NCBI GenBank assembly: GCA_964348825.1 | Contig: CAYGDX010000001.1 | Coordinates: 90,909-154,908 of the forward strand | Reading direction: 5' to 3' | DNA: 64,000 bases | Source: an uncultured Gammaproteobacteria bacterium | Lineage (GTDB): Bacteria; Patescibacteriota; Patescibacteriia; Veblenbacterales; UBA10138 | Translations under genes and position numbers: made by a program | Notes under the pieces: model-generated | Told to the model about the DNA's origin: nothing | The model's input: only the letters and a program-made list of their open reading frames with translations | Databases searched by the model: none | Part shown: positions 1 through 64,000 of the stretch, one piece after another | How the letters are laid out: each line of letters opens with the position of its first letter | Numbering within the stretch: position 1 is the stretch's first letter

Positions 1-266
<266 letters not shown>

Positions 267-274
267 GGTAGAAA

Positions 275-1597
275 ATGAAAAACTCTCTTAATCCATCAGT
301 TGGTGATCGCGTAGTGATTATCGGCGGTGGTGCCACTGGAGCTTTATGCTCCGTCACTCTTGCGGAAGCAGGATGTCAGGTGATTGCCCTGGAGAAAAAA
401 GCAATGGGCAATGGATCTTCCAGTCGATCAGCGGCATGCATCAGAGCTCAATTTGATGTAGAAGAAACTGCGGTCGGTATGGCATATAGTGAAGATTTTT
501 ATGAACATTTTCACGATATTATGCATACTCCACCAGAGGATCGTTGTTGGATGATCCGTCGCAATGGGTATTTATTTTTATATGAGAACCCAACTGTTTA
601 TAATGATGGATCTAAAAAAGAAGAAGTAGTAAAATCATGGTCAACAGCTCAAGAAAAAGCGTTAATGCATCAAGAGATTGGTTTGCCGGTAGAAGTATTA
701 AAACCAGATGAGATTAAAAAACGTTGGCCATATTTGGTTACGGATAATTTAATTGGTGCAACATGGTGTCCTAACGATGGATTTTTAAACCATGATCAAA
801 TTTATCGGCTTGGTTTTCGTCGGGCTTTGGAACTCGGTGCGGTGCTTCAGCAAAATACCGAAGTTTTGGGTGCACGTTTTACAAATGGTAAAATAGCGGC
901 ACTTCAAACCACGACTGGCGAAATCGAGTGTGATTGGGTGGTTAATGCCGCCGGAGCTTGGGCACCACGTGTCAGTCGATCATTAGGTGGAATTGATTTG
1001 CGAATATCTCCGCTTAAAAGATATCTTTGGTTTTTGGAGACCCATAACCCTGAAGTGGTGTTACCAAATAAATGGGGAGATTTACCAATGACTATTTATG
1101 GTATGGGCGGTGGTCGCGGTGCTTACTCACGTCCGGAGAATAATAACACTTTAATGTTAGGTTGGGCGCATGAAACTGCACCTGAACCTAATTTCGTTGA
1201 TACTGATCAAGATTTGCTTGAGCCCGAGTTTGCTGATAGAACAGGAGAACGTGCTATTGCCTTAATGAATCAAGTCAATGATTTTTCTCCGGCGTTAGCA
1301 GGATCTGGTTGGCCCAAGCATATCACTTGTGGGTATTATGAAACTACACCGGATCACAATCCTATGATTGGTATTGATGACAATCTTTCGAATCTTGTTC
1401 ACGCCGCTGGTTTTTCTGGGCACGGTTTAATGCACGCCCCGATTACCGCTTTATTGGTGCGTGAAATTATTCAAGGGTTAGGAAAGACCAAACAGGTGTT
1501 TCTTCCGGCGCCTTTTGAAAAATACACAATGTCCTTACAAGCTTTTGCTCCCAATCGTCAAATTGATCTGGCGCATACAGAGGGTAGAGTTATTTAG
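275..1597 (+). CDS. FAD-dependent oxidoreductase (DAO / glycine-sarcosine oxidase-like family)
   Basis: N-terminal Rossmann dinucleotide-binding motif VVIIGGGATGALCSVTLAEAG. 440 aa, similar overall to D-amino-acid oxidase family enzymes. Confidence 0.55.
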   Translation: MKNSLNPSVGDRVVIIGGGATGALCSVTLAEAGCQVIALEKKAMGNGSSSRSAACIRAQFDVEETAVGMAYSEDFYEHFHDIMHTPPEDRCWMIRRNGYLFLYENPTVYNDGSKKEEVVKSWSTAQEKALMHQEIGLPVEVLKPDEIKKRWPYLVTDNLIGATWCPNDGFLNHDQIYRLGFRRALELGAVLQQNTEVLGARFTNGKIAALQTTTGEIECDWVVNAAGAWAPRVSRSLGGIDLRISPLKRYLWFLETHNPEVVLPNKWGDLPMTIYGMGGGRGAYSRPENNNTLMLGWAHETAPEPNFVDTDQDLLEPEFADRTGERAIALMNQVNDFSPALAGSGWPKHITCGYYETTPDHNPMIGIDDNLSNLVHAAGFSGHGLMHAPITALLVREIIQGLGKTKQVFLPAPFEKYTMSLQAFAPNRQIDLAHTEGRVI

Positions 1598-1624
1598 GAT
1601 TGATAACAAAAAAATATTACACCT

Positions 1625-1672
1625 AAGCCAAGTGAACTTGATATAAATATCAAGAACGCTTGGCTTTTTTTA
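1625..1672 (+). terminator. Rho-independent terminator-like hairpin plus T-run after oxidoreductase gene
   Basis: aagccaag...cttggctt stem followed by ttttttt. Confidence 0.45.
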
Positions 1673-1724
1673 AATTTTTGATATAATAAATCATATCGCT
1701 TTATTTGTTTAGAGTTCGCTTTCT

Positions 1725-2984
1725 ATGGAAAAATTTGATTCAATTTTACAAAAAACTAAAGAAGCATCGTTGGATGTCCAATTGTTAAGCAACAAAGTTA
1801 AAAATAGTATTTTGCGTGATTTATGTAGCGCGCTTATTTTTTCAACTAAAAAAATTCTACAAGCTAATGCTCGTGATTTTTCGCGTTTGTCTACTTCTTA
1901 TCCGCATGCTGATCGGCTTAAATTAACTGCGGAAAGAATTAAAGGAATGGTAGATAGTATTAAAGCAGTAGAAAAATTACCTGATCCAATTGGCAGAGTA
2001 ATTGACCAACGTGTTCTTAAAAATGGATTGAAAATTGAACGACGAACCGTGCCTTTAGGTGTTATAGGAATCATTTACGAAGCGCGGCCAAATGTGACAG
2101 TGGAAATTTTTAGTTTAACTATTAAATCAGGCAATGTAGTGGTACTTAAGGGTGGGCGCGATGCGTATGAAACTAATAAGGTTTTGGTTAATTTAATTCA
2201 TCAAGTGCTACGTAAACATGGTATTAATAAATCAGCCGTTACTATGCTTGATCCATTTCGGCTTAATTTAACAGACAAACTTTTAAAAGCTAATCAGTAT
2301 TTAGATATTATTATTCCTCGCGGTAGTTATGAATTAATTAAATATGTTAGACAAAATTCTACCCTACCATTAATTGAAACTGGCGCGGGTGTTTGCCATA
2401 TTTACGTAGAAAGTTCAGCCAAACTTGATTGGGCAGTTCGCACTGTGCTTAACGCTAAAACAAGACGGGTTAGCGTTTGCAATGCTTTAGATACTTTAGT
2501 AATTGATAATAAAGTGGCTGACAAATTTTTTAAGATTATCAGTCCAAAATTAGCTGAAGCAGGTGTTAAGATTTATGCTGACCAAACAAGTTATAAAATA
2601 CTTCATAGAAAATATCCAATTAATTTGTTGTATCACGCTAAATCATCAGATTATGGTAGGGAATTTCTTAGTTTGGCTATGAGTGTAAAAGTGGTAAATA
2701 ATGCAAATGAAGGGTTGGCTCATATTCAAAATTATACTTCCCATCATTCAGAAGGAATTATTACATCAAATAAAAAAATTGCTACCAAATTTCAACAAAC
2801 AATTGATGCGGCGGCGGTTTATGTTAATACTTCTATTGCTTTTACTGATGGTTATGAGTTTGGTTTGGGTGGAGAAATTGGTATTAGCACACAAAAACTT
2901 CACGCTCGTGGGCCAATGGCTTTACAAGAGCTTACTACTTACAAATGGTTAATACAAAGCCAAGGCGCAGTTCGACCTAGGTAG
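1725..2984 (+). CDS. proA: Gamma-glutamyl phosphate reductase (glutamate-5-semialdehyde dehydrogenase)
   Basis: 419 aa; aldehyde dehydrogenase-type ProA motifs (RRTVPLGVIGIIYEARPNVTVE, VCNALDTLVI, HSEGIIT). Confidence 0.85.
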   Translation: MEKFDSILQKTKEASLDVQLLSNKVKNSILRDLCSALIFSTKKILQANARDFSRLSTSYPHADRLKLTAERIKGMVDSIKAVEKLPDPIGRVIDQRVLKNGLKIERRTVPLGVIGIIYEARPNVTVEIFSLTIKSGNVVVLKGGRDAYETNKVLVNLIHQVLRKHGINKSAVTMLDPFRLNLTDKLLKANQYLDIIIPRGSYELIKYVRQNSTLPLIETGAGVCHIYVESSAKLDWAVRTVLNAKTRRVSVCNALDTLVIDNKVADKFFKIISPKLAEAGVKIYADQTSYKILHRKYPINLLYHAKSSDYGREFLSLAMSVKVVNNANEGLAHIQNYTSHHSEGIITSNKKIATKFQQTIDAAAVYVNTSIAFTDGYEFGLGGEIGISTQKLHARGPMALQELTTYKWLIQSQGAVRPR

Positions 2985-3052
2985 TTTTTATAATATTTAA
3001 TGTAATATTTATCATAGAATAGTTTATGGTTTTTTTGTTGTAGAATGGTTAT

Positions 3053-3568
3053 ATGAAGAAACTCATTGTATTTGTTTGTAATGGTAATATCCATCGTTCC
3101 GTTATAGCCGCTTCATCTTTGGGAAAAATTCTTAAAGAGCACAAACTGGATTCGAAGTTTTTGGTTACTTCTTATGGATTACAAGGAACAAAAGGAACGC
3201 GCTTGCCAAAACACAAACGTCTTTCAGAATATCCAAAGGAGTGGAAAGCTACAAAGCCAATTTTAGAGGAGTTTGGCATTGATATAAGCAAACACAGTTT
3301 CCACAAAATTTCGGCTCATATAATGAAAAGGGCGAGTGTTGTTATTGCCATGGATAACAAAGTTTATTTGGGAGCAAAAAATTCTTTAGTGAGGCAATTT
3401 TCTAGTCAAGTATACAAGGTTCATTGTTTTTCTGAACTTACAACAGGTCGTAAGACAATTAAAGATCTTTTGGGTATTGGCGATAAGAAATTGCACAGAA
3501 AAGTCATTGCAAGTATTTATTTTACACTAAATAAAAAATATAATAATATTTTAAGTTGGGTAAAATAA
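3053..3568 (+). CDS. Low-molecular-weight protein-tyrosine phosphatase / ArsC-like fold
   Basis: N-terminal P-loop VFVCNGNIHRS (C-X5-R-S), typical of LMW-PTPs. Confidence 0.55.
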   Translation: MKKLIVFVCNGNIHRSVIAASSLGKILKEHKLDSKFLVTSYGLQGTKGTRLPKHKRLSEYPKEWKATKPILEEFGIDISKHSFHKISAHIMKRASVVIAMDNKVYLGAKNSLVRQFSSQVYKVHCFSELTTGRKTIKDLLGIGDKKLHRKVIASIYFTLNKKYNNILSWVK

Positions 3569-3809
3569 TTGTGTAAGAAAATAATAATTTCTTCGTTAAA
3601 TAAATTAGCAGTAGATTTTAAAATCCGAATATCTAATACTGAAATCCGAAAAAGATGGAGTTTTGTATTTTGGGCTTAGAATTTTGGATTTATTTAGGAT
3701 TTAGAAATTAGAAATTAGGATTTTTTTGGATTCCCGCCTCCGCGGGAATGACAATTACTAAAACTATTAGCTATTTGCCATTTACTATTGGCTAAATTAT
3801 AATATCCTC

Positions 3810-4076
3810 ATGCCTCTTGAATTAAGTGAATCAACCCAAGTACGTATGATGCTGGATGAAAACCAGCGTTTACTTGAAGAAATAAAGAAAAATACCGAAC
3901 GCACGCGGAAATATATTCTGTGGAGTCAGATTTTTTTGGTAGTTAGAATGCTTATAATAATTTTGCCATTGGTTGCCGGATTTATATTCCTCCGCCCATT
4001 TTTTAAAGAAGCGGGTAGTGCGTATGAAGATATAATCGGCAGTGGCGCGCTGGAAGTGCTGAAGAGTTTAAAGTAA
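3810..4076 (+). CDS. Hypothetical small membrane protein
   Basis: 88-aa ORF with one hydrophobic helix (IFLVVRMLIIILPLVAGFIFL). No homolog recognised. Confidence 0.3.
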   Translation: MPLELSESTQVRMMLDENQRLLEEIKKNTERTRKYILWSQIFLVVRMLIIILPLVAGFIFLRPFFKEAGSAYEDIIGSGALEVLKSLK

Positions 4077-4187
4077 GGGTGTAGCGTGTAGGGGGTAGGG
4101 TGTAGTATGCTTGCCCCGTGATCGTCATCAGACGATTTTACGGGGTCATTGCGAGGAGCGAGTAAGGCGAGCGACAAAGCAATCTCT
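4074..4187. repeat. Composite MITE-like repeat: G-rich gggtgtag segment + ccccgt..acgggg hairpin + gtcattgcgag..agcaatc (family A)
   Basis: Same modules recur at 23397-23448, 26011-26100, 26221-26262, 26535-26622, 38466-38545, 52855-52900, 53806-53980. Confidence 0.6.
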
Positions 4188-4356
4188 CAAAAGTTTCAAT
4201 GACCAAGTTTAAAGTTCAAATAAATATTCAAAAGTTTCTAAAATTTTAAAATGTTGGAACTTTATTGGAACTTGGAAATTTGAACTTGGGATTTAAACAA
4301 TTTAGACATTTTTAGAAATTAGAGCTTAGAAATTAGTCATTTTTAATCTTTATTTT

Positions 4357-5610
4357 ATGTTTAACCATTCTTCCAAACCCCATTTTTTTATCATCTTTAT
4401 CGTCATCATCAGTTTATTCGCCGGCGCATTGGGCGGCGCGGGCGCGGTTATTTGGGGCGCAGGTTTCCTTAATCTACCAAGCAATCAAAATTCATCAATC
4501 ATAAATAATTTACGTCCCTCATCAGTCAAAATTCAAGAAGAGTCAGCTACAACTTCGGTGGTGAGCAAAGTTTCACCCTCAGTCGTTAGCATTATCATCT
4601 CCAAAGATGTGGCCAAGCTTTATAATTCCACCGGCCCCAATACGCCGTTTGATGGTTTTTTTGGACAGGGCTCACCGTTTAATTTCTTTTTTGGCAATCA
4701 AATACCGCAACCAGCCCCGCGTAAAGTTCCACAAGGCAAACAAACTATTGGCGGCGGTACTGGTTTTGTAATTGATAGCGCCAAAGGTTTGATTTTAACT
4801 AACCGTCATGTGGTAGATGATACCGAGGCCGATTACACCGTGCTCACCAACGATGGCAAAAAATACGAGGCCAAGGTTTTAATTCGTGATTCTGGTAATG
4901 ATTTGGCAATTGTGCAAATAAAAGACGCCAAACTTCCGGCTTTAGAATTTGGTGATAGCGATAAAATACAAATCGGCCAAACTGTAATTGCTATTGGCAA
5001 TGCTTTAGGTGAATATCGTAACACTGTTACTAAAGGTGTAATTTCGGGCACCGCGCGCAATGTAGTAGCGGGTGATAGCCAAGGATCAAGCGAAAGTTTA
5101 GAAGGAGTTTTTCAAACTGACGCCGCTATTAATCCGGGAAATTCCGGCGGGCCGCTGGTAAATTTATCTGGCCAAGTGATTGGTATTAATACCGCGGTGA
5201 ACCGTGAAGGTCAACTCATTGGCTTTGCTATTCCATCAAACGAAGCCAAACGTTTAGTTGATAATTATCAAAAATACGGCAAAGTGGTACGGCCGTATTT
5301 AGGTATTCGTTATGTTTTAGTTACACCAGAAATGGCGCGGGCTAATGATTTGCCAGTGGATTATGGTGCTTTAGTAGTTCGCGGGCAAAATGATAATACT
5401 TTAGCGGTAGTGCCAGGGTCGCCAGCTGATAAGGCGGGCTTAGTAGAAAATGATATAGTGCTTGAAGCCGATGGTAAAAAAATTAGCACGGAGCAATCAC
5501 TAGTTAAAATTCTCTCGCGTTATAAACCAGGTGATACAGTCAAGCTTAAAATTTATCACAAAGGTGAGCAGAAAGATGTTGCCGTGAAGCTAGGGGAGTT
5601 TAAAGAATAA
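4357..5610 (+). CDS. htrA: HtrA/DegP-family periplasmic serine protease with C-terminal PDZ domain
   Basis: N-terminal membrane anchor. Trypsin-like catalytic motifs (TNRHVV, GNSGGPLVN) and a C-terminal PDZ region. Confidence 0.8.
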   Translation: MFNHSSKPHFFIIFIVIISLFAGALGGAGAVIWGAGFLNLPSNQNSSIINNLRPSSVKIQEESATTSVVSKVSPSVVSIIISKDVAKLYNSTGPNTPFDGFFGQGSPFNFFFGNQIPQPAPRKVPQGKQTIGGGTGFVIDSAKGLILTNRHVVDDTEADYTVLTNDGKKYEAKVLIRDSGNDLAIVQIKDAKLPALEFGDSDKIQIGQTVIAIGNALGEYRNTVTKGVISGTARNVVAGDSQGSSESLEGVFQTDAAINPGNSGGPLVNLSGQVIGINTAVNREGQLIGFAIPSNEAKRLVDNYQKYGKVVRPYLGIRYVLVTPEMARANDLPVDYGALVVRGQNDNTLAVVPGSPADKAGLVENDIVLEADGKKISTEQSLVKILSRYKPGDTVKLKIYHKGEQKDVAVKLGEFKE

Positions 5611-5614
5611 AACA

Positions 5615-5646
5615 AAAACTCCGACGTTCATCGTCGGAGTTTTTAA
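5615..5646 (+). terminator. Rho-independent terminator after htrA
   Basis: aaaaactccgacg-ttca-tcgtcggagttttt hairpin with flanking A/T runs. A second hairpin (cctcccctcaataggggagg) follows. Confidence 0.6.
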
Positions 5647-5840
5647 ATCCTAAAAAATTCCTCCCCTCAATAGGGGAGGTTAGGTGGGGTAATAAATAAA
5701 GCAGCCTGCAAAGGCTGTTTTTAAATTTCTAATCTCTAATAACTAATTTCTAAAAATGACTAAAATTTTAAAAATTAATTTATTGAAAATTGATTTAAAA
5801 TTGTAAATTTAAAATTAAACACTAAATACTACACCCTAAC

Positions 5841-6449
5841 CTACTTCCTAACCACTTTCGCCACTACAATTTCACTGGCCGTTATATCTTGCCCAGCAAC
5901 TTCCGCATTAGTTGTAATAGTTACAGTTTGTCCTACTTGCAAAGCACTAGCAGTAATTTTTTTAGTTAAAGTTGTAATTTTAGGTGCACCACCGGCGCTT
6001 GGAATAACCACAGTAGTGGTGCGTTCAGTAATTTTAGTTTGGGGAGTATAGTTAATAGTAAAATTTCCGGCTCGCAAAGTAGTTGGTGCGCCATTTTTAC
6101 TCGCACTCTGCATTTGCAAAACAAAAGATGATTTAGTTGCGCTCGTAATCGTTCCGCTTAAAGTGTAAGTAATTGGTGGGGTGATTGCCCCGTTATCATT
6201 TATTGGCGCTATCGGTTCAGTGTCAACTGACTTCGAACTATCAACTTCTAACTTTAAACTACCATCTATTAACTCTTGGCTATCGACTAATGACTCATCA
6301 TTGCTATTTGCTATTAGCGATTTGCTAGTAGCCACTTGCCACGCCTTTCCATAACCCAAATTATAACTAACAGCCGAACTTGCGCCCGCCAAAATTAAAG
6401 CCAGTATTATTACCAACCCAATTCCACGGGAGTTAAGAATAATGTCCAT
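5841..6449 (-). CDS. Hypothetical secreted/membrane-anchored protein, Thr/Ser-rich
   Basis: N-terminal signal/anchor (IGLVIILALILAGASSAVS), low-complexity T/S-rich body. The only minus-strand gene in the first 11 kb. Confidence 0.4.
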   Translation of the reverse strand: MDIILNSRGIGLVIILALILAGASSAVSYNLGYGKAWQVATSKSLIANSNDESLVDSQELIDGSLKLEVDSSKSVDTEPIAPINDNGAITPPITYTLSGTITSATKSSFVLQMQSASKNGAPTTLRAGNFTINYTPQTKITERTTTVVIPSAGGAPKITTLTKKITASALQVGQTVTITTNAEVAGQDITASEIVVAKVVRK

Positions 6450-6888
6450 ATGTTTAAAATCCTAATTCCTAATCCGCCCGCTGGCGGACTAAATTCTAAA
6501 TAAATCTTAAAATGTCGAAATCCAAATGATTAAATTTTTTGTGATTTGGATCTTTTGGATAAATAAACTACCCCCTACACGCTACACCCTTAATTAATCA
6601 TACAATAAATTACCCAAAAGTTACAATTTTTACCAAACAAATTCCTCCTTTGTAAAAGGAGGTGACGAAGCCCAAGCGAGGCGGAGGATTTACAAAAGAA
6701 GAAAATTATACACAGCTTGTTGCAATGCTATGTTCTTGGTATAATAAAAGTAGTAATTCACCTATAAGTAAGTTCAAATTTCCAATGACCAATAAAGTTC
6801 CAACATTTTAAAATTTTAGAAATTTTTGAATATTTATTTGAACTTTGAACTTGGGATTTGGAACTTTATAACCAAATATTAGATTTTT

Positions 6889-8412
6889 ATGAATAGTAGG
6901 AGGATTAAACAATCTAAGATAAAAAAATTCTCGCCACGAGCCCGTTTGTATTTATCCGCCGTGCTTGCCCTACCTTTTATAATTGGGGGAATGTTACTCG
7001 CGCAGGCAGAATGGTTGGATCCACCGGGTGATCCACCGCCAGTGGGAGCTAATTTACCAGGCGCAGTTTTATTACAAACAGTTGATGTTCAAGTCGGCGG
7101 TATAAAGATTAGTGGCCCAGCTTTTATTGAAGATGGAAATTTAACACTTGGTAAAACTGTGGCTGCTGCTTGGGTTGGAAAAAAAATAACGGCTGGACAA
7201 GGTGATTTTACAACCACCTTAGGAGACGCGGTTTTAGGTTTAACCACTACTCCCGGCAGTGCTGCTATAAAAGGTATAGGTATTGGTAATCCAACTGCTA
7301 ATCCGGCAGATCCGACCGCCACTTGGGCTGGATATTTTGATGGCACAGTTTTTGCTAAAGATGTTTGTGTGGGTGCTAATGCAAATTCATGTCAATCTCT
7401 CGGTTCTGGCTCCGGCTCAAGCGGTGATTTGTGGGAAGAGGTTACCGCTGGTGGTAATAATATTAGAAAGAAGAAAGCTGGTGTGGTGGTAGTTGGTACT
7501 AGTAATAGTACTATCCCAGCCACATTATCAAGTGATATTACAGATAATTTGAAATTATTTTTAACTGGTGATAGTAATAGAGCGCCACGAGTTTATTTAA
7601 CTAGTGATACCAATAACAATCCAGAAATTGATTTGCAATTAAGTGCGGCCGATAAAGACCATTGGGGCATTTTTGCCGATAAAACTTCCCGAAATTTAAA
7701 TTTGTGGGCTAAAGACAAAGCTACTGCCGTAGATGGTGGTAACAGGTTTTCTTTTACCAGTGATGGGGTGATGATTTTTGGTGGTTGGCCAGCACCAACT
7801 TATGGTGTAACAGTTATAAAAACAGGTTCAGCCGCAAATATTGGAGTAGTTACCAGTTCAGAATTAGGAATAAATTGTGGTAATACTTGTTCGGGGGCAA
7901 ATTTTCCTAATTATTCTGTAACTTTAGTGGCTAATGAAAATGGTAATAAATTTAATAAATGGACCAATGGCACTGGCCCGGCCTTATTTTGTAGCACGGG
8001 TATTAATAGTACTAATCCAAGTTGCTCCTTTACTTTATCTGATAATGCAACAGTCAAAGCTGATTTTTCATTGATTTATAAAATTACCTTATTTAAATCG
8101 GGCAATAATTTTGATAATGTAATATCTAGTCCATCTGGTATAAATTGTGGTGCTACTTGTGAGTCAACTTATAATGCTGATACCCTAGTTACTTTAACAG
8201 CTAAGCCCGATGTTGGCTGCTCTAATAAATGTGGTTCAGGTGGCTTGCGTCCACCTCGAGATTTTTGTAAATGGATAGGTTGTCCAGTAGGTAGTTATAC
8301 AATGAATACAAAATCTTGTACTGTTACGGTAGATCAGGCTCTTAATATTACAGCTGAATTTATGGCCCAAGGTGGGCTTTGTTTACCGCCGGATGTTGGG
8401 GGGGGAACTTAA
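6889..8412 (+). CDS. Secreted protein with InlB B-repeat-like (divergent bacterial repeat) domains
   Basis: N-terminal signal/TM. Two repeats of the pattern G-INCG-x-C-x(n)-VTL-A-P-x-G-x-F-x-W-x-G-C (SSELGINCGNTCSG..., SPSGINCGATCEST...). Confidence 0.5.
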   Translation: MNSRRIKQSKIKKFSPRARLYLSAVLALPFIIGGMLLAQAEWLDPPGDPPPVGANLPGAVLLQTVDVQVGGIKISGPAFIEDGNLTLGKTVAAAWVGKKITAGQGDFTTTLGDAVLGLTTTPGSAAIKGIGIGNPTANPADPTATWAGYFDGTVFAKDVCVGANANSCQSLGSGSGSSGDLWEEVTAGGNNIRKKKAGVVVVGTSNSTIPATLSSDITDNLKLFLTGDSNRAPRVYLTSDTNNNPEIDLQLSAADKDHWGIFADKTSRNLNLWAKDKATAVDGGNRFSFTSDGVMIFGGWPAPTYGVTVIKTGSAANIGVVTSSELGINCGNTCSGANFPNYSVTLVANENGNKFNKWTNGTGPALFCSTGINSTNPSCSFTLSDNATVKADFSLIYKITLFKSGNNFDNVISSPSGINCGATCESTYNADTLVTLTAKPDVGCSNKCGSGGLRPPRDFCKWIGCPVGSYTMNTKSCTVTVDQALNITAEFMAQGGLCLPPDVGGGT

Positions 8413-8417
8413 AAATA

Positions 8418-10939
8418 TGATGTATTATAAGTTTATTAAAAAATATTACAAAATATTAAACAAATTTATAAATTTTAAATTTATTACAATTTTTCGTTTT
8501 GTTAAAAAATTACCATTACAAAATTTATTATCTTCACCCCGTCAGTTATTAATTAATTTATCTGTTATTTTGCCAATGGTATTTTTAACAGCTTTTATTT
8601 TGAATAATATAACAAACGGAACAATTGGGTTGTCATCGGTAGTAAATTCTTTTGAAAATAATTTTTTAAATTTGAGCGGTAATTTTATAAATGAGGCCAG
8701 TGCCCAACAGCCATGCCCACGCCCAGGACTTTCAACTACTGGTGAGGGGAGGATTTATTTTGATAAAACTTGTGAGAATAAGTTTATGGTTAGTGAGAAT
8801 GGTGGAGAGTGGAAACCAGTTTCTTTGTGGCAGGGTAGTGGCGGAAGTATTTATCCGATTAATGAAGCTACAACAAATGTTGGTATTGGAACAACTAATC
8901 CAACAAAAAAATTAGAAGTGGCTGGTGGTACTAAGTTTAATCCAAGTAGTTTGGGCATTATTGGTTCAGGTTCTTCAACTGATTATTCGGGTAGGAATTT
9001 TTTATTCGTGAACGTTTCTACCCAACAAAGCAACAACCTAGCCTCTTTAGTGTTAGAAAACGTTGATCAATTAGGTATTTGGAGTAATAAAGGGGGTGGA
9101 CATTGGGGTGATTTAGTTTTAAATAATTTAATGACAGCTAGTTCTTTGTATTCACAGTATTTTTATCAGTGTACTGACCCAATAAATAAAACTGGTTGTA
9201 GTTCAATAGGTGGTAATGGTTGGTGGCAAGTAATGGAAAATGCTTCGACTTCCAGAATACAAAATCTACCCGCTTATCCAGATGTGAGTATATATAATAG
9301 TTTGTATGTCAACGGTTCTTTAAATTTAACAGCTACAAATAGTACTAGTGGTTGGAATGCTTTTGTTGATGCCAGTGATTATGAATATTCAACTGCTTTA
9401 GTTGACTCAAGCGCCACGCTAGATGGTAGTCATGTTGTGTTTGTTGGAAAGAATAATAACATTTCAAATCCCAAGAGAGCTTACGCACTTTATGTTCACA
9501 ATACACCACCGGTTACAGTAGATACTATGGATATTTCTGACACTACGATTACTAATGATTTTCAAAGTGTATTAATTACTAATGATAGTACTATTTTTGC
9601 CACCACTTCTGCAACAGCATCTGCCGATGTGATTAGATTCACTAGTAAACCAGTTAATAATTTTGGTGGCTGGAGTAGAGTTTATGATAATGCGCGTGGT
9701 CCCGGTTTGTTGAGTTTTGGTAGTGATAACACACCACGACCAATGTGGGGTTATAACTACGTTAAAACAGTTAATTCAAAATCTTATTCACATCATATGA
9801 TTTTTGTTGGTTCAACCGTTACTACTGGTAATGGCAAGTTGAATCTTTTTGTTTATTGTTTTGATAAAAATATTGATACAGATTGCGGCAAAGATTATAA
9901 CATTGATATATTTCAAAATAGGTCTAGCGCATCTTTACCTATGTCAACTCGCGCCATTACTGGAATAGTGAATTCTAATAATAATTCCGCTACCGTATAT
10001 TTAGCTGGTGAAAGCAATAGTACTACTGTTATTACAACTGCTGCTTTTACAGATTATGATACATCACCCACTTATAGATCAATTACCATAGGTAATAACT
10101 TTGATGTAAATCCATATAGTATTTGGGTGAATAAAGATGAAGATTATCTTGTAGTTGCCGGAGCAGCCCGCACTGGTAAAAATTATAATGTAGCAGTTGG
10201 CAGGAAGTCTGGTGTTACTTGGAGCTGGAATGGAGTAACTCTTGGCGACAGAGACACTATTATTAAAAAAATTTGGGCTAACACTGACGTTAGTACTGGA
10301 GTTACAACTATATATTTAAGTGGTGCAAAAAATGTAACAAGCAATACAGATGGTTATCCAACTTTATATACTCTAACTAAAACTTCCGATATTCCTTCGG
10401 TTGTAAAAATTAAAAAAAATGTTTGTACGGCTGGTGATCCTTCTAAATTTGAGGTTAGTTGTACTAATGATAATGAGTGTAATACTGCTGGCCAGTCTGA
10501 TGGTAAATGTGCTGATATTGGTCCAATTTGTTTAGATAAGTCAGCCACCGCCAAAAGGCCATCCTTTACCTGTTCTAATAGTTATCGCGTAGGGTCGTAC
10601 TCTATTAACACTTCGCCCTCCAAAACATACGTTTATGCTGGAGTTACTGGAGACCAATTATATGTTGCCGGTGATGTAACTTCAGCTGGCATGCTTTCGG
10701 TTCGTGGCTCAGCAGAAATTAATGGCAATATAAGAGTAGATAATAATCGATGGGAGGGTAGTAATGCCTCTCCGGCTAATGTTTATCCTGATGATTCACC
10801 TTCTCAAGAATCAGTCGGATCTGCCCAAATGTCTGGAACAGACGCTGTTTGTCCAAAAGGTGAGTATATGGTGGGTGTCAAGCCGGTTTATTCTGGAGGA
10901 AATTATTTAATTTCTAAGATTTATTGCGCTAGATTATAG
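8418..10939 (+). CDS. Large secreted hypothetical protein (about 840 aa), Cys-rich C-terminus
   Basis: Listed ORF starts at 8372 overlapping the upstream gene; Met at 8418 preferred. N-terminal hydrophobic segment, Asn/Ser/Thr-rich, C-terminal CxxC-rich segment. Confidence 0.45.
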
Positions 10940-10950
10940 TTGGTAAATAT

Positions 10951-10990
10951 AAAAAAGCCGATGAGTTAAAATACATCGGCTTTGTTTTTT
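10951..10990. terminator. Bidirectional rho-independent terminator between convergent genes
   Basis: aaaaaagccgatg-[loop]-catcggctttgtttttt: hairpin flanked by A-run and T-run. Confidence 0.6.
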
Positions 10991-11005
10991 GAAAAAACAA
11001 GGTTA

Positions 11006-12649
11006 CTATTTTAAAAGTAACATTTTTTTTGTTATTGATACTTCTATCGTGTGCAACCGATAGAAGTAAATACCAGAATTAAGGTGTGAAGCATCAAAAG
11101 TCACTTCATGGCTACCTGACTCCATGACTTTATTGACTAACTCCGCTATTTCTTCACCAAGTATATTATAAACTTTCAAAGTTACCAACTTCGAACTGTT
11201 TACTTCGAACTTAATACTCGTTGAAGGATTAAACGGATTCGGATAATTCTGCAACAATTTCATTTGACTTGGGATTTCGGATTTCGGATTTCGAATTTCC
11301 ATTTCTGGTGGAGGCGGTGGCATTTCACTGCTATGCACAATTCGAATTTGTGTACCCGGAATTATATCATAGAGCGACATTGTAAATTCACCAGTTTGTT
11401 CCACTTTTACCCAATACCCTTGTCCGGGATACAGCGTATCAACATTCTTATACCCATTCTCATAAGCGTAGAACGATGAGGTTACAATTCCCGGTGGATT
11501 ACTGGTGATGTAATTAGTCGGCATTTTTCCAGTGAGTGATCCAATCATATTCCACCCTTCTTGCACTTGAATAGTGGTGGAAGTTGAACTGTCGCCGGTA
11601 ATGCTTACATATTGTGTATTCGCAAATTTTAACCAGTACCCCTTGCCAACTTCTAACGTCTCCATAGAGTGGTAGCCATCATTATAACCAAATGCTTGTG
11701 ATATCGCTGTTGGAAATACATTTGCCACACTCGCATCGGTTACGTTTTTAGGTAGCGATACAATATTCCATCGCTTGTTAAAGCGATAGGCTACTTCTGG
11801 CAGAATATACACGCCAAAATTAAGTGTTGGATACAAAGTATCGCCGATTGTGACATATGAAGTATCAACTTCAGGATATGTTTGTGTCCAGCCATTTATT
11901 TTTTCGGCATATATTTTGTAAGTACCGCGCGGTATATTTTGGAAAATATAATTTCCAGATGAATCAGTAGTGGTTGAATCAAGTGTTGTATCTTTAATAT
12001 ATACCTTCCAATCCGCTGTTGGTTGCTCATCGTTATCATGGGTAGTATTTTGATTTTCATCTATAAATATATTTCCAGCCAAACTGCCAATTTCCCCGCC
12101 TAAGTAAAAGGTGTCTGGGTTGACTACTTTTCCATAGTTAGAAAAATCATCCAAATAAAAGGTATAATTTCCCACTAAAGTAGTAAATAAATAATTGATA
12201 ACCAAACTTACTGAATCAAATTGGTGAAGTATATCTGATCCTTCGTAGCTTTTTTTGATATAAGTCCAGTTTGTACCGGCATTTACTGGTGTTAAATTTC
12301 CAACTTGTATAGTAGTATCATTGTGATGTATTAATATGTACAAAACAGGATATATATTATTAGCGACGGTTCCCTTTTCCCAATAATTAAACCAAGTATC
12401 AAATTCGACTAATTGCGTAAATTTACGTCCGTAAATCACACTATCAGTTTGACTATCAGCTGTGGTGGTTATGCAAACTGAATTAGTGGAATTATGTCCA
12501 GTATTGGTAATGTAAATACTATCTGAGGCCATTGTAGAATATTGGCGCACCCATTTATCTTGCTCGGCTTTTGTTTCCGTTGGTAAAGCCAATGGCATGA
12601 TTGCGATTATGAAAATCGCCATTGTTAATATGTTTGTGAAGTTTTTCAT
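11006..12649 (-). CDS. Secreted protein with carboxypeptidase-regulatory-like (prealbumin-fold) domain and T9SS-type C-terminal sorting domain
   Basis: Signal peptide MKNFTNILTMAIFIIAIMPLALPTETKA. SGNYIFQNIPRGTYKIY beta-sandwich motif. C-terminus LQNYPNPFNPSTSIKFEV...LKVYNILGEEIAELVN...GSHEVTFDASHLNSGIYFYRL...TKKMLLLK matches the Por secretion C-terminal domain consensus. Contains an in-frame aaatccgaaatccgaaat repeat coding EIRNPKSEI. Confidence 0.7.
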   Translation of the reverse strand: MKNFTNILTMAIFIIAIMPLALPTETKAEQDKWVRQYSTMASDSIYITNTGHNSTNSVCITTTADSQTDSVIYGRKFTQLVEFDTWFNYWEKGTVANNIYPVLYILIHHNDTTIQVGNLTPVNAGTNWTYIKKSYEGSDILHQFDSVSLVINYLFTTLVGNYTFYLDDFSNYGKVVNPDTFYLGGEIGSLAGNIFIDENQNTTHDNDEQPTADWKVYIKDTTLDSTTTDSSGNYIFQNIPRGTYKIYAEKINGWTQTYPEVDTSYVTIGDTLYPTLNFGVYILPEVAYRFNKRWNIVSLPKNVTDASVANVFPTAISQAFGYNDGYHSMETLEVGKGYWLKFANTQYVSITGDSSTSTTIQVQEGWNMIGSLTGKMPTNYITSNPPGIVTSSFYAYENGYKNVDTLYPGQGYWVKVEQTGEFTMSLYDIIPGTQIRIVHSSEMPPPPPEMEIRNPKSEIPSQMKLLQNYPNPFNPSTSIKFEVNSSKLVTLKVYNILGEEIAELVNKVMESGSHEVTFDASHLNSGIYFYRLHTIEVSITKKMLLLK

Positions 12650-13220
12650 TGTGAAATTCCTTTGTTAATTAATGATTGAATAGTAATAATTTTGTGTATG
12701 CTTTTCCACTAGCCATGCCTTTTGGGTGTGGGTAGAGGATTGAATCGAAACTTGTTGTGCCTCGGGCGCTGTGAGTACCACGCTGGCAATGATTATAATT
12801 TGCAAAATGTTAAAGAACACTAATTTCTCCTTTTTGTTTTTATGATAAATATTTGTGTTCCCCGTAAAGCTCGCTTGCGCTCGCCACGGGGCACTGTTAA
12901 TTTTTTCTAGAATCTATTTTAGAATCTAGGACACAAAAGATGTATAAATATCATCTCCTGTCTTCTTTATTCTAAAATTTTAATTTAAGTTATTTGTTAA
13001 CAAATGCTTACTATCCTTTAATTTAAGTATACCTTATTTAACAATACATACTACCACATTTGTCAATTTCTGTCAAGAGTAGTGTTTTTGTGTATTTTTA
13101 TGCCAATTTTCGTGGTGTAAAATTGATCGAATTGTATTATTTTGATCTGATTGCTATAAAAAAGCCGTAGAAGTGGAGTTGTGTTAGTAAAAAATATGTT
13201 TTATAATATCATTATAATTC

Positions 13221-13258
13221 ATTATCTAATTATGTCCGGCCGGACATAATTAGATAAT
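13221..13258. repeat. Perfect 38-bp palindrome attatctaattatgtccgg|ccggacataattagataat, left copy
   Basis: Identical palindrome recurs at 13820-13855, so the pair brackets ORF 13274-13816. Confidence 0.8.
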
Positions 13259-13273
13259 AGAGATTAGTTTAAT

Positions 13274-13816
13274 ATGTTAAAACGAACTAAAACAATTAGT
13301 CAGATCATTTTGACCGCGCTTTATGGTAGCGGTTTGGCAATGGTTGAATTTCATAATTTTATCAATGATTTTAGGCGTTGGGGTTATCATTATGAAAGCA
13401 ATCGCGAATGGCAAAATTATTTAAAATACATAAAGAACAAAAAGAAGTCGTATCGCTTATTGTATAATCTAAAAAGAAGCAAATATATTAAAATCAATAA
13501 GACAGGCGATAAGATTATAGTAAGCTTAACTAATAAGGGTAAAATGGCAGCGCTTAAAAATAGTTTATTACAAACTAAAAAGATGTCAGATAAATATACC
13601 GTAGTGATTTTTGATATTCCCGAAACAGCGCGCTTAGCCAGGGTATTATTTAGAAAACTCTTAAAAGAAGCTAGCTTTAAAAAATTACAACAAAGTGTGT
13701 GGATATCGAATTGTGACGCTCGTGATATCATGATTAAATTTATTAAAGAACAAAAAATAGATAAGTGGGTGAATGTATTTTATGCTACCAATTTGTTCAA
13801 GAAGTCGAATTTATAA
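13274..13816 (+). CDS. Hypothetical protein: N-terminal winged-helix-like region + C-terminal Cas2/VapD-like domain
   Basis: C-terminal KYTVVIFDIPETARLARVLFRKLLKEASFKKLQQSVWIS resembles the Cas2 N-terminal strand-helix-strand (xxVVxYDIxx, RRxKVxKxL, RVQxSVF). N-terminal half is basic and wHTH-like. No cas1 or CRISPR array nearby. Confidence 0.35.
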   Translation: MLKRTKTISQIILTALYGSGLAMVEFHNFINDFRRWGYHYESNREWQNYLKYIKNKKKSYRLLYNLKRSKYIKINKTGDKIIVSLTNKGKMAALKNSLLQTKKMSDKYTVVIFDIPETARLARVLFRKLLKEASFKKLQQSVWISNCDARDIMIKFIKEQKIDKWVNVFYATNLFKKSNL

Positions 13817-13819
13817 TCG

Positions 13820-13855
13820 TTATCTAATTATGTCCGGCCGGACATAATTAGATAA
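13820..13855. repeat. Perfect 36-bp palindrome ttatctaattatgtccgg|ccggacataattagataa, right copy
   Basis: Starts 4 bp after the stop codon of the 13274-13816 ORF; identical to the copy at 13221-13258. Confidence 0.8.
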
Positions 13856-14024
13856 TAGTTAATTTTTTGATTTAAGTTGTTTTGGTTAAATATTGTGGAG
13901 TTATTGGTAGATATTAGTAAATTAATATGTATTCTATATAGCATATGTATAGAAGTTTGTTTTTAGATTGTTTAATTATGTAATTATTGTCGTGATTGGG
14001 AAAAAATGTTATAATTAATTTGAT

Positions 14025-15674
14025 ATGAGAGAACTTTGGAGGGGAAAAAGGTATTGGTTTCAATTTTTTTGCCTTAGTTTAATAATTGGGGTAGGATTTT
14101 TGTTTTTTAATAATGTTTTTGATAATTTTGGGCAACAAATTGGCCAAAAAATTTCTGAATTCAATTTTTTTAAACCAGTCTTAGCACAAAATGCGGGAGT
14201 TTTTAAAGTTAAAGGCTGGGCGTGGAGCGGTACAACTGGCTGGATTTCGTTAAGTTGTGCTAATACTAATAATTGTTCTGGAGTTGGCGGATCAAGCTAT
14301 GATTTAGAAGTAAATAGTAATACTAAAAAAATTAGTGGTTTTGCTTGGTCAAGTAATTTAGGTTGGATTTGCTTTGGTAGTTCTTGTGATGGTAATTCAC
14401 CAGACGGTTTAATATCAGTAGCAAATTATTTATGTGAAGATACAGATGGCGATTGTTCAGCAGATAATTACAAAGCACCGATGATAGGTTGGGCTAAAAT
14501 AGTTAATTTAGGTAATAAGGGTTGGATATCGTTGAGTTGTAAAAATAAAATTAGTCCCGTAGATATCATTAATCATTGTTTGGAGCCCCTTCCTAACTAT
14601 GGCGTTGTAGTTAATTTTGAAGATGGTATTTTAGGCGCAAAAACTAATGCAACTTCAGATACTAATTGGGCTTGGCAATATGCTGGCGGTGGTGCAGGTA
14701 ATGCTTATGGTACAGGTTGGATACAATTTAATCCTGACACGGAAATTTTAGCACCATATTTACAAGCCCGAGGTGGCGATGTTTTTGCCAGAAAATTCAC
14801 TAGTTTTCTCCCACCACCAAAAGGTAAATATAATGCTCAGTATTTGATTCAGTCGCAAACAGGAATTAGTCGTTTTCGGGCTTGTATTGATGCTGGTGGT
14901 AATGCGATAGAAGGTTGTCGTTTTGGCACTTATAGTGCCTTGACGGTACCAGGAATAAAGCCAGTACAAGATACTATCAATAACCCTTATTCTTTTAAAT
15001 TAGGTCGCTTTGATTTTCATAACTTAGTAACACCAATAAATGGCACAAGTAATCGTAACCGTTATGGTCATTTATTAGTAAATACTCCGCCAGCGAATTT
15101 GAATATTTTATTAGATGATAAAATTTTAGAAAATAAAGTAATAAAAGTTAACGGTGACACTACAATAGGAGACATTACTCTTAACAATGGTGATACTATT
15201 GTTAAGAGTGGTGCTGGTACAATTGTTATTCAAGGTGATTTAAATATTAATGGTAATATAAATTATCAAAATATTTCAGGCAGTTTAGATTCAAAACAAT
15301 TGGCTTCGGTAGTTTGGATTGTGCTTGGCGATGTTAATATTGCACCCAATGTAACAGATGTGGCGGGTAATTTTATTATTTTAGGTAAAAGAGATATTGC
15401 AATTTGTGGAGGTGTTAACTTAGTTGGTGATCAGATACCACAAACATGTGGTTTATTTAATACCTGTAGTCCAATTGGTGATAGTTGTAAGGATTTTTCA
15501 TTAAGCATTACCGGTAGTGTATTTGCCCGACAGTTTTTGTTGAATCGCACTTATGTTGATAGAACTACCAGAGAACCATCGGAAAAGTTTACAGCCGATG
15601 GGCGAATGCAGTTGAATCCACCGCCCGGTTTTGCTGATTTTGCCAAAGGATTGCCGACGTTTAGTCGACAATAA
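14025..15674 (+). CDS. Hypothetical membrane-anchored/secreted protein with GW-rich repeats
   Basis: N-terminal TM (YWFQFFCLSLIIGVGFLFF). Repeated G-W-x-W-S-x(n)-GWI-x-x-S-C motifs. No known domain recognised. Confidence 0.4.
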   Translation: MRELWRGKRYWFQFFCLSLIIGVGFLFFNNVFDNFGQQIGQKISEFNFFKPVLAQNAGVFKVKGWAWSGTTGWISLSCANTNNCSGVGGSSYDLEVNSNTKKISGFAWSSNLGWICFGSSCDGNSPDGLISVANYLCEDTDGDCSADNYKAPMIGWAKIVNLGNKGWISLSCKNKISPVDIINHCLEPLPNYGVVVNFEDGILGAKTNATSDTNWAWQYAGGGAGNAYGTGWIQFNPDTEILAPYLQARGGDVFARKFTSFLPPPKGKYNAQYLIQSQTGISRFRACIDAGGNAIEGCRFGTYSALTVPGIKPVQDTINNPYSFKLGRFDFHNLVTPINGTSNRNRYGHLLVNTPPANLNILLDDKILENKVIKVNGDTTIGDITLNNGDTIVKSGAGTIVIQGDLNINGNINYQNISGSLDSKQLASVVWIVLGDVNIAPNVTDVAGNFIILGKRDIAICGGVNLVGDQIPQTCGLFNTCSPIGDSCKDFSLSITGSVFARQFLLNRTYVDRTTREPSEKFTADGRMQLNPPPGFADFAKGLPTFSRQ

Positions 15675-15759
15675 GGTTTTACTTTAGTAATTAATGTATT
15701 AATGGTATAATAAATTGAGAATGACTGATTTTTCAAAAATCCGAAATTTATTTATTAAA

Positions 15760-15838
15760 CACTAGAACATTTAAACATTAGAACATTATTAATAAAAAAC
15801 TTTTTGTTCTTATGATCTAGTGATCTAATGTTCTAGTG
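15760..15838. repeat. Palindromic cactagaac / gttctaatgtt element (family D)
   Basis: cactagaacatttaaacattagaac...gttcttatgatctagtgatctaatgttctagtg. Related copies at 17944-18030, 21878-21912, 22270-22307, 27845-27925, 34888-34975, 43570-43632, 58048-58100, in both orientations. Confidence 0.65.
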
Positions 15839-15860
15839 ATAATTCCTTACTTCAACCATC

Positions 15861-16925
15861 GTGTCTTTTTTTTCTAAAACTCGTTCTTATTTAGGCGTTG
15901 ATTTAGGTACTGCTTCCATTAAAATTGTGGAGCTGGAAAATCGTGCCGGCACACCTACACTTCTTACCTATGGCTTTGCCGAATTGCCAGTGGATGAAAT
16001 TAAATTTGATGTACACGAAACCGTAGCACGTACGGCTAAAACTGTAGCTAAAATTTGTGCCGAGTCGCACACTAAATCACGTAAAGTGATAGCGGCTTTG
16101 CCAACTTTTTCGGTTTTTAGTTCGGTAATTACACTGCCAGTAATGAATGAAAAAGAAGTTGGGCAAGCACTGACTTATGAAGCCAAAAAAATTATTCCTT
16201 TGCCGATTGAAGAAATGGTGCTCGATTGGAAAATTTTAAAAGATAAGGTAGGTGCGCCGGCTAGTAATAAAAAAGATAAAACTATGCGCGTGCTTCTCAC
16301 TGCCGCACCGCGCACTTTGGTAAAAAAATATCAAGATATTTTTCAAGCTGCCAACCTAGAATTACTATCGCTTGAAACCGAGGCCTTTGCGCTGGAGCGA
16401 TCACTGCTTGGTTCTGATCCGGCAGTAACATTACTACTTGATGTTGGCGCGCTCACTACTGATTTAGTAATTGTGGAAGATCATGTGCCAATTTTAAATC
16501 GCAGTATTGATGTGGGTGGAGTAACCGCTACTAAAGCCATTGCCCAGAGTTTGAATGTGAATGAACATCGGGCTGAACAATTCAAGCGCGATGTGGGTAT
16601 GATTTCGGGCGGGGCGGGCAGTGGTGGCGTGGGTAAAGTAATTGAAAATACTTTTTCACCAATCATTAATGAAATAAAATATGCGCTTTCACTTTACCGC
16701 GTGGAAAGCACTTCACCGCTTGAAAAAATAATTTTAACCGGAGGTTCAGCTTGGCTACCAAATTTATCTGATTATTTGGCTACACTTTTTCAAGTAAAAG
16801 TGATTATTGGTGATCCGTGGGCGGCGGTATCATACCCCACTGATATAAAAGGTGTACTACAAGAATTAGGTCCGCGTTTTGGTACGGCAGTAGGTTTAGC
16901 AATGCGGGAGATTAAGAGTAGCTAA
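15861..16925 (+). CDS. pilM: Type IV pilus assembly protein PilM (actin-like ATPase fold)
   Basis: GTG start. SYLGVDLGTASIKIVELE N-terminus and overall actin/FtsA-like PilM architecture. Confidence 0.8.
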   Translation: MSFFSKTRSYLGVDLGTASIKIVELENRAGTPTLLTYGFAELPVDEIKFDVHETVARTAKTVAKICAESHTKSRKVIAALPTFSVFSSVITLPVMNEKEVGQALTYEAKKIIPLPIEEMVLDWKILKDKVGAPASNKKDKTMRVLLTAAPRTLVKKYQDIFQAANLELLSLETEAFALERSLLGSDPAVTLLLDVGALTTDLVIVEDHVPILNRSIDVGGVTATKAIAQSLNVNEHRAEQFKRDVGMISGGAGSGGVGKVIENTFSPIINEIKYALSLYRVESTSPLEKIILTGGSAWLPNLSDYLATLFQVKVIIGDPWAAVSYPTDIKGVLQELGPRFGTAVGLAMREIKSS

Positions 16926-17011
16926 GTTTAAATTCTAATATCGAATATCGAAATTCGAAAAAATTTAAAATTAATTTAGGATTTCGGATTTAGTGCTTCG
17001 GATTTTAAACT

Positions 17012-17935
17012 ATGGATCCCAATTTATTACCTAATGAATTACGTGTGGGCGAAAAGGAAGAATTGTCACATCCGCCCCAACCAACATCGGTAAAGCCAGA
17101 TGCGATTTTATCATCTAAAGAGAAAGACAGGGTAATTGAGCTTGATATAAATGTAGGTTTGTGGTCAAAAATTAAATCTTGGTTTAATAAAGACGAAGTA
17201 CTAACTAGTGCGGATGACAAATCAGCGCTTGAAAAAGGTGAGGTTGATTTTGGTAAAACTTCGGCTGGTAAAATTTTAGGGATTCCTACCCATCATGGCG
17301 TACCACTTGGTGTAGTGCTCGATGTAAATTTATTGCCGGTTGAATCGCGCCCAATTGAAGAAGCCAAGCGTTATGGTGTGCATTTTTTAGCCGTGGCCGG
17401 AGCAGCTATTTTAGTAGTGATTATTGGTTATGCAATTTTACTAAGTTTAAAATCAGCTAAAGAAGCAGAATATGCCGATTTACAACGTGAAGCAGAAATT
17501 TTAACCACCGATATTACTGGTTTTAATGTCAAGCTTAATGAATTAAAATTAACTGGCCGGCGTATGAAGGTAATTACTGAAATTCTGAGTATGCGTAGCG
17601 ATTGGTTGAAGTTTTTTGATACCTTGGAAGGGTTGATAATGCCTAATGTAAGTTTCACTTCGCTATCGCTTCAATCATCAGGTAATTTTGTACTCGGGGC
17701 CGAAGGTAAAACTGTGAGTGATTTGGCTAAACAATTTTTGGTTTTTCAAGAGGGTAAAGATATTTGGGCGGAAGTGGAAATGGCCGGTGTGAGTTTGGGT
17801 AGTGGATTAGTTGAGGAAGATAGTGGATTAAGTTCTAGTGCTTCCGATTCTACGGCCAGTACAACTTTTGAATTAAAATTAAAACCAGGTTGGCTTCAGG
17901 CAGGAGAGAAAGCGATTGGTAAGAGTGAAGAGTAA
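17012..17935 (+). CDS. pilN: PilN-like type IV pilus inner-membrane assembly protein
   Basis: Position after pilM, single TM helix (FLAVAGAAILVVIIGYAILL) followed by a coiled-coil periplasmic region. Confidence 0.5.
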   Translation: MDPNLLPNELRVGEKEELSHPPQPTSVKPDAILSSKEKDRVIELDINVGLWSKIKSWFNKDEVLTSADDKSALEKGEVDFGKTSAGKILGIPTHHGVPLGVVLDVNLLPVESRPIEEAKRYGVHFLAVAGAAILVVIIGYAILLSLKSAKEAEYADLQREAEILTTDITGFNVKLNELKLTGRRMKVITEILSMRSDWLKFFDTLEGLIMPNVSFTSLSLQSSGNFVLGAEGKTVSDLAKQFLVFQEGKDIWAEVEMAGVSLGSGLVEEDSGLSSSASDSTASTTFELKLKPGWLQAGEKAIGKSEE

Positions 17936-18055
17936 GAGTTTTTCACTAGAACATTAGATCACTAGATCATAAGAACAAAAAGTTTTTTATTAATAATGTT
18001 CTAATGTTTAAATGTTCTAGTGTTCTAATGAATAAGATTTAGAATTTTAATTACT

Positions 18056-18655
18056 ATGCCTCCAGTTAAATCAAAAAATCAAGTAAGCAAATGGGAGCGT
18101 GCTTTGGAAAAATATTTTCTGTGGCTGGCGCTTGGTTTGTCGATATTAATTATTATTTTAGGGGTGTGGTTTTTGTGGCGTCCGGTTTATAATGAGTGGC
18201 AAGGCGGAGTAGATTTAAATAAAGAAAGAAATGAATTACAAGTGGCGCGAGCACGCTTCGAGGTTTTAAAAAAATTATTTACTGATTGGGAAAATCTAAA
18301 GGTGAAACCTGCGGGGCGTGATTTGCCTTTGATTTTACCAAGTGAGGCCGAGGTGCCTAATTTATTGGTTCAGCTTGAAGCCATAGCGCGCGATACTGGT
18401 TTTAAATTACAAGGTATTGCGGTGAGTGAAGCGAGTGGTAAGGGAACATCTCGTAAAGGTGAATCAGGTGCTACTACAATTTCCGGTGCGCGACCAATTA
18501 AAATCACACTTAGTTTAGATGGCGCTACGTACCCCAAAGTTAAAACATTGCTTAAGGCCTTGGATCAGGCTTGGCGTTTAATTCAGGTAGATAGTTTTAC
18601 GGTGGGGCGCGATAGTGCTTTGAGTTTAGAATTAACTGCTTATTATTTCCCTTAA
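18056..18655 (+). CDS. pilO: PilO-like type IV pilus assembly protein
   Basis: Single N-terminal TM (FLWLALGLSILIIILGVWFLW), coiled-coil plus C-terminal alpha/beta region. Synteny pilM-N-O. Confidence 0.5.
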   Translation: MPPVKSKNQVSKWERALEKYFLWLALGLSILIIILGVWFLWRPVYNEWQGGVDLNKERNELQVARARFEVLKKLFTDWENLKVKPAGRDLPLILPSEAEVPNLLVQLEAIARDTGFKLQGIAVSEASGKGTSRKGESGATTISGARPIKITLSLDGATYPKVKTLLKALDQAWRLIQVDSFTVGRDSALSLELTAYYFP

Positions 18656-18658
18656 ATT

Positions 18659-19000
18659 ATGTTAGTAGCTAAAAGTTTGCCAATTGGAAAAACCTTAACT
18701 ATGATTAGTGTGGTAGTTGTAGCGTTAGGTACAATTTTGTATTTGGTGTATACTAATTTTATAGATACTTCATCGGCACCGGTAAGTGATACACCAGTAA
18801 CTACTGGTGTATCAACACTTGAAATTAGCGCGGCTGAGGCCAAGTTTAAATTACCTAGTGGACAAGTTTTGGATAAAAATTTCTTTACCCTGCCGGCAGT
18901 TGAGGAATTATTTAATTTTGGTGATTTGCCAGTAACTGCTACACCTGTGAAGCGAGATGATCCTTTCGCCCCCTTGCCAAGTACAAATAAACGGCGGTAA
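18659..19000 (+). CDS. Hypothetical membrane protein (possible PilP analogue)
   Basis: 113 aa with N-terminal TM. Position after pilO. No sequence motif recognised. Confidence 0.3.
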   Translation: MLVAKSLPIGKTLTMISVVVVALGTILYLVYTNFIDTSSAPVSDTPVTTGVSTLEISAAEAKFKLPSGQVLDKNFFTLPAVEELFNFGDLPVTATPVKRDDPFAPLPSTNKRR

Positions 19001-19047
19001 AATAGAAATAGTTTAAAAATAACTTTTTAATTAAATAAATAAAATTT

Positions 19048-19599
19048 ATGAGTATGCGTTTTTCTAAAATAAATGGCTTTACCCTCGTAGAGCTTTTAGT
19101 CGTAATTGCCATTATTGGTATTTTGTCATCACTTTCAGTGGTGTCGTTAAACTCTGCTCGTGGCCGCGCGCGCGATGCTCAACGTTATAATGATTTAAGG
19201 CAATTATTTACCGCGATGACGCTTTATTATGATACTCAAGTATCTACTCCGCAATATCCCAGTATGAGCGGTTCTGAAGAGGATAAATGGACTAGTGATA
19301 ATGATACTGCGAGTTGGTGGAATGGTATAGCAGGGCCTAATAGATTTTTCCCTACAGTTTTGAAAGATCCTGGGATTGGCAATACATCTGCTTATTCGTA
19401 TGCTGTGCAAGCCGAAACAAGTGCTGGTAAGGGGGATCTGCGACAACATTATTGTGTTTATACAAAATTAGAAGGCGCAGATAATTATTTAATTGTAACC
19501 GAGAGTGGTTTAAAATCTAAAGAGGGAACCCCCGAATTTACAGATAATTCAACAGTTTGCGATTGTACACCAGGTTTATGTGCAGAAGCTGGTTCGTAA
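19048..19599 (+). CDS. Type IV pilin (class III signal peptide, N-methylation motif)
   Basis: NGFTLVELLVVIAIIGIL...ARDAQRYNDLRQ prepilin leader and conserved N-terminal helix. C-terminal Cys pair. Confidence 0.8.
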   Translation: MSMRFSKINGFTLVELLVVIAIIGILSSLSVVSLNSARGRARDAQRYNDLRQLFTAMTLYYDTQVSTPQYPSMSGSEEDKWTSDNDTASWWNGIAGPNRFFPTVLKDPGIGNTSAYSYAVQAETSAGKGDLRQHYCVYTKLEGADNYLIVTESGLKSKEGTPEFTDNSTVCDCTPGLCAEAGS

Positions 19600-19641
19600 T
19601 TTTTTAGAATTTTGATATTAGGATTTAGAATTTAATTCAGT

Positions 19642-20052
19642 ATGCCCAAAAAGCAACCCAGTGGCATAATTCTTCTTATAGTAATAGTTGGGGTGGCGGT
19701 TTTATTGGCCGCCACTTTTGTTTTAATTACTGTCGGACGTAAACAGAATTTGACCAAACGTGAGGCAATTCGTTTAGAAAACTTACGCTTGATTTCTCAA
19801 GCGCAGGAATTTTATTTTGACCGCTTCCAAAAATATGGCTCGTTTGAGGAGTTGATTAAGGCTCGTTTATTAGATGAAATTCCGCGTGACAACAAGAATG
19901 AAAAAGGTTATAATTTATATCGCAGTACTAAAGAGGATGAGTGGTGTGTGTGGTTAGAAATGGAGCAGCAAAATCCGCCGTATTTAAGCCTTGGCTCGCA
20001 CGGTCAAAAAAAATTAATAATACCGCCGATTGATTTAGAAACATGTAAGTAA
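19642..20052 (+). CDS. Pilin-like protein lacking canonical prepilin cleavage motif
   Basis: N-terminal TM plus KREAIRLENLRLISQAQEFYF, resembling the pilin N-terminal helix region. No G-F-T-L-[IV]-E motif. Confidence 0.3.
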   Translation: MPKKQPSGIILLIVIVGVAVLLAATFVLITVGRKQNLTKREAIRLENLRLISQAQEFYFDRFQKYGSFEELIKARLLDEIPRDNKNEKGYNLYRSTKEDEWCVWLEMEQQNPPYLSLGSHGQKKLIIPPIDLETCK

Positions 20053-20119
20053 AATCCGAATATCGAAATCAGAAATACAAAAACTTTGAACTATTGACTA
20101 ATAACTTTGAACTTAGTGT

Positions 20120-21874
20120 ATGGCTGACGAAGCAATCATGGCAAAATCAGGTAACACCGGTGATATTGGTGATTTTTTAGTTACCCAAAATATTTTAACC
20201 GTGGCGCGTTTAGCTGAATATAGAAAAATTGCACAAGCTGAACAGCGAGGCATTGAGGAAGTTTTAATGGAGCGTGCGGCGCTTACCCCTGAAGCACTAC
20301 TTAAAGCTAAAAGTGCTTTTTATGGATTACCAGCAGTTGATTTAACCCAACAAGCCGTGACTGAAATGGTGCTACGCTTAGTGCCACTTGAACTCGCCCA
20401 ATACTATCAATTAGTACCTTTCCGGCGTGACAACAACGACGTGTGGATTGCTTTGGTACATCCAGAAAATTATAAATCAATGGAAGCAGTTGATGTTTTA
20501 GGACGTCAGCACGGCTGGAAACCAAAATATGCGATTACCACTTCCACTTCGTTACTTAAAGTGCTTCGTCAATATAGTTCGCTTACTTCCGAAGTCGGTG
20601 AGGCCTTAAAAATGGCGGAAGATGACGATCAATCAGCCCTAAGGCAAGATGAAAATGTACAAGAATTTGAAGAAGTTTTAAAAGCCGCACCGGTGGCGAA
20701 AATGGTGGCCTCAATTCTCCGGCACGCGGTAGAAGGTGGTGCTTCGGATATTCATATTGAACCAGGCGATGCCGATAGTCGCGTGCGTTTTCGAGTTGAC
20801 GGCATTCTTCGTACCTCACTTACCTTACCGAAATATATTCACTCGGCGGTTATATCGCGTATTAAAGTACTAGCTAATTTAAAAATCGATGAAACCCGAC
20901 AACCGCAAGATGGTCGTATTCGTTTACGAGTGGTGGATAAAGTAATTGATTTTCGTATTTCCACTATGCCAGTAATTGGTAATGAAAAAGTGGTGATGCG
21001 TATTTTGGATCCAACGACCGGCGTGCGTACTTTTGAGGGTTTGGGTTTTACTGGTCAAAAATTACGCATCCTAAAAGAAGCAATTCAAAAACCGCATGGC
21101 ATGTTCTTAGTTACTGGGCCAACGGGTAGTGGTAAAACAACCACGCTTTACGCCGTGCTCAATATTTTAAATCGCGAAGAAGTAAATATTATTACACTAG
21201 AAGATCCAGTGGAATATTTTATGGGTGGTGTGAACCAATCGCAAGTGAACCCGGAAGTGGGTTATACTTTTGCCAATGGTCTTAGATCAATTCTTCGGCA
21301 AGACCCCGATATTATTATGGTTGGTGAAATTCGTGACTCGGAAACTGCGGAGCTTGCGATTCATGCTTCGCTCACTGGTCACATACTACTTTCAACTCTC
21401 CACACCAATGATGCGCCGGCCGCAATTTTGCGTTTAACCGATATGCACATTGAACCGTTTTTAATTGCCTCCACTGTGAATGTAATAATTGGTCAACGTT
21501 TGGTCAGAAAATTATGTGAAAGTTGCCGCAAACCCAGCACTCTGCCGCCAGAAATGCTTAAGAAAATTCAAGAATCGTTTGCTGGAATGGGCGCGGGAGC
21601 GAAAGAAGAAGTTCCAGCTGAACCGTGGACAACTTATGAAGCGGGTTCCTGCTCACACTGTGAAAATTCTGGTTACAGGGGTCGGGTGGCGATTACAGAA
21701 ATACTAGCCAATACGCCGGAATTGCAAAAAATAATTGCCGATGGCGCCAAGCCCCACGAACTAAAAGCTGAATTTGTACGCCAAGGTAGTACTAGTTTGA
21801 TGCAAGATGGATATTTGAAAGTGCTTACAGGTATGACATCGCTCGAGGAAGTGCTCACTGCGGCGCAGGACTAA
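20120..21874 (+). CDS. pilB: Type IV pilus assembly (extension) ATPase PilB / GspE family
   Basis: Walker A GPTGSGKTT, Walker B DPDIIMVGEIRD, His box GHILLSTLHTNDA, tetracysteine CESC...CSHC. 584 aa with N-terminal GspE-N domain. Confidence 0.9.
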   Translation: MADEAIMAKSGNTGDIGDFLVTQNILTVARLAEYRKIAQAEQRGIEEVLMERAALTPEALLKAKSAFYGLPAVDLTQQAVTEMVLRLVPLELAQYYQLVPFRRDNNDVWIALVHPENYKSMEAVDVLGRQHGWKPKYAITTSTSLLKVLRQYSSLTSEVGEALKMAEDDDQSALRQDENVQEFEEVLKAAPVAKMVASILRHAVEGGASDIHIEPGDADSRVRFRVDGILRTSLTLPKYIHSAVISRIKVLANLKIDETRQPQDGRIRLRVVDKVIDFRISTMPVIGNEKVVMRILDPTTGVRTFEGLGFTGQKLRILKEAIQKPHGMFLVTGPTGSGKTTTLYAVLNILNREEVNIITLEDPVEYFMGGVNQSQVNPEVGYTFANGLRSILRQDPDIIMVGEIRDSETAELAIHASLTGHILLSTLHTNDAPAAILRLTDMHIEPFLIASTVNVIIGQRLVRKLCESCRKPSTLPPEMLKKIQESFAGMGAGAKEEVPAEPWTTYEAGSCSHCENSGYRGRVAITEILANTPELQKIIADGAKPHELKAEFVRQGSTSLMQDGYLKVLTGMTSLEEVLTAAQD

Positions 21875-21912
21875 ATAATCATAATAACATTAGATCACTA
21901 GAACATTAGAAC

Positions 21913-22272
21913 ATGAGTCAAGAATTCAGAGAGCAGTTAAAAAAGAAAATGGACGAATATGTAAAATTAGTTTATCGCGTGACTAAAAATTATCCCCGCG
22001 ACGAGTTATATGGAGTAACTTCACAATTAAGAAGATCAACCCTATCCGTGATATTAAATTATTTAGAGGGTTATGCCAGGCGCCGAATTCCAACTTGCTA
22101 TCATTTTTGGGAAATATCTTATGGTTCGTTACAAGAAAGTAGATATTTATTAGATTTATCATTAAATGAAAATTATTTATTAATTGAAAATCACAAAACA
22201 TTAAGTGTTTTAGCTGATGAAATTAGTGCTATGCTCTGGCAATCCTTGAAGAATTTAGAAAAATACAAATAG
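21913..22272 (+). CDS. Four-helix-bundle protein (23S rRNA intervening-sequence protein family)
   Basis: SQLRRSTLSVILNYLEGYARRR matches the 'four helix bundle protein' family signature. Bracketed on both sides by family D repeats. Confidence 0.7.
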   Translation: MSQEFREQLKKKMDEYVKLVYRVTKNYPRDELYGVTSQLRRSTLSVILNYLEGYARRRIPTCYHFWEISYGSLQESRYLLDLSLNENYLLIENHKTLSVLADEISAMLWQSLKNLEKYK

Positions 22273-22307
22273 TTAATGTTTAAGTGTTCTAATGTTTTAA
22301 TGTTCAA

Positions 22308-23390
22308 GTGTTTATGTCCACCACCGACTCCTTAACCATCAATCGCTTGCTCACTGAAGCCGCAGAAAGGCAGGTATCTGACCTTCATTTTACTGTTGGT
22401 GCAAATCCAGCCGCGAGGCGTGACGGCAAGCTTGAAACATTAAACGCCGAGCCACCCGTCACCGAAGAATTTATGAAAGGGTTGGTCGAATTTTTTATTC
22501 CGGAGAATAAGAGAGCTCGTTTTGCCAGCGCGCAAACTTTAACCTTAACTTATAATTTTGGCACACGCGCTCGTTTTCGGGTGCACGGAAGCTACCAAAA
22601 GGGTTATCCAGCTTTAGATTTACATTATGTACCATGGCAAGCGCCCGACGTTACAACTATGGGTTTGCCTAAAATTTTACTTAATTCTATAAAAGAAAAA
22701 GAGGGATTGATTCTTTTGAGTGGTTTGCAGGGGTCAGGCCGTAGTGCTACGCTCGCGGCGCTACTTGATAATATTAATCATACACAAGCTAAACATATTG
22801 TAACGATTGAAGATCCAGTGGAGTATTTACTGACCAACGATAAATCATTTATCAAACAAAAAGATGTCGGTGATGATATTCCAAGTGTGGAAGATGCTTT
22901 GGGTGGCCTTAAAGATGAAGATGTAGATGTGCTAGCGATTGATGTACCGCTTAATATGGCGGCTTGGCGCGAAATTTTTACACGGGCGCGGAGCGGCACT
23001 TTAGTTTTTGTGGCGATGGAAGCCGATACTTCAGTGCGGGCGCTAGAATCACTTATTTTAAGTTGGCCGGGTGCTGAAGCTGATAGTTTAAAACAATTAT
23101 TAAGCGAAACACTTCTCATTGCTACTTCACAGCGCTTAGTGCCACGCGTTGGCGGTGGTAAGGTAATGGTAGTAGAATGTTTACTTGGTAATACGCCGGT
23201 TAAATCATTAATTCGCGATGGTAAGATTTTACAACTCCAAAATGTACTGGAATTATCGCGTGAAGATGGTATGGTGTCACTCGAAAAAAGATTGTCTGAT
23301 TTAGTAAAAACTGGAGAAATTACACAAGAAGATGCAGTAGCTCACGCTGTGAACAAAGAGGTGATTGGGTCGATGTTGCGGGTGAAGTAA
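22308..23390 (+). CDS. pilT: PilT-like retraction-ATPase homolog with degenerate catalytic motifs
   Basis: PilT-length GspE-family core. Walker A is GLQGSGRSAT (Lys to Arg, Pro to Gln). Walker B region DEDVDVLAIDVP lacks the catalytic Glu. His-box GTLVFVAMEA lacks the His. Confidence 0.7.
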   Translation: MFMSTTDSLTINRLLTEAAERQVSDLHFTVGANPAARRDGKLETLNAEPPVTEEFMKGLVEFFIPENKRARFASAQTLTLTYNFGTRARFRVHGSYQKGYPALDLHYVPWQAPDVTTMGLPKILLNSIKEKEGLILLSGLQGSGRSATLAALLDNINHTQAKHIVTIEDPVEYLLTNDKSFIKQKDVGDDIPSVEDALGGLKDEDVDVLAIDVPLNMAAWREIFTRARSGTLVFVAMEADTSVRALESLILSWPGAEADSLKQLLSETLLIATSQRLVPRVGGGKVMVVECLLGNTPVKSLIRDGKILQLQNVLELSREDGMVSLEKRLSDLVKTGEITQEDAVAHAVNKEVIGSMLRVK

Positions 23391-23641
23391 TTTTTAGGGT
23401 GTAGCGTGTAGGGTGTAGTTCGTCATTGCGAGCTTCAGCGAAGCAATCCCTAGTAAATCCCCAAATCCCAATCCCTAAGATTGAATTTTAAATTATAAAT
23501 TTTAAGTCAATTTTTAATTAAAACATTTAGTTTTTGATTAAAAACCCGTAAAGGTCTCGTGGAGACCCACGCGTTTCTTTACGAGATTTAAAATTAAAAA
23601 TTTAGTTATTTTTAGAAATTAGATATTAGAAATTTTCGTTC

Positions 23642-24850
23642 ATGTCCTTATTCTCCTACGAAGCCAAAGATCTCGAAGGCCGTGCCTTAAAAGGCATGGT
23701 TGATGCGGCATCGCATGCCGCTGCCGTGGAAATTTTAACCGACAAAGGCCTTACCCCAATTACAGTCGAAGAAAAAAAGGTGAGTCGTTTGCAATTTTTA
23801 TTTGGCAATCAAATTTCGCGCATTAAGATCAAAGATATTGTAGTATTGTCGCGTCAGCTTTCGGTGATGGCTTCTGCCACTGTACCAATTGTGCAAGCAC
23901 TTAGAATTTTAGAAAAACAAACCGCCAATCCTAAACTTAAAGTAATAATTTCCGAAATTGCCGATGAAGTAGAAGGTGGTGCCAAATTTTCCTCTACGCT
24001 GGCCAAATATCCCGATGTGTTTTCCGACTTTTATATCAATATGGTGGCGAGCGGTGAAACCTCAGGTAAGCTCGATGAAGTGCTGAATTATTTAGCAGAT
24101 GAACAAGAAAAAAATTACGATATGATTAGTAAAATTCGCGGGGCGATGATTTATCCGGCTTTTATTTTGGGTGGGTTACTTTTAGTTGGCGCGGTGATGA
24201 TGATTTTCGTGGTGCCGAAACTCACTTCAATTTTAGTGGAATCAGGCGTGGCCCTGCCACTTTCTACACGAATCCTAATTGGCTTTAGTAATTTTTTAAG
24301 AAATTTTTGGTGGTTATTTTTAATAATGCTGGTGGGCGGGGGAATTGGTTTTCGTTATGGTGTAAAAACTCCAAAAGGAAGGCACTTGTGGCATTTAATT
24401 CAGCTTAAAATTCCGGTGGTTGGCACAATTTATCAAAATATTTATTTAGTGCGCTTTACTCGTTCAATGTACACGCTAATTGTTGGTGGTGTGCCTTTAA
24501 CTCGCAGTTTAGCCATCGTTTCCGATGTGGTGGGTAATGCTGTATTTAAACAAATTATTGATGAAACAATTAAAGAGGTAGAAGATGGCAATTCCATTGC
24601 CACTGTGTTTTCACAAACCAAAGTAATTCCTTCAATGGTATCACAAATGATGATTGTGGGTGAAAAAACTGGGCGACTCGAGGAAGTATTTAAACGTTTA
24701 TCCGACTTTTATACTCGCGAAGCTAATAATTTAGTGGCCAATTTAGTAACCTTGCTTGAGCCAATGGTGATGCTTGTAATGGGTGTATCAGTGGGGTTTA
24801 TGGTTTCGGCGATACTGTTGCCTATGTATAGGTTGTCCTCCGGCGCTTAG
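23642..24850 (+). CDS. pilC: Type IV pilus inner-membrane platform protein PilC (GspF family)
   Basis: 402 aa, two GspF-type repeats with three TM segments. Typical PilC topology and motifs. Confidence 0.85.
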   Translation: MSLFSYEAKDLEGRALKGMVDAASHAAAVEILTDKGLTPITVEEKKVSRLQFLFGNQISRIKIKDIVVLSRQLSVMASATVPIVQALRILEKQTANPKLKVIISEIADEVEGGAKFSSTLAKYPDVFSDFYINMVASGETSGKLDEVLNYLADEQEKNYDMISKIRGAMIYPAFILGGLLLVGAVMMIFVVPKLTSILVESGVALPLSTRILIGFSNFLRNFWWLFLIMLVGGGIGFRYGVKTPKGRHLWHLIQLKIPVVGTIYQNIYLVRFTRSMYTLIVGGVPLTRSLAIVSDVVGNAVFKQIIDETIKEVEDGNSIATVFSQTKVIPSMVSQMMIVGEKTGRLEEVFKRLSDFYTREANNLVANLVTLLEPMVMLVMGVSVGFMVSAILLPMYRLSSGA

Positions 24851-24894
24851 AGTAAAATCCTAAATCCTAAACCCTAAATTCTAAACAATATCAA

Positions 24895-25263
24895 ATGACA
24901 GAAAATCAAAATTCAAAACAGTATAATTTAGAAGATAGGACACTTTGTTTTGCTAAAGAAATTGGTATTTATGTTAATAAATTGCCGTTTACAGTGCCTA
25001 ATAAGGAATACGGTAAGCAGTTAGTGCGTTCCGCGAGTTCGGTAGGCGCAAATTATCTTGAAGCTAATGAAGCATTAAGCAAAAAAGATTTTTTAATGCG
25101 GATTAAAATTTCTCGTAAAGAAGCTAAAGAAACTCGCTTTTGGCTACAATTAACCGAGCCATTACCAGAAATGAATAGCGCTAGAGATAAATTTATTCAA
25201 GAAATTACTGAATTAATGAAGATTTTTGGAGCAATTATAGAAAAATCTAAACCTAATGTTTAA
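24895..25263 (+). CDS. Four-helix-bundle protein (second copy)
   Basis: VRSASSVGANYLEANEALSKKDFLMRIKISRKEAKETRFWLQL matches the same family as 21913-22272. Confidence 0.7.
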   Translation: MTENQNSKQYNLEDRTLCFAKEIGIYVNKLPFTVPNKEYGKQLVRSASSVGANYLEANEALSKKDFLMRIKISRKEAKETRFWLQLTEPLPEMNSARDKFIQEITELMKIFGAIIEKSKPNV

Positions 25264-25382
25264 TGTTTTATAATTTTGGATTTGTTTAGTATTTAGATAT
25301 TAGAATTTAGGATTTAAATAAAACGCCATTGTGTACTTATTTGCCTAGTGTTATAATTATATCGTCAAATAGAATATTATAA

Positions 25383-25922
25383 ATGAAAGGGGGTGAGACA
25401 ATGAACATTCGTAAAGGCTTTACGTTGATAGAATTATTGGTGGTGATTGCCATCATAGGCGTCTTGTCCACCCTAGCGGTGGTGTCGTTTCAAGGGGCAA
25501 GAGGAAAGGCAAGAGATGCTCAACGTTTAAGTGCGGTAAAAGCTCTTCAACAAGGCTTGGAATTTTATTATAATGATAATGATAGTAGTTATCCTCTAGC
25601 GCATACCACTGCTATTAAATTATCTAATGATACTGCTAAGACGAATTGTCTTGACAGTAATGGATTTAAGGATGGAAGTACAACAACACCATGTGTGGAT
25701 CCTATATATTTAAAGACCATAAATGATGATCCATCACCAGGAGTTTTGTGGTATTATCTGAGTAATGGAAGTGATACTATACCAGCAACTAAATATGCTA
25801 TAGCTGTTAAGATGGAAGGCAATACTAATCCATATAAAGTGGGGTGGAATTGTATGCTTAATGATGGATCCTTAGGTGTAGTAACAGAAACTAATGATGT
25901 GCCAGCTTGTACAATACCATAA
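25383..25922 (+). CDS. Type IV pilin (major pilin candidate)
   Basis: KGFTLIELLVVIAIIGVLSTLAVVSFQGARGKARDAQR prepilin leader/helix. Own rho-independent terminator downstream. Confidence 0.8.
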   Translation: MKGGETMNIRKGFTLIELLVVIAIIGVLSTLAVVSFQGARGKARDAQRLSAVKALQQGLEFYYNDNDSSYPLAHTTAIKLSNDTAKTNCLDSNGFKDGSTTTPCVDPIYLKTINDDPSPGVLWYYLSNGSDTIPATKYAIAVKMEGNTNPYKVGWNCMLNDGSLGVVTETNDVPACTIP

Positions 25923-25940
25923 TAATTTTTAAAACATTTA

Positions 25941-25979
25941 ACCCTCTTCCGTCCACACGGGGGAGGGTTTTTGTTTTTA
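25941..25979 (+). terminator. Rho-independent terminator after pilin gene
   Basis: aaccctc-ttccgtccacacgggg-gagggtt followed by tttttgttttt. Confidence 0.65.
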
Positions 25980-26274
25980 TGGTATGATTAGTGATAGATT
26001 GGGTGTTAATGAGCAGTTGTCATTGCGAGTGAGTCATCAGACGAGCGACGATTTGTCCGCCGTAGCTTTAGCGAAGGTGGAAGCAATCTATCAAAATCAC
26101 TAATAACTAATTCCTAATTTCTAAAAATTCCCAAGACCCAAATCCCAAAATTTAGACATTAGTCATTAGATATTTTTAGAAATTAGATATTAGACATTAG
26201 AAATTTATTTTTTAGAGATTGCCACGCCCTCGCTCTTTTCGCTCGGGCTCGCAATGACATAACACTCTTACTCT

Positions 26275-27102
26275 ATGCTCTTACTAATCTTCATCTTCGG
26301 CCTCTGTCTCGGCAGTTTTTTAAACGTCCTCATTCTCCGCCTAAAAGACGACAAGTCAATTCTCGGTCGTTCGCAGTGTCCAAAGTGTTTAAGGCAACTT
26401 AAATGGTTTGAAAATATTCCACTACTTTCTTTTATTTTTTTACGCGCGAAATGTGCTTCGTGTAATCAACCAATCTCTTGGCAATATCCTTTAGTAGAAT
26501 TTACGAGCGGGGTTTTGTGGGTTACATCCTACTTTGTCATTGCGAGCCAAGCGAAGCAATCCCTCGTTTTAGCAACAGAGATTGCCACGTCGTCCGCTTC
26601 GAGCGTCCTCCTCGCAATGACACAAAACGATTGGCTGGCTATGTTTACTTTTGGTGTATTCGTAACCATTTTACTCATTCTTTTTGTTTTTGACTTTCGT
26701 TGGTACATTTTACCTGATCAAATTACCATTCCTGCCATCGTTATCACCATAATTTTACAATTACTACTCGGCGTTTCCATTATTAATTTACTTATCGCAG
26801 GATTATCTGGTGCGGCTTGGTTTGGCGCGCAATATTTTGTATCAAAAGGTAAATGGGTGGGTGATGGTGATATTCGCCTTGGCGCTTTAATTGGTTTAAT
26901 GCTTGGCACTTGGCAGTTACTTTTAACCACTTTTTTTATCGCTTATATTGGTGGCGCCATTATTGCCGTTATTTTATTGTTACTAGGCAAAGTAAAACGT
27001 GGGGCGAAACTGCCAATGGGAGCGTTTTTGACAACAGCAACGATAATTGGGCTGATGTATGGTAAAATAATATGGGAATGGTATATAGGATTAATATGGT
27101 GA
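26275..27102 (+). CDS. pilD: Prepilin peptidase PilD (A24 family) carrying an in-frame repeat insertion
   Basis: N-terminal CxxC-x21-CxxC zinc domain (CPKC...CASC), A24 core with GDGDIRLG Asp motif. Residues VIASQAKQSLVLATEIATSSASSVLLAMTQN are encoded by a family A repeat. Confidence 0.8.
   Translation: MLLLIFIFGLCLGSFLNVLILRLKDDKSILGRSQCPKCLRQLKWFENIPLLSFIFLRAKCASCNQPISWQYPLVEFTSGVLWVTSYFVIASQAKQSLVLATEIATSSASSVLLAMTQNDWLAMFTFGVFVTILLILFVFDFRWYILPDQITIPAIVITIILQLLLGVSIINLLIAGLSGAAWFGAQYFVSKGKWVGDGDIRLGALIGLMLGTWQLLLTTFFIAYIGGAIIAVILLLLGKVKRGAKLPMGAFLTTATIIGLMYGKIIWEWYIGLIW
26535..26622. repeat. Family A repeat (tgtcattgcgag..agcaatc..ctcgcaatgaca) inserted in-frame within pilD
   Basis: Same inverted-repeat module as intergenic copies (e.g. 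4146-4185, 53824-53929). Reading frame of pilD is uninterrupted. Confidence 0.75.
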
Positions 27103-27242
27103 TTGAATCACTAATCACTAATTCCTAATATCTAAAAATCACCAAGATCCAAACCTCAATCCCAAAATTTAGTCATTAGACATTAGTCATTTTTAGAAAT
27201 TAGAGATTAGTTATTAGACATTATATAAGTTAGTACATAATC

Positions 27243-27842
27243 ATGTTTAGTTTAAATTGTCAAAAACATAGCGCTGGATTCACTTTGTTAGAGCTAACTA
27301 TATCCATTGGCATTTTTATGATGATTGGCGGAATGGTAATGGTGAATTTTCGTGCTGGGCAATATTCTGATGAACTTCAAGCCGGTGCCAAAGCAGTGGA
27401 GAATGCCGTACGTGAAGCCCAAGCCGCGGCCATTGGCGGGCAGGAGGTGTGTGTTAATGCTGATAGCAGTAAATTCGCACCCTTAGGTGGATTTGGATTG
27501 AATATCGCGGCTGATAATACTGCACTGTGGTTTGGGGATTGTGATTATGGAACTGATTCTGATAATGATCCACCACGTAATTATGTATATAGTCCTGACC
27601 CTAATATTGATGTGATTGTGCAAAATATTGATTTGGGATCTAATATTAAGATAAATACAAAAACTCCAGCAGATGGCGATATAATGAATTTAGTTTTTAG
27701 TTCTGGCAGTGAGGTTGCTAAAATAAATGGTAGTAATCCAACCACAGTAAATCAGGTAGTAGTAACTTTAGAACACAAAAAAACAGCGAAGAGAAAAACA
27801 GTAGTAATTAATTTATTAAGCGGGCAAGTGTTTATTGAGTGA
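27243..27842 (+). CDS. Minor pilin / pseudopilin (GspH/FimT-like)
   Basis: SAGFTLLELTISIGIFMMIGGMV prepilin-type N-terminus. Confidence 0.6.
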   Translation: MFSLNCQKHSAGFTLLELTISIGIFMMIGGMVMVNFRAGQYSDELQAGAKAVENAVREAQAAAIGGQEVCVNADSSKFAPLGGFGLNIAADNTALWFGDCDYGTDSDNDPPRNYVYSPDPNIDVIVQNIDLGSNIKINTKTPADGDIMNLVFSSGSEVAKINGSNPTTVNQVVVTLEHKKTAKRKTVVINLLSGQVFIE

Positions 27843-27962
27843 TGATTTTTATTAGAACATTAAATCATTAGAACATAAAAACAAAATTGATAAAATGTTT
27901 CAGTGTTCTAGTGTTTTAATGAATATACTTCGGATTTAAAAACAACTAGTAGGTATTTTATT

Positions 27963-28664
27963 ATGTATAATTCTAAGAACCATCCTTCCGGCCAAGGTCT
28001 TCTCGAGGCGACTCTCGCCATCGGCATTATTATGGTGGGTCTTGGGGCTCTTATGGCTATGACTTTGCAAAGTACCCAAGCCACTACAGTAAGTAGTCAG
28101 CAATTAGTGGGGCAGAATTTAGCGCGTGAGGCTATTGAAGTGGCGCGTAATATTCGGGATAGTAATTGGTTGGCGATTGGTAACAGCGCACCAACCGGTG
28201 TGACGTGGGATAAGGATTTAGTGCCAACTGGTAATAATCAAGCGGCAGTAATTGTTTTTTTACCGCCGGATGCTGGTGCTGCAACTTTTGAAATTAAATT
28301 TATTACCTTTGTTGGCGCTAACGCTTCATCACGAAAAGAGGAGGACATTGATGCTTTGGATGAACCAAAAATACATATGTATCGCGGTACAGTCGGTGAA
28401 GGTTATTTATGGCGACAGAGTGACGTAGGGTTGGGCGCAAATTATACAGATACTAATTTTCGTCGCATTTTAGCTCTTGATCCGGTTTGTCAGCCCGAGA
28501 CGGGTGACGCTTATGTTAATGTCGCTAAAGCAGATTGTAATGGGACTGATACTAAAATCGGCATCCGAGCCGAAGCGCGCGTTTCCTGGCCTCGTAGCGG
28601 ACTTTTGGGCGGTTCGGGTAGAAGTAGCGTGAGTATGGTGGAGTACTTATATAACTGGAAATAG
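27963..28664 (+). CDS. Minor pilin-like protein (PilV/PilW-like)
   Basis: GQGLLEATLAIGIIMVGLGALMAM hydrophobic N-terminal helix with a G-x-x-L-E prepilin-like motif. Confidence 0.5.
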   Translation: MYNSKNHPSGQGLLEATLAIGIIMVGLGALMAMTLQSTQATTVSSQQLVGQNLAREAIEVARNIRDSNWLAIGNSAPTGVTWDKDLVPTGNNQAAVIVFLPPDAGAATFEIKFITFVGANASSRKEEDIDALDEPKIHMYRGTVGEGYLWRQSDVGLGANYTDTNFRRILALDPVCQPETGDAYVNVAKADCNGTDTKIGIRAEARVSWPRSGLLGGSGRSSVSMVEYLYNWK

Positions 28665-28839
28665 TTTAACGAGTAAGTATTATTGTCATTCTGAGCCACA
28701 GTGAAGAATCTTTAAATTTTGAAAATTTCCAATGACCAAGTTCCAATTTCCAATAAATTTTCAATGATTTAAAATTTTCAAACATTGGAACTTTATTGGG
28801 ATTTTGAACTTTGAACTTGGGATTTAAACAACTTAGATT

Positions 28840-29424
28840 ATGCTTCATCTAAATCACAAAAAATATAGCACTGGATTTACTCTAATGGAAATCGTCATAG
28901 TTCTCGCTCTATTTGCTCTTGCCAGCATATTGATTGCCGGGATTTTTGTGAATATGCAAACTACTCAGCGGCGGGTACGGGATAATCAGGAATTAATTAC
29001 CGATGCGCGTTATCTATTAGAAGTAATCGCGCGTGAAGTGCGCTCGGATTTTATTGATTATAGTGGATTAGTGAGTGGCAAATTATCATTAAAATCGGCC
29101 AGTGGAGTTGATATAGTAATAGAGCATAAAACAGGAGATGGTTGTACAGCACCTGCAAAATGTGTCGTTGATATTAGTCGTGATGGAAATGCCGCTCAAT
29201 TGAATTCTAAAAATTTAGCAGTTGAACATTTGCAATTTTACGTTTCACCATTAACTGACCCGTTTCCCACAGGTACTCCCGGTGTAATCCAAACCACACC
29301 CGATCAACAACCAAGAGTCACAATTGTCCTAAAAGTTAGCAATGAGCCAAAAAAACCTCGTGCCGCTGAACGCAAGGCAATTTATTTACAAACCACTGTT
29401 TCGGCGAGAGCGTATGTTAGATAA
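28840..29424 (+). CDS. Minor pilin / pseudopilin
   Basis: STGFTLMEIVIVLALFALASILIAGIF prepilin N-terminus. Confidence 0.6.
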   Translation: MLHLNHKKYSTGFTLMEIVIVLALFALASILIAGIFVNMQTTQRRVRDNQELITDARYLLEVIAREVRSDFIDYSGLVSGKLSLKSASGVDIVIEHKTGDGCTAPAKCVVDISRDGNAAQLNSKNLAVEHLQFYVSPLTDPFPTGTPGVIQTTPDQQPRVTIVLKVSNEPKKPRAAERKAIYLQTTVSARAYVR

Positions 29425-29562
29425 TTTAAAAATAAAAAATCAAAATGCAAAATGACAGATTAAAATTTAAAATAAATTATAACTTACTAATATCTAAAGA
29501 AAAATTACTACCCAATAATTTTTTCATTTTACATTGTCATTTTTATTTTTGATTTTTACATT

Positions 29563-30429
29563 TTGATTTATAAGATGTTCAAATTTTCAATTTTCAATTC
29601 CAATACTTTTTTTCCTCGCGGTAATGTACTTTTACTCGCCCTCCTTATGCTTGCCGGAGGTATGGTGGGCACTTTGGCTTTGACCTCAATTGTTACCAGC
29701 CAACTTCGCCAGTCGCGCGTGATTGATGCGGGTATGATTGCGCACTACGAAGCCGAATCGGCTTTGGAAGAAGGTTTGTATAGTGCTCGTAAATTAGAAG
29801 AGATTGATATTGCAAGCGCTCCAGATTGTTCAGCTAATGCAACAACTGGTGATTTGGGTTGTACTACAGTAAATTTTAGGCAGGAATTTGCGGGATCAGC
29901 GGATGTTTTGGTGTCATCTCTAAAAACCGACGAAACATTTGAATTAGATGTTAGTGAATCATCAATTATTGGTTTGACTTTAGAATGGTATCCAGCTCAC
30001 GATTATAATTTTGGACCACAATTAGCTATTACTTATGTTAATAATGAAAATGGTGTACCAACAATAACTCGCCCGGTGAATGGAGTATCTGGAGCGCCAT
30101 TCAATTGTGTTTCTAGTGACCCAGATACAATTTGTGAAAATCCATCATCCGCCTTAGACTTAGAAAATAATACCGAAAAAGTTCGTTTTCGTGCTCTATC
30201 TCCACAAAGTGTGGCAGCGTTAGATGGTGGTGATATAAAAAATTTAAAAATTAGACCAGTTTGTTTGGCGGGTGTTAGCCCATGTGTATTTAATAAGTAT
30301 GTTAAATTAAAAACCCGTGGTAAAAAAGGTGATGTGGGTTATACTGTGCAAGTTAGCATACCTACTTCCGTACCAGCTTATGGTATTGCTGATTATGTAT
30401 TATTCTCGGAGCAGGAAGTTAAGAAGTGA
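29563..30429 (+). CDS. PilX-like minor pilin
   Basis: RGNVLLLALLMLAGGMVGTLALTSIVTSQLRQS resembles the PilX N-terminal domain. Confidence 0.4.
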   Translation: MIYKMFKFSIFNSNTFFPRGNVLLLALLMLAGGMVGTLALTSIVTSQLRQSRVIDAGMIAHYEAESALEEGLYSARKLEEIDIASAPDCSANATTGDLGCTTVNFRQEFAGSADVLVSSLKTDETFELDVSESSIIGLTLEWYPAHDYNFGPQLAITYVNNENGVPTITRPVNGVSGAPFNCVSSDPDTICENPSSALDLENNTEKVRFRALSPQSVAALDGGDIKNLKIRPVCLAGVSPCVFNKYVKLKTRGKKGDVGYTVQVSIPTSVPAYGIADYVLFSEQEVKK

Positions 30430-30430
30430 A

Positions 30431-32671
<2,241 letters not shown>

Positions 32672-32682
32672 GTTAAGATAAG

Positions 32683-32841
32683 TGTGTCATTCCCGTGAAT
32701 CCGCCATCCGTCAACTGGTCGGAGGCGGAGGGAATCCAGAGACAAGTTGTTTCGAACCTAGAAGCTAGAATATAGAATCTAGATAAGTGCAGTCCAAATT
32801 ATAACTTCTAACTTTTATATTCTAAATTCTGGACACTTTGG
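32683..32841. repeat. Composite repeat, second copy flanking ligA
   Basis: gtgtcattcccgtgaatccgccatccgtcaactggtcggaggcggagggaatcc ... ctagaagctagaatatagaatctagataagtgcag ... ggacactttgg; matches 30431-30659. Confidence 0.65.
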
Positions 32842-32877
32842 ATTTCATTTTTTCACTTTTTACGCTACAATATCTCT

Positions 32878-33165
32878 ATGTCAGTTGAACAAATTAATGT
32901 GGAAAAACTCGCTCATTTAGCGCGGTTAGAGCTAAATACAAAGGAAAAAAGTACTCTGACGGATGACCTGCAGAGTATTTTGCAGTATGTGGCGCGGGTG
33001 CAGGAAGTTAAGGTTAAAGGTAAGTCACAAGCGGCAGGAGTAAATTATGAGCAAACCACGCGGGCCGATGAAGTAAAAACATGGGGCGAGGGTAGTGAAT
33101 TAGTTAAACAAGCACCCGAGAATGAAAATAATATGGTAGTAGTGCCGGGGGTGTTTGGGGAGTAG
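32878..33165 (+). CDS. gatC: Glutamyl/aspartyl-tRNA amidotransferase subunit C
   Basis: 95 aa; VEKLAHLARLELNTKEKSTLTDDLQSILQYV typical GatC. Confidence 0.75.
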   Translation: MSVEQINVEKLAHLARLELNTKEKSTLTDDLQSILQYVARVQEVKVKGKSQAAGVNYEQTTRADEVKTWGEGSELVKQAPENENNMVVVPGVFGE

Positions 33166-33392
33166 TTAAGTAAGAGTAAGAGCTTAGAGCTGTGCCCCGT
33201 ACTGTTTCCACTGAAGTGGAATCTAGTACGTGGGTAAGAGTGGCTTGCCCCGCGTAGTTTTAACGAAGTGGGGTCATTCCCGCGGAGGCGGGAATCCAGG
33301 AACAAAAAATCCTAAATAAATCTAAAATCTTAAATTCAAAATTTTTAAACATTTAGTTATTTGGATTTGATTTGACATTTAGATTTTGAAAT

Positions 33393-34877
33393 TTGAAATT
33401 AAATACTATGTCTTTAACCCAATACAATTTATCTGAATTAAGTCAGAAGATACAATCTCAAGAACTTACAGCCCGCGAAGTCGTGGCCGATTATTTAAAA
33501 AAATCAACGGCTGATTTTACGTCTAAAAAATCTTTAGGAGTTTATTTAACTTTGGCCTCAGAGCAAGCATTAGCTCGGGCCTCCGAAATTGATAAAAAAA
33601 TTACTGCAGGCGAAAATGCGGGAGAACTCGCCGGCGTGCCAATTGCAGTAAAAGATATAATTGTAACTCGCGGTATAAACACCACTGCTGGTTCTAAAAT
33701 TTTAAAAAATTATGTACCGCCCTATTCGGCTACAGTAGTGGAAAAATTAGAAAGTGTCGGCGCGATTGTAATTGGTAAAACTAATTGCGACGAATTTGCC
33801 ATGGGTGCTTCAGGTGAGAATTCGGGGTTTCATCCCACTCATAATCCGTGGGATGTGCTCCGCGTACCCGGTGGTTCATCAAGTGGTAGTGCCGCGGCGG
33901 TAGCGGCAGGGTTTGCCCCAGCGGCGCTCGGCACTGATACTGGTGGCTCAATTCGTCAGCCCGCAGCTTTTTGCGGTGTAGTTGGTTTTAAACCAACTTA
34001 TGGCCGCGTGTCGCGTTTTGGATTGATGGCCATGACGTCGTCGCTTGATCAAGCTGGGCCCTTTGCGCGTACAGTAGCTGATGCATCATTGTTACTTAAA
34101 ATTATGTCAGGTGTCGATAAGCGCGATGCTACTAGCGTTAACACTTCCGTGCCTGATTATCCAGCTTTATTAAATAAAGATATTAAAAAAATAAAAATCG
34201 GTGTGCCTAAAGAATTTTTTGGCGAAGGTCTTGTGCCTGAGGTAAAAAAAGTGGTTGAAGAGGCGATTGATAAATTAGCCGAACTTGGCGCAGAAATTAT
34301 ACCAGTTAGTTTACCGAGTATGCCTTATGCCCTCGCCGCTTATTATATTTTATGTCCAGCCGAAGTAAGTACAAATTTAGCGCGCTTTGATGGTTTGAAG
34401 TATGGAGAAAGTTTAAGAGATAAAGATTTATTTACTACTTTAGCTAAAACGCGCGGGGAATTATTTGGTCGCGAAGTAAAGCGTCGCATAATGCTGGGTA
34501 CCTTTGTTTTATCGGCTGGTTATTATGATGCTTATTATAAATCAGCCCTCGCCGCACGTGAAGCAATTAAGAGTGATTTTAATCGTGTATTTAAAGAAGT
34601 AGATATACTAGCTACGCCAACTACACCAACTACGGCTTTTGAGCTGGGGAGTAAAAATCAAGATCCGCTCGCTATGTATTTGGCTGATGTTTATACTGTG
34701 CCCGTAAATATCGCAGGGTTACCAGCTATTTCCGTGCCATGTGGATTATCAGCCGGACTCCCAGTTGGTTTACAGTTGATTGGTAATATGTGGCAGGAAG
34801 AGAAGATTTTGCAAATGGCGTATAATTATGAACAAGCAACGGAGTGGAGTAAATTAAGGCCAAAAATAAAATCTTAA
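33393..34877 (+). CDS. gatA: Glutamyl/aspartyl-tRNA amidotransferase subunit A
   Basis: Amidase signature GGSSSGSAAAVAAG...GTDTGGSIRQPAAFCG. Alternative start at 33408 (MSLTQ). Confidence 0.9.
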   Translation: MKLNTMSLTQYNLSELSQKIQSQELTAREVVADYLKKSTADFTSKKSLGVYLTLASEQALARASEIDKKITAGENAGELAGVPIAVKDIIVTRGINTTAGSKILKNYVPPYSATVVEKLESVGAIVIGKTNCDEFAMGASGENSGFHPTHNPWDVLRVPGGSSSGSAAAVAAGFAPAALGTDTGGSIRQPAAFCGVVGFKPTYGRVSRFGLMAMTSSLDQAGPFARTVADASLLLKIMSGVDKRDATSVNTSVPDYPALLNKDIKKIKIGVPKEFFGEGLVPEVKKVVEEAIDKLAELGAEIIPVSLPSMPYALAAYYILCPAEVSTNLARFDGLKYGESLRDKDLFTTLAKTRGELFGREVKRRIMLGTFVLSAGYYDAYYKSALAAREAIKSDFNRVFKEVDILATPTTPTTAFELGSKNQDPLAMYLADVYTVPVNIAGLPAISVPCGLSAGLPVGLQLIGNMWQEEKILQMAYNYEQATEWSKLRPKIKS

Positions 34878-34997
34878 ATCTTATTCATTGGAAAACTAGA
34901 ACATTTAAACATTAGAACATTTTAATAAAAAACTTTTTGTTCTTATGTTCTAGTGATTTAATGTTCTAGTGAAAATTATTACTCTTACTAAATAACC

Positions 34998-35570
34998 ATG
35001 GAAACCATACTCGCTCTCATAGTTCAATACGGTTACCCCTTACTTTTTTTAGGTGTGGTGGTGGAAGGTGAAATTTTCCCACTGGCCGCGGGCTTTGCGG
35101 CTTCCTTGGGATTGCTCGAAATGTGGTTAGTAATTTTAATAACCTTTGTTGGTGCAGTGATTGGCGATATAATTTGGTTTTGGGTGGCGCGTAAGTGGGG
35201 TCGAGCTTGTTTACTACGTTGGGGCCGGGTTTTATGGATTACCCGTAAACGTTTAAGTTGGCTAGAAGAACATTTTGCTGAGAATGGTAAAAAAACTTTA
35301 TTTGTTACTAAATTTATTTACAGTTTTGGTCACGCTTCTATAATTGTGGCGGGTATTGCGCAAATGAGTTGGCGTGAATTTCTTAAAGTAGATGTACCAG
35401 TCAGTTTGCTGTGGGCGATTTTATTTAGCTTGCTGGGTTATGTATTTGGCGCCAGTTTCTCGGTGCTGCAGCATGCATTACGCGATGTAACGCTCGCCGC
35501 TGGAATTGTTGTGGCAGTAATCGTTGGGCTTAATATTTATATTCGAAGAAAATTGAAGAAGAAAGTATAG
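34998..35570 (+). CDS. DedA/TVP38 family membrane protein
   Basis: VVEGEIFPLAAGFAAS motif and multiple TM helices typical of DedA. Confidence 0.65.
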   Translation: METILALIVQYGYPLLFLGVVVEGEIFPLAAGFAASLGLLEMWLVILITFVGAVIGDIIWFWVARKWGRACLLRWGRVLWITRKRLSWLEEHFAENGKKTLFVTKFIYSFGHASIIVAGIAQMSWREFLKVDVPVSLLWAILFSLLGYVFGASFSVLQHALRDVTLAAGIVVAVIVGLNIYIRRKLKKKV

Positions 35571-35793
35571 ATTTAAAATCCTAAATCCGAATATCTAAAT
35601 CCTAAATAAATCCCAATGATTAAAAGCCAAAATTGAATTTTAAATTATAGATTTTAAATCAATTTTTAATGACTTAATTTTAAAACATTTAAATATTTAT
35701 TAATTTAATCATTGAATAAAAATTTAAAATTAAAAATTTTAGTTATTTTTTAGAAATTAGATATTAGAGATTAGAAATTTTGAAAATTGCTTT

Positions 35794-36534
35794 ATGTTTA
35801 AAACCAAAGACAACAACATAAATATTAGTAAGAATAAATCATGGTTCCATCATTGGTGGTTTTGGCTTATCATTCTCATCATTTTCTGGTTTGGTGTGCC
35901 AATATTATTTAATTGGTTGTGGCCGGGCCAAATTATGGGTACTGGCTTTACGGTGCGTCCGGGGCAAAGTGAAGTTAAAAATCAAGGATTGGTACAAGTG
36001 GAAACTACTGATGATCCTAGCTTAGGTCCAGCCGATGCTCCGGTAGTAATTGTAGAATTTAGTGATTTTGAATGTCCGTATTGTCGCGCGGCTGCGCCGA
36101 TTATTCGCGCCGTGGTTAAAAATAATTATGAAGCAGTGCGTTTAATTTATCGCGATTATCCGGTAGTTGAAATTCATCCGCAATCTATTCCAGCCGCTCA
36201 AGCGGCAAATTGTGCTGCTGAGCAAAAAAAATTCTGGGAGTACCATGATTTATTATTTGTCAATCAAGAAAAATTAGGTGAACCACTTTATAACGAATTA
36301 GCCGTAAAATTAAAATTAGATATGGTTACTTTCGCGTCTTGCCTTAATAATAAAAGTGTTTTAATGGAAATGAAAGATGATTTAGAAGCAGGATTTAAGG
36401 CTGGTGTACGCGGTACGCCCACTTGGTTTGTGAATGGTCGTAAAATTGAAGGGGTGATAAGTAAAAATGATTGGCAAAAAATTATCCAAGCGGCGATAAA
36501 AGAGAAGTTTAGTAAGAGTAACAGTGGAGAGTAA
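35794..36534 (+). CDS. DsbA-family thiol:disulfide oxidoreductase, membrane-anchored (paralog 1)
   Basis: N-terminal TM. Thioredoxin active site FECPYC in a DsbA-like fold. Confidence 0.7.
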   Translation: MFKTKDNNINISKNKSWFHHWWFWLIILIIFWFGVPILFNWLWPGQIMGTGFTVRPGQSEVKNQGLVQVETTDDPSLGPADAPVVIVEFSDFECPYCRAAAPIIRAVVKNNYEAVRLIYRDYPVVEIHPQSIPAAQAANCAAEQKKFWEYHDLLFVNQEKLGEPLYNELAVKLKLDMVTFASCLNNKSVLMEMKDDLEAGFKAGVRGTPTWFVNGRKIEGVISKNDWQKIIQAAIKEKFSKSNSGE

Positions 36535-36590
36535 GAGTTTTTTAAAAATCCGAAATTCGAATATCTAAATCCTAAATAAATTCCAAAAGT

Positions 36591-36760
36591 CGTGCGGCCT
36601 CGTCGTAGGGTTTGTACAGAGCGCAAGGCAAACGAGCGTCCGGTTCGGGCGTGCTGTGGTAGTTGTGCATAGCCCGAACCAGCTCGTTTGGCGAGCACTG
36701 TTCAAACCCGAAGACACAGGCCGCGATTCTTGGTTACTTCTATTAAAGAAGTAACAAAAT
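36591..36760 (+). repeat. Structured about-170-nt element (family C), forward orientation; possible small ncRNA or cruciform-forming MITE
   Basis: Long stem caaacgagcgtccggttcgggc...gcccgaaccagctcgtttg plus terminal hairpin ggttacttct-attaa-agaagtaacc. Related copies at 37667-37853 (reverse), 39899-40170 (with about 100-nt hairpin insertion), 52622-52850 (diverged). Confidence 0.5.
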
Positions 36761-36855
36761 AAATCATTAATTAAATTTTAGAAATTTTGTTATATTTATT
36801 TCCCATGTTATACTTAAAATACTTTATTTAACCATTTATTATTTTTTATTACATT

Positions 36856-37632
36856 ATGTCTGAACTTTACAATAAGCCAAGTTTGTTTGCCGGTGCTTCA
36901 CCAAAGTTTACATTTATTATGGGTTTGGTAACAGGTGTAGCGGCAGTGAGTTTAATTGGTTTTGTGCTCATCGCTACTTCGGCTACTCCAGGATTATTAG
37001 CTAAGTTAGGTAACAATCTAGCAGTTAATCCATCACCACAAGCGGGTGCGCCTAATGCGCCGGGCGGAGAGGTGCCTCCACCACCACTTGGAAAACAAGA
37101 TGTTAAAGTAAAATCATCAGATTATATTCGGGGGAGCAAAAATGCGCCAGTTACTGTAATTACATATTCCGATTTAGAATGTCCATTTTGTAAAAGATTT
37201 CATCCTGGTGTGCTTAAGTTAATGAATGATTATAAAGGTAAGGTACGTTTAATTTATCGTCATTTTCCATTATCATTCCATGCTAATGCCCAAAAAGAGG
37301 CCGAAGCTTCGGAATGTGTAGGCAAGTTGGGTGGGGCTGACAAGTATTGGAGTTTTATTGATAAAATTTTTGAGCGCACTACCACCAATGGTACTGGTTT
37401 TGCTTTAGATAAACTTGGGCCACTAGCAAAAGAAGTAGGTGTGGATCAAGCCAAATTTCAGAAATGTTTAGATGATTCCGAATTTGCCGCCAAAGTGCAA
37501 ACCGATTTGCAAGAAGGTGCGGGTTTTGGCGTGGGTGGTACACCAACTACATTTGTAAATGGTACACCGGTGGAAGGCGCCGTGCCGTTTGAGCAATTGA
37601 AAGCCGTGGTGGATCAAGAGTTAGCAAAATAA
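36856..37632 (+). CDS. DsbA-family thiol:disulfide oxidoreductase (paralog 2)
   Basis: N-terminal TM, active site LECPFC. Confidence 0.7.
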   Translation: MSELYNKPSLFAGASPKFTFIMGLVTGVAAVSLIGFVLIATSATPGLLAKLGNNLAVNPSPQAGAPNAPGGEVPPPPLGKQDVKVKSSDYIRGSKNAPVTVITYSDLECPFCKRFHPGVLKLMNDYKGKVRLIYRHFPLSFHANAQKEAEASECVGKLGGADKYWSFIDKIFERTTTNGTGFALDKLGPLAKEVGVDQAKFQKCLDDSEFAAKVQTDLQEGAGFGVGGTPTTFVNGTPVEGAVPFEQLKAVVDQELAK

Positions 37633-37666
37633 TATAGAATTAAAATTAGTTTATTTGTTTTTTTGT

Positions 37667-37853
37667 CACTTCTCTAGGAGAAGTAACCAAGAGTCGCAAC
37701 CTTTGTCTCCAAGTCAGGCAGTACTCGTCAAACTCGCTGGTCAGGCCTATGCACATCGACCACAAACACGGCCTGACCGGACGCTCGTTTAACTTCCCTG
37801 CCTACCGGCAGGCAGGCGCTCTGCACTGACTTTACGACGAGGTTGCACAACGG
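37667..37853 (-). repeat. Family C structured element, inverted orientation, with compensatory stem changes
   Basis: Reverse-complement alignment to 36591-36760. Stem ggttcgggc/gcccgaacc is replaced by ggtcaggcc/ggcctgacc (covariation). Extra hairpin cctgcctaccggcaggcagg. Confidence 0.5.
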
Positions 37854-37876
37854 TTAATTTTTCATTTTGATTTTTT

Positions 37877-38476
37877 ATGAATAAGAAAAATTTAATTATT
37901 GCTCTAGTTGTGATAGTAGTAGTTTTGGTTGGTTTGTGGCAATGGAGTCGGCAAGATGCACCTTCATACCCGGAAGTTAATTCGCCGCGGCCATTTTTAG
38001 GGTTAGCAGATTCTAAAGTGGTGGTAGAAGAATTTTCTGATTTCCAATGTCCAGCTTGTAAAGCGGCTCAACCAATAGTTAAGGATTTGATTGAAACTTT
38101 GGGTGGTCGTATAAAATTTAGTTATCGCCATTTCCCTTTACTTACTATTCACACGCAGGCCTTCCGCGCCGCGCTCGCTTCCGAATGTGCTAATGATCAA
38201 GGTAAATTTTGGGAATACCACGATATTTTATTTGAGAAACAGCCAGCATTTTCACCCGAGGATTTAAAGGCCTATGCTGGTCAGCTTGGACTTAAAACGG
38301 ATGATTTTGCGGCTTGTCTTGATTCCCGCGCTAAAAATAAAGTGGTGCGTGAGGAAATGAAAGAAGGTGACAAAAGAAATGTAAACGGCACCCCAACTTT
38401 TTTCTTGAATGGTGAGAAAGTAGAGGATTGGAGTAAACTTAAGGAATTGATTCAGGCGAAGCTAGTCGGCGGTTAG
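37877..38476 (+). CDS. DsbA-family thiol:disulfide oxidoreductase (paralog 3)
   Basis: N-terminal TM, active site FQCPAC. Confidence 0.7.
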   Translation: MNKKNLIIALVVIVVVLVGLWQWSRQDAPSYPEVNSPRPFLGLADSKVVVEEFSDFQCPACKAAQPIVKDLIETLGGRIKFSYRHFPLLTIHTQAFRAALASECANDQGKFWEYHDILFEKQPAFSPEDLKAYAGQLGLKTDDFAACLDSRAKNKVVREEMKEGDKRNVNGTPTFFLNGEKVEDWSKLKELIQAKLVGG

Positions 38477-38680
38477 GTGGTAGCATGTAGCTTGTAGTGG
38501 TTGTCATTGCGAGAAGCGAGTTAAACGAGCGACAAAGCAATCACTTAAAATCACTAATAACTAATTCCTAATATCTAATAATGACTAATGACTAAAATAA
38601 AAAAATTAGACATTCGTCCGCCAGCTGGCGGATTGGGATTTTTTAGAAATTAGATATTAGAGATTAGTCATTCTAAAATA

Positions 38681-39496
38681 ATGTTTACCTTACTCCATAA
38701 CACCATTCCTAGTGCCATCGCTGTAACCATCGGTCCCGTGCCAATTCGTTGGTACGGGATTATGTTAACCATCGCGGTTTTCGCGGGTTATTTTTTAGCG
38801 CGACATTATTTTGGTAAAGCGGGACACAACAAAGCCAAATTTGATAATTTATTTTTGCCGCTAGTGTTAATTGGTTTGCTGGGCGCGCGCCTCACTAATG
38901 TTTTTTTGTTTGAATGGTGGTACTTTAAAAATCACTTATCAGAAATTTTTAATATTTGGCAAGGCGGGTTAGCTTTCCACGGCGCAATTATTTTTGGTGG
39001 AGTTTATTTGTGGCAGTGGTGTAAAAAGCAAAGCATAAATTTTTTATCACTCCTTGATATTTTAGCGCCAGCACTCACAGTGGGACAGGCGATTGGTCGA
39101 TTTGGGAATTATTTTAATCAAGAGCTTTTTGGGTTGCCCACTAATTTGCCGTGGGGAATTCCGATTGCGGAAGATCTCCGCCCCAGCCAATTTAGCATTC
39201 AAGAATATTTTCACCCTACATTTTTATACGAATCAATTGGATTAATAATTTTAACTATTATTTTATTATTACTCGGGCGGCGCACCAAACCAGCTGGTTC
39301 AATTTTTGCTTATTATTTAATTGGTAGTGGGCTATTGCGCTTCGCTTTAGAGTTTATTCGAGTAGATGAACAGTTAATTGTTTGGGGTATTAGGATTGGA
39401 TTACTTATTGGATTTATAACAATCTTAGTTGGTTTGTTTTTGTTATTATATAGAATATATAAGAGTAAAAATGTAAAAATAAAAATCCCTAATTAA
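38681..39496 (+). CDS. lgt: Prolipoprotein diacylglyceryl transferase
   Basis: Lgt signature IRWYGIMLTIAVFAGYFLA and GRFGNYFNQELFG. Multi-TM. Confidence 0.85.
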   Translation: MFTLLHNTIPSAIAVTIGPVPIRWYGIMLTIAVFAGYFLARHYFGKAGHNKAKFDNLFLPLVLIGLLGARLTNVFLFEWWYFKNHLSEIFNIWQGGLAFHGAIIFGGVYLWQWCKKQSINFLSLLDILAPALTVGQAIGRFGNYFNQELFGLPTNLPWGIPIAEDLRPSQFSIQEYFHPTFLYESIGLIILTIILLLLGRRTKPAGSIFAYYLIGSGLLRFALEFIRVDEQLIVWGIRIGLLIGFITILVGLFLLLYRIYKSKNVKIKIPN

Positions 39497-39520
39497 CTTA
39501 GGGATTTTTAGTTTTTCATT

Positions 39521-39565
39521 TGGCGGGCCCGGCCGGATTCGAACCGGTGATCTTCTCCGTGACCC
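39521..39565 (-). repeat. Duplicate of the 3' half of tRNA-Asp (anticodon-stem 3' strand through CCA)
   Basis: Reverse complement tcacGGAGAAGATCACCGGTTCGAATCCGGCCGGGCCCGCCA is identical to the 3' 42 nt of the intact tRNA at 39619-39696. Preceded by hairpin ccccgtagagacacgcttgtcttctacgggg instead of a tRNA 5' half. Confidence 0.6.
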
Positions 39566-39618
39566 CGTAGAAGACAAGCGTGTCTCTACGGGGCACAGCA
39601 GTGAGGTATTTGATTATT

Positions 39619-39696
39619 TGGCGGGCCCGGCCGGATTCGAACCGGTGATCTTCTCCGTGACAGGGAGACGTGTTAACCGGGCTACACCACGGGCCC
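39619..39696 (-). tRNA. tRNA-Asp (anticodon GUC), CCA encoded
   Basis: Reverse complement folds as GGGCCCG-TG-GTGT-AGCCCGGTTA-ACAC-G-TCTCC-CTGTCAC-GGAGA-AGATC-ACCGG-TTCGAAT-CCGGC-CGGGCCC-G-CCA. Perfect 7-bp acceptor stem, U33, A37. One A.C mismatch closing the T-stem. Confidence 0.7.
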
Positions 39697-39739
39697 AGCA
39701 AATAATCAAATTAATTTTGTTTAGGGCTACTGCGCCCCG

Positions 39740-39790
39740 TAGACCAAAAGGTTCTTCGGGGCACCACGGGCCCAGCAAAGGAAAAACAGA
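39740..39790 (-). repeat. Duplicate of tRNA-Asp 5' end interrupted by a ccccg..cgggg hairpin
   Basis: Reverse complement GGGCCCGTGGTG-[ccccgaagaaccttttggtctacgggg cgca]-GTAGCCC matches the first 12 nt of the tRNA. After the hairpin it resumes with D-loop nt GTAGCCC, then diverges. Confidence 0.5.
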
Positions 39791-39898
39791 CGCTTTATTA
39801 ATATAGCAGAAACAATATTTATTTCAAGGGGTATATTAAAAATCCTAAATCCGAAACCCAAACTTCTAAATAAATCAAAAATCCCAATTCCCAAAAGT

Positions 39899-40170
39899 CG
39901 TGTGGCCTCGTCGTAGGGTTTGTACAGAGCGCAAGGCAAACGAGCGTCCGGTTCGGGCGTGCTGTGGTAGTTGTGCACCCGCCTGCCGAAGCTGTTTCCC
40001 CAAGTTAACGTACGATGATTAGTATACTTTAGTTAACTATTAGAAATACTAAAACTAAGTTGGGCTAGCGGCGGGCAGGTAGCCCGAACCAGCTCGTTTG
40101 GCGAGCACTGTTCAAACCCGTAGACAAAGGCCGCGATTCTTGGTTACTTCTACTAAAGAAGTAACAAAAT
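39899..40170 (+). repeat. Family C structured element with about 100-nt hairpin insertion
   Basis: Same 5' (cgtgtggcctcgtcgtagggtttgtacagagcgcaaggcaaacgagcgtccggttcgggcgtgctgtggtagttgtgca) and 3' (agcccgaaccagctcgtttggcgagcactgttcaaacccg...ggttacttctactaaagaagtaac) arms as 36591-36760. Inserted stem-loop cccgcctgccg...cggcgggcaggt. Confidence 0.5.
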
Positions 40171-40174
40171 CGGT

Positions 40175-40203
40175 TTGACAACTTTCGAAATTTCCTGTAT
40201 AAT
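40175..40203 (+). promoter_or_regulatory. Consensus sigma-70-type promoter (TTGACA-17 nt-TATAAT)
   Basis: ttgaca at 40175-40180, 17-nt spacer, tataat at 40198-40203. Immediately abuts the 3' end of the family C element. Confidence 0.6.
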
Positions 40204-40237
40204 AGATATATAAATAATAAAACAAATACAAAAATTT

Positions 40238-40423
40238 ATGCGGCCGGGATTTCAATCCAATTTTCAAGCTAATTCTAAGAAGCGCGTAGGCGCTGGTTCT
40301 AACTATGTTTGTACATGGCGCAAACCAACCAGTACTAACCTTTGGCCGAGAGTTTGGCAGCAAATTCGTCGCGGCGCACTTTGGATTTTATTTGATGAAA
40401 CTTTTACTTCCACCCACCACTAA
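40238..40423 (+). other. Leader region: 61-codon basic Trp-containing ORF or small ncRNA, ending inside a terminator loop
   Basis: No Shine-Dalgarno. ORF stop codon TAA (40421-40423) lies in the loop of the first terminator hairpin. Region bounded by a perfect promoter and tandem terminators. Confidence 0.3.
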
Positions 40424-40470
40424 GGTGTGGTGTTTTTATTTTAAGCCGTAACACACGGCTTAGTTTTGTT
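40415..40470 (+). terminator. Two tandem rho-independent terminators directly upstream of the 923-aa gene start
   Basis: caccac-taaggt-gtggtg followed by tttttatttt, then aagccgt-aacac-acggctt followed by agttttgtttt. The second ends 3 nt before ATG at 40473. Confidence 0.6.
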
Positions 40471-40472
40471 TT

Positions 40473-43244
40473 ATGTCATCAGAAAGCGCATTATCATCGA
40501 TGGATAATAGCAGACAACAAGTAGGCGTAGATACTCAAGGAGTAGATGTTTTTAGTATTACGGATGGGAAAAAAGTTACAATAGATCATGAGTCTCAACG
40601 AATTAGAAATACTCCTGATTATGCTAAATATCGAGAGGACTTGGATGAAATTTTTGACTATTGGAAAAATGATCCAGATGGTAGAGTAAGTTTGTTTTCG
40701 ACGTTCAATAAAAAAACAAATGTAGACGAAGAATTATTATCTTTAGCGGCTACGTACTTTGGTGAAGACAAAGAAGTGTTAAAGGCAGTAGAAGAAGATG
40801 AAGTAGAGCCGAGACAGTCGAGTCAGTTTCATAGTTATTTAGATGGAATCAAAAGAGTCATTTCTAAATTAGACAAGCCCAAATTTGTTTTGGAATTAAT
40901 TCTTGGTAGTAATTATAAATACATTGAGGACGAAGGTGAACCAGAAGAAAAGGAAGTGCACATGTTTGTTGATGCTAAAAATAAGGGCAGTATTATAGAA
41001 CTGGCCATAGCGGATTATTTAACAGGTGTGAATTACAGCCCTGTGTCAGAGGTAGAAAGTGATAATGGTAAAATTATACCTGAACCAGTAGTGTCAAATT
41101 CAGATGATACAACTAAAACTGTAACAAATGAGCAGGTTGACGCTGTCACTTCAACAGTAAAGTCAGATAAAGTTGAAGTAAAAAGCTCTGGAGCTGATAG
41201 TAGCCCATTTAAAGCACCCACCCGCGAAGAAATTTTACAAAATAAACCAAGTGAATTAAAAGATCCCTCAAAGGTAGTTAAAAAAGTCGATGATGATAAG
41301 GATAAGGGTAGTAAAGAAAATAAAAAAACAGAGCCGGCTAAAAACGAGAAAAAAGGTGGAGACGGTGGTGATGGAAAAGAAAATGAAAAATCTCGACTCA
41401 AAGAAGAGATTCAATGGTTTTTGCGTCAGGAAAATCTGAAGGGTTTAACCGTTGAACAAATTGAATGGCAGTTTCTAGAGGGAAATTTGTCTTCGTATTA
41501 TAAAGATAAGGATTATTTAAATTCATTGATGGTTCATAGAAATGTTTGGCGAACTGAAGTGGAATCATTTATTGAAACCATTAAACAAGATAAGTATTTC
41601 TCGGCTAAAAAGTTGATAGAAGAATCAGCTGCCTTTTTGGCGCCGTATTCAACTGAAAAACATCAAGCGGGAGAGTGGATCGTATACGATAAAATAAAAT
41701 ATGATTATGATTTATTACCAAAAGAAGTGGTGGATGAAAAAGAAGTAGCGGAAGGAAAAAAGGGCCAAAAAGATTTTCAAATAAAAGCTTTAGAGCAGAT
41801 TTTTAGTAAAATAGTTTATAGTGGCAAATGGAAAAAAGGTAGTCAGGATCAGCCGGAGTTGAAAGGTTCCGAGTTAGATAAAGATTTAGATGTGCGCTTA
41901 TGTTTGTGGTTATTGGAGCGGGCTGGTTTTAGCACAAACTCAAAAGCTGTTGATGTACCAGAAAGTCTAGTGGATGGCGCAACTTTTGATGCTGGTAGCA
42001 GAAGTGGTTTAAGTATTGATAAAAGTTTTGATTGGAAGTTAGAAGATGGTCAGGCAAAACGCGGAAAAAAACAGTTAGGCGCGATTTTTGATAATCACCA
42101 ACCACAAAATGGTTTGCATACTTCGGCAGCATATCAGCTTAATTTTTTCTTACGTGCAGCCGAAGAAATGGGATTATTTGATAACGAAGATAATGATCAT
42201 ACAAAAAAGAATCAAAGCGAATACATTAAATTAGATAGAAAAGTAGTTGATATGATGGTAAATATGTCGATTGATGAAGACAATGGTCGATTAGTAAAAG
42301 ACATTAAGCAGTTTAACGAGAGTGACAAAAATCTACGTGGTTTAGTTGGTAGAATTAAAACCTCTAAATTTGATGATTTACATGATTTTATTATTACTGT
42401 ATTACAATCTGATAGGAATAAAAGTTTGATAGAAAGAGATAATACTAAGAAAGTATATAACAATATATTGGATTATCCATTATCTGATAAATGGTTAGAA
42501 AAATTTAATTTAATCTGGCCAGATACAAAAAATAAAGGTAAATACACTGGTTGGGCATATCAACAAAAAGGCAATATCGAGCAGACTCACCGGATATTTA
42601 TGGTTGAGGGCAGTAAAGATAAATTAAAGAGTGATGAAGAGTTAGAAAAAGAAGGTTGGTTAGTAAGATTTTCTGATAAGAGTGGTAAAGATTTGCGCTT
42701 TGTAGTAAATATTCCTGGATTTGAGGGAGATTTTTATGGCGGCCACGTAGCGGCTCGAGCGCTTGGTTTTGATGGTATGATAAAATATACTCCAGAAAAG
42801 GCAAGTTTTTTAATTAATGTTTTAAAACCCGAATTATCGCTTAATAAAATTGCCGGAGATATTAAACAAGGTCAAATGGTTCGTGATACATTAGATATTA
42901 AACCTCCTAATGCTCAGGAGCTTAAGACAACATTACGTGAGATGTTAAATACATTATCACCCGGTTTGGCTGATAAGGCGCAAGGTAAGCTCAAAGAGTA
43001 TTTATTATTAGAAGACAAGGTGGAAAATGATTGGCAACAAGTAGATAAAGAATTTGTAAAACAAGAGTTAAAAACTTGGTACGATAAATTACCAGCCAAT
43101 AAAAAGCCAACTGATTTAGAGAGTCAGAATCAGGAATTTGAATGGCTTTTGGAATATAAATTAGTTAGCTTGAAAAGTAAGTTGTATAATGAATATATGG
43201 AATTATATAAAAAAATTAAGGATCTAAAATCTAAAGTTAAATAA
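40473..43244 (+). CDS. Hypothetical large acidic protein (923 aa), no signal peptide, no recognised domain
   Basis: Long uninterrupted ORF, Lys/Glu/Asp-rich with low-complexity KDKGSKENKKTEPAKNEKKGGDGGDGKENEK segment. Confidence 0.5.
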   Translation: MSSESALSSMDNSRQQVGVDTQGVDVFSITDGKKVTIDHESQRIRNTPDYAKYREDLDEIFDYWKNDPDGRVSLFSTFNKKTNVDEELLSLAATYFGEDKEVLKAVEEDEVEPRQSSQFHSYLDGIKRVISKLDKPKFVLELILGSNYKYIEDEGEPEEKEVHMFVDAKNKGSIIELAIADYLTGVNYSPVSEVESDNGKIIPEPVVSNSDDTTKTVTNEQVDAVTSTVKSDKVEVKSSGADSSPFKAPTREEILQNKPSELKDPSKVVKKVDDDKDKGSKENKKTEPAKNEKKGGDGGDGKENEKSRLKEEIQWFLRQENLKGLTVEQIEWQFLEGNLSSYYKDKDYLNSLMVHRNVWRTEVESFIETIKQDKYFSAKKLIEESAAFLAPYSTEKHQAGEWIVYDKIKYDYDLLPKEVVDEKEVAEGKKGQKDFQIKALEQIFSKIVYSGKWKKGSQDQPELKGSELDKDLDVRLCLWLLERAGFSTNSKAVDVPESLVDGATFDAGSRSGLSIDKSFDWKLEDGQAKRGKKQLGAIFDNHQPQNGLHTSAAYQLNFFLRAAEEMGLFDNEDNDHTKKNQSEYIKLDRKVVDMMVNMSIDEDNGRLVKDIKQFNESDKNLRGLVGRIKTSKFDDLHDFIITVLQSDRNKSLIERDNTKKVYNNILDYPLSDKWLEKFNLIWPDTKNKGKYTGWAYQQKGNIEQTHRIFMVEGSKDKLKSDEELEKEGWLVRFSDKSGKDLRFVVNIPGFEGDFYGGHVAARALGFDGMIKYTPEKASFLINVLKPELSLNKIAGDIKQGQMVRDTLDIKPPNAQELKTTLREMLNTLSPGLADKAQGKLKEYLLLEDKVENDWQQVDKEFVKQELKTWYDKLPANKKPTDLESQNQEFEWLLEYKLVSLKSKLYNEYMELYKKIKDLKSKVK

Positions 43245-43245
43245 T

Positions 43246-43572
43246 ATGGATAAAGCTAATGAGTTGTTTGACAATTATTTAAACCAAGTATTAGATAAAT
43301 CCTCTGGTGGTGTTTTGTCTTCCGAGCAAATTACGGCTTTAAGGCAGGAGTTAAGTGGTGTACTAGAAGAAAAATTATATTTAACTTCACTCAATGCTTT
43401 AAATGAGGCAGATACTGCTGCTTATGCGGAATTTATACAAACGGCCGATGATGTTTCGCTTCCCGCACAAATAGAATTTTTTAGTAAACATATTCCCGAG
43501 TATCAAACATTTTTAAAACAGGTTTTAGATGGGGCAGTGGAGGAGTTTGTGAAGTTGAGCGTGTCAAAATAA
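43246..43572 (+). CDS. Small acidic hypothetical protein (108 aa), chaperone-like
   Basis: Start 2 nt after the upstream stop (translational coupling). Acidic helical protein. Confidence 0.4.
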   Translation: MDKANELFDNYLNQVLDKSSGGVLSSEQITALRQELSGVLEEKLYLTSLNALNEADTAAYAEFIQTADDVSLPAQIEFFSKHIPEYQTFLKQVLDGAVEEFVKLSVSK

Positions 43573-43635
43573 CATTAGATCGCTAAATCATTAAAACAAA
43601 AAATTGATTTAATGTTCTAATGTTTAAGTGTTCTA

Positions 43636-43821
43636 ATGAAAGTTGTTAAACATATGACTGACGAAGAAAAAATAAAAAAAATTGAAAGTATTTACGCTGA
43701 TTTTGAACGTAAGTTAGCGCGTCATCGTACACACGTACAGCAGGTAGTGCATAGTACTTTACAGCAAATTGATAAAGAAAAAGCCAACACCATTTTAGAA
43801 TCATTTAAACAAAGCAAATAA
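43636..43821 (+). CDS. Small hypothetical protein (61 aa)
   Basis: ORF between family D and family B repeats. Helical, charged. Confidence 0.25.
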   Translation: MKVVKHMTDEEKIKKIESIYADFERKLARHRTHVQQVVHSTLQQIDKEKANTILESFKQSK

Positions 43822-43959
43822 ATTTGAGCATGTAGTTTATTGTAGGTGTCATTCCCGCGTAGGCGGGAATCCAGAAACAAATTACCTTGAATTGGTATTA
43901 AAAAATTATTAATATATTTTATAGATCCCTGATCAGGTCGGGGATGACAGTAAATTTTT

Positions 43960-46900
43960 ATGTCTGAAACCCCCAAACCATCACCAACTGAAAATCAAAC
44001 TAAGGTTGAGCTTAAATCTCATCCAGAACTTCGCCGCGATGTGTTAAAAGAAAAAGGTGTGGGAGTCTCGAAATTACTTGATAGTATTTATGATAAGGTG
44101 AAAGGTGGGTTAACTGGATTTAAGGATTTGATGACTGAATATACAAGCTTACTTGAAAAAGATAAAGCAGATACTTCTGTTACTCAACAAACAGCTATTG
44201 ACGAAGCTGAAACGGAAATTAAGAGAGTGCAGCGGCAAGTGGAAGAAGATAAAAAGGAATTGCAATATAAATTAGCAGAAATTGCTGAAGTGAGGGATAA
44301 CTTCAATAAAGTTGTTTGGAGGGAAGAGTTAAGACGTGACCCGATATTGAATGACGAATATGGTGTTAAATTTAGTCGAATTTTAAGCGCTGACGAAGAA
44401 AAAGTTATTGATCAAGTTTTAGACGATCAGAGATTAGAAATTGGAAAAAAGGCCGAAACAACTAGTAGGTTTAAAAAAATTCCGATTAATGAAAATGCGG
44501 AACGTAGTGATTATGTTGCTAATTATATTGCCAATGGTTTGTTGCGTCCAGAATATATAGAAGAAAGAAAGAGAGTTTATAAAAAGAAAGGACTGCCAGT
44601 TGAAGGTGTAAAAGTTGAGCCAGTTGTTGATCCTGTACCACAAATTATAGCCGAACCCGCAGCACCAGATGTCGTTATTACGCCAGTTGAACCAGAGGTT
44701 ATTTTAAATACCGAATCTGTTGCGCCAGTAGTTAATCCAACTGGCCCTGAAGTCGTGTCAGTTATTCCGACTGCTGAAGTAGAGCCGGTTGTTTTGTCAG
44801 AGGGGGAAGAAACAAAAAAAGTGAATGAATATTTAGAAAAGATTAATAGAGGTGGAATTTTAACTCCTGAAGAGCAAATATACTTAAATGAATTTACAAG
44901 AAAGCAGGAAGAAAGAGATCAAGCTGGTCGCGCACCAATTATTTCCACCGAAACTCCACCAGCTACCACAGAAGCCACTCCAAAAAAATGGGGTAAGGTT
45001 GAGGTGGCTAAATTAATGAATGAATTGAAGTTAAAAGATTTACCAGAATTAAAATATGATTGGCAAGTTAAATCTAATCAAGTGGAGGTGTTAGATGATA
45101 ATGGTAGTGTCAAGCGTGATAAAAAAGGTAATGCCATCACTGAATCATTTAACGAATTTACAGTAAATCTTAAATCTGAAAGTAAGGATGAACTTGCTAA
45201 CTTGTTAGATAAAAAAAATATACCAGAAGAAATAAAGAGTGATATTCTAAAAAATTTAATACAGACGATTGAAGATAGAATGTCTAAAAGTTTAGATGGG
45301 CAAGCTAAATTAGAAGAAGCCAAATCATTAAAATATCACAAGAAGCAAATTGGTTTGCAGTTCGGATTGCAATTAGCATTGAGTGGTGGGATTGCTATGA
45401 CACGTTGGCTATCTGGCGTCGCGGAAGCGGCTAGTCATGCTATTGGCAATGTAGCGCGAGTCGGTGGTTTTAGTGTTATGGGCGCAGGTGCTGGTGGCGG
45501 TCGGTTTTTGATTAACCGTGGATTGATGCCAGAATTAAATAGTTTAATATTAGGTAAAGAGAATGAATCATCTTTGCATAAAGCGGGTGTAGAAGTGGTG
45601 AATAAATTTTTTACCACTGATACAGTTAAAACTTTAGGTAAACAGGTTTTGAGTGAATTATTGGCTGAAAAATTAAAAGGTCATGTGGCTTTAACGTCAG
45701 AAACTAATATTGATACTATAAAAAGTTTATTAAAAGAGCATTGTGGATCGGCTTTTGAAAATGAAGCTCAAATAGAATCTTTTAGTCGGGAACTGGCTGC
45801 CATTGAACAGATTAAACAAGGTAATCAAAAACAGTTGGCTAAGTACATGGAGAGGTTGAAATTAAACGGTTTTTTAAATAGCGCTACTAAATCAGCTATC
45901 GCTGGTGGTACCATGGCCGCAGTAATGGCTTGGGTGCCTGGGTTAGGACAAGTTTGGGGTGGCGCCTTTGGTGCATTCACAATGGGTGGGCAAATTAAAT
46001 CAGCTTTGCGGCGCATGGGTATTGAAGAGCGTTATCAAATAATGCGTGAACAGATTTTAGGATTAGAGCAGAATAGAAGTGTAACCAAAAAGATTTTAAA
46101 AAAAGTAAGTTTTGGTTGGGGTGAAAAAAAGATTGCTGGTGCTGGTAATATTATGACTGAGGTTAATGGTCAAAAACGGGCCAACGAGGTGATGGCTTAT
46201 TTAGTTAGCGGTTTATTGGTGAATGATCCATTGCTTCAAGCACGCGCTGAAAGTTTAATTCAGCAAGCGGCCGAGCAGGGTATTATGCCTGAGCAAGCGG
46301 TGGTTGAAGCTAGAGTAAAAGCTTTAGAAAAAAAGTTAAAAATAGAACGTGCTACTGAAAATGTGGCTTATGCCGTAGGTACAGCAGTTGGCGCGGCAAC
46401 AAGTTGGGCGGCCATGGCGGCTAGTGAATTATTTAAAGGTGGGTCTGGCAGTAAGGTAGTAGTAGAAGCTGGCACTAGTAAGGGTTCACAAAATGCAGGT
46501 GAATTAAATACCGAAACTCATAATATAAATAAAGGGCCAGGAGTTCAAGCTGAACATCCGCCAATCGCCATCAAAATTGAAGGAAATATTGATACCGTGA
46601 GTGAAGCTGTTGATAAAGCTTTGCATGGCGCACCAACTACTACTCAAGATAATTTTGTTCACAAAGAATTAGGTGATGATGTTGCTATTACTGATTCTAA
46701 TCGTCACGGTTTGGTTGTTCAAGCAGTGCGTGAATTTAGTATCCGTAATATAAAAATGGGCGATGGTAATGACTTACTAAATCGTATTCATAATGGCGAT
46801 ACCGTGTTGCTTAAAAGTGATGGTGCAGTAGAAGTTAAAGGTACTTCTGGCATTAATCCAGAAGCTGTGGCCGAAAGTACTCTTCGTAAATCAGCGGCTG

Positions 46901-48936
46901 AACTTCACACTGAAACACAAACTGTTGAGGTAGAAAATAATCCACTTAAAAATGCAATTTGGCAAGAAGGATTAGTAGATGGTAAGTCAGTTAAATTTAC
47001 CGAGTTACCATTTGATTATAAAACTCACGATTTAAATGCTTATGCGCAAACCGATTCAGATACTTGGAATGAAGCGCGAAATTTACCTGATACAATTGAA
47101 CTTCACGATCGCGCCGGTAACGTAATTGATTATTGTCCGGTAGACCCTAGTGATACACGTAGTTTGAGCGAAGTATTGGCGGAAGCTAATAAGAGTTTTG
47201 GTACAGTTGATTCTCGTCTTCACGAAATTACCGAGGCCATGCCAAAATCTGGTTATTTTATGTCGGCCGGATCTAGGACTGAAATTGCTAGTTGGGCAAA
47301 AGTAGATATTCATAGTGGCGCACCGCTTTCCGAAACACAAATACATGATTTAAATCATTTAGATAATATTGTTGGTAATCACGCCACTGAATATTTAGGT
47401 AATTCAGCTTTTAAGTCGTTCTTAAGTTCTAATTTTGAAAATTTAAATGCTTCACGCGCTTGGGCTGATTTTCAAGCGGTAAAGTCATTACACGGTCAAG
47501 GGTTTGGGAATGTGGATATAAAAAGTGTTGATTTTATAAACAAAACTGCGGGCTGGGTGCGGATTGGCGAAAATAATTCCGGTAGTGGTTTTATGGCGCA
47601 AGTGGAAAATGGTGCGCTTCATACTTCATTGAAATCACCACTCACCGGCTCATCGATTGAAGTTTCCTTACCCAAAGATAAGGTGTTTAATTTTGAGATG
47701 GTGAACCGAGGCGTGAATCAAGCGATTGAGCAACAATCAGCGGAAATGAATGTAAAAAGTAATTTAGAAAGTATGGTAGGAAGCTCAGAGGCGAATGAAA
47801 TTTTGAAATTACCAGCTGGTTCAAATATAGAGCAGGAAATTTTGGATATTGCTAAAAATAAAGTTTTGTTTGTCACTGTGTCCGATGGCAACGGCCCTGA
47901 AGCAGTGAAATATTTAAATGGTTTAACTGATTTAACTAAAGGTGAGGGAACGCTTGCAGAACAATTAAGCAAAGCGGTGGTGCAAGGCAGGGTAGCGAGT
48001 GCAGTAGAATCAGTCAAATCAACTCCCGAGGTTGTTTATAAATCAACTGGAGATTTTAAAACTGAAGCTGGGTTTAAATCTGGAGTGGTAGTACCGCAAG
48101 ACGAAATAAACCCAAGTCGCCAAAATCCAGAAGAAGTGATAAAGCAAGCCCAAGTTGATATTGATAAACAAACTATAAATGCTATGAAAGGTGAGGGTAA
48201 ATATGCGTATGAGCCAAAGCCAGTAGAATTAAAATCTCAAACGCATCAAGATATAATAAGGGAAGAAGTTAAGCAAGATGTTAATTTAGCTGAGCAGGCT
48301 GGGGCTGGGGGCACAGCTGATGTTGCTGAACACGCCAGTGATGTATTTAACGAGCTAGATAATACTCAAGCCGCTTATGAGGCGCTTCACGATACTTCAC
48401 TTTCCGCAGCTGATAAATTCGCTGTCTTGATGTCGCTTAAATTAACTGATGGCGGTCGGCCGTATATGTTTGAAGGTGGCACTGAAGGTATTAGCTTAAA
48501 AGATGGTAAATATTTGTATTATGATCATGGCACAGCCCATGAATTAACACCGGATAATATAAATAAAATTGCTAGTGGCGAAATAGAACAAACTACTCAG
48601 GTTGATGCTGAAAAAACTTCAGTGGTTGAACAAGTAGAAACACCAATAGATAATGTTTCTACAGAGTTGAAAGATATTTTAGGGGATCACCTAAAAGGTA
48701 TTACACCTGATAACGTGTCTGATTATTCGGCCTTCTTTAATGGTTCGGCTGATCAAGCTAAATTAGCTTTTGATCATTTAGGTGAAGTAATTCGTGGTGG
48801 TGGTGATATAAAGAGTCAGGTACTTGCTTCACCAGAATTAACTTCTGCCACTAAAATAATTTTACAAGTGGAAGGTGGTGCCTTGGGTAATCCAGCAGCT
48901 AAAGAATTGTATAAAGATTTGTTTAGTAATAAATAA
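43960..48936 (+). CDS. Giant hypothetical protein (1658 aa) with internal glycine-zipper hydrophobic segments; tape-measure-like architecture
   Basis: Coiled-coil N-terminal third. Central Gly/Ala-rich hydrophobic segments (IGLQFGLQLALSGGIAMT..., AIAGGTMAAVMAWVPGLGQVWGGAFGAFTMGG, VAYAVGTAVGAATSWAAMAA). Long acidic C-terminal half. No signal peptide, no catalytic motif recognised. Confidence 0.5.
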   Translation: MSETPKPSPTENQTKVELKSHPELRRDVLKEKGVGVSKLLDSIYDKVKGGLTGFKDLMTEYTSLLEKDKADTSVTQQTAIDEAETEIKRVQRQVEEDKKELQYKLAEIAEVRDNFNKVVWREELRRDPILNDEYGVKFSRILSADEEKVIDQVLDDQRLEIGKKAETTSRFKKIPINENAERSDYVANYIANGLLRPEYIEERKRVYKKKGLPVEGVKVEPVVDPVPQIIAEPAAPDVVITPVEPEVILNTESVAPVVNPTGPEVVSVIPTAEVEPVVLSEGEETKKVNEYLEKINRGGILTPEEQIYLNEFTRKQEERDQAGRAPIISTETPPATTEATPKKWGKVEVAKLMNELKLKDLPELKYDWQVKSNQVEVLDDNGSVKRDKKGNAITESFNEFTVNLKSESKDELANLLDKKNIPEEIKSDILKNLIQTIEDRMSKSLDGQAKLEEAKSLKYHKKQIGLQFGLQLALSGGIAMTRWLSGVAEAASHAIGNVARVGGFSVMGAGAGGGRFLINRGLMPELNSLILGKENESSLHKAGVEVVNKFFTTDTVKTLGKQVLSELLAEKLKGHVALTSETNIDTIKSLLKEHCGSAFENEAQIESFSRELAAIEQIKQGNQKQLAKYMERLKLNGFLNSATKSAIAGGTMAAVMAWVPGLGQVWGGAFGAFTMGGQIKSALRRMGIEERYQIMREQILGLEQNRSVTKKILKKVSFGWGEKKIAGAGNIMTEVNGQKRANEVMAYLVSGLLVNDPLLQARAESLIQQAAEQGIMPEQAVVEARVKALEKKLKIERATENVAYAVGTAVGAATSWAAMAASELFKGGSGSKVVVEAGTSKGSQNAGELNTETHNINKGPGVQAEHPPIAIKIEGNIDTVSEAVDKALHGAPTTTQDNFVHKELGDDVAITDSNRHGLVVQAVREFSIRNIKMGDGNDLLNRIHNGDTVLLKSDGAVEVKGTSGINPEAVAESTLRKSAAELHTETQTVEVENNPLKNAIWQEGLVDGKSVKFTELPFDYKTHDLNAYAQTDSDTWNEARNLPDTIELHDRAGNVIDYCPVDPSDTRSLSEVLAEANKSFGTVDSRLHEITEAMPKSGYFMSAGSRTEIASWAKVDIHSGAPLSETQIHDLNHLDNIVGNHATEYLGNSAFKSFLSSNFENLNASRAWADFQAVKSLHGQGFGNVDIKSVDFINKTAGWVRIGENNSGSGFMAQVENGALHTSLKSPLTGSSIEVSLPKDKVFNFEMVNRGVNQAIEQQSAEMNVKSNLESMVGSSEANEILKLPAGSNIEQEILDIAKNKVLFVTVSDGNGPEAVKYLNGLTDLTKGEGTLAEQLSKAVVQGRVASAVESVKSTPEVVYKSTGDFKTEAGFKSGVVVPQDEINPSRQNPEEVIKQAQVDIDKQTINAMKGEGKYAYEPKPVELKSQTHQDIIREEVKQDVNLAEQAGAGGTADVAEHASDVFNELDNTQAAYEALHDTSLSAADKFAVLMSLKLTDGGRPYMFEGGTEGISLKDGKYLYYDHGTAHELTPDNINKIASGEIEQTTQVDAEKTSVVEQVETPIDNVSTELKDILGDHLKGITPDNVSDYSAFFNGSADQAKLAFDHLGEVIRGGGDIKSQVLASPELTSATKIILQVEGGALGNPAAKELYKDLFSNK

Positions 48937-48945
48937 TTTTCTATT

Positions 48946-49890
48946 ATGCTCGAGCGAGGAATGTCACCCGAAGATATTAATTTTACTGCACCAGCGGAAG
49001 AACAACCAAATAATTCAGATAAAAAATTTTCTCGTCGTGATTTTACTAAATTGTTAGGTTTGGGTTTGGCAGGGCTAGTAGCGGAAAAAGCTTTAAGTCC
49101 GCTAGCGCGTGCCGCGGAAATGGTATCTAGCGAAAGTAGTGGAGCAGAAGTTGAAGCTGAAATGTTGACGCCGGTAGAACAGCGTGAAGTAGAAAGTAAA
49201 GTGCAATCTGAAATAAATAAAGCTCGCGAACTGATTCTTAACCAAGATTACAGTTCTTTTTTGGGTAATAAATTTTTAGTGGCGGCTTTGTATTATTCAG
49301 ATAATTTTATGAATAATGAGTTAACGTCAGAAAAAATTAAAAATGATCCACCACGTCAAATAATTGCCGGCCTCAAAACATATATTACACCAGATGTAAA
49401 AAAGCAATATGTAGCCATGCTTAAATTATGGTCACGTAATATAGAATTTAAAGATCCTGTTAAACCACTCGAGCGAATGGATTTTGGACGTGGTACCAAT
49501 CATAGCGATGCGGTGGATTTATTTATTGCTGAAGGGTCAGATATAAAATCAGTTTATAGTGGCATAGTAGTACACGCCGAAGGTGGTTTTAGGTCGCGTG
49601 ATCCTTTGTCAGTTAGTTCTCGCAAAGGTGGTAATACGGCAATAGTTTTTAATGCCGAGAAGAATGAATTTTATCGTTATTGTCATATGGAAAAAGTATT
49701 AGTGGAGCCGGGTGAAAGAATAAAGGCGGGAGCTTTGGTGGGTAAAGTTGGACACACAGGTTTGAATGCGGGTAAACGTGGGCATGGTGAACATTTGCAT
49801 TTTGAAATAAATAAATTTGATCCTAGAGATGGTTCAACTATTGCCTTGCCCGCTCCCGAAATAAAAACTCGTTTACGAGCGATTGAATAA
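48946..49890 (+). CDS. M23-family (LytM/lysostaphin-like) metallopeptidase with twin-arginine-type signal peptide
   Basis: N-terminal SRRDFTKLLGLGLAGLVA (Tat-like S-R-R-x-F-x-K). C-terminal M23 motifs HxxxD-like region and YCHMEKVLVEPGERIKAGALVGKVGHTG...HLHFEI. Confidence 0.7.
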   Translation: MLERGMSPEDINFTAPAEEQPNNSDKKFSRRDFTKLLGLGLAGLVAEKALSPLARAAEMVSSESSGAEVEAEMLTPVEQREVESKVQSEINKARELILNQDYSSFLGNKFLVAALYYSDNFMNNELTSEKIKNDPPRQIIAGLKTYITPDVKKQYVAMLKLWSRNIEFKDPVKPLERMDFGRGTNHSDAVDLFIAEGSDIKSVYSGIVVHAEGGFRSRDPLSVSSRKGGNTAIVFNAEKNEFYRYCHMEKVLVEPGERIKAGALVGKVGHTGLNAGKRGHGEHLHFEINKFDPRDGSTIALPAPEIKTRLRAIE

Positions 49891-49942
49891 AATCCTCCGC
49901 CTCTCGATTTGACTCGAGGCACCTCCTTTAAAAAAGGAGGAA

Positions 49943-49990
49943 TAAAAAAAACAAGCCAATCTGAAGTTTTGAAGTTCAGAATTGGCTTGA
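49943..49990 (-). terminator. Rho-independent terminator for minus-strand gene 50016-50753 (also closes the plus-strand M23 gene)
   Basis: On minus strand: caagccaattctgaa-cttcaaaac-ttcagattggcttg followed by ttttttttt. A further hairpin cctccttt-aaaaa-aggagg lies on the plus side. Confidence 0.55.
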
Positions 49991-50015
49991 ATATTACAGT
50001 TGTGGAATTCCCAAT

Positions 50016-50753
50016 TTATTGGGATTTTTTACAACCTTTATACCGGCAATGTTCTCCGGTACATTCTTTTTGGTGTCGCTCAGAGGCAGCGGCACAAATT
50101 TTCTCATATGCGGTACGTTGTACCTCATTGAAATCGTCTGTGTCCACTTCATCTGAAAATGCTTCAGATGCTACAACAATCTCCAAATTGCTAATTCGGT
50201 CACTGTTGCCATCAGTCTTGTTGTTAAGACCGATAATTACATCTTCGGCGTTGCTTAATCTGATTGCGTGTTTGTCAACGCGTTCGGTTAAGCTTGCCAA
50301 GTCGGTGGCATATTCGTCGGAAAGTGATAACCCTTCGTTGACGAGCGAGTCAATTCTCGCTTGTAATTTAGCAAATACGCCGTTTTTGAATCCCGGCATA
50401 TTGACCCAACGTTTGTCACCCATCTTCCTTAATGTATCTAACAGTTTGGCATAGGCCGCACTGTCAAGATTGATTGTGACGGACGGTGCTGTTGTTGGGG
50501 GGCAAGGGCTTGTACGTGCTCCAGTTCCGCCAGCTTTCAATGCGGCGAGTTCTTTTTCAAGAGCATCGAGGCGTTTTTCGAGTTTTTCGCGGTTGTGACG
50601 CATTGTGCCGAGAAATGCCGCGGTGGTGTCAGAATCAAGCGATGAATTGACAACGTGTGTGCCGTCTTTGCATAAAACCTGCGCGGACGTGGTATTGAAG
50701 TTGAAGATCATCGCGAAAGCGACGAGTAATGTAATGAATAATAAGTTTTTCAA
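50016..50753 (-). CDS. Secreted coiled-coil protein with Cys-rich C-terminus
   Basis: Signal peptide MKNLLFITLLVAFAMIFNFNTTSAQ. Coiled-coil EKLEKRLDALEKELAALK. C-terminal CTGEHCRYKGC. Local GC content visibly higher than the flanks. Confidence 0.5.
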   Translation of the reverse strand: MKNLLFITLLVAFAMIFNFNTTSAQVLCKDGTHVVNSSLDSDTTAAFLGTMRHNREKLEKRLDALEKELAALKAGGTGARTSPCPPTTAPSVTINLDSAAYAKLLDTLRKMGDKRWVNMPGFKNGVFAKLQARIDSLVNEGLSLSDEYATDLASLTERVDKHAIRLSNAEDVIIGLNNKTDGNSDRISNLEIVVASEAFSDEVDTDDFNEVQRTAYEKICAAASERHQKECTGEHCRYKGCKKSQ

Positions 50754-50833
50754 AGTGTGTTCCTTTATAATAATTGATTTGGATTAAAATTTTGAATTAA
50801 AGTTATGATCAGTATAATAGAATTTAATTTTTG

Positions 50834-51802
50834 TTAATCTTCAGGTGGGCCGTCGGTATTGTGACCCTTGACTGGCGCTGGCTTTGGCTTCGGAGGATCG
50901 GGTTGTGGTACAACCTCTTCCTCTTCTTCATTCCCAACGTTTTCGTCAACGGGTTGATCAACTGTCGGCGCCGGTAACTGCTCGGGGAGATTATTAATTT
51001 GCTCTTGCAAGTCGTTGACTTGCTGTTGCAAAGCTTTATAGTCACTTTGCGATGCTTTACCCGTGCCGGAAAATCCACCAACGGAAATGATAGCAATTAA
51101 TACGATAAAAAGAGCAGAGAATAAGATGACCCCGAGTCGTTGCCAGAAGACTGGTTTTGCAGCTAATTTAGCAGCGTCTTCTGCTGACTTTTCTGCAAGT
51201 TTTTTCCACCCTTCTGCATCATCTGCGCTTTGCTTTGCAGCACCTGCAGAATTTGCTGATTCGCCAGCAGAAGTGTACGCATTGTTTGCGTGCGTTTCTG
51301 CGTCACCTGCGAGTTTCCGAACATTTTTTTCAGCCGTCTGGGAAAATTCCGTAAACGTTTCTTTTTCGGTTCTCACTAACGATTTAATACCATTAGTTCC
51401 TTCCTCAAAAAGACGTTCCAAACTTTCTTTGGCGCTCTGATTGGTATTTTCAAGGGCGGATTTTTGTTCGTCAAGATAATTTTTGACTTTTAAAATCGTC
51501 GCGAACGTTGTATCCGTCATTAATAAATCAGCGATGGATACATCTTTCTCGTACAGCTTCAACTGTTCGTCGAAGCTTAGAACCGAGACGAAGTTTACAA
51601 TTTCATTAGCCGCTACAGCACGATAGGCGTTGATGGCATGAGCCTGCGCGTCCGCCTGTGTTGAATCAGGAGGCGCTGTTTGCATGAATTCGTTTTCAGC
51701 TTGATTGAAAACTTGTTCAAACTCATCCTGTTTTTCCGGAAGAAGAATCGCGACAATCCGTCGCAAAACTTCAATGGTGATTGAATATAGATAATTTTTC
51801 AA
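50834..51802 (-). CDS. Membrane protein: cytoplasmic helical domain, one TM, Pro/Glu-rich extracytoplasmic tail ending HNTDGPPED
   Basis: TM VILFSALFIVLIAIISVGGF. Tail ...EEEEVVPQPDPPKPKPAPVKGHNTDGPPED shares its terminal motif with the next gene. Confidence 0.5.
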   Translation of the reverse strand: MKNYLYSITIEVLRRIVAILLPEKQDEFEQVFNQAENEFMQTAPPDSTQADAQAHAINAYRAVAANEIVNFVSVLSFDEQLKLYEKDVSIADLLMTDTTFATILKVKNYLDEQKSALENTNQSAKESLERLFEEGTNGIKSLVRTEKETFTEFSQTAEKNVRKLAGDAETHANNAYTSAGESANSAGAAKQSADDAEGWKKLAEKSAEDAAKLAAKPVFWQRLGVILFSALFIVLIAIISVGGFSGTGKASQSDYKALQQQVNDLQEQINNLPEQLPAPTVDQPVDENVGNEEEEEVVPQPDPPKPKPAPVKGHNTDGPPED

Positions 51803-51878
51803 AGTGTGATTCCTTTATAATATGTTACGAAATTTTTGAATTAGTTAAAACAGAATAATGAAATGAATTGAAATTTTG

Positions 51879-52241
51879 TTAATCTTCCGGTTCACCTTTT
51901 GGATTGTGAGTTCCGGAATTTCCGCTTCCACCCACCGCCGGCGCTGATTGCTCAGTGCTTTGGGGAGTGGTTGACGGATTTTTTACGGTTTTTTGTAAGC
52001 CGAAGTAAATGGCTAAACCGAGAACAATGACGGCGAGGATGATCAGAGCAGGTATTAACCATGCTGGTGACTTCTTTGTCGTTGGTTGGTTTTGTTGGCC
52101 AACCAGTTGTCCATTTCCGCCGAGGTCAATGTTTAAGGTTTGCTCTTCAATGATTGCTGTCAATTTAATTTTGACATTACCACCTAAGCGTCCTTTAATT
52201 AACTCGTCGATCGGAACGATTAATTCTTTAGTGTTGTTCAT
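51879..52241 (-). CDS. Small membrane protein with C-terminal tail ending HNPKGEPED
   Basis: TM WLIPALIILAVIVLGLAIYFGL. C-terminus GSGNSGTHNPKGEPED parallels the HNTDGPPED of the 50834-51802 product. Confidence 0.45.
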   Translation of the reverse strand: MNNTKELIVPIDELIKGRLGGNVKIKLTAIIEEQTLNIDLGGNGQLVGQQNQPTTKKSPAWLIPALIILAVIVLGLAIYFGLQKTVKNPSTTPQSTEQSAPAVGGSGNSGTHNPKGEPED

Positions 52242-52621
52242 ACGAATTTTCCTTTCGTTCGTATGTGTTCTATTACTTTCAGGGATCGGTAACCTGCCGA
52301 TTCTGTGTAGCTAGAACGTGTTTTTGAATATTTCACGGACATGGAAATTTCCCAAGCCGTGGCACGAATTAGAACCTGAACTCAAAGTAGGTTAAACCCT
52401 TGCTGCGCAGGCAAGGTCTTTGAGACAGGTTCATTTATATAAAATTGTTAAGTTGCGTTCATTACAGTAAGTGCACCCCACGCATCTTTAACATATCATG
52501 ATAGCGCATCTAGCAAATTCTGTCAAGACCTGTGGAATGAAAAAGTGAGTTTTTGGGCTAATATTAGATAAATTAATTCCCAAGACCCAAGCCCCAAATC
52601 CCAAAAACATTAGATTAATTA

Positions 52622-52850
52622 GGGTTTGTCGTTGTGCCGCCCTGTCGTAGGGTTTGTAGACATCATTTAATTTTAGTGACTTAAAAAAGTAACGCCGCAG
52701 TGAGACCCTCAGAACTTGCGTGTTGTGGTCGCTCTGCATAGCAAGTTCGTTTGGTCGAACCGGCGTTACCACTCGGGCGTGCCAGGGATGGGGTTGTTAG
52801 GGGTAAGGGACGGGCTTCGCCTAACTCCGAGTCCCTACCCCTAACGAAAT
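52622..52850. repeat. Diverged family C-related structured element
   Basis: Shares cctgtcgtagggtttgta and gttcgtttggtcgaaccggcg blocks with 36591-36760. Followed by a family A fragment at 52855-52900. Confidence 0.4.
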
Positions 52851-53066
52851 TAATAAGAGATTGCTTCGCTCGTCTGATGACTCACTCGCAATGACATTTA
52901 TGTTTGTATTATACCCCTCGGCTTGGCTCGGGGTTATCCGCTTTTTACAATAAATAAATTCTAGAAAGCGGATAAAAAAACAGAGTTGGAAAATTGAGGA
53001 TTAAATTAATTTTAATCCAGAAAATTCCAACTCTATAGATTATTCGTCGATGACTTATAGTGCCAT

Positions 53067-53717
53067 CTACTTTAAATCCGGACTAAAGGTAAGCCCAAAT
53101 ACGAAAGCAAAGTTGATTATACGTTCCTCCGTGTTGTTTATAAAATTAACATTTGTTACCCCACTCGCCCCTGCGCCAACTTTTACATTGAGTAATCCTA
53201 ACTTTTCAAATCTATGTGTGATAGCGAAAGCTACGTTTGGAGTTACTGTTTTCTTTTGGTTTTTATCCGTGCGATCATAAGCAAAGACCGCGCCGAATGA
53301 AATTTCTGTCCATAGATTTTTCTTTACCTTTGAAGGTGAGAAAATTAATTCAGCACCAAAGCCCCAAGGGTAATATCCACCAGCGTCATCGTTTTCATAA
53401 TAGCCAACAATGTTGCCAAATGCAGTTAATTTGCCAGCCCAGTTTTGAATTGGCCAAGAAAGTCCGATACTAGGTGCCGCTAAGTTAAGTGGTGCGCGTC
53501 CAGTGCCAAGTATGGTTACGCCGGAGAATCCAACCCATAAGCGGCCGCCATTGAAAGTAGTGGATTTTGGTTTTGCAACTTCGTTATCGTTGCAACAGTC
53601 ACAACAATCCGTATGATTATAATTGTGGCTGTGTTTTGGTTTGGAGCATTCTTGCGCCAAGCTGATTTGTGGAAGTGATAATAAAATCACAGCCACGAGT
53701 ATGTATGCGTATTTCAT
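53067..53717 (-). CDS. Putative outer-membrane beta-barrel protein (OmpA/OmpW-like fold), signal peptide
   Basis: Signal peptide MKYAYILVAVILLSLPQISLAQE. Alternating hydrophobic beta-strand patterns (AFAITHRF, INFAFVFGLTF). Cys cluster CCDCC near N-terminus. Confidence 0.45.
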   Translation of the reverse strand: MKYAYILVAVILLSLPQISLAQECSKPKHSHNYNHTDCCDCCNDNEVAKPKSTTFNGGRLWVGFSGVTILGTGRAPLNLAAPSIGLSWPIQNWAGKLTAFGNIVGYYENDDAGGYYPWGFGAELIFSPSKVKKNLWTEISFGAVFAYDRTDKNQKKTVTPNVAFAITHRFEKLGLLNVKVGAGASGVTNVNFINNTEERIINFAFVFGLTFSPDLK

Positions 53718-53805
53718 TGTAAAGGTTCCTTATGTTGTTATATTGTTTGTTTTGAATGAATTTTGATGTTATTTAATTTCATCTTACCTTACCTCTTTTA
53801 CCTAG

Positions 53806-53980
53806 AGTTTGTCAAGCCCGTGTGTCATTGCGAGCGAGTCCAAAGACGAGCGCGGCAATCTCACGTTTAAAGAAAATTCACCAGAGATTGCTTCGTCCTC
53901 CGACTGCGGTCTACGTCCTCGCAATGACAGTGGGTGTGTTATAGCAATCATTATTATTTGCTCTTGGGCTTGACAAAGAG
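53806..53980. repeat. Family A repeat bounded by terminal inverted repeats tttgtcaagccc / gggcttgacaaa
   Basis: gtgtcattgcgagcgag...ctcgcaatgacag core (53823-53930) nested inside a 12-bp perfect IR pair at 53809-53820 and 53966-53977. Confidence 0.6.
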
Positions 53981-54055
53981 TAAAATATGGAGTAGAATAA
54001 AGAGTTATAAAATATAGAGAAAAATAATCAAAAAACAAAAAAAGGAAAATTTACA

Positions 54056-54316
54056 ATGAGAAAATCGCTCGTTCTAATATTAACAATATTTGCAATAATT
54101 GGGATTATGTCATTAGGTTTAATTTTTTTAACCCTTCTCGGATTAGCTTTAACTCATGATCAGTCGGATTTCATAAGTTTTAGTAAATTTGTGTGGGGAA
54201 ACAAAGAATTAATTGTCGCTTGTTTAAGCGGGCTGATACCTTTATTGTTTCCTAAAATTAGAAATGAAATTGATTCACATCCGATTGGAGATTATTTGCT
54301 CAAAAATATTGGGTGA
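54056..54316 (+). CDS. Hypothetical small membrane protein (2 TM)
   Basis: 86-aa ORF with two hydrophobic helices. Confidence 0.3.
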   Translation: MRKSLVLILTIFAIIGIMSLGLIFLTLLGLALTHDQSDFISFSKFVWGNKELIVACLSGLIPLLFPKIRNEIDSHPIGDYLLKNIG

Positions 54317-54489
54317 GTAGCTCAAATGTATTTTATTTTGGAGCCACTATAATATCAGTGGCTTCTTTTTTTATTAACAAGTACAATGTAATTAGATTGA
54401 AATTTACCCCACCTAGCCTCCCCTAGAAAGGGGAGGAATTAGAAATACATTCTTAATTCGTGATTCGTTATTCTAGATTCTGTAACACT

Positions 54490-54936
54490 ATGTCCACCTT
54501 AGCTCAAAACAAACGCGCGCTATATGATTATCAAATCCTGGAGAAATTTCAGGCAGGATTAGTGCTGACTGGTGCTGAGGTAAAATCGACCAAAGGTGGG
54601 CGAGCGAATTTGCAAGGAAGTTATGTGTTGCCACGCGGTAATGAGTTGTGGTTGACTGGCGCATCAATTGCGGCTTATCCACCAGCGGCACGGGAGCAAA
54701 TTTCTTACGACCCAAATCGTGACCGCAAATTATTACTCAAGGCGCAAGAAATATCTTATTTGATAGGTAAGTTGAAGGAAAAGGGCTTGACAGTAGTACC
54801 AATTTCTATTTATACTGCGCATAGATTAGTGAAAGTTGAATTAGGGGTGGCGAAAGGTAAAAAGACGCATGATAAACGCAAGGTTATTAAACAGCGACAG
54901 CTAGATAGAGAAGTGAGGGGTTCTTTAAAATACTAG
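54490..54936 (+). CDS. smpB: SsrA-binding protein SmpB
   Basis: NKRALYDYQILEKFQAGLVLTGAEVKS...NRDRKLLL...AKGKKTHDKR matches SmpB throughout. Listed ORF starts at 54460; Met at 54490 fits SmpB N-terminus. Confidence 0.85.
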   Translation: MSTLAQNKRALYDYQILEKFQAGLVLTGAEVKSTKGGRANLQGSYVLPRGNELWLTGASIAAYPPAAREQISYDPNRDRKLLLKAQEISYLIGKLKEKGLTVVPISIYTAHRLVKVELGVAKGKKTHDKRKVIKQRQLDREVRGSLKY

Positions 54937-55026
54937 AGTAGACATTCACTAAGAAATCCGAAGCACGAATATCGAAATTCGAAAATTTTTTAGGATTTCG
55001 GATTTAGAATTTAGGATTTTGTCTTA

Positions 55027-55408
55027 GGGGGTGTTTACAATTTGCTAGTTCATTAAAATTATTTTCGGCAGGTGGTAGTGAGATCTACCTAAAAAGCTCA
55101 ACCTACAAATGCCAATTCATTTGTCGCTAAAATGAAGAATGCTTTTGCATCTTTATCTTTAGCACCAGTTATGGCCTAAAATCCATAACCGTTTGTTTAG
55201 CCAATGCTCAATAAGTTAAACAAGCGTCATTCATTGAGCTGTGATATGCTATAGTTGATACTTATGTAGCAGTCAAGAACTTTAAGTGTCGGCATTTTAG
55301 AATTTTGTGCGGTTTTTATCTAAAATTTCCTACTTAAATCACACTGAACCTGGAGCCGAAGGTAGTAGTTTGAATTACACACGGGTGCAATTCCCGTCAT
55401 CTCCACCA
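55027..55408 (+). ncRNA. ssrA: Putative tmRNA (ssrA), about 380 nt
   Basis: Directly downstream of smpB. 3' end cgggtgcaattcccg (T-arm-like) + catCTCCACCA (tRNA-Ala-like acceptor 3' strand, discriminator A, CCA). 5' GGGGGTG can pair with CATCTCC including a G3:U70-type wobble. Internal candidate tag ORF gcc aat tca ttt gtc gct aaa atg aag aat gct ttt gca tct tta tct tta gca cca gtt atg gcc TAA (ANSFVAKMKNAFASLSLAPVMA*). Confidence 0.45.
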
Positions 55409-55562
55409 CGTAAAAATCGAGCTATCAAGCGAGATTTTTACGTGCCCCGTGGCACGAACCAAGGTGAGTGCTTTACGGGGCTTCCTTTAGGTAGTAGCTC
55501 GATTCACGTGGCACAGCCTCGTAAAGTCTGAAGACCGCGAGGCAGGCCATCACAACTTTTGT

Positions 55563-55823
55563 ATGGGATTTACAGTTTATATTTTAGAAGAAATAGAAAG
55601 TAAAAAATGGTATATTGGTTATAGTACTAATTTACAACAAAGAATTAAGGATCATAATTCTCATAAAAATATTTCAACTAAATTTGGTAAATGGCGTTTA
55701 ATCTATGCCGAATATTATTTGCATAAGTTGGACGCTTTAGGTAGAGAAAAATTTTTAAAAAGTGGAAGCGGGCATCGTTTCCTTAAAAAACAACTTTATC
55801 ATTATCTAAACTACCTTGCGTAA
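55563..55823 (+). CDS. GIY-YIG nuclease-domain protein (small stand-alone, UPF0213-like)
   Basis: FTVYILEEIESKKWYIGYSTNLQQRIKDHN carries the GIY...YIG...R...H/N motif. Confidence 0.7.
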   Translation: MGFTVYILEEIESKKWYIGYSTNLQQRIKDHNSHKNISTKFGKWRLIYAEYYLHKLDALGREKFLKSGSGHRFLKKQLYHYLNYLA

Positions 55824-56394
55824 TTTTTATCGTCCCCGTTATCGGGTGAATCAATATATTAGAATCCCTGAAGTTCAGTTAATAGATGAAACAGGGAAAC
55901 CATGTGGCATTGTGCCAACAGTGGAAGCTTTGCGCCGTGCACAAGAAGTCGGGCTTGATTTAGTGGAAGTAAACCCAACTGAGCGTCCTTCGCTTTGCAA
56001 AATAATGGACTGGGGACAATTTCAGTACAAGCAGAAAAAAATGTTGCAGGCCCAAAAAGTTAAAGCCCACAAAGTAGCGCTTAAAGGTATTCGGTTAAGC
56101 TTAAAAATTGGTGAACACGATCGGCAAGTGCGAATAGATCAATCAAAAAAGTTTTTGGATGAAGGGCATCACGTGCGACTGGAAATGATTTTGCGTGGGC
56201 GTGAAAAGGGTCGCGGTGATTTAGCCCGTGAAATTATGCAAAAATTTGTAGCGGATTTAGGTGAAGGCATTCAAGTGGAAAGCCCATTAGCCCGCCAAGG
56301 CGGTAATGTTAGTATGCAGGTGGTAAAGAAGGTGGGGACGAAGGCAAAAGAGGAAAAGAAAGAGGAAAGTGAGTTAAAAATGACTAATAACTAA
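55816..56394 (+). CDS. infC: Translation initiation factor IF-3
   Basis: IRIPEVQLIDETGKPCGIVPTVEALRRAQEVGLDLVEVNPTERPSLCKIMDWGQFQYKQKK matches IF-3 N- and C-domains. Non-ATG start is likely (listed TTG at 55816 overlaps upstream ORF; an in-frame ATT at 55858 is a candidate), as is typical for infC. Confidence 0.85.
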   Translation: MRNFYRPRYRVNQYIRIPEVQLIDETGKPCGIVPTVEALRRAQEVGLDLVEVNPTERPSLCKIMDWGQFQYKQKKMLQAQKVKAHKVALKGIRLSLKIGEHDRQVRIDQSKKFLDEGHHVRLEMILRGREKGRGDLAREIMQKFVADLGEGIQVESPLARQGGNVSMQVVKKVGTKAKEEKKEESELKMTNN

Positions 56395-56606
56395 TGCCTA
56401 ATTTCTAAAAAATCCTAAATTTTAATGTCTAATTCCCAAATAAATTTTAAAATCCTAATACCCAAAAACTAAAACTTTTAGGATTTACGATTTGGGATTT
56501 ATTTAGGATTTCGGATTTAGGGCTTAGGATTTTAATAATTCCCTTGACTATATTGCTTAAATTCTGTATTATTTGATAGCTATTAAATTGTCTATTTTTC
56601 ATACCT

Positions 56607-56801
56607 ATGAAAGTTAAAACTCACAAAGCTACTGTAAAAAGGTTTCACGTAACATCAGGTCGCAAGTTGATGAAGCGTACTGCTGGTCAGAATCATTTTA
56701 ATTCTCGTGAACCAGGCGGCGTAACACGCGCTAAGCGTCGCGACGTGGAAATTGCTAAAGTAAATGTACCAGCGTTACGCAAATTAATCCCGGGCTCTTA
56801 A
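56607..56801 (+). CDS. rpmI: 50S ribosomal protein L35
   Basis: 64 aa, MKVKTHKATVKRFHVTSGRKLMKR... basic. Position between infC and rplT. Confidence 0.8.
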   Translation: MKVKTHKATVKRFHVTSGRKLMKRTAGQNHFNSREPGGVTRAKRRDVEIAKVNVPALRKLIPGS

Positions 56802-56845
56802 TTAGTTTTAGGATTTCGGATTTAGAATTTAGGATTTATTATTTT

Positions 56846-57589
56846 ATGTGGTATTTAGTTGGTATTTTTATATTAGTTGCCTTATCGGGTCTTCGCCAAG
56901 TGGATCAATATGAGAGAGGCGTAAAATTCACCATGGGTCGTTTTACTAAAATGGTCAACCCAGGTTGGCGGATTGTTTGGCCAATTTTTCAATCAATGCG
57001 TAAAATTGATTTGCGTTTAAAAGCGGTAGATGTGCCAACGCAAGATGCTATTACCAAAGATAATGTTTCGGCTAAAATAAATGCCGTAATTTATTATAAA
57101 GTAATTGACGCTTCGAAATCGGTACTCGAAGTGGAAGATGTTTATTTCGCGGTGCTACAACTGGCGCAAACTACCATGCGTAATATTGTGGGTGAAGTAA
57201 CCTTGGATGAGCTTTTGAGTCAACGCGTTACTATTTCTGATAAAATTGAAAAAATTGTTGATGAAGCAACTTTGACTTGGGGGGTAGAAGTAACTTCAGT
57301 GGAACTCAAAGATATAAATTTACCAGTGGATATGATTCGCACCATTGCTAAGCAAGCTGAAGCGGAACGTGAGAAGCGCGCGGTAATTATTAATTCCGAA
57401 GGTGAAGTAGCGGCGGCGGAAAATTTAGCGAAAGCCGCTGGTATTTTAGCTGGTTCACAAGGCGCTTTACATCTTCGAACTTTAAATTCAATTAACGACA
57501 TTTCTTCTGATCAATCTAATACTGTTGTTTTTGCAGTGCCACTCGAAGTGCTTAAGGCGTTTGAGGGGTTTAAGAAGAATCAATCATAA
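56846..57589 (+). CDS. SPFH/Band-7 (stomatin/prohibitin-like) domain membrane protein
   Basis: N-terminal TM then QYERGVKFTMGRF...VDVPTQDAITKDNVSAKINAVIYYKV SPFH core. Confidence 0.75.
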   Translation: MWYLVGIFILVALSGLRQVDQYERGVKFTMGRFTKMVNPGWRIVWPIFQSMRKIDLRLKAVDVPTQDAITKDNVSAKINAVIYYKVIDASKSVLEVEDVYFAVLQLAQTTMRNIVGEVTLDELLSQRVTISDKIEKIVDEATLTWGVEVTSVELKDINLPVDMIRTIAKQAEAEREKRAVIINSEGEVAAAENLAKAAGILAGSQGALHLRTLNSINDISSDQSNTVVFAVPLEVLKAFEGFKKNQS

Positions 57590-57702
57590 TTTTTAGCCAC
57601 TAGCAATTAGTTCCTAGCCACTAGAAAGTAAATTAGGAACTATTGGCGAGGAACTAGTTGCTAACACTTAGAACTAATAACTAACGACTAATAACTAAAT
57701 TT

Positions 57703-58050
57703 ATGGCCAGAGTTAAACGCGGCGTGATGCACGCCAAACGAAGAAAAAATTTATTAAAGCAAACCAAGGGGTTTCGTTGGGGTCGCAAAAGTAAGATTGG
57801 TTTAGCTAAGGTGGCGGCTCGTAAAGCTGGGGTGCATGCTTTTGCGCATCGCAGGGATCGCAAGGGTGATTTTCGCCGTTTGTGGCAAATTAGAATTAAT
57901 GCCGCTGTGCGCGAGTATGGTTTGAGCTATAGTAAATTTATGGATTTGTTAAAGAAAAATAAGATTGAACTTGATCGCAAAATTCTTTCGCAACTCGCTA
58001 ATGATTATCCAAAAGTTTTTGCGAAGTTGGTGGAGGCGGTGAAGAAGTAA
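57703..58050 (+). CDS. rplT: 50S ribosomal protein L20
   Basis: MARVKRGVMHAKRRKNLLKQTKGFRWGRK... matches L20. Confidence 0.9.
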   Translation: MARVKRGVMHAKRRKNLLKQTKGFRWGRKSKIGLAKVAARKAGVHAFAHRRDRKGDFRRLWQIRINAAVREYGLSYSKFMDLLKKNKIELDRKILSQLANDYPKVFAKLVEAVKK

Positions 58051-58149
58051 TTATTCATTAGAGTATTAGAACACTTAAACACTAGAGCATTCGGCGCTAG
58101 TGTTTTTTATTTTGCTAAAATCGAAAAAACCAGTATAATTAAGAGCGTT

Positions 58150-59874
58150 ATGTTATCTCTTAAACTACAAAATGAACTATATAAATTAGCCCGCGAACAC
58201 TATCAATTAAAGCCAATTGAAGTGGAAGTGGTGCCGACGCGTGATATGGCGCACGGTGATTTTACGAGCAATGTAGCAATGAAAGTAGCTTCACGCTGGG
58301 GGGTAACACCGCGCGTGGCCGGTGAAACATTACTGCAAGCTCTTAATGCTTCAAAAGTTATTACTAAGTACTGCGCCAAAGTTGAAATCGCGGGCGCGGG
58401 TTTTATTAATTTTTATTTAAAACCGGAAATTTTATTATCTATTCTATCAGAGCTAACTAAAAGAGAAAATTTATTTAAGGCACAAAAAATTATTGTGGAA
58501 TATTCTTCGCCTAATATTGCGAAGCCGATGCACATTGGGCATATTCGTTCCACGATTATTGGCGAAGCGGTAGCGAATTTGTATGAGCAGTTGGGCGCGA
58601 AAGTTATCCGCCTAAATCATTTAGGTGATTGGGGTACACAATTTGGAAAATTAATCGCCGCTTATAAAATGTGGGGTTCGAAATCCGCCGTGCATAAAAA
58701 TCCAATTGATGAATTATTAAAACTTTACGTACGTTTTCATGAGGAGATGAAAACAAATTTAGAGCTTGAAAAGCAAGGGCAAGATGAATTTAGAAAATTA
58801 GAACAAGGTGATAAAACAAATCGCAGTTTGTGGAATTGGTTTAAAAAAGAGTCACTTAGGGAATTTGATAAAATGTACAAACGATTAGGTATAAAATTCA
58901 CAGCGCTCACTGGCGAAAGTTTTTATGAAGCTAAACTCACTCCCTTGGTGCGGGAATTATTAAAACGAAAAATTGCTAAACAAAATGCCGACGGCTCAAT
59001 TGTGGTTCATTTGGAAAAAGAATCACTGCCGCCGTGTTTAATGCAAAAATCCGATGGGGCTTCACTTTATGCCACGCGTGATGTGGCCACGATCAATTAT
59101 CGAGTACAGCATTATAAACCAGCACAAATATTTTATGTGGTAGGTAATGAACAGTCACTTCATTTTGAGCAAGTGTATGCTGTGGCGCGTCGTTTAGGTT
59201 ATGTTGGTAGTACGCAGTTAGAGCATCTTAAATTTGGTACTATTTTGGGTGATGATGGCCATAAATTTGCCACTCGCGAAGGCCGATTGATTAAATTAGA
59301 TGAAGTACTGGCTGAGGCAGTTACACGGGCGCGAGCGATTATTGAGGTAAAAAATTCTAAACTGCCTACCAAAATTAAAGAGCAAGTAGCCGAAGCGGTT
59401 GGCGTGGGAGCTTTAAAATATAATGATTTGTCGCAAAATCGCCAAACCGATATTACGTTTAGTTGGGATAAAATGCTGAGTTTGAGTGGTAACAGTTCGC
59501 CGTATTTACAATATAGTTATGTAAGGTTGCAGAGTATTCTTAGAAAAGGGGGTAGGGTGAAGGGTGTGGGAAGTAGAGTTAAATTTGATAAAAATATTCT
59601 AAATAATTTAACAGCGAGTGATTTGAATGTGCTTAGAATATTAATTCGCTATCCTGAAGCAATTATGCAGGCGGCGCGGGAGAATGGCCCGCATCTTTTG
59701 GCACAATATTTATATGACCTAGCTAATGCGATTAATTCTTTTTACCAAAATTCGCCAGTGCTTCAGGCACGCGAACCATTAAAAAGTTTTCGTTTGGGTT
59801 TAATTAAAAATGTGGCAGATGTTTTAGCGCAAGGGTTAGGGATTTTGGGGATAAAAGTGGTGGAACGAATGTAG
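58150..59874 (+). CDS. argS: Arginyl-tRNA synthetase
   Basis: HIGH motif (PMHIGHIRST), class I Rossmann core, C-terminal DALR-type anticodon-binding region. An in-frame G-rich repeat segment at 59546-59580 encodes GGRVKGVGSRV. Confidence 0.9.
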   Translation: MLSLKLQNELYKLAREHYQLKPIEVEVVPTRDMAHGDFTSNVAMKVASRWGVTPRVAGETLLQALNASKVITKYCAKVEIAGAGFINFYLKPEILLSILSELTKRENLFKAQKIIVEYSSPNIAKPMHIGHIRSTIIGEAVANLYEQLGAKVIRLNHLGDWGTQFGKLIAAYKMWGSKSAVHKNPIDELLKLYVRFHEEMKTNLELEKQGQDEFRKLEQGDKTNRSLWNWFKKESLREFDKMYKRLGIKFTALTGESFYEAKLTPLVRELLKRKIAKQNADGSIVVHLEKESLPPCLMQKSDGASLYATRDVATINYRVQHYKPAQIFYVVGNEQSLHFEQVYAVARRLGYVGSTQLEHLKFGTILGDDGHKFATREGRLIKLDEVLAEAVTRARAIIEVKNSKLPTKIKEQVAEAVGVGALKYNDLSQNRQTDITFSWDKMLSLSGNSSPYLQYSYVRLQSILRKGGRVKGVGSRVKFDKNILNNLTASDLNVLRILIRYPEAIMQAARENGPHLLAQYLYDLANAINSFYQNSPVLQAREPLKSFRLGLIKNVADVLAQGLGILGIKVVERM

Positions 59875-60012
59875 GGTTTAATGTCAAATTACAAATGTCA
59901 AATATCAAATCAAATCCAAATGTTTAAAATCCAAAATTTTGTCATTTAATCGTTAAATCATTTGACATTGATTTGTCATTTGGATTTTAAAATTTGAAAT
60001 TAAAATTTATTT

Positions 60013-62925
60013 ATGATCAATTTTCCTGAATTAGAAGAAAAAATATTAAAGTTCTGGGAGGAGAACGATATATTTGCTAAAACCATAGAGCAGGGGCGAA
60101 AAAATAATTTGCCGCGATTTGTTTTTTGGGAAGGGCCGCCAACTGCCAATGGGAAGCCAGGGCTTCACCATGTGCTCGCTCGTGCTTTTAAAGATTTAAT
60201 TCCGCGTTATAAAACCATGCGGGGATTTTTGGTGGAAAGAAAAGCGGGTTGGGATACACAAGGATTGCCAGTGGAGTTACAAGTAGAAAAGGCCTTGGGA
60301 TTTAAAGGTAAACCAGATATTGAAAAATACGGCGTAGCGGAATTCAATGCGAAGTGTAAAGAAGACGTGTGGAAATACAAAGCTGATTGGGAAAAATTAA
60401 CCAAGCGGATTGGTTTTTGGGTAGATTTAGAAAAGCCATATATAACTTACGAAAATTATTATATTGAAAGTTTGTGGTGGATTTTGAAAAAAGTTTGGGA
60501 GGCAGAATTGCTTTATAAAGATTATAAAGTGTTGCCGCATTGCCCACGGTGTGGTACGGCCCTTTCCAGTCACGAAGTAGCACAGGGATATAAATCTGTC
60601 ACAGACGTGGCCGTGACAGTTAAGTTCAAAGTTCAAAGCCCAAAGTTCAAAGATACGTTTATTCTTTCTTGGACGACGACGCCGTGGACGTTGCCGGGGA
60701 ATGTGGCGCTCGCTGTAGGTGCGGATGTTACTTATTTAAAAGTTAAATTAAGTAATGAGTATTTTATTTTAGCTAAAGACCGATTAGGAATTTTATCTGA
60801 TCAAGAATTTAAAATAGAAGAGGAAATAAAAGGCCAAGATTTGGTTGGTTTAGAATATGAGCCATTGTTTGATATTAAGCCTTTGCAAAATGATAAATCA
60901 CATCGGGTATACGCGGCGGATTTTGTAACTACAACTGATGGTACAGGTGTAGTGCATACGGCTGTGATGTATGGTGAAGATGATTTTAATTTAGGCACGA
61001 CTGTGGGGTTGCCAAAATATCACACCGTAGATGAAGCTGGTAAGTTTACCCAAGACGTGCCGCAGTGGGCAGGTAAATTTGTGAAAAATAAAGAAGTTGA
61101 ACAAGGAATTATTGATGATTTAAAAACGCGTGGGTTGCTACTTAAAGATGAACTGTATACTCATGATTATCCATTTTGTTGGCGCTGTAGCACGCCGCTT
61201 TTGTATTATGCTAAACCATCTTGGTTTATTAAAATGTCGGCTTTACGTGAAGATTTAAAGTTGGCTAATGAAAAAATAAATTGGTATCCAGAGCATATTA
61301 GAAATGGACGTTTTGGTGAATGGCTTGAAAATGTTAAAGATTGGGCAATTTCGAGAGAAAGATATTGGGGAACGCCACTGCCACTGTGGGTGTGTCAAAT
61401 GTGTAATAAAGTTGCTTGTGTAGGAAGTTTAATTGAATTAGCAGAACTAGTAAAAAATCCGAAATCCGACCCGCCCGCCGACGAGGCAGGAATCCGAAAT
61501 CCGAAATTTGATTTGCACCGTCCGTTTATTGATGAAATTGTTTTGCCATGTTCGTGCGGTGGGGAAATGTGTCGTACGCCGGAAGTGGCCGATTGTTGGT
61601 TTGATTCAGGGAGTATGCCACTCGCGCAGTGGGGCTATCCGCACTTGGCCACTAGTTCCTCGGAGCTAGCCACTAGTTTTCCAGCGGATTATATTGCCGA
61701 AGCAATTGATCAAACACGCGGTTGGTTTTATGTCTTACTTGCGGTGTCAACATTGCTTAAAAAATCTGGTGTCATAAAAGAAATTGATCAAGATAAGATT
61801 ACTCCGCCGTATAAAAATGTTATTTGTTTGGGGCACATCAATGACAAACAGGGTCAAAAAATGTCTAAATCAAAAGGCAATATTGTGGATCCGTGGGAAG
61901 TGATAAATAAATATGGCGTAGATGCTTTGCGTTTTCATCTCTACACCAATAATCAACCAGGCGAGCCGAAAAATTTTGATATTAAGTCGGTTGACGAAGT
62001 AGTGAAAAAAACATTTTTGATTTTGATGAATGTGGTGACGTTTTATGAATTGTATAATTTTCAGGGTGTAGGGAATAGGGTGAAGGGTGTAGGGCAGAAT
62101 GTGATGGATAGGTGGATTTTGGCACTTTTACAAGATGTTGCAAATAAAGTCAGCGCGCATTTGGATAAGTATGAAATTACTGAAGCAGGGCGTTTGCTCG
62201 CTGATTTCGTAACTGATTTATCTACTTGGTATGTACGGCGTAGTCGCGATCGGTTTAAAGCCGGCGGTGAAGAATTAAGCCAAGCGGTACAAACTTTGGG
62301 GTATGTTTTGGGTGAACTCTCAAAACTATTGGCGCCCTTTGCGCCATTTACAGCTGAAGAAATTTACAAGAAAATTGGTGGCAAAGAAGAATCGGTGCAT
62401 TTAGCCAATTGGCCGGAGGTTAAAGATTTGTCAGCTGAACAAAATCAATTTTTAAGCGAGATGGCAAAATTAAAACAAGTGGTAGAAATAGCTTTGGCCA
62501 AGCGCGCTGAAGCGCAAATTAAAATTCGTCAACCACTTCGTTCGCTCAAAGTATCTGGCTTAGATTTGTCTCCGGAGTTAAAGCAAGTATTGGCAGATGA
62601 GGTAAACGTGATGGAGGTTAAATTAAGTGAAGGTGAGTTTGATGTGGAATTGGATACTGAATTAGATGACGAACTTAAAGCGCTTGGTACTTTGCGTGAT
62701 TTTACGCGCGAAGTAAATGCTTTGCGTAAAAAACTTGGATTTACAATTAAAGATTCAGCTGAGCTTGCAGTATTTAGTCCGATAGAGTTTCAGGAGTTAC
62801 TGCAAAAATATAATGATGAAATTTTAAAATCAACTTTAACTAATAAAATTAAATTGACCGATGTAGTTCAAGACCACGAGTTTGAAATTGGTGATATAAA
62901 AATTAGCATTGGATTAATAAAATAA
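60013..62925 (+). CDS. ileS: Isoleucyl-tRNA synthetase
   Basis: HIGH-type PGLHHV, WDTQGLPVE, YPFCWRCSTPLLYYAKPSWFI, KMSKSKGN. In-frame repeat-derived segments at 61456-61510 (NPKSDPPADEAGIRNPKF) and 62064-62096 (GVGNRVKGVGQNV). Confidence 0.9.
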   Translation: MINFPELEEKILKFWEENDIFAKTIEQGRKNNLPRFVFWEGPPTANGKPGLHHVLARAFKDLIPRYKTMRGFLVERKAGWDTQGLPVELQVEKALGFKGKPDIEKYGVAEFNAKCKEDVWKYKADWEKLTKRIGFWVDLEKPYITYENYYIESLWWILKKVWEAELLYKDYKVLPHCPRCGTALSSHEVAQGYKSVTDVAVTVKFKVQSPKFKDTFILSWTTTPWTLPGNVALAVGADVTYLKVKLSNEYFILAKDRLGILSDQEFKIEEEIKGQDLVGLEYEPLFDIKPLQNDKSHRVYAADFVTTTDGTGVVHTAVMYGEDDFNLGTTVGLPKYHTVDEAGKFTQDVPQWAGKFVKNKEVEQGIIDDLKTRGLLLKDELYTHDYPFCWRCSTPLLYYAKPSWFIKMSALREDLKLANEKINWYPEHIRNGRFGEWLENVKDWAISRERYWGTPLPLWVCQMCNKVACVGSLIELAELVKNPKSDPPADEAGIRNPKFDLHRPFIDEIVLPCSCGGEMCRTPEVADCWFDSGSMPLAQWGYPHLATSSSELATSFPADYIAEAIDQTRGWFYVLLAVSTLLKKSGVIKEIDQDKITPPYKNVICLGHINDKQGQKMSKSKGNIVDPWEVINKYGVDALRFHLYTNNQPGEPKNFDIKSVDEVVKKTFLILMNVVTFYELYNFQGVGNRVKGVGQNVMDRWILALLQDVANKVSAHLDKYEITEAGRLLADFVTDLSTWYVRRSRDRFKAGGEELSQAVQTLGYVLGELSKLLAPFAPFTAEEIYKKIGGKEESVHLANWPEVKDLSAEQNQFLSEMAKLKQVVEIALAKRAEAQIKIRQPLRSLKVSGLDLSPELKQVLADEVNVMEVKLSEGEFDVELDTELDDELKALGTLRDFTREVNALRKKLGFTIKDSAELAVFSPIEFQELLQKYNDEILKSTLTNKIKLTDVVQDHEFEIGDIKISIGLIK

Positions 62926-62934
62926 CTTACTCGT

Positions 62935-63055
62935 TTGGTGTCATTCCCGTGAAAACGGGGATCTAGGAATTTAAAAAATCATTTATTATTGGATTCCCGC
63001 CTCCCTCCTTCGTTTATTAAAACTTCGGCAGCACAAGTCGCGGGAATGACAGAAA
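62935..63055. repeat. Family B repeat pair (gtcattcccg-hairpin-ggggatc ... ggattcccgc-hairpin-gcgggaatgac)
   Basis: Same gtcattccc / gggaatcc termini as copies at 3725-3755, 30490-30560, 32683-32740, 33268-33300, 43845-43940. Confidence 0.6.
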
Positions 63056-63085
63056 GAGGTTAAGTGTTTAAGTATTATAAATAAT

Positions 63086-64000
63086 ATGTCAGAACAAATT
63101 GATCAAAAAGAATTAGATGTAATAATAATTGGTACGGGGCCAGCTGGTGGGCAGTGTGCTAGAGAGCTTGCAAAATTAGGCAGGCGAGTAGTATTGCTTG
63201 AGCGTTCGCAAGAGATTGGACAACCTAATTACTCAACCGCTGGCACGCCCAAAGAAACAGTGGAAGAATTTGATTTGCCAGTTAGTGTTTTATCTGCTTC
63301 TTGGAATAGAATATATTTTGAATCAACTAATGCTAAAGCTGAATGGGTATTTCCTGACACGCGTGGTTATGTATTTAATTTTGCGGATTTAAAAAAATTT
63401 TTAGCTGAAGATGCGGCTCGCCATAGTGCCGATATTATGGTAGGAGCAGCAGCAACGGATTTAATTGAGGAAAATGGTAAATATGTTGGCGTAAAATATA
63501 AAGGAATTTTTGGTGAAGGTGAAGTACGAGCGCCACTAATAGTTGATGCGACTGGGCATTGGGGCTTTGTTAATTCTAAGCTTAATCTAAATAAGCCACC
63601 GACTAATGATTTAATCAGTGCTATGGAATTACAAATGTCGGGTATGCCAACGACTTTAAAAAATACTATGGCTTTTTATTTTGGTAGTGTAGCGCCACAA
63701 GGTTATGCTTGGGTTTTTCCAATGGAGCAAAATTGTGCTGCTAAAATAGGCATTGGTTCTTATGGACAATTGCCAGCAGGAGTTGAATTAAAAGTATTAC
63801 TTAAAAATTTTTTAAAAAAATTTCAAACTACTGAACACTTAGAACCAACTGAAATTCATGGTGGCGGTGGTTATATTTCACCGGGTATTAAAGATCATGT
63901 AGTTAAAAATATAGTTATGATCGGTGATGCGGCTTATCAGGTTAATGCTTTGGCTTATGAAGGTATTCGTCATGCTTTGCGTTCAGGACGACTTGCGGCT
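63086..64000 (+). CDS. FAD-dependent oxidoreductase, geranylgeranyl reductase family (3' partial, runs off window end)
   Basis: ATG at 63086. VIIIGTGPAGGQCARELAKLGRRVVLLER Rossmann FAD motif. Open frame continues to position 64000. Confidence 0.55.
   Translation, partial: MSEQIDQKELDVIIIGTGPAGGQCARELAKLGRRVVLLERSQEIGQPNYSTAGTPKETVEEFDLPVSVLSASWNRIYFESTNAKAEWVFPDTRGYVFNFADLKKFLAEDAARHSADIMVGAAATDLIEENGKYVGVKYKGIFGEGEVRAPLIVDATGHWGFVNSKLNLNKPPTNDLISAMELQMSGMPTTLKNTMAFYFGSVAPQGYAWVFPMEQNCAAKIGIGSYGQLPAGVELKVLLKNFLKKFQTTEHLEPTEIHGGGGYISPGIKDHVVKNIVMIGDAAYQVNALAYEGIRHALRSGRLAA

Follow-up and report, generated by a model that had tools for sequence, protein, structure and literature searches.

Fast-changing hairpin repeats in at least three layers fill most inter-gene gaps of a tiny groundwater Patescibacteria

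Since about 1990, tandem heptamer repeats in cyanobacteria have served as fingerprinting markers, and the IVS protein family became known in the 1990s through insertions in rRNA. To our knowledge, neither the heptamer repeats nor this protein family has an accepted function, and we know of no catalytic activity of the protein (TIGR02436/PF05635, here IVP), which is not a known transposase either. rRNA IVSs are excised by RNase III. The protein is a small four-helix bundle, and homologous structures have been solved (2GSC and 2RLD, five chains per entry). Among smaller dispersed hairpins, RAYT-REP pairs were found only in gamma- and betaproteobacteria when first described (PMC2817692), and a later report described REPINs in Nostoc punctiforme (PMC3337134). 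The dRS3 element of Neisseria is a 20-bp repeat of the form ATTCCC-N8-GGGAAT (PMC1797815). Here we analyze a 64-kb stretch of DNA (64,000 nt, the window) from a tiny groundwater Patescibacteria, in which most inter-gene gaps are filled by fast-changing hairpin repeats. These spacer repeats belong to at least three layers and not to one MITE system. We consider it fairly probable that several unrelated classes of dispensable, rapidly exchanged hairpin-forming DNA form a mosaic in the spacers.

Extent of the repeats in the window

Of the 51 spacers that are 28 nt or longer, 42 contain a recognisable module. In terms of length, modules make up 3936 of 9725 intergenic nt, so that a streamlined CPR genome, apparently <1 Mb in size, spends ~40% of its intergenic DNA on dispensable hairpin repeats, and 461 of 54253 coding nt (0.85%). 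The seven module types that a first-pass annotation had placed in the window were all found there or close by, and its statement that almost every spacer is modular agrees with these counts and with the enrichment over shuffled sequence. Tandem arrays with a period of 7 or 8 occur 52 times compared with 1.5 ± 1.0 times in dinucleotide shuffles, and arrays with a period of 5, 6, 9 or 10 were not found in the window. The motif GTCATTSCSR was counted 17 times with 0.62 expected, and ATTCCC-N8-GGGAAT three times with 0 expected. Nine out of ten representative modules fold better than at least 199 of 200 shuffles (z -3.3 to -6.9), and family C reaches a z of -9; weaker folds were obtained for one module (z -2.4) and one array hairpin (z -1.9, 200 shuffles). 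Rfam at gathering thresholds returned only the tmRNA and one tRNA in the window, which contains no rRNA, and with E-value thresholds the module-rich stretches gave just sub-threshold matches to generic miRNA-hairpin models. The annotation had described the modules as intergenic, which holds for the large share of spacer DNA given above, but modules also occur inside genes, for example in that of the prepilin peptidase PilD (26536-26621).

Collapsed or chimeric repeats could arise during assembly, and independent short-read contigs do end in arrays, just as many IVP homologues are located on very short contigs. We nevertheless give an assembly artefact next to no probability. An independent Logan contig matches positions 18018-25301 of the window (7284 nt, nine spacers) with 100% identity, and the IVP/pil arrangement was found again in two further datasets. 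The initial concern that the repeats might be artefacts was thus not borne out, and the module motifs do recur beyond the window, in loci of relatives and in genomes of other phyla. The repeats themselves break short-read assemblies of CPR genomes.

Array-armed hairpins and IVP cassettes

The most abundant class (class 1) is built from about four tandem 7- or 8-nt units followed by complementary units in inverted order. About 70 unit types serve as arms, among them AAATCCT, TTAGAAA, GGGTGTA and CAYTAGAA in the window. A stop codon immediately precedes the left arm, and the next start codon follows immediately behind the right arm. This layout shares several features with STRR, TAACTGA (PMC4679880) and GGGNATC (PMC4692102) repeats of cyanobacteria and other organisms: 7-nt intergenic units between co-directional ORFs near start and stop codons, a preference for about four units and stops in all frames, which here follow from the unit period of 7 or 8 and the presence of TAA or TAG in most units. 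Unlike these published repeats, the arrays described here form inverted pairs that fold into hairpins, comprise many unit types including 8-nt ones and are linked to TIGR02436 genes. Neither TAACTGA nor GGGNATC is among the canonical unit types of the window.

At 3617-3752, an AAATCCG/TTAGGAT heptamer hairpin is followed by a minus-strand family B hairpin (3729-3752) that fits the dRS3 consensus. In the stretch 4074-4187, a G-heptamer array, a ccccgt hairpin and a family A hairpin had been annotated, and all three were confirmed: the plus-strand G-rich heptamer array of GGGTGTA type (4076-4106) begins right after a stop codon and is followed by a family P hairpin (GCCCCGT..ACGGGGC, 4113-4146) and a plus-strand family A hairpin (GTCATTGCGAG..GCAATC, 4145-4184). 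A heptamer-armed hairpin of TTGGAAC type and then a TTAGAAA arm immediately upstream of the following start codon occupy 4200-4345. Family D is a gene-less, octamer-armed hairpin with CAYTAGAA units. Its plus-strand copy at 15760-15838 (-27.4 kcal/mol, z -6.9) is kept in a close relative, and the minus-strand copy at 17944-18022 has the asymmetric loop inverted relative to it. Another family D octamer hairpin is found on the plus strand at 34893-34971, and family D-like octamer hairpins lie at 27850-27925 and, right behind a stop codon, at 43573-43640. Heptamer hairpins of ACTAATx/TTAGxxA type (27103-27225, z -5.7) and TGTCAAA/TTTGACA type (59877-60004) extend the repertoire, an AAATCCT arm, an AT-rich palindrome and a TTAGAAA arm make up a whole spacer at 35571-35793, and both spacers around rpmI (56406-56839) contain AAATCCT/TTAGGAT arrays with a nested hairpin. 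Arrays within genes comprise a GGATTTC heptamer array in a minus-strand gene (11263-11305), a plus-strand GGGTGTA-type array in ileS (62058-62104) and similar arrays in argS (59542-59577) and ileS (60622-60652).

Two genes in the window, at 21913-22272 and 24895-25263, match PF05635/TIGR02436 with 81 and 71 bits (cut-off 24) and are both flanked by array arms of the type found in the spacers. It had been stated that the window holds no cognate transposase; no transposase domain was indeed found, but these two IVP genes share the arms of the spacer arrays. In its full-length form, class 1 carries a TIGR02436 IVP gene in the loop, and many gene-less hairpins have the same arm types. The first cassette (IVP1, 21880-22312, plus strand) lies between pilB and pilT and consists of a left octamer arm (21880-21913), the TIGR02436/PF05635 gene (21913-22272) and a right arm (22274-22312), the arms being 82-83% complementary. 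It is absent from the pilB|pilT spacer of the close relative L002. In the relative, the traC|virB4 junction holds an 88% homologue with these arms, and in the window strain that junction is without the cassette. The cassette has different locations in the two close genomes. The second cassette (IVP2, 24854-25316, plus strand), located downstream of pilC, combines an AAATCCT arm, the gene at 24895-25263 and a TTAGGAT-type arm; its inverted arms of 41 nt are 80% complementary and it is conserved in L002. The related locus L128 contains three IVP genes, each with its own arm type. A frameshift in one IVP copy of the window strain is indicated by gene calls from two assemblies. The decayed copy differs by a single base within a short run of A's. 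No remnant of an IVP gene was seen inside gene-less hairpins that share the arms of IVP cassettes, and by eye the loops of the gene-less family D hairpins showed no similarity to the IVP gene.

The association of IVP genes with such arrays is also found in other genomes. Complementarity of the inverted flanks (SW score of at least 14) was detected for 55 of 69 metagenomic IVP loci compared with 3 of 44 control ORFs, and strong periodicity in both flanks for 29/69 compared with 0/44. Altogether 129 arrays of period 7 or 8 adjoin 71 IVP genes, and they most often contain 4 units. The gene upstream of IVP is co-directional in 60/60 cases at a median distance of 39.5 nt. On cyanobacterial plasmids, all 12 IVP genes inspected border on 7-nt tandem arrays, on one side or both, and in about 9 of these 12 the arms are recognisably complementary; the arrays of a Pseudanabaena IVP gene are direct, not inverted, and in three other cyanobacterial cases the downstream arm is barely or not recognisable. 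The GGGTGTA unit of the window also makes up the arms of an IVP gene on the Nostoc punctiforme plasmid pNPUN01. Full-text literature searches found no paper linking IVP to tandem heptamer repeats, and the report on TAACTGA repeats mentions neither S23 nor four-helix or intervening-sequence proteins (PMC4679880).

We infer that class 1 represents IVS-type cassettes riding inside host operons. Like the IVS of 23S rRNA, they have a PF05635/TIGR02436 protein in the loop, a gene within inverted repeats that could pair into a long stem and a location inside a host transcription unit. Unlike that IVS, they lie between protein-coding operon genes (pil and T4SS here, cas in cyanobacteria) and not in rRNA, and their arms are tandem 7/8-nt arrays. 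A gene between two inverted repeats is likewise reminiscent of the rayt gene in REP-RAYT systems. The cassettes would always be co-directional with the upstream gene and follow about 40 nt behind its stop. As this gap is mostly array arm, a cassette is predicted to have probably no promoter of its own and would be co-transcribed with its host operon. By analogy with rRNA IVSs, the arms would probably pair in the transcript, which would then be processed; a role of RNase III in the present cassettes is just assumed. It may also be that IVP genes land in pre-existing hairpins. The protein TRAP is known to bind its repeats. It is a tentative but conceivable extension that TIGR02436 proteins and inverted arrays of about four 7-8-nt units constitute one cross-phylum class of selfish, operon-embedded cassettes, in which the protein would bind the units, as TRAP binds its repeats, and so control the processing, translation or copying of the cassette. 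If true, this would account for 23S rRNA IVSs, the STRR-like heptamer repeats of cyanobacteria and the saturated spacers of the present lineage, and gene-less derivatives would have proliferated in Patescibacteria spacers. The physical link between IVP and arrays is reproducible in two distant phyla and turns binding of the protein to its own flanking arrays into a testable hypothesis.

Small GC-rich hairpins, composites and family C

Class 2 comprises the small GC-rich hairpins of families A, B, P, E and F; those of A, B and P are short imperfect GC-rich palindromes with many copies in the window. Class 2 hairpins sit in or beside class 1 loops and also form inverted doublets (26019/26258, 26536/26621, 53824/53928 and 62940/63050). 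At 26019-26258, a family A hairpin on the plus strand and one on the minus strand stand around a heptamer-armed hairpin; 53824-53928 is a REPIN-like inverted doublet of family A (-40.3 kcal/mol, z -3.5), and 62940-63050 is an inverted doublet of family B. A family A hairpin on the minus strand (52859-52895) lies among minus-strand genes. The family A doublet at 26536-26621 (plus strand) is in frame in the gene of PilD, which has ~20 residues more than the orthologue of the relative L005. In its form, it presumably parallels the Rickettsia palindromic elements (RPE), hairpin repeats that lie in frame within conserved protein genes.

Class 2 resembles the REP/BIME/REPIN-RAYT systems (PMC2817692, PMC3337134) in its imperfect GC-rich palindromes of 25-45 nt with a conserved 5' head, in inverted doublets whose spacer keeps the hairpin structure alone and in mosaic clusters within spacers. 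Unlike in REP-RAYT systems, the head is GTCATT (17/17 copies of A and B in the window) and GT(A/G)G is absent from these copies, no RAYT gene was found in the window or the fetched loci, and the family A core occurs, among the matches listed, in many bacterial phyla, where it frequently forms inverted doublets. It is not lineage-specific. Inverted doublets account for 30 of the 120 family A loci among the matches listed, the two copies being separated by a median of 24 nt. In the surroundings of the motif (up to 800 nt away), these 120 listed loci share no real protein family, only clusters of translated repeats, and an IVP homologue was found in none of them. The d(GCGAAGC) mini-hairpin was considered as the core of family A and discarded, GCGAAGC being only weakly enriched in the window (10 vs 5).

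Three copies of the short form of family B (3729-3752, 33273-33296 and 43848-43871) fit the ATTCCC-N8-GGGAAT consensus of dRS3 exactly, a match that may reflect homology or convergence. The second of them follows two CCCCG hairpins (33190-33296, plus strand) and the third is on the plus strand. As in dRS3/NIME arrays (PMC1797815), GC-rich hairpins alternate with AT-richer variable segments, and the arrays vary between strains. In contrast to these arrays, the host belongs to an unrelated phylum, there are few copies per spacer and an IS110-type phage integrase was not seen. Single copies or doublets of family B stand beside other modules, and long dRS3 arrays were not seen.

Modules combine, nest and stand in both orientations, as had been noted before. 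A 251-nt composite (23391-23641, plus strand) contains G-heptamers, family A, CCCAAAT heptamers, an AT-rich palindrome, a small hairpin and a TTAGAAA arm, and a homologue of 252 nt is found in a different spacer of L002. The composite at 30430-30655 (plus strand) joins G-heptamers (30435-30470), family P (30477-30505), a long family B (30504-30554) and a GAATCTA-armed hairpin (30568-30651), and a second, 89% identical copy of the long family B with the GAATCTA hairpin lies on the other side of ligA (32686-32841, plus strand). A third composite (38477-38680, plus strand) consists of GTAGCNT heptamers, family A, ACTAATx heptamers, a CCGCCAGCTGGCGG hairpin and a TTAGAAA arm.

Family C (class 3) is a ~180-nt element dominated by a long hairpin of ~150 nt, with four copies, all in the window. 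Copy 1 (36578-36760, plus strand) combines the ~150-nt hairpin with a terminal 23-nt hairpin (-89 kcal/mol, z -9.1). Copy 2 (37650-37880, minus strand) is 78% identical to it and contains a 20-nt mini-hairpin insert; relative to copy 1, 9 of 62 base pairs are kept by compensatory changes on both sides. Copy 4 (52630-52850, plus strand) is divergent. No copy of family C was found in the loci fetched from relatives. The family would represent a long hairpin like the ERIC or Correia elements, which it resembles in form: an imperfect intergenic palindrome of ~150 nt that occurs in both orientations and folds into a single long hairpin. Its low number of copies and their restriction to the window distinguish it from these elements.

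In copy 3 of family C (39886-40170, plus strand), the apical loop is split by family E (39978-40079, CCCGCCTGCC..GGCGGGCAGG), whose termini measure ~10 nt. The junction reads gtgca|E|tagccc compared with gtgcatagccc in copy 1, that is, the element is inserted without target duplication. Family E has also entered an arm in L002 precisely and without duplication. Target-site duplication was judged on these two insertions, the other junctions being too AT-rich.

Turnover between relatives and modes of spread

Comparisons covered ~50 kb of a close relative and ~22 kb more of the window strain. As the first-pass annotation had suggested, comparison with a sister genome was informative: the close relative L002 (PilB 99% identical in amino acids) has the gene order of the window and different modules in most orthologous spacers. 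For example, a heptamer-armed hairpin fills the pilM|pilN spacer of the window (16926-17011), and another hairpin type is found there in the close relative. The spacers of L005 (PilB 73%) are just 5-15 nt long. Arrays per 10 kb amount to 7.2 in the window, 11.5 in L002, 13.2 in L128, 0.9 in L005 and 0.31 in loci from other phyla. The repeats turn over fast between relatives. As the sister lineage is without repeats, the pair is a natural system for studying the invasion of compact operons.

This turnover bears on the view that the repeats are regulatory or structural elements of the host and not selfish DNA. Such a role, similar to that proposed for TAACTGA (PMC4679880) and GGGNATC repeats (PMC4692102), would suit the precise placement of arrays after stops and before starts between co-directional genes and the conservation of hairpins with compensatory changes. 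However, a relative with the same operons manages with 5-15 nt spacers and almost no arrays, close relatives have other module types at the same junction, copies lie within coding sequences and no T run was noticed behind the hairpins when the spacers were read by eye. Moreover, the sense strand of array hairpins folds no better than the antisense strand (sense better in 13/24, p = 0.98), and therefore nothing favours a role at the RNA level over one at the DNA level. Overall, we regard host elements as an unlikely explanation.

The density of repeats had been attributed to an active or recently active MITE system. Rapid turnover between relatives agrees with this part of the claim, but the commonest class consists of tandem arrays and has no fixed terminal inverted repeat. 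In its general form, the proposal would have all families depend for movement in trans on one transposase, or a few, with genes elsewhere in the genome (IS200/IS605/RAYT, IS1595 or IS110). The differences in elements between close relatives, their two orientations and their nesting would be expected from such mobility; A and B form inverted doublets like REPINs, and the two family E insertions without target duplication resemble those of the IS200/IS605 type. On the other hand, the arms of the dominant class comprise ~70 unit types, the defining GT(A/G)G head of REPs (PMC2817692) is missing and no protein family accompanies family A within 800 nt in the 120 loci among the matches listed. The search for IS200/IS605- or IS1595-type transposases that had been recommended gave a negative result, as neither the Pfam scan of window ORFs nor the Pfam calls of ~70 kb of related loci (L002, L005, L128, L227 and L230) revealed a domain of these or other transposases. 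One MITE or REPIN system behind all families therefore has little probability in our view.

Alternatively, the repeats might not transpose at all but serve as recombination landing pads, the arrays and dRS3-like hairpins offering short homologies or recombinase sites by which DNA imported from relatives would replace spacers and cassettes. A mechanism of this kind has been proposed for dRS3/NIME (PMC1797815), whose consensus the short form of family B fits, and the organism encodes type IV pili. Sequence identity between the two strains is nearly complete in the T4SS region and 80-92% in the pil region, a pattern suggestive of recent exchange, and whole spacers look swapped and not like simple insertions. 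In contrast, family E is inserted precisely in otherwise identical sequence, the model leaves the first arrival of a module in a repeat-free spacer unexplained and no recombinase was seen in the window and the related loci. We consider this model improbable, more so than either host elements or a single transposon system.

Within the mosaic of unrelated classes that we favor, class 2 hairpins could be mobilised in trans on single-stranded DNA or be exchanged by site-specific recombination. An enzyme able to move any of the classes was not found among the window ORFs and in the related loci. Literature searches on REP/RAYT in Patescibacteria and on IVP together with repeats retrieved nothing relevant, and searches for a published match by sequence or peptide string returned primer coincidences alone. 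The repeats have consequences for annotation: they give rise to spurious ORFs such as the "...LAMT" and "RHCEERSDEAIQ" peptides, and they may explain why IVP genes have been scored as CRISPR-associated.

Spacer repeats and their turnover between relatives

The element system of this Patescibacteria strain is best described as a variant of IVS cassettes, heptamer arrays and REP/dRS3-like hairpins. Printing every spacer of the window recovered all seven module types distinguished in the first-pass annotation. At least one module is present in 42 of the 51 spacers of at least 28 nt, and modules cover 3936 of 9725 intergenic nucleotides compared with 461 of 54253 coding nucleotides. The motif GTCATTSCSR matches 17 times against 0.62 expected, and 52 arrays of period 7 or 8 compare with 1.5 ± 1.0 in dinucleotide shuffles; arrays of period 5, 6, 9 or 10 were not found in the window. 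On folding ten representative modules, nine scored better than at least 199 of 200 shuffles (z −3.3 to −6.9); weaker scores were obtained for family E (−2.4) and the array hairpin at 16926-17011 (only −1.9). Positions 18018-25301 match an independent Logan contig, both ends of which fall within a repeat array, at 100% identity, and the same arrangement of pil genes and genes for the "23S rRNA intervening-sequence protein" (IVP) was found in two further datasets. The repeats therefore do not stem from an assembly artefact.

The modules follow a recurrent order. A stop codon is followed by G-rich heptamers, sometimes a family P hairpin, and a family A or B hairpin; then come C/A-rich heptamers, an AT-rich centre, TTAG-type heptamers and the next start codon. 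Beside a minus-strand gene (5711-5853), this order is reversed. At 4074-4187, a G-heptamer array precedes a P and then an A hairpin. The long hairpin of family C (−89 kcal/mol, z −9) occurs in four copies, between which 9 of 62 predicted pairs are retained through two-sided changes; it had no match in Rfam and was not found in the fetched loci of relatives.

The window has a GC content of 38%, a GC skew that is positive along its whole length and nearly all its genes on the plus strand, among them a type IV pilus operon, ligA, gatC/gatA, infC-rpmI-rplT, argS, ileS, three DsbA-like genes, tRNA-Asp, and smpB with tmRNA. PilB homologues are annotated as Patescibacteria, and VirB4 homologues point to relatives of Candidatus Veblenbacteria. 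Between relatives, modules are gained, lost and relocated fast. The close relative GCA_964360795.1 has the same pil gene order, with 99% protein identity in PilB and 72–93% DNA identity in the genes. Few spacers are conserved, including two family D hairpins and an arm of the IVP2 cassette, and most others carry modules that differ from those of the window. In the close relative, the counterparts of two window spacers of 3 and 47 nt measure 413 and 308 nt, and the homologue of the 251-nt composite between pilT and pilC (23391-23641) occupies another spacer. A distant relative (876-kb contig, PilB 73%) has spacers of 5–15 nt in the same pil operon and no IVP genes in its T4SS operon. The window has 7.2 arrays per 10 kb; densities of 11.5 and 13.2 were obtained for the close relative, 0.9 for the distant one and 0.31 for loci belonging to other phyla. 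The T4SS region with two IVP cassettes is essentially identical in the window strain and the close relative (L227 11940-12330 and L128 6356-6745, their respective T4SS loci). Set against the 72–93% identity of the pil region, this suggests that the T4SS locus was exchanged recently.

IVP cassettes and their arrays

The spacer arrays correspond to the arms of IVP cassettes. Two IVP genes of the four-helix-bundle family PF05635/TIGR02436 (solved homologues 2GSC and 2RLD) lie in the pil operon, IVP1 at 21913-22272 and IVP2 at 24895-25263, and both are enclosed by inverted arrays. The arm units, the octamer CAYTAGAA for IVP1 and AAATCCT/TTAGGAT for IVP2, are those that had been listed previously as palindromes of family D and as AT-rich arrays. 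In the close relative, three IVP genes occupy consecutive T4SS spacers with arms of CCCAAAT, octamer and AATTTCT type, respectively. An IVP1-type cassette (88% protein identity, same arms) is located there between traC and virB4 and is missing between pilB and pilT; in the window strain, IVP1 sits between pilB and pilT, and a gene-less heptamer hairpin fills the traC–virB4 spacer. The two IVP1-type cassettes seem to show covariation at one arm position (CATTAGAAC..GTTCTAATG versus CACTAGAAC..GTTCTAGTG), the pairing register being uncertain. A third cassette differs between the two strains only by a 1-nt deletion, which disrupts its ORF in the window strain; gene calls from another, independent assembly contain the truncated ORF as well.

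The association of arrays with IVP genes extends beyond this lineage. Scanning metagenomes with an IVP alignment yielded 80 loci, 69 of them non-redundant and with sufficient flanks. In 55 of these 69 loci, the upstream and downstream flanks of 60 nt showed inverted complementarity to each other, compared with 3 of 44 control ORFs from the same metagenome loci; both flanks were strongly periodic in 29 of 69 compared with none of 44. Next to 71 IVP genes, TRF detected 129 arrays with a period of 7 or 8; they comprise about 70 unit types and have a modal copy number of four. The upstream neighbour was co-directional in 60 of 60 cases, with a median of 39.5 nt from its stop to the IVP start. All 22 annotated plasmid records with an IVP homologue are cyanobacterial. 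Each of the 12 plasmid genes inspected has tandem 7-nt arrays next to it on one or both sides, and the arms are recognisably complementary in about nine. The arrays of the Pseudanabaena gene are direct rather than inverted, and the downstream arm is little or not recognisable in Calothrix, Anabaena sp. 90 and PCC 7120. On pNPUN01 of N. punctiforme, the arms consist of GGGTGTG/GGGTGTA and CCCACAC/CCTACAC, the same unit as the G-rich tracts of the window. Heptamer repeats near gene ends have been described before, as STRRs, as TAACTGA repeats (PMC4679880, which does not mention S23, four-helix or intervening-sequence proteins) and as GGGNATC repeats, with four units preferred (PMC4692102). A full-text literature search returned no paper tying heptamer repeats to the TIGR02436 family. 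In three cyanobacterial plasmid loci, L217 (Anabaena sp. 90 pANA02), L218 (Picosynechococcus PCC 7003) and L225 (Pseudanabaena), IVP genes with arrays lie within cas operons, at cas6|cas4 and cmr2|cmr3. This location may explain why a figure legend on CRISPR-linked genes names "23S rRNA IVP" (PMC10910872).

GC-rich hairpins

Family A (GTCATTGCGAG..GCAATC) has 11 copies in the window, including a CTGAG variant, and family B (GTCATTCCCG..GGGAATC) has seven; inverted doublets are frequent in both. Three copies of family B match the Neisseria dRS3 consensus (PMC1797815) exactly. In a scan of one genome per species, the matches listed for the family A core included Alpha-, Gamma- and Deltaproteobacteria, Chloroflexi, Bacteroidetes, Cyanobacteria, Oscillospiraceae, Planctomycetes, Nitrospirota, Zixibacteria and CPR. 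Among these listed matches, 30 of 120 loci carried doublets (median gap 24 nt), and neither an IVP gene nor any recurrent real protein was found near the motif in the 120 loci. Since the core does not occur in 207 kb of metagenome loci with IVP genes, family A and the arrays are independent systems. For family E (~100 nt), one precise insertion, free of duplication, lies in the apical loop of the third family C copy, and a second of the same kind lies in opposite orientation in an array arm of the close relative. A family A doublet has inserted in frame into PilD, lengthening it by about 20 residues compared with the distant orthologue.

The ligA gene lies between two direct, 89% identical copies of a 156-nt unit (30504-30659 and 32686-32841) composed of a long family B hairpin and a GAATCTA hairpin. 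The minus-strand tRNA-Asp gene (39619-39696) has partial self-copies on both sides (39520-39779). A copy of its 3' half (39520-39562) continues directly into a P hairpin (39562-39594), and a copy of its 5' end (39724-39779) is interrupted by another (39734-39762). The pattern resembles the outcome of repeated integration or repair at this gene, or of P-hairpin insertion into tRNA copies.

Possible mechanisms and flanked genes

With array arm making up most of the ~40 nt before the IVP start, it seems likely that the cassettes have no promoter of their own, and they would be co-transcribed with their host operons. Most array units contain TAA or TAG and, since neither period, 7 or 8, is divisible by 3, three such units put stops in every frame. 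By analogy with rRNA IVSs, the arms would probably pair and then be processed. Still, the sense strand of the array hairpins folded no better than the antisense strand, and an RNA-level role is therefore without support over a DNA-level role. The first-pass annotation had interpreted the modules as a MITE system lacking a transposase in the window. Gain, loss and relocation between relatives support this interpretation in part; against it, no transposase domain was found in the scanned window ORFs or in related loci. For the GC-rich hairpins, trans-mobilisation on single-stranded DNA or site-specific recombination would be favoured, and for the array cassettes, copying or exchange via the arrays. 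The sole nuclease-like gene seen in the window encodes a stand-alone 85-aa GIY-YIG protein (55560-55815); it is located about 150 nt past tmRNA and preceded by a P hairpin.

A gene for a 180-aa protein with a winged-helix and a PaaX_M/Cas2-like domain (13274-13816) is flanked by an identical 36-nt perfect palindrome (ttatctaattatgtccggccggacataattagataa) at 13222-13257 and 13820-13855. Its counterpart in the pil locus of the close relative (L002 1860-2402) has another palindrome, with both halves altered together, and a second gene of this kind occurs elsewhere in the window strain (L227 422-985). Two adjacent, very large proteins of 923 and 1658 aa without Pfam match (40473-43244 and 43960-48936) are followed by an M23 peptidase. 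At 49900-53720 lies a block of minus-strand ORFs, also without Pfam match, that has a higher GC content (0.41–0.43) and a reversed AT skew and may be an acquired island. Finally, a ~135-nt element (cccagaaatacaacttcgc ... gcgaagttgatatactgggt), absent from the window, precedes unrelated genes of the close relative (L002 2616-2754, 7801-7933 and 9862-9995; L128 7991-8125), stopping a few bases short of their start codons, and possibly recurs in the pil locus of the distant relative (L005 9077-9216); it may represent a mobile module with leader or promoter function.

Follow-up and report, generated by a model that had tools for sequence, protein, structure and literature searches.

A winged-helix/Cas2-like protein family of Patescibacteria encoded between paired perfect palindromes, its predicted operators

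What are two identical, perfect palindromes doing on either side of one small gene? The question is raised by a 64-kb stretch of DNA (hereafter the window) from an uncultivated Patescibacteria (CPR) bacterium, in which the perfect 36-nt palindrome TTATCTAATTATGTCCGG|CCGGACATAATTAGATAA (the bar marks the dyad) occurs exactly twice, at 13222-13257 and 13820-13855, and encloses a 180-aa open reading frame (Table 1). The ATG lies 16 nt past the upstream palindrome and the stop codon 3 nt ahead of the downstream one. Identity between the two copies spans 39 bp, that is, the palindrome plus TAG, and similarity ends there. The sequence was matched 0 times in 100 shuffles, and elsewhere in the 64-kb window there are neither further 36-nt copies with up to 3 mismatches nor stray half-sites. 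A whole-window scan for other long zero-loop palindromes returned a single unrelated one, with 13-nt arms, at 18787-18814. The initial annotation had described two identical perfect palindromes bracketing the reading frame and seen nowhere else in the window, and this description holds, with coordinates right within one base. When it is folded as single-stranded DNA, the palindrome reaches -14 kcal/mol, with a z of -7.7 relative to shuffled sequences, and the search for known RNA families gave only sub-threshold microRNA-hairpin noise. The neighbours of the gene in the window are surface proteins and a type IV pilus cluster. As had also been noted at the outset, cas1 and a CRISPR array are missing: the window holds no array-like tandem repeat, and no Cas1 was found among the ten open reading frames of 258-440 aa that were scanned. 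These ten have other functions, and no paa genes were seen in the window.

Table 1. Coordinates of the palindrome-bracketed gene and its associated features within the 64-kb window.
Feature	Position	Strand	Remarks
P0001 gene, winged helix + Cas2-like (short PaaX-like) protein	13274..13816	+	180 aa
Winged helix-turn-helix domain	13295..13570	+	residues ~8-99; predicted recognition helix 56-68, wing 72-85
Cas2-like (PaaX_M) domain	13580..13792	+	residues 103-173, beta-alpha-beta-beta-alpha-beta
Upstream palindrome	13221..13258	.	38 bp perfect; 36-bp unit common to downstream copy
Upstream palindrome anatomy	dyad between 13239 and 13240		core TGTCCGG|CCGGACA, A/T tract AATTA, outer arm TTATCT
Downstream palindrome	13820..13855	.	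36 bp perfect; begins 4 nt past stop codon; same sequence as upstream copy
T run	13863..13868	+	7 nt beyond downstream palindrome
Candidate promoter TTGTGT-17-TATAAT	13179..13207	+	read by eye, weak at -35

An important first step is to establish what kind of protein is encoded between the palindromes. The Pfam model PaaX_M (PF20803) matches the C-terminal domain of P0001 at 52.1 bits against a cut-off of 24 (7e-14, residues 103-173), and TIGR01573 (cas2) does so at 25.7 against 24.5; Pfam CRISPR_Cas2 reaches 20.5, below its cut-off of 23.8, and Cas2 chains in the PDB match at E 0.01-0.03. In an AlphaFold model (pLDDT 80), helices 44-54 and 56-68 and a wing at 72-85 make up a winged helix, and the domain that comes after it has the order beta-alpha-beta-beta-alpha-beta. 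When this model was compared with the PDB by Foldseek, the top match was E. coli PaaX (8a39, E 5e-5), followed by type II-A Cas2 proteins, with target-normalised TM-scores of 0.5-0.66, and by the PaaX-like Rv0674 and 3l09. The Cas2-like domain carries the motif F-D-I-P-E x5 R x3 R ... Q-x-S-V-W, in which the conserved Asp follows strand 1; the invariant residues include neither a His-hydrophobic-His motif nor a Tyr. The winged helix can be assigned through more distant matches. Its 90 N-terminal residues match the winged-helix part of the PADLOC model for Csa3-type CARF-wHTH proteins (4e-8), DUF6293_C scores 24.1 bits, below its cut-off of 27, and matches to ArsR/AspA-like domains are weak. 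The architecture first proposed from the letters of the sequence, in which a winged helix at the N terminus precedes a Cas2-like domain of ferredoxin type that keeps the conserved Asp, is thus supported by PaaX_M and Foldseek, with TIGR01573 just above its cut-off.

The nearest named relative of P0001 is the repressor PaaX. PaaX of E. coli W (PDB 8A39), which represses phenylacetate catabolism, resembles P0001 in placing a winged helix at the N terminus and a Cas2-like domain next to it, in the centre of the protein, and it is both the best fold match and, through PaaX_M, the best Pfam match. PaaX binds palindromic promoter operators, including those of its own operon, represses the paa genes and is released by phenylacetyl-CoA. 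P0001 differs in being about half the size: PaaX_C (PF08223) gives no match at E <= 10, the model of the PaaX N-terminal domain is absent from its Pfam matches, and only 7 residues follow the Cas2-like domain. Two distant relatives of 246-252 aa (P0016 and P0017) do carry PF08223, together with the same motif. To our knowledge, Patescibacteria have no phenylacetate pathway, and any effector of P0001 would thus differ from that of PaaX. The genetic setting is different as well, with putative operators that bracket the gene, that can be perfect over 36-52 bp, and that come with several paralogs per small genome. Cas2, which in the Cas1-Cas2 complex is a dimer stretched along duplex DNA, has the fold of P0001 and the same motif: [FY]-D-[IV], then Arg residues in helix 1, then Q-x-S-V-[FW]. 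P0001 differs in its fusion to a winged helix and in its surroundings, as no CRISPR array was found in the window and no Cas1 among the ten reading frames scanned. In the case of Csa3-type regulators of cas genes, the likeness is restricted to the winged helix, since P0001 has no CARF domain and its partner domain is Cas2-like. Csa3 binds palindromic promoter sites (PMC4333418).

P0001 belongs to a large family. A library of representatives at 50% identity yields 5,604 clusters at E <= 1e-3 and 2,906 at 1e-10, with a typical member length of 160-190 aa, and a survey of species-representative genomes confirmed no fewer than 517 loci, almost all of them in Patescibacteria MAGs and often 3-5 per genome. 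Members are annotated as hypothetical, 'PaaX' or 'Cas2'. Across 156 representatives, conserved positions fall almost entirely within the Cas2-like domain: D114 and R123 are 100% conserved and P116, R127, S141 and W143 are 99% conserved, while the winged helix is poorly conserved and keeps few structural residues. That conservation peaks in the Cas2-type Asp and Arg, and not in the DNA-reading helix, hints at a role beyond dimerisation and counts against the plain operator reading favoured below.

A Cas2-like fold with a conserved Asp can also be expected of a toxin, and a toxin module was indeed among the initial suggestions. Such a protein would be a stand-alone VapD/Cas2-like toxin with a fused, antitoxin-like DNA-binding domain, working as a one-gene module, and autoregulation through palindromic operators is generally known to be typical of toxin-antitoxin operons. 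However, type II (VapD-like) systems are two-gene operons, whereas here a single gene lies between the palindromes, and no conserved partner gene accompanies the family gene in any locus examined. PADLOC recognises the Cas2 and CARF-wHTH domain models in P0001 and no toxin model, synteny is stable, many paralogs sit beside housekeeping genes, and the closest fold is that of the repressor PaaX. The family looks like one of regulators, and we find a toxin scarcely credible. A phage or defence origin was likewise rejected: P0001 has no PHROG match, no relatives were found in viral contigs, and the PADLOC matches are those two domain models only.

The gene-palindrome association is a property of the family. 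In a syntenic ortholog (L001, 83% aa identity, same neighbours) palindromes stand at both equivalent positions; they have the core ATTATGTCCGG|CCGGACATAAT as in the window, and their outer arms differ but are still perfectly self-complementary. A paralog locus between a giant protein gene and rplJ-rplL (L005) has its own palindrome pair, with the same core and at the same positions. Relatives of this kind come from groundwater (the Hainich H52 assemblies). The association can be quantified in the 37 closest loci from other Patescibacteria (33-83% identity), where a long palindrome was defined by at least 14 matched pairs and a loop of at most 2. By this definition 18 loci have an upstream palindrome, 26 a downstream one and 14 both. 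In total 44 long palindromes lie in 16.5 kb of gene flanks compared with 6 in 184 kb elsewhere, an enrichment of about 80-fold. Where the long upstream site is missing, a short version with the same core usually takes its place (L018, L028, L044, L046, L073 and L105). Since the bracket recurs family-wide, the palindromes are most likely the protein's own binding sites. The same comparison speaks against a recently mobile 635-bp cassette, a reading that could be taken from the self-contained cassette of the initial annotation: the gene is syntenic at 83% aa identity in a related genome, and neither viral relatives nor an empty site (both flanks without the gene) were found for the palindrome-bearing subfamily.

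Alignment of the sites outward from the dyad reveals three zones. Positions 1-7 form a conserved core, GGCCTGT when read outward (left arm ...TGTCCGG|). Positions 8-12 are A/T in 79-100% of sites, and in 96-100% at positions 9-11. Farther out, from position 13 on, the sequence is not conserved and only complementarity continues, to arm lengths of 14-29. Perfect palindromes in the family reach 36-52 bp, and 48 of 58 family-adjacent sites have a loop of 0, with palindromy running through the centre. The apical sequence is conserved between proteins of merely 35-45% identity. Some loci have variant cores, and in each case the variant is common to both copies of its locus; examples include ACCACGG (L016), ATCCCGG (L038), CATCCGG (L034) and GTAACGA (L055), as well as TCACGG, CCGCCGA and TACCCAG. 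The upstream and downstream copies within a locus are in fact usually identical, non-conserved arms included. A comparison by eye of the recognition helix (helix 3) with core type was uninformative, and identity of the winged helix correlates weakly with identity of the outer arms, no more strongly than does that of the Cas2-like domain (27/500 in a Mantel-type test).

The position of the upstream copy relative to the promoter is informative. Upstream sites were scanned for sigma70-like promoters within 80 nt of the dyad, and such a promoter points toward the gene at 15 of 29. In 12 of these 29 sites the -35 hexamer starts 11-13 nt from the dyad, a register that is found in 3/29 in the opposite direction, in 1/34 of the downstream copies in each direction and in 6/88 orphan palindromes. 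For instance, ortholog L013 has TTGACT-17-TATAGT with the -35 inside the right arm. In several loci the -10 element lies 6-8 nt ahead of the ATG, which suggests that the predicted mRNAs would be leaderless or nearly so. In the window itself no promoter exceeds the scan threshold. If the candidate listed in Table 1 were used, transcripts would begin near 13214, with the palindrome covering about +7 to +44. The window palindrome ends so close to the ATG that it must overlap either the core promoter or the 5' end of the transcript. The lack of a good promoter that can be placed in the window does count against an operator reading.

A different view of the same arrangement is offered by a distant subfamily of 43 Microgenomates-type loci (Daviesbacteria and others), which have no long palindromes. 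Upstream of the gene, 38 of the 43 have a short palindrome centred on CGATCG or CGGCCG. Of these 38, 25 show a -35 hexamer that agrees with TTGACA in 5 or 6 of its positions and lies 8-17 nt upstream of the palindrome, and 32 show a -10-like hexamer just past it. The typical layout is TTGACA, 10 nt, CGATCG, TACAAT, 8 nt, ATG, so that the palindrome sits inside the promoter spacer. A second short copy is found from just before to 25 nt past the stop codon in 26/43 loci. Chance would give roughly 3 loci with the upstream site and 1.5 with the one at the stop codon. The downstream neighbours are diverse housekeeping genes, mostly co-directional, and the idea of a conserved downstream target gene in this subfamily was rejected on that ground. 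Because the distant subfamily has the same two-site plan, the predicted operator-gene-operator layout is, as judged from these comparisons, ancestral in the whole family, and the long perfect arms in the window are probably an elaboration of one branch.

These observations also decide about a more mundane possibility, namely that the palindromes are ordinary bidirectional intrinsic terminators or insulators that flank a small gene by chance and have nothing to do with the protein. The downstream stem with its T run does pass a simple, loose scan for terminators on the + strand, this part of the genome has about twice as many canonical terminator-like hairpins as expected (28 compared with 14.7), and orphan copies, described below, follow the 3' ends of genes. 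Yet the roughly 80-fold enrichment is seen beside this gene family only, the apical sequence is conserved across divergent proteins, no consistent T run follows the palindromes across the family, and short versions that are not hairpins occupy the same two positions in the distant subfamily. In 8 cases, the window among them, the upstream copy lies in a divergent intergenic region and so is not simply the terminator of a preceding gene; the fixed promoter register adds to this. The generic terminator reading was rejected on the family-specific enrichment and the promoter register and is close to refuted, which leaves it highly improbable. Among the three roles first offered for the palindromes (operators for autoregulation, recombination sites and bidirectional terminators), autoregulation is the best supported, by the family-wide bracket and the promoter geometry, and generic terminators have dropped out.

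With moderate confidence, we favour the reading that the palindromes are cognate operators of a dimeric regulator encoded between them, with negative autoregulation and with the downstream copy as a second operator. P0001 would be a short PaaX-type regulator that binds both flanking palindromes. By analogy to PaaX and Cas2, the Cas2-like domain may form a dimer and thereby present two winged helices symmetrically to the palindrome. In a plausible geometry, the Cas2-like dimer would sit on the conserved 14-bp core and each winged helix on one arm, and the complex would cover about 36-40 bp, which matches the length of the sites. At the upstream copy, which lies over the promoter or the 5' end of the gene itself, bound protein would shut off transcription. 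The downstream copy, conserved at the stop codon, could act as a second operator, either by looping the ~600-bp gene with the first or by stopping RNA polymerase where the gene ends, and the long downstream stem of this subfamily might double as a terminator hairpin and so insulate adjacent genes. The sequences themselves show the family-wide pairing of gene and palindromes, the conserved core, and the two set positions, near promoter-like elements and at the stop codon; that the protein binds there, dimerises and represses, and what the downstream copy does, we infer. Pairs of operators of this kind are well known: lac O1/O2 and gal OE/OI cooperate by DNA looping, with one copy at the promoter and another several hundred bp downstream. 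The difference is that here the second putative operator stands exactly at the end of the regulator's own gene and is conserved there family-wide.

Judged by its predicted function, the system is of a kind already known, a winged-helix autoregulator with palindromic operators. It stands out in three respects: the partner domain is Cas2-like and keeps its catalytic-type residues, the bracket recurs family-wide, and the palindromes are long and perfect and also exist as orphans. A literature search found no description of this family or of its palindromes and their arrangement, and a search for work on the structure and operators of PaaX gave nothing of relevance. The genomes of Patescibacteria are tiny, regulators that can be recognised in them are few, and experimental genetics hardly exists for the group. 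A large multi-copy family with an explicit cis-element provides a directly testable protein-site pair for an uncultivated phylum. Moreover, a Cas2-type domain whose catalytic-type Asp and Arg are fully conserved, and which would work on palindromic repeats independently of CRISPR, is relevant to the question of what Cas2 did before, or does besides, spacer acquisition.

The length and perfection of the sites call for separate consideration, as a regulator needs no perfect palindrome of 36-52 bp, and this counts against the operator reading. The outer arms change at a roughly neutral rate, and pairing is nonetheless kept. For example, two strains that are 99.2% identical over 7 kb (L126 and L151) share an orphan palindrome whose sole change is a mirrored double substitution, an event with a chance probability that we estimate at ~3e-4. 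The palindromes of the window and of ortholog L013 differ likewise by mirrored substitutions and a mirrored indel. Outer arms that are self-complementary yet unconserved point to hairpin or cruciform formation or to templated correction of one arm by the other. The symmetry itself has three possible sources: binding by a symmetric dimer, extrusion of hairpins or cruciforms, and the perfecting of quasi-palindromes by template switching, a process through which perfect arms can arise neutrally. Whatever the source, perfect, fast-evolving and always self-complementary arms are a clean natural case for the study of how long palindromes are maintained in bacterial chromosomes.

Stems kept by compensatory change also speak for one alternative, in which the palindromes are hairpins in the 5' and 3' UTRs and the protein, as a Cas2/VapD-type ribonuclease, binds or cleaves its own mRNA and the 3' ends of other mRNAs. 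Sites at gene 3' ends would suit such a role, the upstream copy in the window is probably inside the transcript, and some Cas2 and VapD proteins are ribonucleases (PMC3351183 and general knowledge). The mismatches, 41 in 940 pairs, comprise 12 G.T, 6 A.C and 23 others; this slight excess of G.T over A.C could be taken as a sign of wobble pairing, but the difference is not significant and G.T pairs are rare overall. An RNA hairpin has no need of the loop-0 centres, and these, together with the rare and unbiased mismatches, place the symmetry at the level of DNA and argue against a selected RNA hairpin. In most relatives the upstream copy is upstream of or within the promoter and would hence be untranscribed, and winged helices and PaaX bind duplex DNA. 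We regard an RNA-level role as very unlikely.

Copies away from the gene also sit uneasily with the operator reading. When metagenome contigs were scanned for WWATGTCCGGCCGGACATWW, 67 loci came up; 18 of them adjoin a family gene and many are at contig ends. Genuine orphans include copies after topA, between dprA and topA, between convergent genes, and beside IS200-like and IS5-like transposase genes. They lie 10-120 bp past the 3' ends of unrelated genes (17 tandem, 6 convergent and 2 divergent) and have neither linked promoters nor a regular T run. Orphans that follow 3' ends and are promoter-free do not form the pattern of a classical regulon, and this counts against the operator reading. 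Orphans and a gene-flanking copy from the same samples have outer arms in common, and one orphan (L137) is an apparent hybrid of two others. The possibility that the palindrome is a common, genome-wide REP-like element had been raised in the initial annotation as a refutation; in this window that is not the case, whereas elsewhere orphans with the same core do occur after unrelated genes.

These copies give substance to an unlikely but serious alternative, that of a REP/RAYT-like or CRISPR-repeat-like element, selfish or domesticated, in which the winged helix guides an active Cas2-like, metal-dependent nuclease to dispersed palindromes, to cut or process them in hairpin or cruciform form. The gene's place between two copies would then follow from duplication or recombination of the element at such sites, and the orphans would be its targets or remnants. 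As in REP/RAYT systems, the gene is flanked by a class of palindrome that is also scattered between genes after 3' ends, convergent pairs included, and there are several paralogs per genome, some with their own variant core. The arms shared with same-sample orphans, the hybrid-like L137, the mirrored changes through which palindromes remain perfect, the identity of both copies down to unconserved arms, as for a duplicated target, and the full conservation of the Cas2 catalytic-type Asp can all be read in its favour. However, P0001 is not an HUH/Y1 (IS200-like) enzyme, it has no HUH/Tyr or integrase motif, and no Cas1 was found among the reading frames scanned. REP/RAYT systems have tens to hundreds of dispersed copies per genome, and the copy number seems low by comparison (2 in 64 kb here, ~0.03/kb in other loci). 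The palindromes are perfect and loop-less, and the upstream copy is integrated in the promoter, which also differs from REP/RAYT. Syntenic positions in related genomes, the neighbours kept at 47% identity in a second locus type, and the failure to find an empty site or viral relatives argue against such an element as well; perfect arms need no nuclease if they can arise neutrally by template switching, and the promoter-embedded short sites of the distant subfamily are better explained by regulation. The arrangement also differs from CRISPR, as ~600 bp separate the two repeats and the gene itself lies between them, with unrelated genes as neighbours in related loci.

A bolder version of this idea can be formulated, and we think it quite unlikely: winged-helix/Cas2-like proteins and loop-less palindromes would together be a hitherto unrecognised hairpin-DNA system, a functional analogue of REP/RAYT built on a Cas2 nuclease. 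If so, the protein would cut or remodel extruded palindromes and so keep their arms perfect, copy the palindrome to both sides of its gene, much as CRISPR repeats are doubled when a spacer is acquired, seed orphans after other genes, and let the enclosed gene flip. Such a system would be a relative of the CRISPR adaptation module, but a free-living one that needs no Cas1 to act on repeats. A single case would fit such a flip, and it also favours the REP/RAYT-like alternative: L005 and L008 have both flanks conserved but carry the cassette in opposite orientations, exactly the inversion that recombination between the two flanking palindromes would produce.

The stretch of DNA 3' of the downstream palindrome is conserved beyond its surroundings. 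Between the window and the syntenic ortholog locus, L001, this non-coding stretch is approximately 85 to 90% identical, while the adjacent coding DNA reaches only 78 to 79%. The motif TGTTGTGGA is also found 3' of the palindrome in the paralog locus, L005. The conserved stretch may be a promoter, a leader, or a small RNA. A palindrome scan of the whole window revealed a single sizeable palindrome other than the pair that brackets the gene, and this may be another operator. Its position is given in the table, together with those of the RNA genes, the type IV pilus cluster, and the longer repeats.

Palindromes with the same core can also be found beside unrelated genes in other genomes and metagenome contigs. 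These orphan copies adjoin an IS200-like tnpA gene in L143 (12-525) and an IS5-like transposase gene in L116 and L142 (L116 777-1258). The palindrome in L137 (346-379) is an apparent hybrid, with a left flank like that of the L120 copy and a right flank like that of the L105 copy, a resemblance which suggests recombination between palindrome copies. Many of the core matches in metagenomes are located no more than about 50 nt from where a contig ends, and short-read assemblies may thus often be broken by the long palindromes.

In the distant, Microgenomates-type subfamily (L047-L092), the predicted -10 element ends approximately 8 nt before the ATG (e.g., L059 2950-3000), and the mRNAs of these regulators thus appear, as judged from promoter sequence, to be leaderless or nearly so. 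One member, L082, has a near-duplicate of its promoter-proximal sequence, complete with an ATG, directly after the palindrome copy at the stop codon.

Features of the window and of other loci
Feature	Position	Strand	Description
Non-coding stretch	13886-14020; L001 5620-5760; L005 5610-5640		downstream palindrome to next gene
28-bp palindrome	18787-18814		TGATACACCAGTA|ac|TACTGGTGTATCA; unrelated to gene-bracketing pair
Core match near contig end	L095, L097, L101, L112, L114, L131, L133, L148, L152, L156		
Type IV pilus gene cluster	15861-27102		downstream of palindrome-bracketed gene
PilM-like	at 15861		pilus cluster
T2SSE ATPase	at 22308		pilus cluster
T2SSF platform protein	at 23642		pilus cluster
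Prepilin peptidase	at 26275		pilus cluster
tRNA gene	39622-39696	-	
tmRNA gene	55027-55408	+	
Repeat family D20	36578-36669, 39886-39977		92 nt, G+C-rich, two copies, 97% identical
Repeat family D17	4071-4106, 23391-23426, 30429-30464, 59542-59577, 62058-62093		G-rich, GGGTGTAG-type, five places
Repeat family D13	30504-30659, 32686-32841		156-nt direct repeat, 89% identical, copies 2.2 kb apart
Periodic motif runs (families D1-D11; also listed by TRF)	15755-15840, 17943-18030, 26093-26211, 27104-27228, 35572-35785, 56377-56838, and others		

Among the longer repeats, D20 lies in a genome that is A+T-rich. An Rfam search with this repeat returned no family at the gathering threshold; the repeat may represent a structured RNA or a leader. 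The two copies of D13 enclose a 671-aa ORF. Many intergenic regions of the window contain runs of motifs with a period of 7 to 8 nt, of the types TTAGAAAT, TTAGATAT, TAATGTTC, and TTTAGGA, and these runs often form inverted blocks on both sides of gene boundaries.

Follow-up and report, generated by a model that had tools for sequence, protein, structure and literature searches.

Among the proteins that make up the type IV pilus machine, PilT is usually the best conserved. A canonical PilT is encoded in T4P locus one of Patescibacteria, e.g., in Nanosynbacter lyticus TM7x and in metagenome-assembled genomes of Saccharibacteria, Kaiserbacteria and Taylorbacteria. The Walker A and B boxes of the TM7x protein have been reported to be well conserved (PMC11623550), and in P. 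aeruginosa the PilT substitutions E204A and H229A abolish twitching (PMC6858323). The presence of 'pilT' in CPR genomes is routinely taken as a sign of retractile pili, twitching and DNA uptake, e.g., in the reconstruction presented in PMC11809585. No description of a naturally degenerate PilT or of a PilT pseudo-ATPase was found in the literature.

The window, i.e., the whole 64-kb stretch of DNA analysed here, encodes a 358-aa protein (22314-23390, + strand) that resembles the PilTs of Patescibacteria in length and two-domain fold. Its gene occupies the same slot between pilB and pilC as canonical CPR pilT, within the same pilM...pilD...ligA-gatA neighbourhood, and both proteins share the Asp box, the P-loop glycines, the RFR and SD.H motifs of the N-domain, and SQRL..GGG. 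However, whereas all canonical CPR loci compared read G[HQ]GK[ST]T, GEMR[DN] and LHTN, the corresponding stretches of the window protein are GSGRSA, IDVPLN and MEAD. The initial annotation suspected a host-associated bacterium, which fits a member of the Patescibacteria group, all cultivated members of which are episymbionts (PMC11623550).

The protein is encoded in a type IV pilus operon of monoderm style, which is complete, lies entirely on the + strand and comprises pilM/N/O, two pilin genes, pilB, pilC, pilD and four minor-pilin genes, exactly as initially listed. Just 5' of pilM is a conserved 549-aa ORF of unassigned function (14025-15674) with no Pfam or NCBIfam match; relatives L084-L086 have a homologue in the same position (35-38% identity) and L087 and L089 a longer one. 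An accessory role in the pilus locus is possible. The actin-like platform protein PilM (15861-16925; PF11104 PilM_2, E=1.6e-42) is 62-64% identical to its orthologues in L084-L086. The next gene (17012-17935), in the pilN position, encodes 307 aa with one TM segment and no family match, and keeps its place after pilM in all relatives. It is followed by a pilO-like gene of conserved position (18056-18655; PF04350 PilO, E=0.003, below the cut-off) and, 3' of pilO, by a gene for a small membrane protein of 113 aa (18659-19000) with same-place homologues in L084-L087 and L094. A pilin with the class III signal peptide FTLVELLVVIAIIG (19048-19599; PF07963 N_methyl, E=1.2e-7) precedes a 136-aa ORF with a hydrophobic N-terminus (19642-20052), which has no credible family match, a conserved position, and homologues in L084, L085 and L094. 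The extension ATPase PilB, with its MshEN N-terminal domain (20120-21874; PF00437, 442 bits; PF05157; TIGR02538, 567 bits), has canonical catalytic motifs; GPTGSGKTT, GEIRD and LHTNDA can all be read in the translation, which upholds the initial description of an intact Walker A, Walker B and His box. Downstream of pilT lie genes for the platform protein PilC (23642-24850; PF00482 T2SSF, E=1.6e-60, two repeats; 70-71% identity with orthologues), a second pilin (25383-25922; PF07963 N_methyl, E=1.2e-8) and the prepilin peptidase PilD (26275-27102; PF06750, PF01478). The four minor-pilin-like genes (27243-27842, 27963-28664, 28840-29424 and 29563-30429) have the same order in relatives; the first and third match N_methyl, the second weakly matches TIGR02523 PilV, and the fourth has no match.

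PilB, PilC, PilM, PilD and pilins with class III signal peptides thus occur together in one locus, which identifies it as monoderm/CPR type IVa-like. As the initial annotation had stated, no secretin (PilQ) family member was found within the 64-kb window, either by tblastn or by Pfam searches of 40 ORFs, and the stretch searched thus lacks this component of a diderm-type IVa system. Patescibacteria are without an outer membrane, so a missing secretin is expected and its absence is uninformative.

The operon also contains two small four-helix-bundle ORFs that were absent from the initial annotation. The first (21913-22272; PF05635, E=5.6e-23; TIGR02436) lies in an inserted cassette between pilB and pilT (21880-22302) that is bracketed by 29-nt imperfect inverted repeats (21880-21908/22274-22302, 83% complementary); the pilB-pilT gap of L084 and L086 is without this cassette. 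The second (24895-25263; PF05635, E=2.8e-13; TIGR02436) lies in a cassette at 24855-25315 with 41-nt imperfect inverted repeats.

The degeneracy of the PilT-length paralogue, noticed initially in its Walker A, Walker B and His boxes, is confirmed by alignment to a characterised PilT, that of Aquifex (2ewv; E=1e-59, residues 9-356). The stretches GLQGSGRSAT, VLAIDVPLN and VFVAMEAD stand opposite GPTGSGKST, VIFVGEMRD and LVFGTLHTN; therefore, the Walker A lysine is replaced by arginine, the catalytic glutamate by valine, and both His-box histidines are lost (H to T and H to E). In particular, the lysine corresponding to P. aeruginosa PilT K136 is missing from GSGRSAT, and the arginine found there is invariant in the 17-member clade. 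The glutamate of the atypical Walker B box (GEMRD; E204 in P. aeruginosa) is lost where IDVP stands for GEMR (AIDVPLN versus VGEMRD), together with Gly to Asp and Arg to Leu changes, and the His-box histidines (H222 and H229) are lost where EAD stands for HTN (GTLVFVAMEAD versus GHLVFGTLHTN). The Asp box (EDPIE[YF]) is kept as TIEDPVEY, with E166, D167 and P168 invariant in the clade, as are the P-loop glycines and threonine, a positive charge in the P-loop (the arginine), and the arginines of the N-terminal domain that face the nucleotide site. The region of the PilT-specific AIRNLIRE motif reads PVKSLIRDG, in which L299 and R301 are conserved and common to canonical PilT and the Asn to Ser change is fixed in the clade.

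The family profiles reflect both the architecture and the losses. TIGR01420 is matched over profile positions 2-341 of 343, with 254.8 bits, below the curated cut-off of 319.1. PF00437 T2SSE is matched at 44.5 bits (gathering threshold 24.9) over residues 123-178 only, from Walker A to the Asp box, compared with 392 residues in PilB. The protein is a full-length two-domain PilT, with a PAS-like N-terminal and a RecA-like C-terminal domain and without a PilB-type N1D; nor is it a PilU, given its degenerate motifs and the lack of an adjacent canonical pilT. The frame probably starts at ATG 22314, which gives 358 aa in agreement with database entry P0001 and all homologues, and not at GTG 22308. 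An AlphaFold model (pLDDT 93, pTM 0.90) superimposes on ATP-bound PilT4 6ojx in Foldseek with a TM score of 0.92-0.94 and an rmsd of 1.6-1.7 Å.

All four catalytic residues are kept in the 114 canonical PilTs aligned, and the same substitutions are shared by 17 of the 17 closest homologues (at least 17 in all, 45-58% identity); the motif loss is therefore not due to chance. Nor is it a sequencing error, because four independent assemblies encode exactly the same protein. Across the 17 homologues, mean column identity is 71%; R143, E166, D167 and P168 are invariant, W218 and R143 being invariant in a clade-specific manner. Different lineages use CGT, CGC or AGG for the Walker A arginine, and the ORF is full-length and intact in every lineage seen. 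D210, at the position of the classical Walker B aspartate, is conserved in 16 of 17 members, and position 238 is acidic in all 17; these new acidic residues leave room for residual or rewired catalysis. PilT is 48-54% identical to its orthologues, which is below PilB and PilC (68-71%) and above PilN, PilO and the pilins; its higher rate of change compared with PilB and PilC means that some constraint has been relaxed. At about 50% amino acid identity, synonymous sites are saturated. The initial annotation of an inactive or regulatory PilT agrees with the loss of the residues for hydrolysis and with this conserved, selected state, which is not that of a pseudogene.

The order pilM...pilB-(REC)-pilT-pilC...pilD...ligA-gatA is common to loci with canonical pilT (L005, L007, L010, L011 and L015) and loci with degenerate pilT; therefore, the degenerate gene is the positional orthologue of canonical CPR pilT, Saccharibacteria included. 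The canonical comparison loci were obtained from a contig search with the clade alignment, in which the matches listed were all canonical PilTs of at most 36% identity and included no clade member. A clade-specific DNA pattern recovered two true loci from JGI metagenomes, L092 (which shares its contig with L084) and L094; its matches L091 and L093 arose by chance. Sister lineages L087-L090 are intermediate in that the His box is lost, lysine or arginine is kept, and the glutamate is sometimes kept. In the degenerate family as a whole, which forms at least 57 clusters at 50% identity, 57 of the 86 single-domain representatives have one or none of the four catalytic residues left, 39 of these 57 have the Walker A arginine, and no replacement residue is consistent. 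A gene for a receiver domain lies between pilB and pilT in many canonical and intermediate loci and in none of the window clade; a special link with degenerate PilTs was considered and discarded, as pilB-REC-pilT occurs with canonical PilT in L007, L010, L011, L015, L025 and L030. Tandem two-domain PilTs were also considered as fusions of an active and a dead copy, but both halves are largely canonical where both domains can be located, and thus nothing is learnt from them about heteromers.

With moderate confidence, the protein encoded at 22314-23390 is interpreted as the PilT orthologue of the lineage, which has lost ATP hydrolysis and is kept by selection as a nucleotide-binding, non-motor partner of the platform. 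Because all four hydrolysis residues are lost, the lineage probably does without the usual motor when it retracts or regulates its pili; retraction by another route, as suggested initially, would be one possibility. K to R changes in RecA-fold ATPases typically keep nucleotide binding and abolish turnover, as in RecA K72R. The retained residues suggest that the degenerate PilT would still form PilT-like hexamers and bind nucleotide without hydrolysing it. It may keep competing with PilB for docking to the PilC/PilM platform, without motor action, much as V. cholerae PilT K136A/E204A still works as a platform partner (PMC6821130; PMC11656802). Its role would then be that of a non-motor switch or clutch: PilB would be displaced and extension stopped, after which slow, motor-independent depolymerisation of the pilus might be permitted or the pilus held static. 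Forceful retraction of the PilT type would be absent unless another active ATPase were recruited.

It is fairly unlikely that the dead PilT acts instead as an adaptor that docks on the platform and recruits an active PilT/PilU-type hexamer encoded elsewhere, as in Vibrio cholerae, where retraction persists in PilT K136A, E204A and double mutants as long as PilU is active, but not in a pilT deletion (PMC6821130). Elsewhere in the genome, an intact pilT or pilU is possible, and the initial description of a degenerate PilT as the only one applies to the searched region, 64 kb of a 469,265-bp contig. However, no second T2SSE ATPase or PilT-family gene was detected within the window (tblastn; Pfam, 40 ORFs), nor a PilU-like gene in the locus or window, and the best 120 of 3447 matches contain no further PilT match on the contig. 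The same holds for the relatives: no second T2SSE ATPase lies within ±10 kb in L084-L086 or in the whole 14.6-kb contig of L094, and no second PilT-family gene in the flanks of the four intermediates L087-L090 (±10 kb where the contig allows; that of L090 is short). Moreover, CPR genomes are small. In TM7x, the best-studied CPR, the only reported retraction ATPase is that of this syntenic locus, the second pilus locus having none (PMC11623550).

Less probable still is an active ATPase with a rewired site, in which the P-loop arginine would replace lysine, D210 would serve as the Walker B aspartate and water would be activated by an acidic residue at a new place (E236 or D/E238), perhaps yielding a slow retraction motor. 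The intact P-loop, Mg-binding Thr/Ser and Asp box, the conservation of D210 in 16 of 17 members and of an acidic residue at 238 in all 17, and the strict conservation of the nucleotide site, which suggests its continued use, speak for such a site. Against it, the loss takes in four catalytic elements at once, and with them the arginine of GEMRD and the stretch that follows the His box; clade members have K, D, A or V in place of E236; no replacement is consistent across the wider family; and the arginine substitution itself would be expected to abolish turnover. Moreover, E204A or H229A alone already kills PilT function in vivo (PMC6858323). A functionless, decaying relic or an assembly artefact can be all but dismissed: the faster evolution relative to PilB and PilC and the low TIGR01420 score would suit a relic, but the column identity with invariant W218 and R143, the intact ORF in every lineage, the synonymous turnover at the arginine codon, the confident fold prediction and the conserved operon position contradict decay, and the four identical assemblies contradict an artefact.

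Extending the reading of a non-motor platform partner, it is conceivable, though doubtful, that the main (T4P-1-type) pilus of a sizeable and ancient patescibacterial branch works without any retraction motor, PilT having been converted stepwise into a nucleotide-sensing pseudo-ATPase that gates the platform, with pili that stay extended as host tethers or retract passively. In the proposed order of conversion, the His box would have been lost first, lysine then changed to arginine, and the catalytic glutamate and the linked receiver gene lost thereafter. If the whole branch has only a hydrolysis-dead PilT in its main operon, inferences of retraction, twitching and DNA uptake based on pilT are over-called there, and the pilus that tethers episymbiont to host may be static or retract passively. 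The protein would also be a natural separation-of-function allele that could show platform roles apart from ATP use, such as competition with PilB, adaptor action or the licensing of passive retraction; to our knowledge, the platform role of PilT beyond ATP use is currently addressed solely with engineered Walker-box mutants.

Among known systems, engineered ATPase-dead V. cholerae PilT (K136A, E204A) comes close, as it does not hydrolyse ATP yet engages the machine and affects both extension and retraction (PMC6821130; PMC11656802). However, those are laboratory point changes that need a neighbouring active PilU, whereas the loss in the window is natural, multiple and clade-wide. PilT-independent retraction in Neisseria and V. 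cholerae and the bifunctional CpaF of Tad pili (bioRxiv 10.1101/497933; PMC12019362) offer a possible other route if the window PilT is dead. In those systems, PilT is absent or deleted, whereas the window lineage retains a dead PilT under selection, which implies some function. ArlH/FlaH of the archaellum, a RecA/KaiC-like protein whose catalytic site is incomplete, works together with the motor ATPase ArlI. As a RecA-fold modulator of a type IV filament motor that binds nucleotide and hydrolyses it poorly or not at all, it may offer a parallel, though one of function only, since ArlH/FlaH comes from another family and is no homologue of PilT.

The PilT-like protein encoded between pilB and pilC (22314-23390, + strand) is a full-length PilT homologue. 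Its translation most likely starts with the ATG at 22314, giving 358 aa as in the database entry of the same protein (P0001), and MSTTD is the N-terminus in all homologues. The protein aligns with Aquifex PilT (2ewv) over residues 9-356 (E=1e-59), with G. metallireducens PilT4 (E=2e-47) and with P. aeruginosa PilT (E=4e-46). It covers 340 of the 343 positions of the TIGR01420 profile with 254.8 bits, below the curated cut-off of 319.1. The Pfam T2SSE match is confined to a 56-residue stretch that opens with Walker A and closes with the Asp box. The protein MEK7497134.1 belongs to the same 90%-identity cluster. The AlphaFold2 model is confident (pLDDT 93, pTM 0.90) and matches ATP-bound PilT4 (6ojx) with a TM score of 0.92-0.94 and an rmsd of 1.6-1.7 Å.

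The initial annotation described the Walker A, Walker B and His box of this protein as degenerate, which is borne out by residue-level alignment to characterised PilTs, combined with a 120-sequence alignment. Walker A reads GSGRSA, whereas the canonical motif is GSGKST. In the Walker B region (VLAIDVPLN versus VIFVGEMRD), Val replaces the catalytic Glu and Asp the Gly before it, and GEMRD has lost its Arg; in the His box (GTLVFVAMEAD versus GHLVFGTLHTN), both histidines are gone. Canonical QREVG is QKDVG, and the Asp box, TIEDPVEY, is intact. In P. aeruginosa PilT, E204 is the catalytic base, H229/H230 coordinates the gamma-phosphate, and E204A alone or H229A alone abolishes twitching (PMC6858323). 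Because the aligned motifs differ and each of these two substitutions eliminates twitching, the observation is correct.

When the window protein and its 16 closest homologues (P0002-P0017; together, the window clade) were compared with 114 fully canonical PilTs, both sets shared the P-loop glycines, T145/T146, the Asp box, Q182 and R183, the N-terminal-domain motifs SD.H, G..P..R and RFR (R87, R89), R104, SQRL.P..GGG followed by a basic residue, and L299 and R301 of the AIRNLIRE region. Changed in the clade are K143R, E184D and G210D; also lost or changed are the catalytic Glu, R213, E226/T227/H229, H236/T237 and the entire QTxDRIxDxF segment past the His box. The Walker A position is always Arg in the clade and in no member a neutral residue. 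The positive charge kept in the P-loop argues for retained phosphate binding and, by likeness to RecA K72R, reportedly a Walker A Arg form without turnover, against turnover. Such a pattern is what would be expected if nucleotide binding and subunit packing were still used and gamma-phosphate sensing and hydrolysis were not. At the packing-unit interface of PilT4, Arg-83 and Arg-278 adjoin the site of nucleotide binding (PMC6858323); their equivalents, mapped by eye from motif position, appear to be retained.

The degenerate PilT is neither an artefact nor a product of decay. The identical protein occurs on four independently assembled contigs, and the 16 further homologues (45-58% identity) are monophyletic in a neighbour-joining tree and share its substitutions (GSGR[TS]TT, xD[VA]PxP, xEA[DE][ST]T). 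Mean column identity in the clade alignment is 71%; R143, E166, D167 and P168 are invariant, as are clade-specific residues such as W218. The Walker A Arg is encoded by CGT or CGC, and by AGG in a more distant lineage; the amino acid has therefore been preserved through synonymous change. PilT is usually the most conserved pilus protein, and the window operon inverts this order: identity to orthologous loci is 48-54% for PilT, compared with 68-70% for PilB, 70-71% for PilC and 62-64% for PilM. The PilT value is similar to that of PilD (55%) and exceeds those of PilN, PilO and the pilins (31-46%), and this intermediate position indicates that constraint is partly relaxed and clearly present.

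The operon itself (15861-30429) is one gene array, all on the + strand. Family searches recognised PilM (PF11104, E=1.6e-42), PilB (PF00437, 442 bits, with an additional MshEN domain), PilC (T2SSF, E=1.6e-60), PilD (A24 peptidase) and, weakly, a PilO-like protein. The N-terminal methylation motif identified two pilins and, among the four minor pilins, two more. These searches gave no match for the PilN-position gene, the final minor pilin and two ORFs of 113 and 136 aa, which are assigned only by a position kept across relatives. PilB is intact, as initially annotated, with GPTGSGKTT, GEIRD and LHTNDA all present, and the reported lack of a secretin in the window was confirmed among the 40 ORFs scanned. 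The nearest database proteins, among the matches listed, are annotated 'Patescibacteria group bacterium'; as this phylum to our knowledge has no outer membrane, the absent secretin is uninformative.

Several other features lie in or near the array. Two of its intergenic gaps hold four-helix-bundle ORFs (21880-22302 and 24855-25315) of the 23S_rRNA_IVP/TIGR02436 family, with weak similarity to bAvd, each flanked by imperfect inverted repeats of 29-41 nt; in the related loci L084-L086 such ORFs occupy other gaps of the same operon, which gives them the look of small cassettes, mobile or IVS-like. Directly upstream of pilM is a conserved ORF without a family match (14025-15674; 247-4506 in L087 and 331-4485 in L089, two more distant relatives) that may encode a pilus-associated surface protein; its length is 549-688 aa within the window clade, whereas sister lineages have a version of about 1400 aa (28-38% identity). 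A small PaaX_M/Cas2-like winged-helix protein gene (13274-13816) recurs beside the pilus locus in L084 (1806-2327) and L085 (1648-2169), and in L085 also inside it (15558-16124). At 11006-12649 (- strand), an SdrD_B/CarboxypepD_reg repeat protein ends in a Por_Secre_tail (type IX secretion C-terminal sorting) domain, unexpected in a Patescibacteria genome; a similar gene adjoins the pilus locus in L085 (1-785). Downstream of ligA/gatA, three DsbA-like thioredoxin genes in a row are followed by prolipoprotein diacylglyceryl transferase (Lgt) (35794-39496), a cluster that may be relevant to disulfide bonds of Cys-containing pilins. Further on lie two very large ORFs without a Pfam match (40473-43244, 923 aa; 43960-48936, 1658 aa) and an M23 peptidase gene (48946-49890). 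RNA gene searches of the window detected just tmRNA (55027-55408, 72.3 bits) and a single tRNA-Asp (39619-39696).

The window PilT is an orthologue of canonical CPR pilT, and its degeneration is stepwise. The loci L084-L086, retrieved by exact-protein look-up, and L094, found with a clade-specific DNA pattern, have the window's gene order: unknown ORF, pilM, N, O, small ORF, (pilin), pilB, PilT-like gene, pilC, pilin, pilD, four minor pilins and ligA. CPR genomes with canonical PilT motifs, including MAGs labelled Taylorbacteria, Kaiserbacteria, Saccharibacteria and others, share this array, with pilT in the corresponding slot (L005, L007, L010, L011, L015). The loci L087-L090 belong to four relatives at a greater distance (35-41% identity); they have the same gene surroundings, ligA-gatC-gatA among them, and encode a partly degenerate PilT. 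Its His box is gone (H to R and H to N/D/T), its Walker A has K or R, and G-E is replaced by S-E, S-D or S-G. Assemblies GCA_043806155.1 and GCA_964567515.1 represent the window clade, GCA_964594455.1 and GCA_016294925.1 the intermediate forms. Their order is pilB, a single-domain response regulator (REC) gene (L087 9558-9995; L088 9496-9912; L089 9586-9996; L090 2807-3181), pilT, pilC. The REC gene also precedes pilT in L007, L010, L011, L015, L025 and L030; a close pilB-REC-pilT arrangement is thus common in CPR pilus operons, whether their PilT is canonical or partly degenerate. The window and its fully degenerate clade lack it; with none of the four catalytic residues (Walker A Lys, catalytic Glu, two His-box His), this clade is the most degenerate form among the loci compared. 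The order of loss may have been His box, Walker A Lys, catalytic Glu and finally the REC gene. In L087, pilB is called as two pieces (7795-9553; 465 aa without a domain match and a 130-aa T2SSE fragment), which suggests a frameshift or assembly error of that MAG.

When 1.84 billion cluster representatives were searched with a profile, the best 150 matches included 86 single-domain proteins. At most one catalytic residue is present in 57 of them (Walker A Arg in 39, Lys in 15), two in 12 and the fully canonical set in 16; the degenerate PilTs are therefore a large, diverse family extending beyond one genome. The strict window clade is rare: across the JGI metagenome collection, the clade-specific DNA pattern matched no more than two true loci. 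No description of the family was found in the literature, and in CPR reconstructions the entry reads just 'PilT (retraction ATPase)' (PMC11809585). Many long proteins (480-1024 aa) also ranked high in this search; those examined (P0122-P0130, 700-1024 aa) carry two tandem PilT-family ATPase domains, both largely canonical in look where both could be located.

In the reading we favour, which has about an even chance of being right as a whole, the window PilT hexamer would bind nucleotide without hydrolysing it and still engage the PilC/PilM platform. PilB and PilT are competitors for one socket (PMC11656802), so that it would end pilus extension, after which the pilus would be held or slow motor-independent depolymerisation permitted. 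An unlikely alternative is an adaptor role, in which the protein would serve an active ATPase whose gene lies elsewhere; no further T2SSE-type ATPase was found in the 64-kb window by tblastn (about 14% of the 469-kb contig), nor within ±10 kb in L084-L086 or on the whole 14.6-kb contig L094. Less probable still is that the enzyme is rewired yet active, through D210 and an acidic 236/238 residue, since E236 is not conserved and the wider degenerate family has no consistent replacement residue. That the gene is a relic or artefact is very improbable, being contradicted by the four identical copies, clade conservation, confident fold, orthology to canonical CPR pilT and the retained operon slot.

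Judged by its catalytic residues, the window PilT falls outside the PilT/PilU retraction ATPases, and it probably works like a PilT-family platform partner. The initial interpretation is partly supported: the description as degenerate and probably inactive or regulatory holds and is strengthened by conservation and orthology, and its two further elements, that this is the sole PilT and that pili retract by another route, are conjectural. A non-hydrolysing platform partner would represent a natural separation-of-function form of a highly conserved motor, encoded in the principal pilus operon of an episymbiotic phylum. Since canonical CPR loci share the array and the pilT slot, the counterpart of the locus in Nanosynbacter lyticus TM7x is 'T4P locus one'; the Walker boxes of the TM7x PilT, the only retraction ATPase described in that genome, are reported as conserved (PMC11623550), whereas those of the window PilT are degenerate. 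The K136A/E204A form of V. cholerae PilT remains able to support retraction via PilU, and MSHA pilus extension too (PMC6821130; PMC11656802), a precedent for an ATPase-dead PilT not being equivalent to the absence of PilT.

Follow-up and report, generated by a model that had tools for sequence, protein, structure and literature searches.

The spacer between pilT and pilC in a 64-kb stretch of DNA from a lineage of the Patescibacteria (CPR), hereafter the window, ends in an AT-rich motif that recurs upstream of several other genes, which raises the question of whether this motif is a promoter or a different kind of repeated sequence. A sequence-only reading had placed it within about 40 nt of the ATG of htrA, pilC, pilD, a pseudopilin gene, dsbA-1 and lgt, and had proposed a dispersed, promoter-bearing repeat by which envelope and pilus genes would be co-regulated. 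The identities of these genes agree with Pfam, and the motif itself is genuine, with 16 matches to TTAGAAATTAGATATTAGARATT (up to three mismatches) versus 0.00 expected from shuffled sequences. The distance to the ATG was also as described for five of the genes, the exception being the copy upstream of pilD, at 71 nt. Analysis with TRF indicated that the motif is not a unique module, but a 7-nt tandem repeat in the form of a (TTAGNNA)3-4 heptamer array.

The window contains twelve TTAGNNA arrays of at least three units, versus none in shuffled intergenic sequence. They are essentially intergenic, with one overlapping the 3' end of a gene, and their units are degenerate; copies show 65-85% identity, with a block, TTTTTAGAAATTAG...TTAGA.ATTAG, that is invariant in seven aligned copies. 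Seven of the arrays are on the plus strand and end 9-102 nt upstream of start codons. The remaining five are on the minus strand, with no gene start on the same strand within kilobases: four overlap a plus-strand gene's stop codon or start immediately past it, and the fifth (5726-5753) follows the stop of the minus-strand gene 5841-6449. In imperfect palindromes, the (TTAGNNA) array provides the 3' arm and its reverse complement the 5' arm, the latter previously noted as cactaataactaattcc... Likewise, the sequence cactaataactaattcctaat..., said to precede the motif often, does so at three of the six sites (26097, 27108 and 38551), where it is simply the same heptamer array reverse-complemented. 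The promoter-like module corresponds to a single arm of a small repeat that forms a hairpin and is made of 7-base units (Table 1).

Table 1. Coordinates of repeat arrays, hairpins and composite modules in the window.
Feature	Position	Strand	Details
TTAGNNN array upstream of htrA	4293-4341	+	Terminal block of composite module 4077-4356
htrA array	4312-4339	+	17 nt to ATG
Reversed family A module, behind stop of minus-strand gene 5841-6449	5723-5840	-	Convergent-gene spacer
86-nt imperfect palindrome, octamer arms	15752-15845		Same class of element as the AT-rich motif
Hairpin with octamer arms (AACATTAG... / ...CTAATGTT)	21880-22312	+	PF05635 ORF 21913-22272 in loop; Pfam E = 5.6e-23
AGGGTGT-type heptamer array, left end of composite pilC-upstream module, directly after pilT stop	23395-23418	+	TRF period 7, 3.4 copies
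GC-rich mini-palindrome gtcattgcgag...gcaatcc, nested between two arrays	23421-23449	+	Read from sequence; pairs internally in spacer fold
C-rich heptamer array (AAATCCC/CAAATCC type)	23452-23478	+	Sequence; fold, partial pairing with G-rich 23395-23418
AT-rich core of family A	23480-23544	+	Alignment; 193 nt, 70% identity to 35598-35772
41-nt GC-rich hairpin inside family A core	23545-23585	+	Gap in dsbA-1 and L003 copies; flagged as stem-loop
AT-rich motif, terminal TTAGNNA array (TTAGTTA, then TTAGAAA TTAGATA TTAGAAA)	23594-23636	+	The element's 3' arm and terminal block
pilC array	23612-23632	+	9 nt to ATG
Hairpin with heptamer arms (AAATCCT... / ...TTTAGGA)	24855-25318	+	PF05635 ORF 24895-25263 in loop; Pfam E = 2.8e-13
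Family B hairpin upstream of pilD	26092-26208		5' arm AATCACTAATAACTAATTCCTAATTTCTAAAAAT, centre CCCAAGACCCAAATCCC/TTTAGACATTAG, 3' arm TTTTTAGAAATTAGATATTAGACATTAGAAAT
Family B hairpin filling the pilD-pseudopilin spacer	27105-27224		82% identity over 128 nt to pilD-upstream copy; z = -5.5, -5.4
Pseudopilin array	27193-27220	+	22 nt to ATG
Family A module filling dsbA-1 upstream spacer	35571-35793	+	5' AAATCCT-type array pairs with 3' TTAGNNA array
dsbA-1 array	35750-35777	+	16 nt to ATG
Family B hairpin upstream of lgt	38546-38672		69% identity; z = -6.4, -6.1; nested GC-rich hairpin 38612-38633
lgt array	38643-38670	+	10 nt to ATG

Upstream of pilC, the motif closes a composite module, and the existence of a longer version shared with the region upstream of dsbA-1 was confirmed by alignment (193 nt at 70% identity). 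Other parts of the module also recur on their own: AGGGTGT-type arrays follow the stops of genes 3810-4076, 29563-30429 and 37877-38476, as well as that of the minus-strand gene 5841-6449, and the mini-hairpin at 23421-23449 has further copies in other spacers. The core of family A is common to the dsbA-1 upstream region, to the 5611-5840 spacer (as reverse complement) and to the syntenic relative L003 (L003:10316-10516), and the 41-nt GC-rich hairpin is missing from these paralogous copies. The reversed module at 5723-5840 is followed by a terminator-like hairpin (5717-5702) and by no gene start.

A second family (B) comprises hairpins that fold with z values of -5.4 to -8.0, with values of -6.3 (plus-strand RNA) and -8.0 (minus-strand RNA) for the copy upstream of pilD. 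The 5' arm of the copy at 27105-27224 begins 6 nt past the pilD stop, and its 3' arm ends 22 nt before the next ATG. Two of the family B copies fold far better as antisense (-38.7 versus -22.6 and -35.3 versus -21.7 kcal/mol). As for the palindrome with octamer arms at 15752-15845, it shows zero substitutions over its core when compared with the reverse complement of 17940-18032, the mismatches between the arms being also preserved, and differs at a few positions from 34893-34972. A partner-permutation test for co-evolving arms was negative, with 79 of 120 permutations equalling or beating the own pairing: an arm matches its own partner no better than it matches the arms of other copies, which gives no indication of compensatory evolution. 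Instead, the test revealed that two of the octamer elements are reverse complements of each other, with cross-partner duplex energies of -56 and -47.5 kcal/mol versus ca. -26 kcal/mol with their own partners. No Rfam family covers the elements, either at the gathering threshold over the whole window or in E-value mode over 23300-27300 and 36400-40500; the sole match was a sub-threshold plant miRNA precursor on the hairpin at 27106-27222.

TTAGNNA is one repeat family among many. TRF reported 51 period-7 rows in the window, with many different consensus units, and 52 of the 64 period-7/8 arrays fall in its intergenic part (17.5% of the window), for a density about 20 times that of coding DNA. 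At least one 7- or 8-nt array was present in 31 of the 47 spacers of 35 nt or more, belonging to several unit families and usually as inverted pairs folding into long hairpins. The description of a dispersed repeat was correct; arrays occur at most spacers and in both orientations. Most of the 31 spacer folds tested beat shuffled sequences (z of about -2 to -8), with a few showing no excess, and in these folds the A-rich and T-rich arrays pair together. No difference was found between plus- and minus-strand RNA folds for 22 spacers (mean -41.7 versus -39.6 kcal/mol; Wilcoxon p = 0.23), and a scan for intrinsic terminators in 20000-39999 yielded 21 versus 18.2 expected, none of them at arrays. 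The window and its closest relative have 8-17 period-7 arrays per 10 kb, versus ca. 0.5-1.5 in most of the distant Patescibacteria.

Comparison with L003, whose aligned gene segments are 78-93% identical to the window, indicated a turnover of the elements, since the repeat family differs in every aligned spacer. The L003 spacers between pilT and pilC and upstream of pilD and the pseudopilin gene contain heptamer families other than TTAGNNA, and TTAGNNA modules precede instead gatC and the ortholog of gene 29563; in relatives, the pilT-pilC spacer keeps its shape and differs in its repeat units. The core of family A is ca. 85% identical at a non-orthologous L003 site, and the dsbA-1 and L003 copies align with a score of 81, versus ca. 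20 for shuffled sequences aligned to another subject (L103). At the strain level, two contigs from other sequencing runs (L001 and L002) did not differ from the window anywhere in 7.3 kb (100% identity), and therefore no variation in copy number was seen in these data, the only ones at that level. Both Logan contigs with this pilC stop at window position 25301, inside an array.

A same-strand start codon follows 24 of 100 non-redundant metagenome copies; in 28, the next feature is a convergent ORF's stop, 43 are followed by neither, and five are ambiguous. A partner block in reverse complement was found within 300 nt upstream of 13 of 84 copies and downstream of three (a strict pattern, which under-counts, identified partner arms for 5 of the 100); with only 13 of 84 copies partnered upstream, most copies outside the lineage are solitary arrays, for which a hairpin is impossible. 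In other genomes, the array is often a perfect (TTAGAAA)n run, and some copies adjoin tRNA genes.

Five LSU rRNA genes (L103, L107, L109, L150 and L152) contain the array pattern inside the span that matches the LSU model. In L107, the element sits in the loop of the helix at model positions 573-600, which we take to be helix 25 from its flanking sequence. The insertion in this 23S gene and the element upstream of pilD agree in 93 of 120 aligned columns (78% identity), including the non-repeat centre, with an alignment score of 59 versus 11.4 +/- 1.9 for shuffles. As judged from this alignment, one family in the window is demonstrably homologous to 23S rRNA intervening sequences (IVSs) of other organisms. 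A further parallel comes from PF05635, a Pfam family that overlaps the bAvd family: two hairpins in the window contain a PF05635 ORF in their loop (Table 1), and ca. 14 of the 17 PF05635-like ORFs in the loci examined have inverted heptamer or octamer arms on both sides, with L098 containing two such ORFs with inverted heptamer arms inside its 23S gene coordinates. The unit at 21880-22312 is wholly missing from the corresponding spacer of L003, and a PF05635 ORF right downstream of pilC is also present in L003, L007 and L010.

These characteristics resemble those of several known elements. Like 23S IVSs, the elements have terminal inverted repeats that form an extended stem, and their loop may hold an S23p/PF05635 ORF, although the copies in the window lie between protein-coding genes, at most spacers, and not in rRNA helix 25 or 45. 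In Coxiella, the IVS has terminal inverted repeats and tandem heptamers beside an S23p ORF, is cut by RNase III, and varies among strains in the number of heptamers, with S23p apparently not being expressed (PMC4990558). Short insertions other than introns are common at known IVS sites in CPR 23S genes, but the study reporting them does not describe genome-wide counterparts as repeats (PMC11270868). Likewise, the STRRs of heterocystous cyanobacteria, for which roles in transcript stability and translational coupling were proposed (PMC2670836), also consist of tandem 7-bp units, with several families per genome, an intergenic location that includes the inside of operons and inverted arrays capable of forming hairpins. 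They differ in their hosts, which are not CPR bacteria, and in their units, since those of the window (TTAGNNA, AAATCCT, AACATTAG and others) are unlike those of STRR1-3; additionally, the window elements occupy spacers from stop to start, and one of their families is homologous to rRNA IVSs. To our knowledge, no such homology has been reported for STRRs. In Nostoc, small GC-rich elements are reportedly nested in heptamer repeats.

REP, BIME, REPIN and MITE elements are similarly short imperfect intergenic palindromes, multicopy and in both orientations, often between co-transcribed genes, with copies conserved together with their mismatches (for the REPIN concept, see PMC3116915). However, the arms of the window elements are tandem 7-8-nt units, their TTAGNNA copies are only 65-85% identical, and a scan of 30 ORFs in the 64 kb revealed no RAYT, transposase or further mobilising enzyme; the boundaries of the elements are too repetitive to define target-site duplications. 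Phase-variable promoter repeats are also short tandem repeats just upstream of genes for surface structures, whereas the units in the window are degenerate and occur at most spacers in both orientations. We set aside a DNA-uptake sequence, a CRISPR array and a phase-variable repeat, considering that there are several degenerate unit families, excluded from CDS and without spacers. Our search of the literature retrieved no description of heptamer arrays in Patescibacteria.

We consider it likely that the AT-rich motif belongs to a dispersed palindromic element of heptamer arrays, of the STRR/IVS kind, and is not a promoter. The elements are dispersed and probably mobile DNA: they appear in both orientations, are excluded from CDS, are swapped between non-orthologous spacers of close relatives and, in other organisms, occur as IVSs in 23S genes. 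The motif is the terminal (TTAGNNA)n array of a family of short, non-coding palindromic repeats, in which an A-rich array with units of 7 or 8 nt, directly behind a stop codon, is followed by a loop and then by a complementary T-rich array that ends ca. 7-20 nt before the next start; the loop can be short, or hold a PF05635 ORF or GC-rich mini-hairpins nested in it. The sequence data show this anatomy, as well as the distribution and turnover of the elements, their homology to rRNA IVSs and the absence of promoter features, whereas what follows is inferred. The elements would be co-transcribed with their neighbours, their RNA folding into long imperfect stem-loops that, by analogy with IVSs, might perhaps be cut by RNase III, a suggestion we make tentatively. 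The flanking genes would then be affected only after transcription, through separation of cistrons or stabilisation of mRNA ends, or not at all. A broader proposal, which we find rather doubtful, is that, in some Patescibacteria, a single class of heptamer-armed hairpins colonises both rRNA helices and most intercistronic spacers, acting as operon punctuation cut by RNase III in reduced genomes poor in Shine-Dalgarno motifs, with the PF05635/Avd-like proteins from some of the loops as a maintenance or mobility factor.

The original alternative is that the array is a sigma-70-type promoter, with TTAGAA as -35 and TAGAAAT as -10, borne on a dispersed repeat and producing short-leader or leaderless transcripts of co-regulated pilus and envelope genes. 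The position of the seven plus-strand arrays ahead of start codons, their AT-richness with -10-like hexamers and the envelope or pilus function of the listed genes fit this idea; besides, a Shine-Dalgarno-like 4-mer precedes only 9 of 54 genes, and short leaders are therefore conceivable. Nevertheless, the claim failed on consensus, orientation and conservation at orthologous spacers. The TTAGAA-N16-TAGAAAT pair exists at two of the six listed sites (26176 and 35750) and is absent from the other four, with a third copy on the minus strand (5725-5753) that has no gene start downstream. TTAGAA matches TTGACA at three of six positions, the T that a -10 hexamer has at position 6 is missing from TAGAAA, and the arrays at 23612, 26176 and 35750 were not among the sigma-70-like matches in 20000-39999, even with a lenient threshold (at least 9/12); these matches were not enriched either (59 versus 58.8 expected). 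Near-consensus sites of the TTGACA-17-TATAAT type exist separately, some between an array and a start codon (3775-3803, 56544-56572 and 58112-58139) and others free-standing (e.g. 40175-40203, with a 12/12 match), and are separate promoter candidates, distinct from the arrays. Five of the twelve arrays point away from any start, and the motif is as frequent away from gene starts as before them in the metagenome copies (24 before a start versus 28 at a stop), an outcome that the earlier reading had itself named as a refutation. In L003, the arrays are not conserved at orthologous spacers and have other genes downstream, and in the relatives L013 and L014 the pilT-pilC spacer is only 7 and 6 nt, respectively, so that no internal promoter is needed there. 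Co-regulation of pilus and envelope genes was also not supported, in that hairpin arrays of other families precede ligA, gatC, gatA and ileS. Because arrays fill most gene gaps and close copies elsewhere reside inside 23S rRNA genes, a co-regulating promoter is very unlikely, although an AT-rich array may have weak incidental promoter activity.

Alternatively, the arrays could be a neutral by-product of replication slippage in place, microsatellite-like, in AT-rich spacers, immobile and functionless, with inversion and hairpins being incidental. The degenerate units, the unpaired variable positions of the two arms, the lack of both compensatory signal and strand asymmetry, the change of units between orthologous spacers, the mostly solitary copies and perfect runs of other genomes and the strain-variable heptamer number of the Coxiella IVS (PMC4990558) are all in agreement with slippage. 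We still regard this explanation as unlikely, given that it does not account for the similarity, non-repeat centre included, between a spacer element and the 23S insertion of another organism, for the ca. 85% identical core at non-orthologous sites of two genomes, for an 86-nt imperfect palindrome found in both orientations without core substitutions, or for the A-rich-then-T-rich order from stop to start, consistent across families. Similarly improbable is an action on translation, with the arrays as structure-poor AU-rich leaders, devoid of C or of G, for initiation independent of Shine-Dalgarno sequences, or as barriers with stops in all frames. Arrays do stop within 0-20 nt of a start codon, both in the window and in 24 of the metagenome copies, and in L087 and L089 a reversed array fills the rpsL-rpsG spacer (genes read from translation) right to the ATG; few genes have a Shine-Dalgarno-like motif, and the repeat provides a TAG every 7 nt on one strand and a TAA on the other, with three units giving a stop in all three frames. 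But arrays also follow stops in convergent spacers, lie inside rRNA genes and beside tRNA genes, and are paired in hairpins in the window genome, the opposite of an unstructured leader. Finally, the heptamers could bind a lineage-specific protein, for which the PF05635/Avd-like four-helix bundle from the loops is a candidate, that organises or mobilises the elements. The inverted arms around most PF05635-like ORFs, the overlap with bAvd and the retention of such an ORF just downstream of pilC in several relatives fit such a role. However, arrays are present in nearly every spacer of these genomes, and their co-occurrence with PF05635 is therefore weak evidence; unit sequences vary too widely among families to be easily reconciled with a single binding specificity, and the S23p protein of Coxiella is seemingly not expressed (PMC4990558). 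We deem protein binding very unlikely, and retain the dispersed palindromic element as the best explanation.

As the promoter claim fails, the motif is unfit for inferring a regulon of pilus and envelope genes, and heptamer repeats of this type can mislead motif-based prediction of promoters and regulons in CPR genomes, besides breaking short-read assemblies. About 18% of the window is non-coding, in what is a streamlined CPR genome, and much of this DNA consists of STRR-like heptamer hairpins. If this holds genome-wide, it would link dispersed intergenic palindromes, rRNA intervening sequences and the widespread PF05635 '23S rRNA IVS protein' family, which are usually treated separately, and would open two questions to metatranscriptomic tests, namely where intervening sequences come from and whether RNase III processes them. 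Should the hairpins of spacers and of rRNA helices form a single class, rRNA intervening sequences would be one landing site of a genome-wide family of mobile hairpins, which would explain their origin.

The motif upstream of pilC is real, as TTAGAAATTAGATATTAGARATT gave 16 matches at ≤3 mismatches against 0.00 expected, and TRF resolved it into a 7-nt unit, TTAGNNA, repeated in tandem. Pfam upheld the gene names of the sequence-only reading (HtrA-like protease, PilB, PilT-like ATPase, PilC, PilD, pseudopilins, two DsbA-like proteins and Lgt), and the long versions that it described are likewise present, with 193 nt at 70% identity common to the pilC and dsbA-1 upstream regions. The proposed closeness to the ATG holds for htrA, pilC, the pseudopilin at 27243, dsbA-1 and lgt, where the array ends 9–22 nt away, but not for pilD (71 nt); the sequence said to precede the motif, cactaataactaattcctaat..., is present but is no separate element, being the reverse complement of the same TTAGNNA array. 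The view of the motif as a dispersed repeat was also borne out, and TTAGNNA arrays recur across window spacers and in other genomes.

A listing of all window spacers indicated that TTAGNNA is one among many array unit families (see Table), and 31 of the 47 spacers of ≥35 nt contain at least one period-7/8 array. Such arrays are mostly intergenic (52/64), though intergenic DNA makes up 17.5% of the window. No TTAGNNA array of ≥3 units lies wholly inside coding sequence in the window, the one at 56381-56408 overlapping the 3' end of a gene, and none was found in shuffled intergenic sequence. A spacer usually runs from the stop codon through an A-rich array, a loop and the complementary T-rich array to the start codon, which follows after about 7–20 nt. 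Most spacers fold into one long imperfect hairpin (z about −2 to −8 against dinucleotide shuffles), reaching −5.4 to −8.0 in the three complete TTAGNNA hairpins, and a few show no folding excess over the shuffles. The A-rich and T-rich arrays form the arms and, therefore, the motif is the 3' arm of a palindromic element; the interval 23450-23641 is itself a composite of four blocks. Three families of GC-rich mini-hairpins, with conserved stems and variable loops, also occur within or beside the AT-rich arrays, and their nested position recalls the small dispersed repeats that Elhai et al. (2008) reportedly found embedded in Nostoc heptamer arrays. Both Logan contigs with the window pilC (L001 and L002, compared with 18018-25301) end at window position 25301, which falls in a heptamer array downstream of a PF05635 ORF, and this suggests that heptamer repeats break short-read assemblies.

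Table. Repeat elements and other features of the window.
Feature	Coordinates	Remarks
Composite upstream of pilC	23450-23641	C-rich array; AT-rich core, common to other copies; 41-nt GC-rich hairpin (23545-23585), missing from paralogous copies; terminal TTAGNNA array
Complete TTAGNNA hairpins	26092-26208; 27105-27224; 38546-38672	
Other unit families in spacers		AAATCCT/TTTAGGA; AGGGTGT; TTGGAAC/TTTGAAC; GAATCTA; AATGTCA; octamer AACATTAG/CTAATGTT
Octamer-armed imperfect palindrome, 86 nt	15752-15845; 17940-18032; 34893-34972	Second copy reversed, zero substitutions; third with few changes
Mini-hairpin families		GTCATTGCGAG...GCAATC; GTCATTCCCGC...GCGGGAATCC; CCCCGT...ACGGGG
Mini-hairpin sites, first group	e.g. 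4150; 23421-23449; 26020; 38503; 53825	
Mini-hairpin sites, second group	e.g. 30505; 32688; 33275; 43850	
Mini-hairpin sites, third group	e.g. 4118; 12860; 30478; 33250; 39540; 55445	
PF05635 ORFs	21913-22272; 24895-25263	In loops of two hairpins
Promoter-like sites between array and start codon	3775-3803; 56544-56572; 58112-58139	
Further promoter-like sites	40175-40203; 53970-53998	First, 12/12 match
GC-rich repeat, 183 nt	36578-36760	Upstream of dsbA-2; spacer fold z = −8.3, no Rfam match
Second copy, 97% identical	39886-39977 + 40080-40170	Divided at apex by 102-nt insert (39978-40079) with own inverted ends
Diverged inverted copy	about 37642-37870	Downstream of dsbA-2, which is so bracketed by inverted copies
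tRNA-Asp, minus strand	39619-39696	3' half duplicated at 39509-39563 (93% identity)
Two large ORFs that follow (923 and 1658 aa)	40473-48936	No Pfam match; with 39509-39696, may be an element integrated at a tRNA gene
AT skew	near 40 kb	Sign change
Perfect 37-nt palindrome ATTATCTAATTATGTCCGGCCGGACATAATTAGATAA	13221-13257; 13820-13856	May be operators or ends of a small cassette
ORF between these palindromes	13274-13816	Winged-helix protein with PaaX_M/Cas2-like domain
547-aa protein, minus strand	11006-12649	Por_Secre_tail domain (type IX secretion C-terminal sorting; E = 4.3e-11), to our knowledge unexpected in a Patescibacteria genome
tmRNA gene	55027-55408	72.3 bits
Unlisted small ORF	56604-56801	rpmI (L35)-like by sequence reading; preceded by TTGACT-17-TATTAT (56544-56572)
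247-aa gene	between rpmI-like ORF and rplT (57703-58050)	

The sequence-only reading took the motif for a promoter. Its −35/−10 pair, TTAGAA-N16-TAGAAAT, was found at only two of the six sites listed, and a third copy (5725-5753, minus strand) has no downstream gene start. Sigma-70-like matches in 20000-39999 were not enriched (59 against 58.8 expected), and the arrays at 23612, 26176 and 35750 were absent from them. Of the 12 arrays, five are in minus-strand orientation behind a stop codon and have no same-strand start within kilobases, and the complete module at 5723-5840 (minus strand) is found behind the stop of gene 5841-6449, in a convergent-gene spacer and ahead of a terminator-like hairpin. 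Near-consensus promoter-like sites are present in the genome as elements separate from the arrays, and hairpin arrays of other families stand ahead of ligA, gatC, gatA and ileS. Consensus, array orientation, separate promoter-like sites and lack of gene specificity thus all argue against a promoter carried by the repeat.

Relatives of the host, an uncultured Patescibacteria (CPR) bacterium, bear on the proposed co-regulation of envelope and pilus genes. The PilC of the window shares 96% identity with its counterpart in MAG H52-bin160_1 (locus L003), and 61–74% with the PilC proteins of a group of further relatives, of which one is labelled Candidatus Veblenbacteria. In relatives the pilT-pilC spacer nearly always has an A-rich array, followed after a loop by a T-rich array that stops near the start codon, with TTTCGGA as the unit in L003, TTTAGAA in L004, TTTTAAA in L005 and TTAGNNA in L009, and it is only 7 nt in L013 and 6 nt in L014. 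L003 is syntenic with the window, with aligned gene segments 78–93% identical, and the repeat family differs between them in every aligned spacer: L003 has TAGAATCTAGAAG-type hairpins upstream of pilD and the pseudopilin, a TTAGNNA hairpin ahead of gatC, and a module like that of pilC and dsbA-1 ahead of the gene 29563 ortholog, with a core about 85% identical to the window dsbA-1 copy. The association of motif and gene is thus unconserved even between close relatives, which removes the basis for a regulon. In all, neither a function in initiating transcription nor pilus/envelope co-regulation is supported.

When metagenome contigs were scanned for exact matches to the pattern TTTTTAGAAATTAGNNNTTAGANATTAG, at least 120 contained it; among the first 80 of the matches listed, GC content ranged from 31% to 62% and no copy was inside an ORF of ≥90 aa on either strand. 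Among 100 non-redundant evaluable copies from the matches listed, 24 have a same-strand start 0–20 nt after the array (one at 44 nt), 28 have a convergent ORF's stop behind them, mostly at −4 to +12 nt, 43 have neither next to them and five are ambiguous. A reverse-complement partner block occurs upstream of only 13 of 84 copies among the matches listed and, therefore, most copies outside the window lineage are solitary arrays.

The hairpins themselves are real. In the octamer palindrome the arm mismatches have been copied along with the element, and because of this each arm forms a far stronger duplex with the inverted copy's partner arm (−56 and −47.5 kcal/mol) than with its own (about −26); this pattern is the signature of copy-and-paste spread and not of selection for pairing. 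Likewise, TTAGNNA arms show no extra complementarity to their own partner relative to those of other copies (equalled in 79 of 120 permutations), and no difference between the sense and antisense strands was found in the folds of 22 spacers (p = 0.23). The hairpins at 26092-26208 and 27105-27224 fold much better as minus-strand RNA (−38.7 vs −22.6 and −35.3 vs −21.7 kcal/mol), where their central CCCAAA/TTTAGA segments form G-U pairs, so this element has a preferred strand, which is antisense to the flanking genes in the window. These three results are in line with spread and not with pairing selection, and neither permutation nor strand-fold tests gave any sign of selection on the hairpins as RNA structures in the transcribed direction.

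Copies also occur in rRNA operons. The TTTTTAGAAATTAGNNNTTAGANATTAG pattern is within the span matching the LSU model in five LSU rRNA genes (loci L103, L107, L109, L150 and L152), a count that leaves out L157, whose flanking sequence is that of L109, and in locus L098 the array is in the 16S-23S spacer. Four of the five genes also hold group I introns, named in the 23S rRNA genes of L150, L109 and L152; the L152 gene, of ca. 6.3 kb, scores best with the archaeal LSU model, presumably due to its many insertions. The L107 element fills a helix loop; the helix, at LSU model positions 573-600, is one that from flanking sequence we take to be helix 25, a classic site of intervening sequences (IVS). 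The pilD-upstream hairpin of the window aligns full-length to this insertion, with 93 of 120 columns identical and a score of 59 against 11.4 ± 1.9 for shuffles.

A further link is PF05635, the 23S rRNA IVS protein (S23p) family. Across the loci analysed, inverted arrays flank about 14 of 17 PF05635-like ORFs on both sides, and two of them map inside the 23S gene of L098. The hairpin unit carrying ORF 21913-22272 is missing from L003, and an ORF of this family is directly downstream of pilC in L003, L007 and L010. The IVS of Coxiella is bounded by terminal inverted repeats, with tandem heptamers adjoining its S23p ORF, the heptamer copy number differs among strains, and RNase III cleaves the IVS at the first repeat (PMC4990558); by analogy, the element studied here may be processed by RNase III. 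A survey of CPR rRNA insertions described many short non-intron insertions at known IVS sites, in a text without any word starting with 'repeat' (PMC11270868).

The best-supported reading is that of a dispersed, probably mobile, heptamer-array palindromic element. Its closest known counterparts are the 23S rRNA IVS and the cyanobacterial short tandemly repeated repetitive (STRR) sequences, repeats of a 7-bp unit that give intergenic hairpins and whose function is unknown (PMC2670836), although it belongs strictly to neither, because the window copies are outside rRNA and the host is no cyanobacterium. Its interest is that, in CPR genomes, it connects hairpins between genes with the intervening sequences of rRNA and with PF05635 genes.
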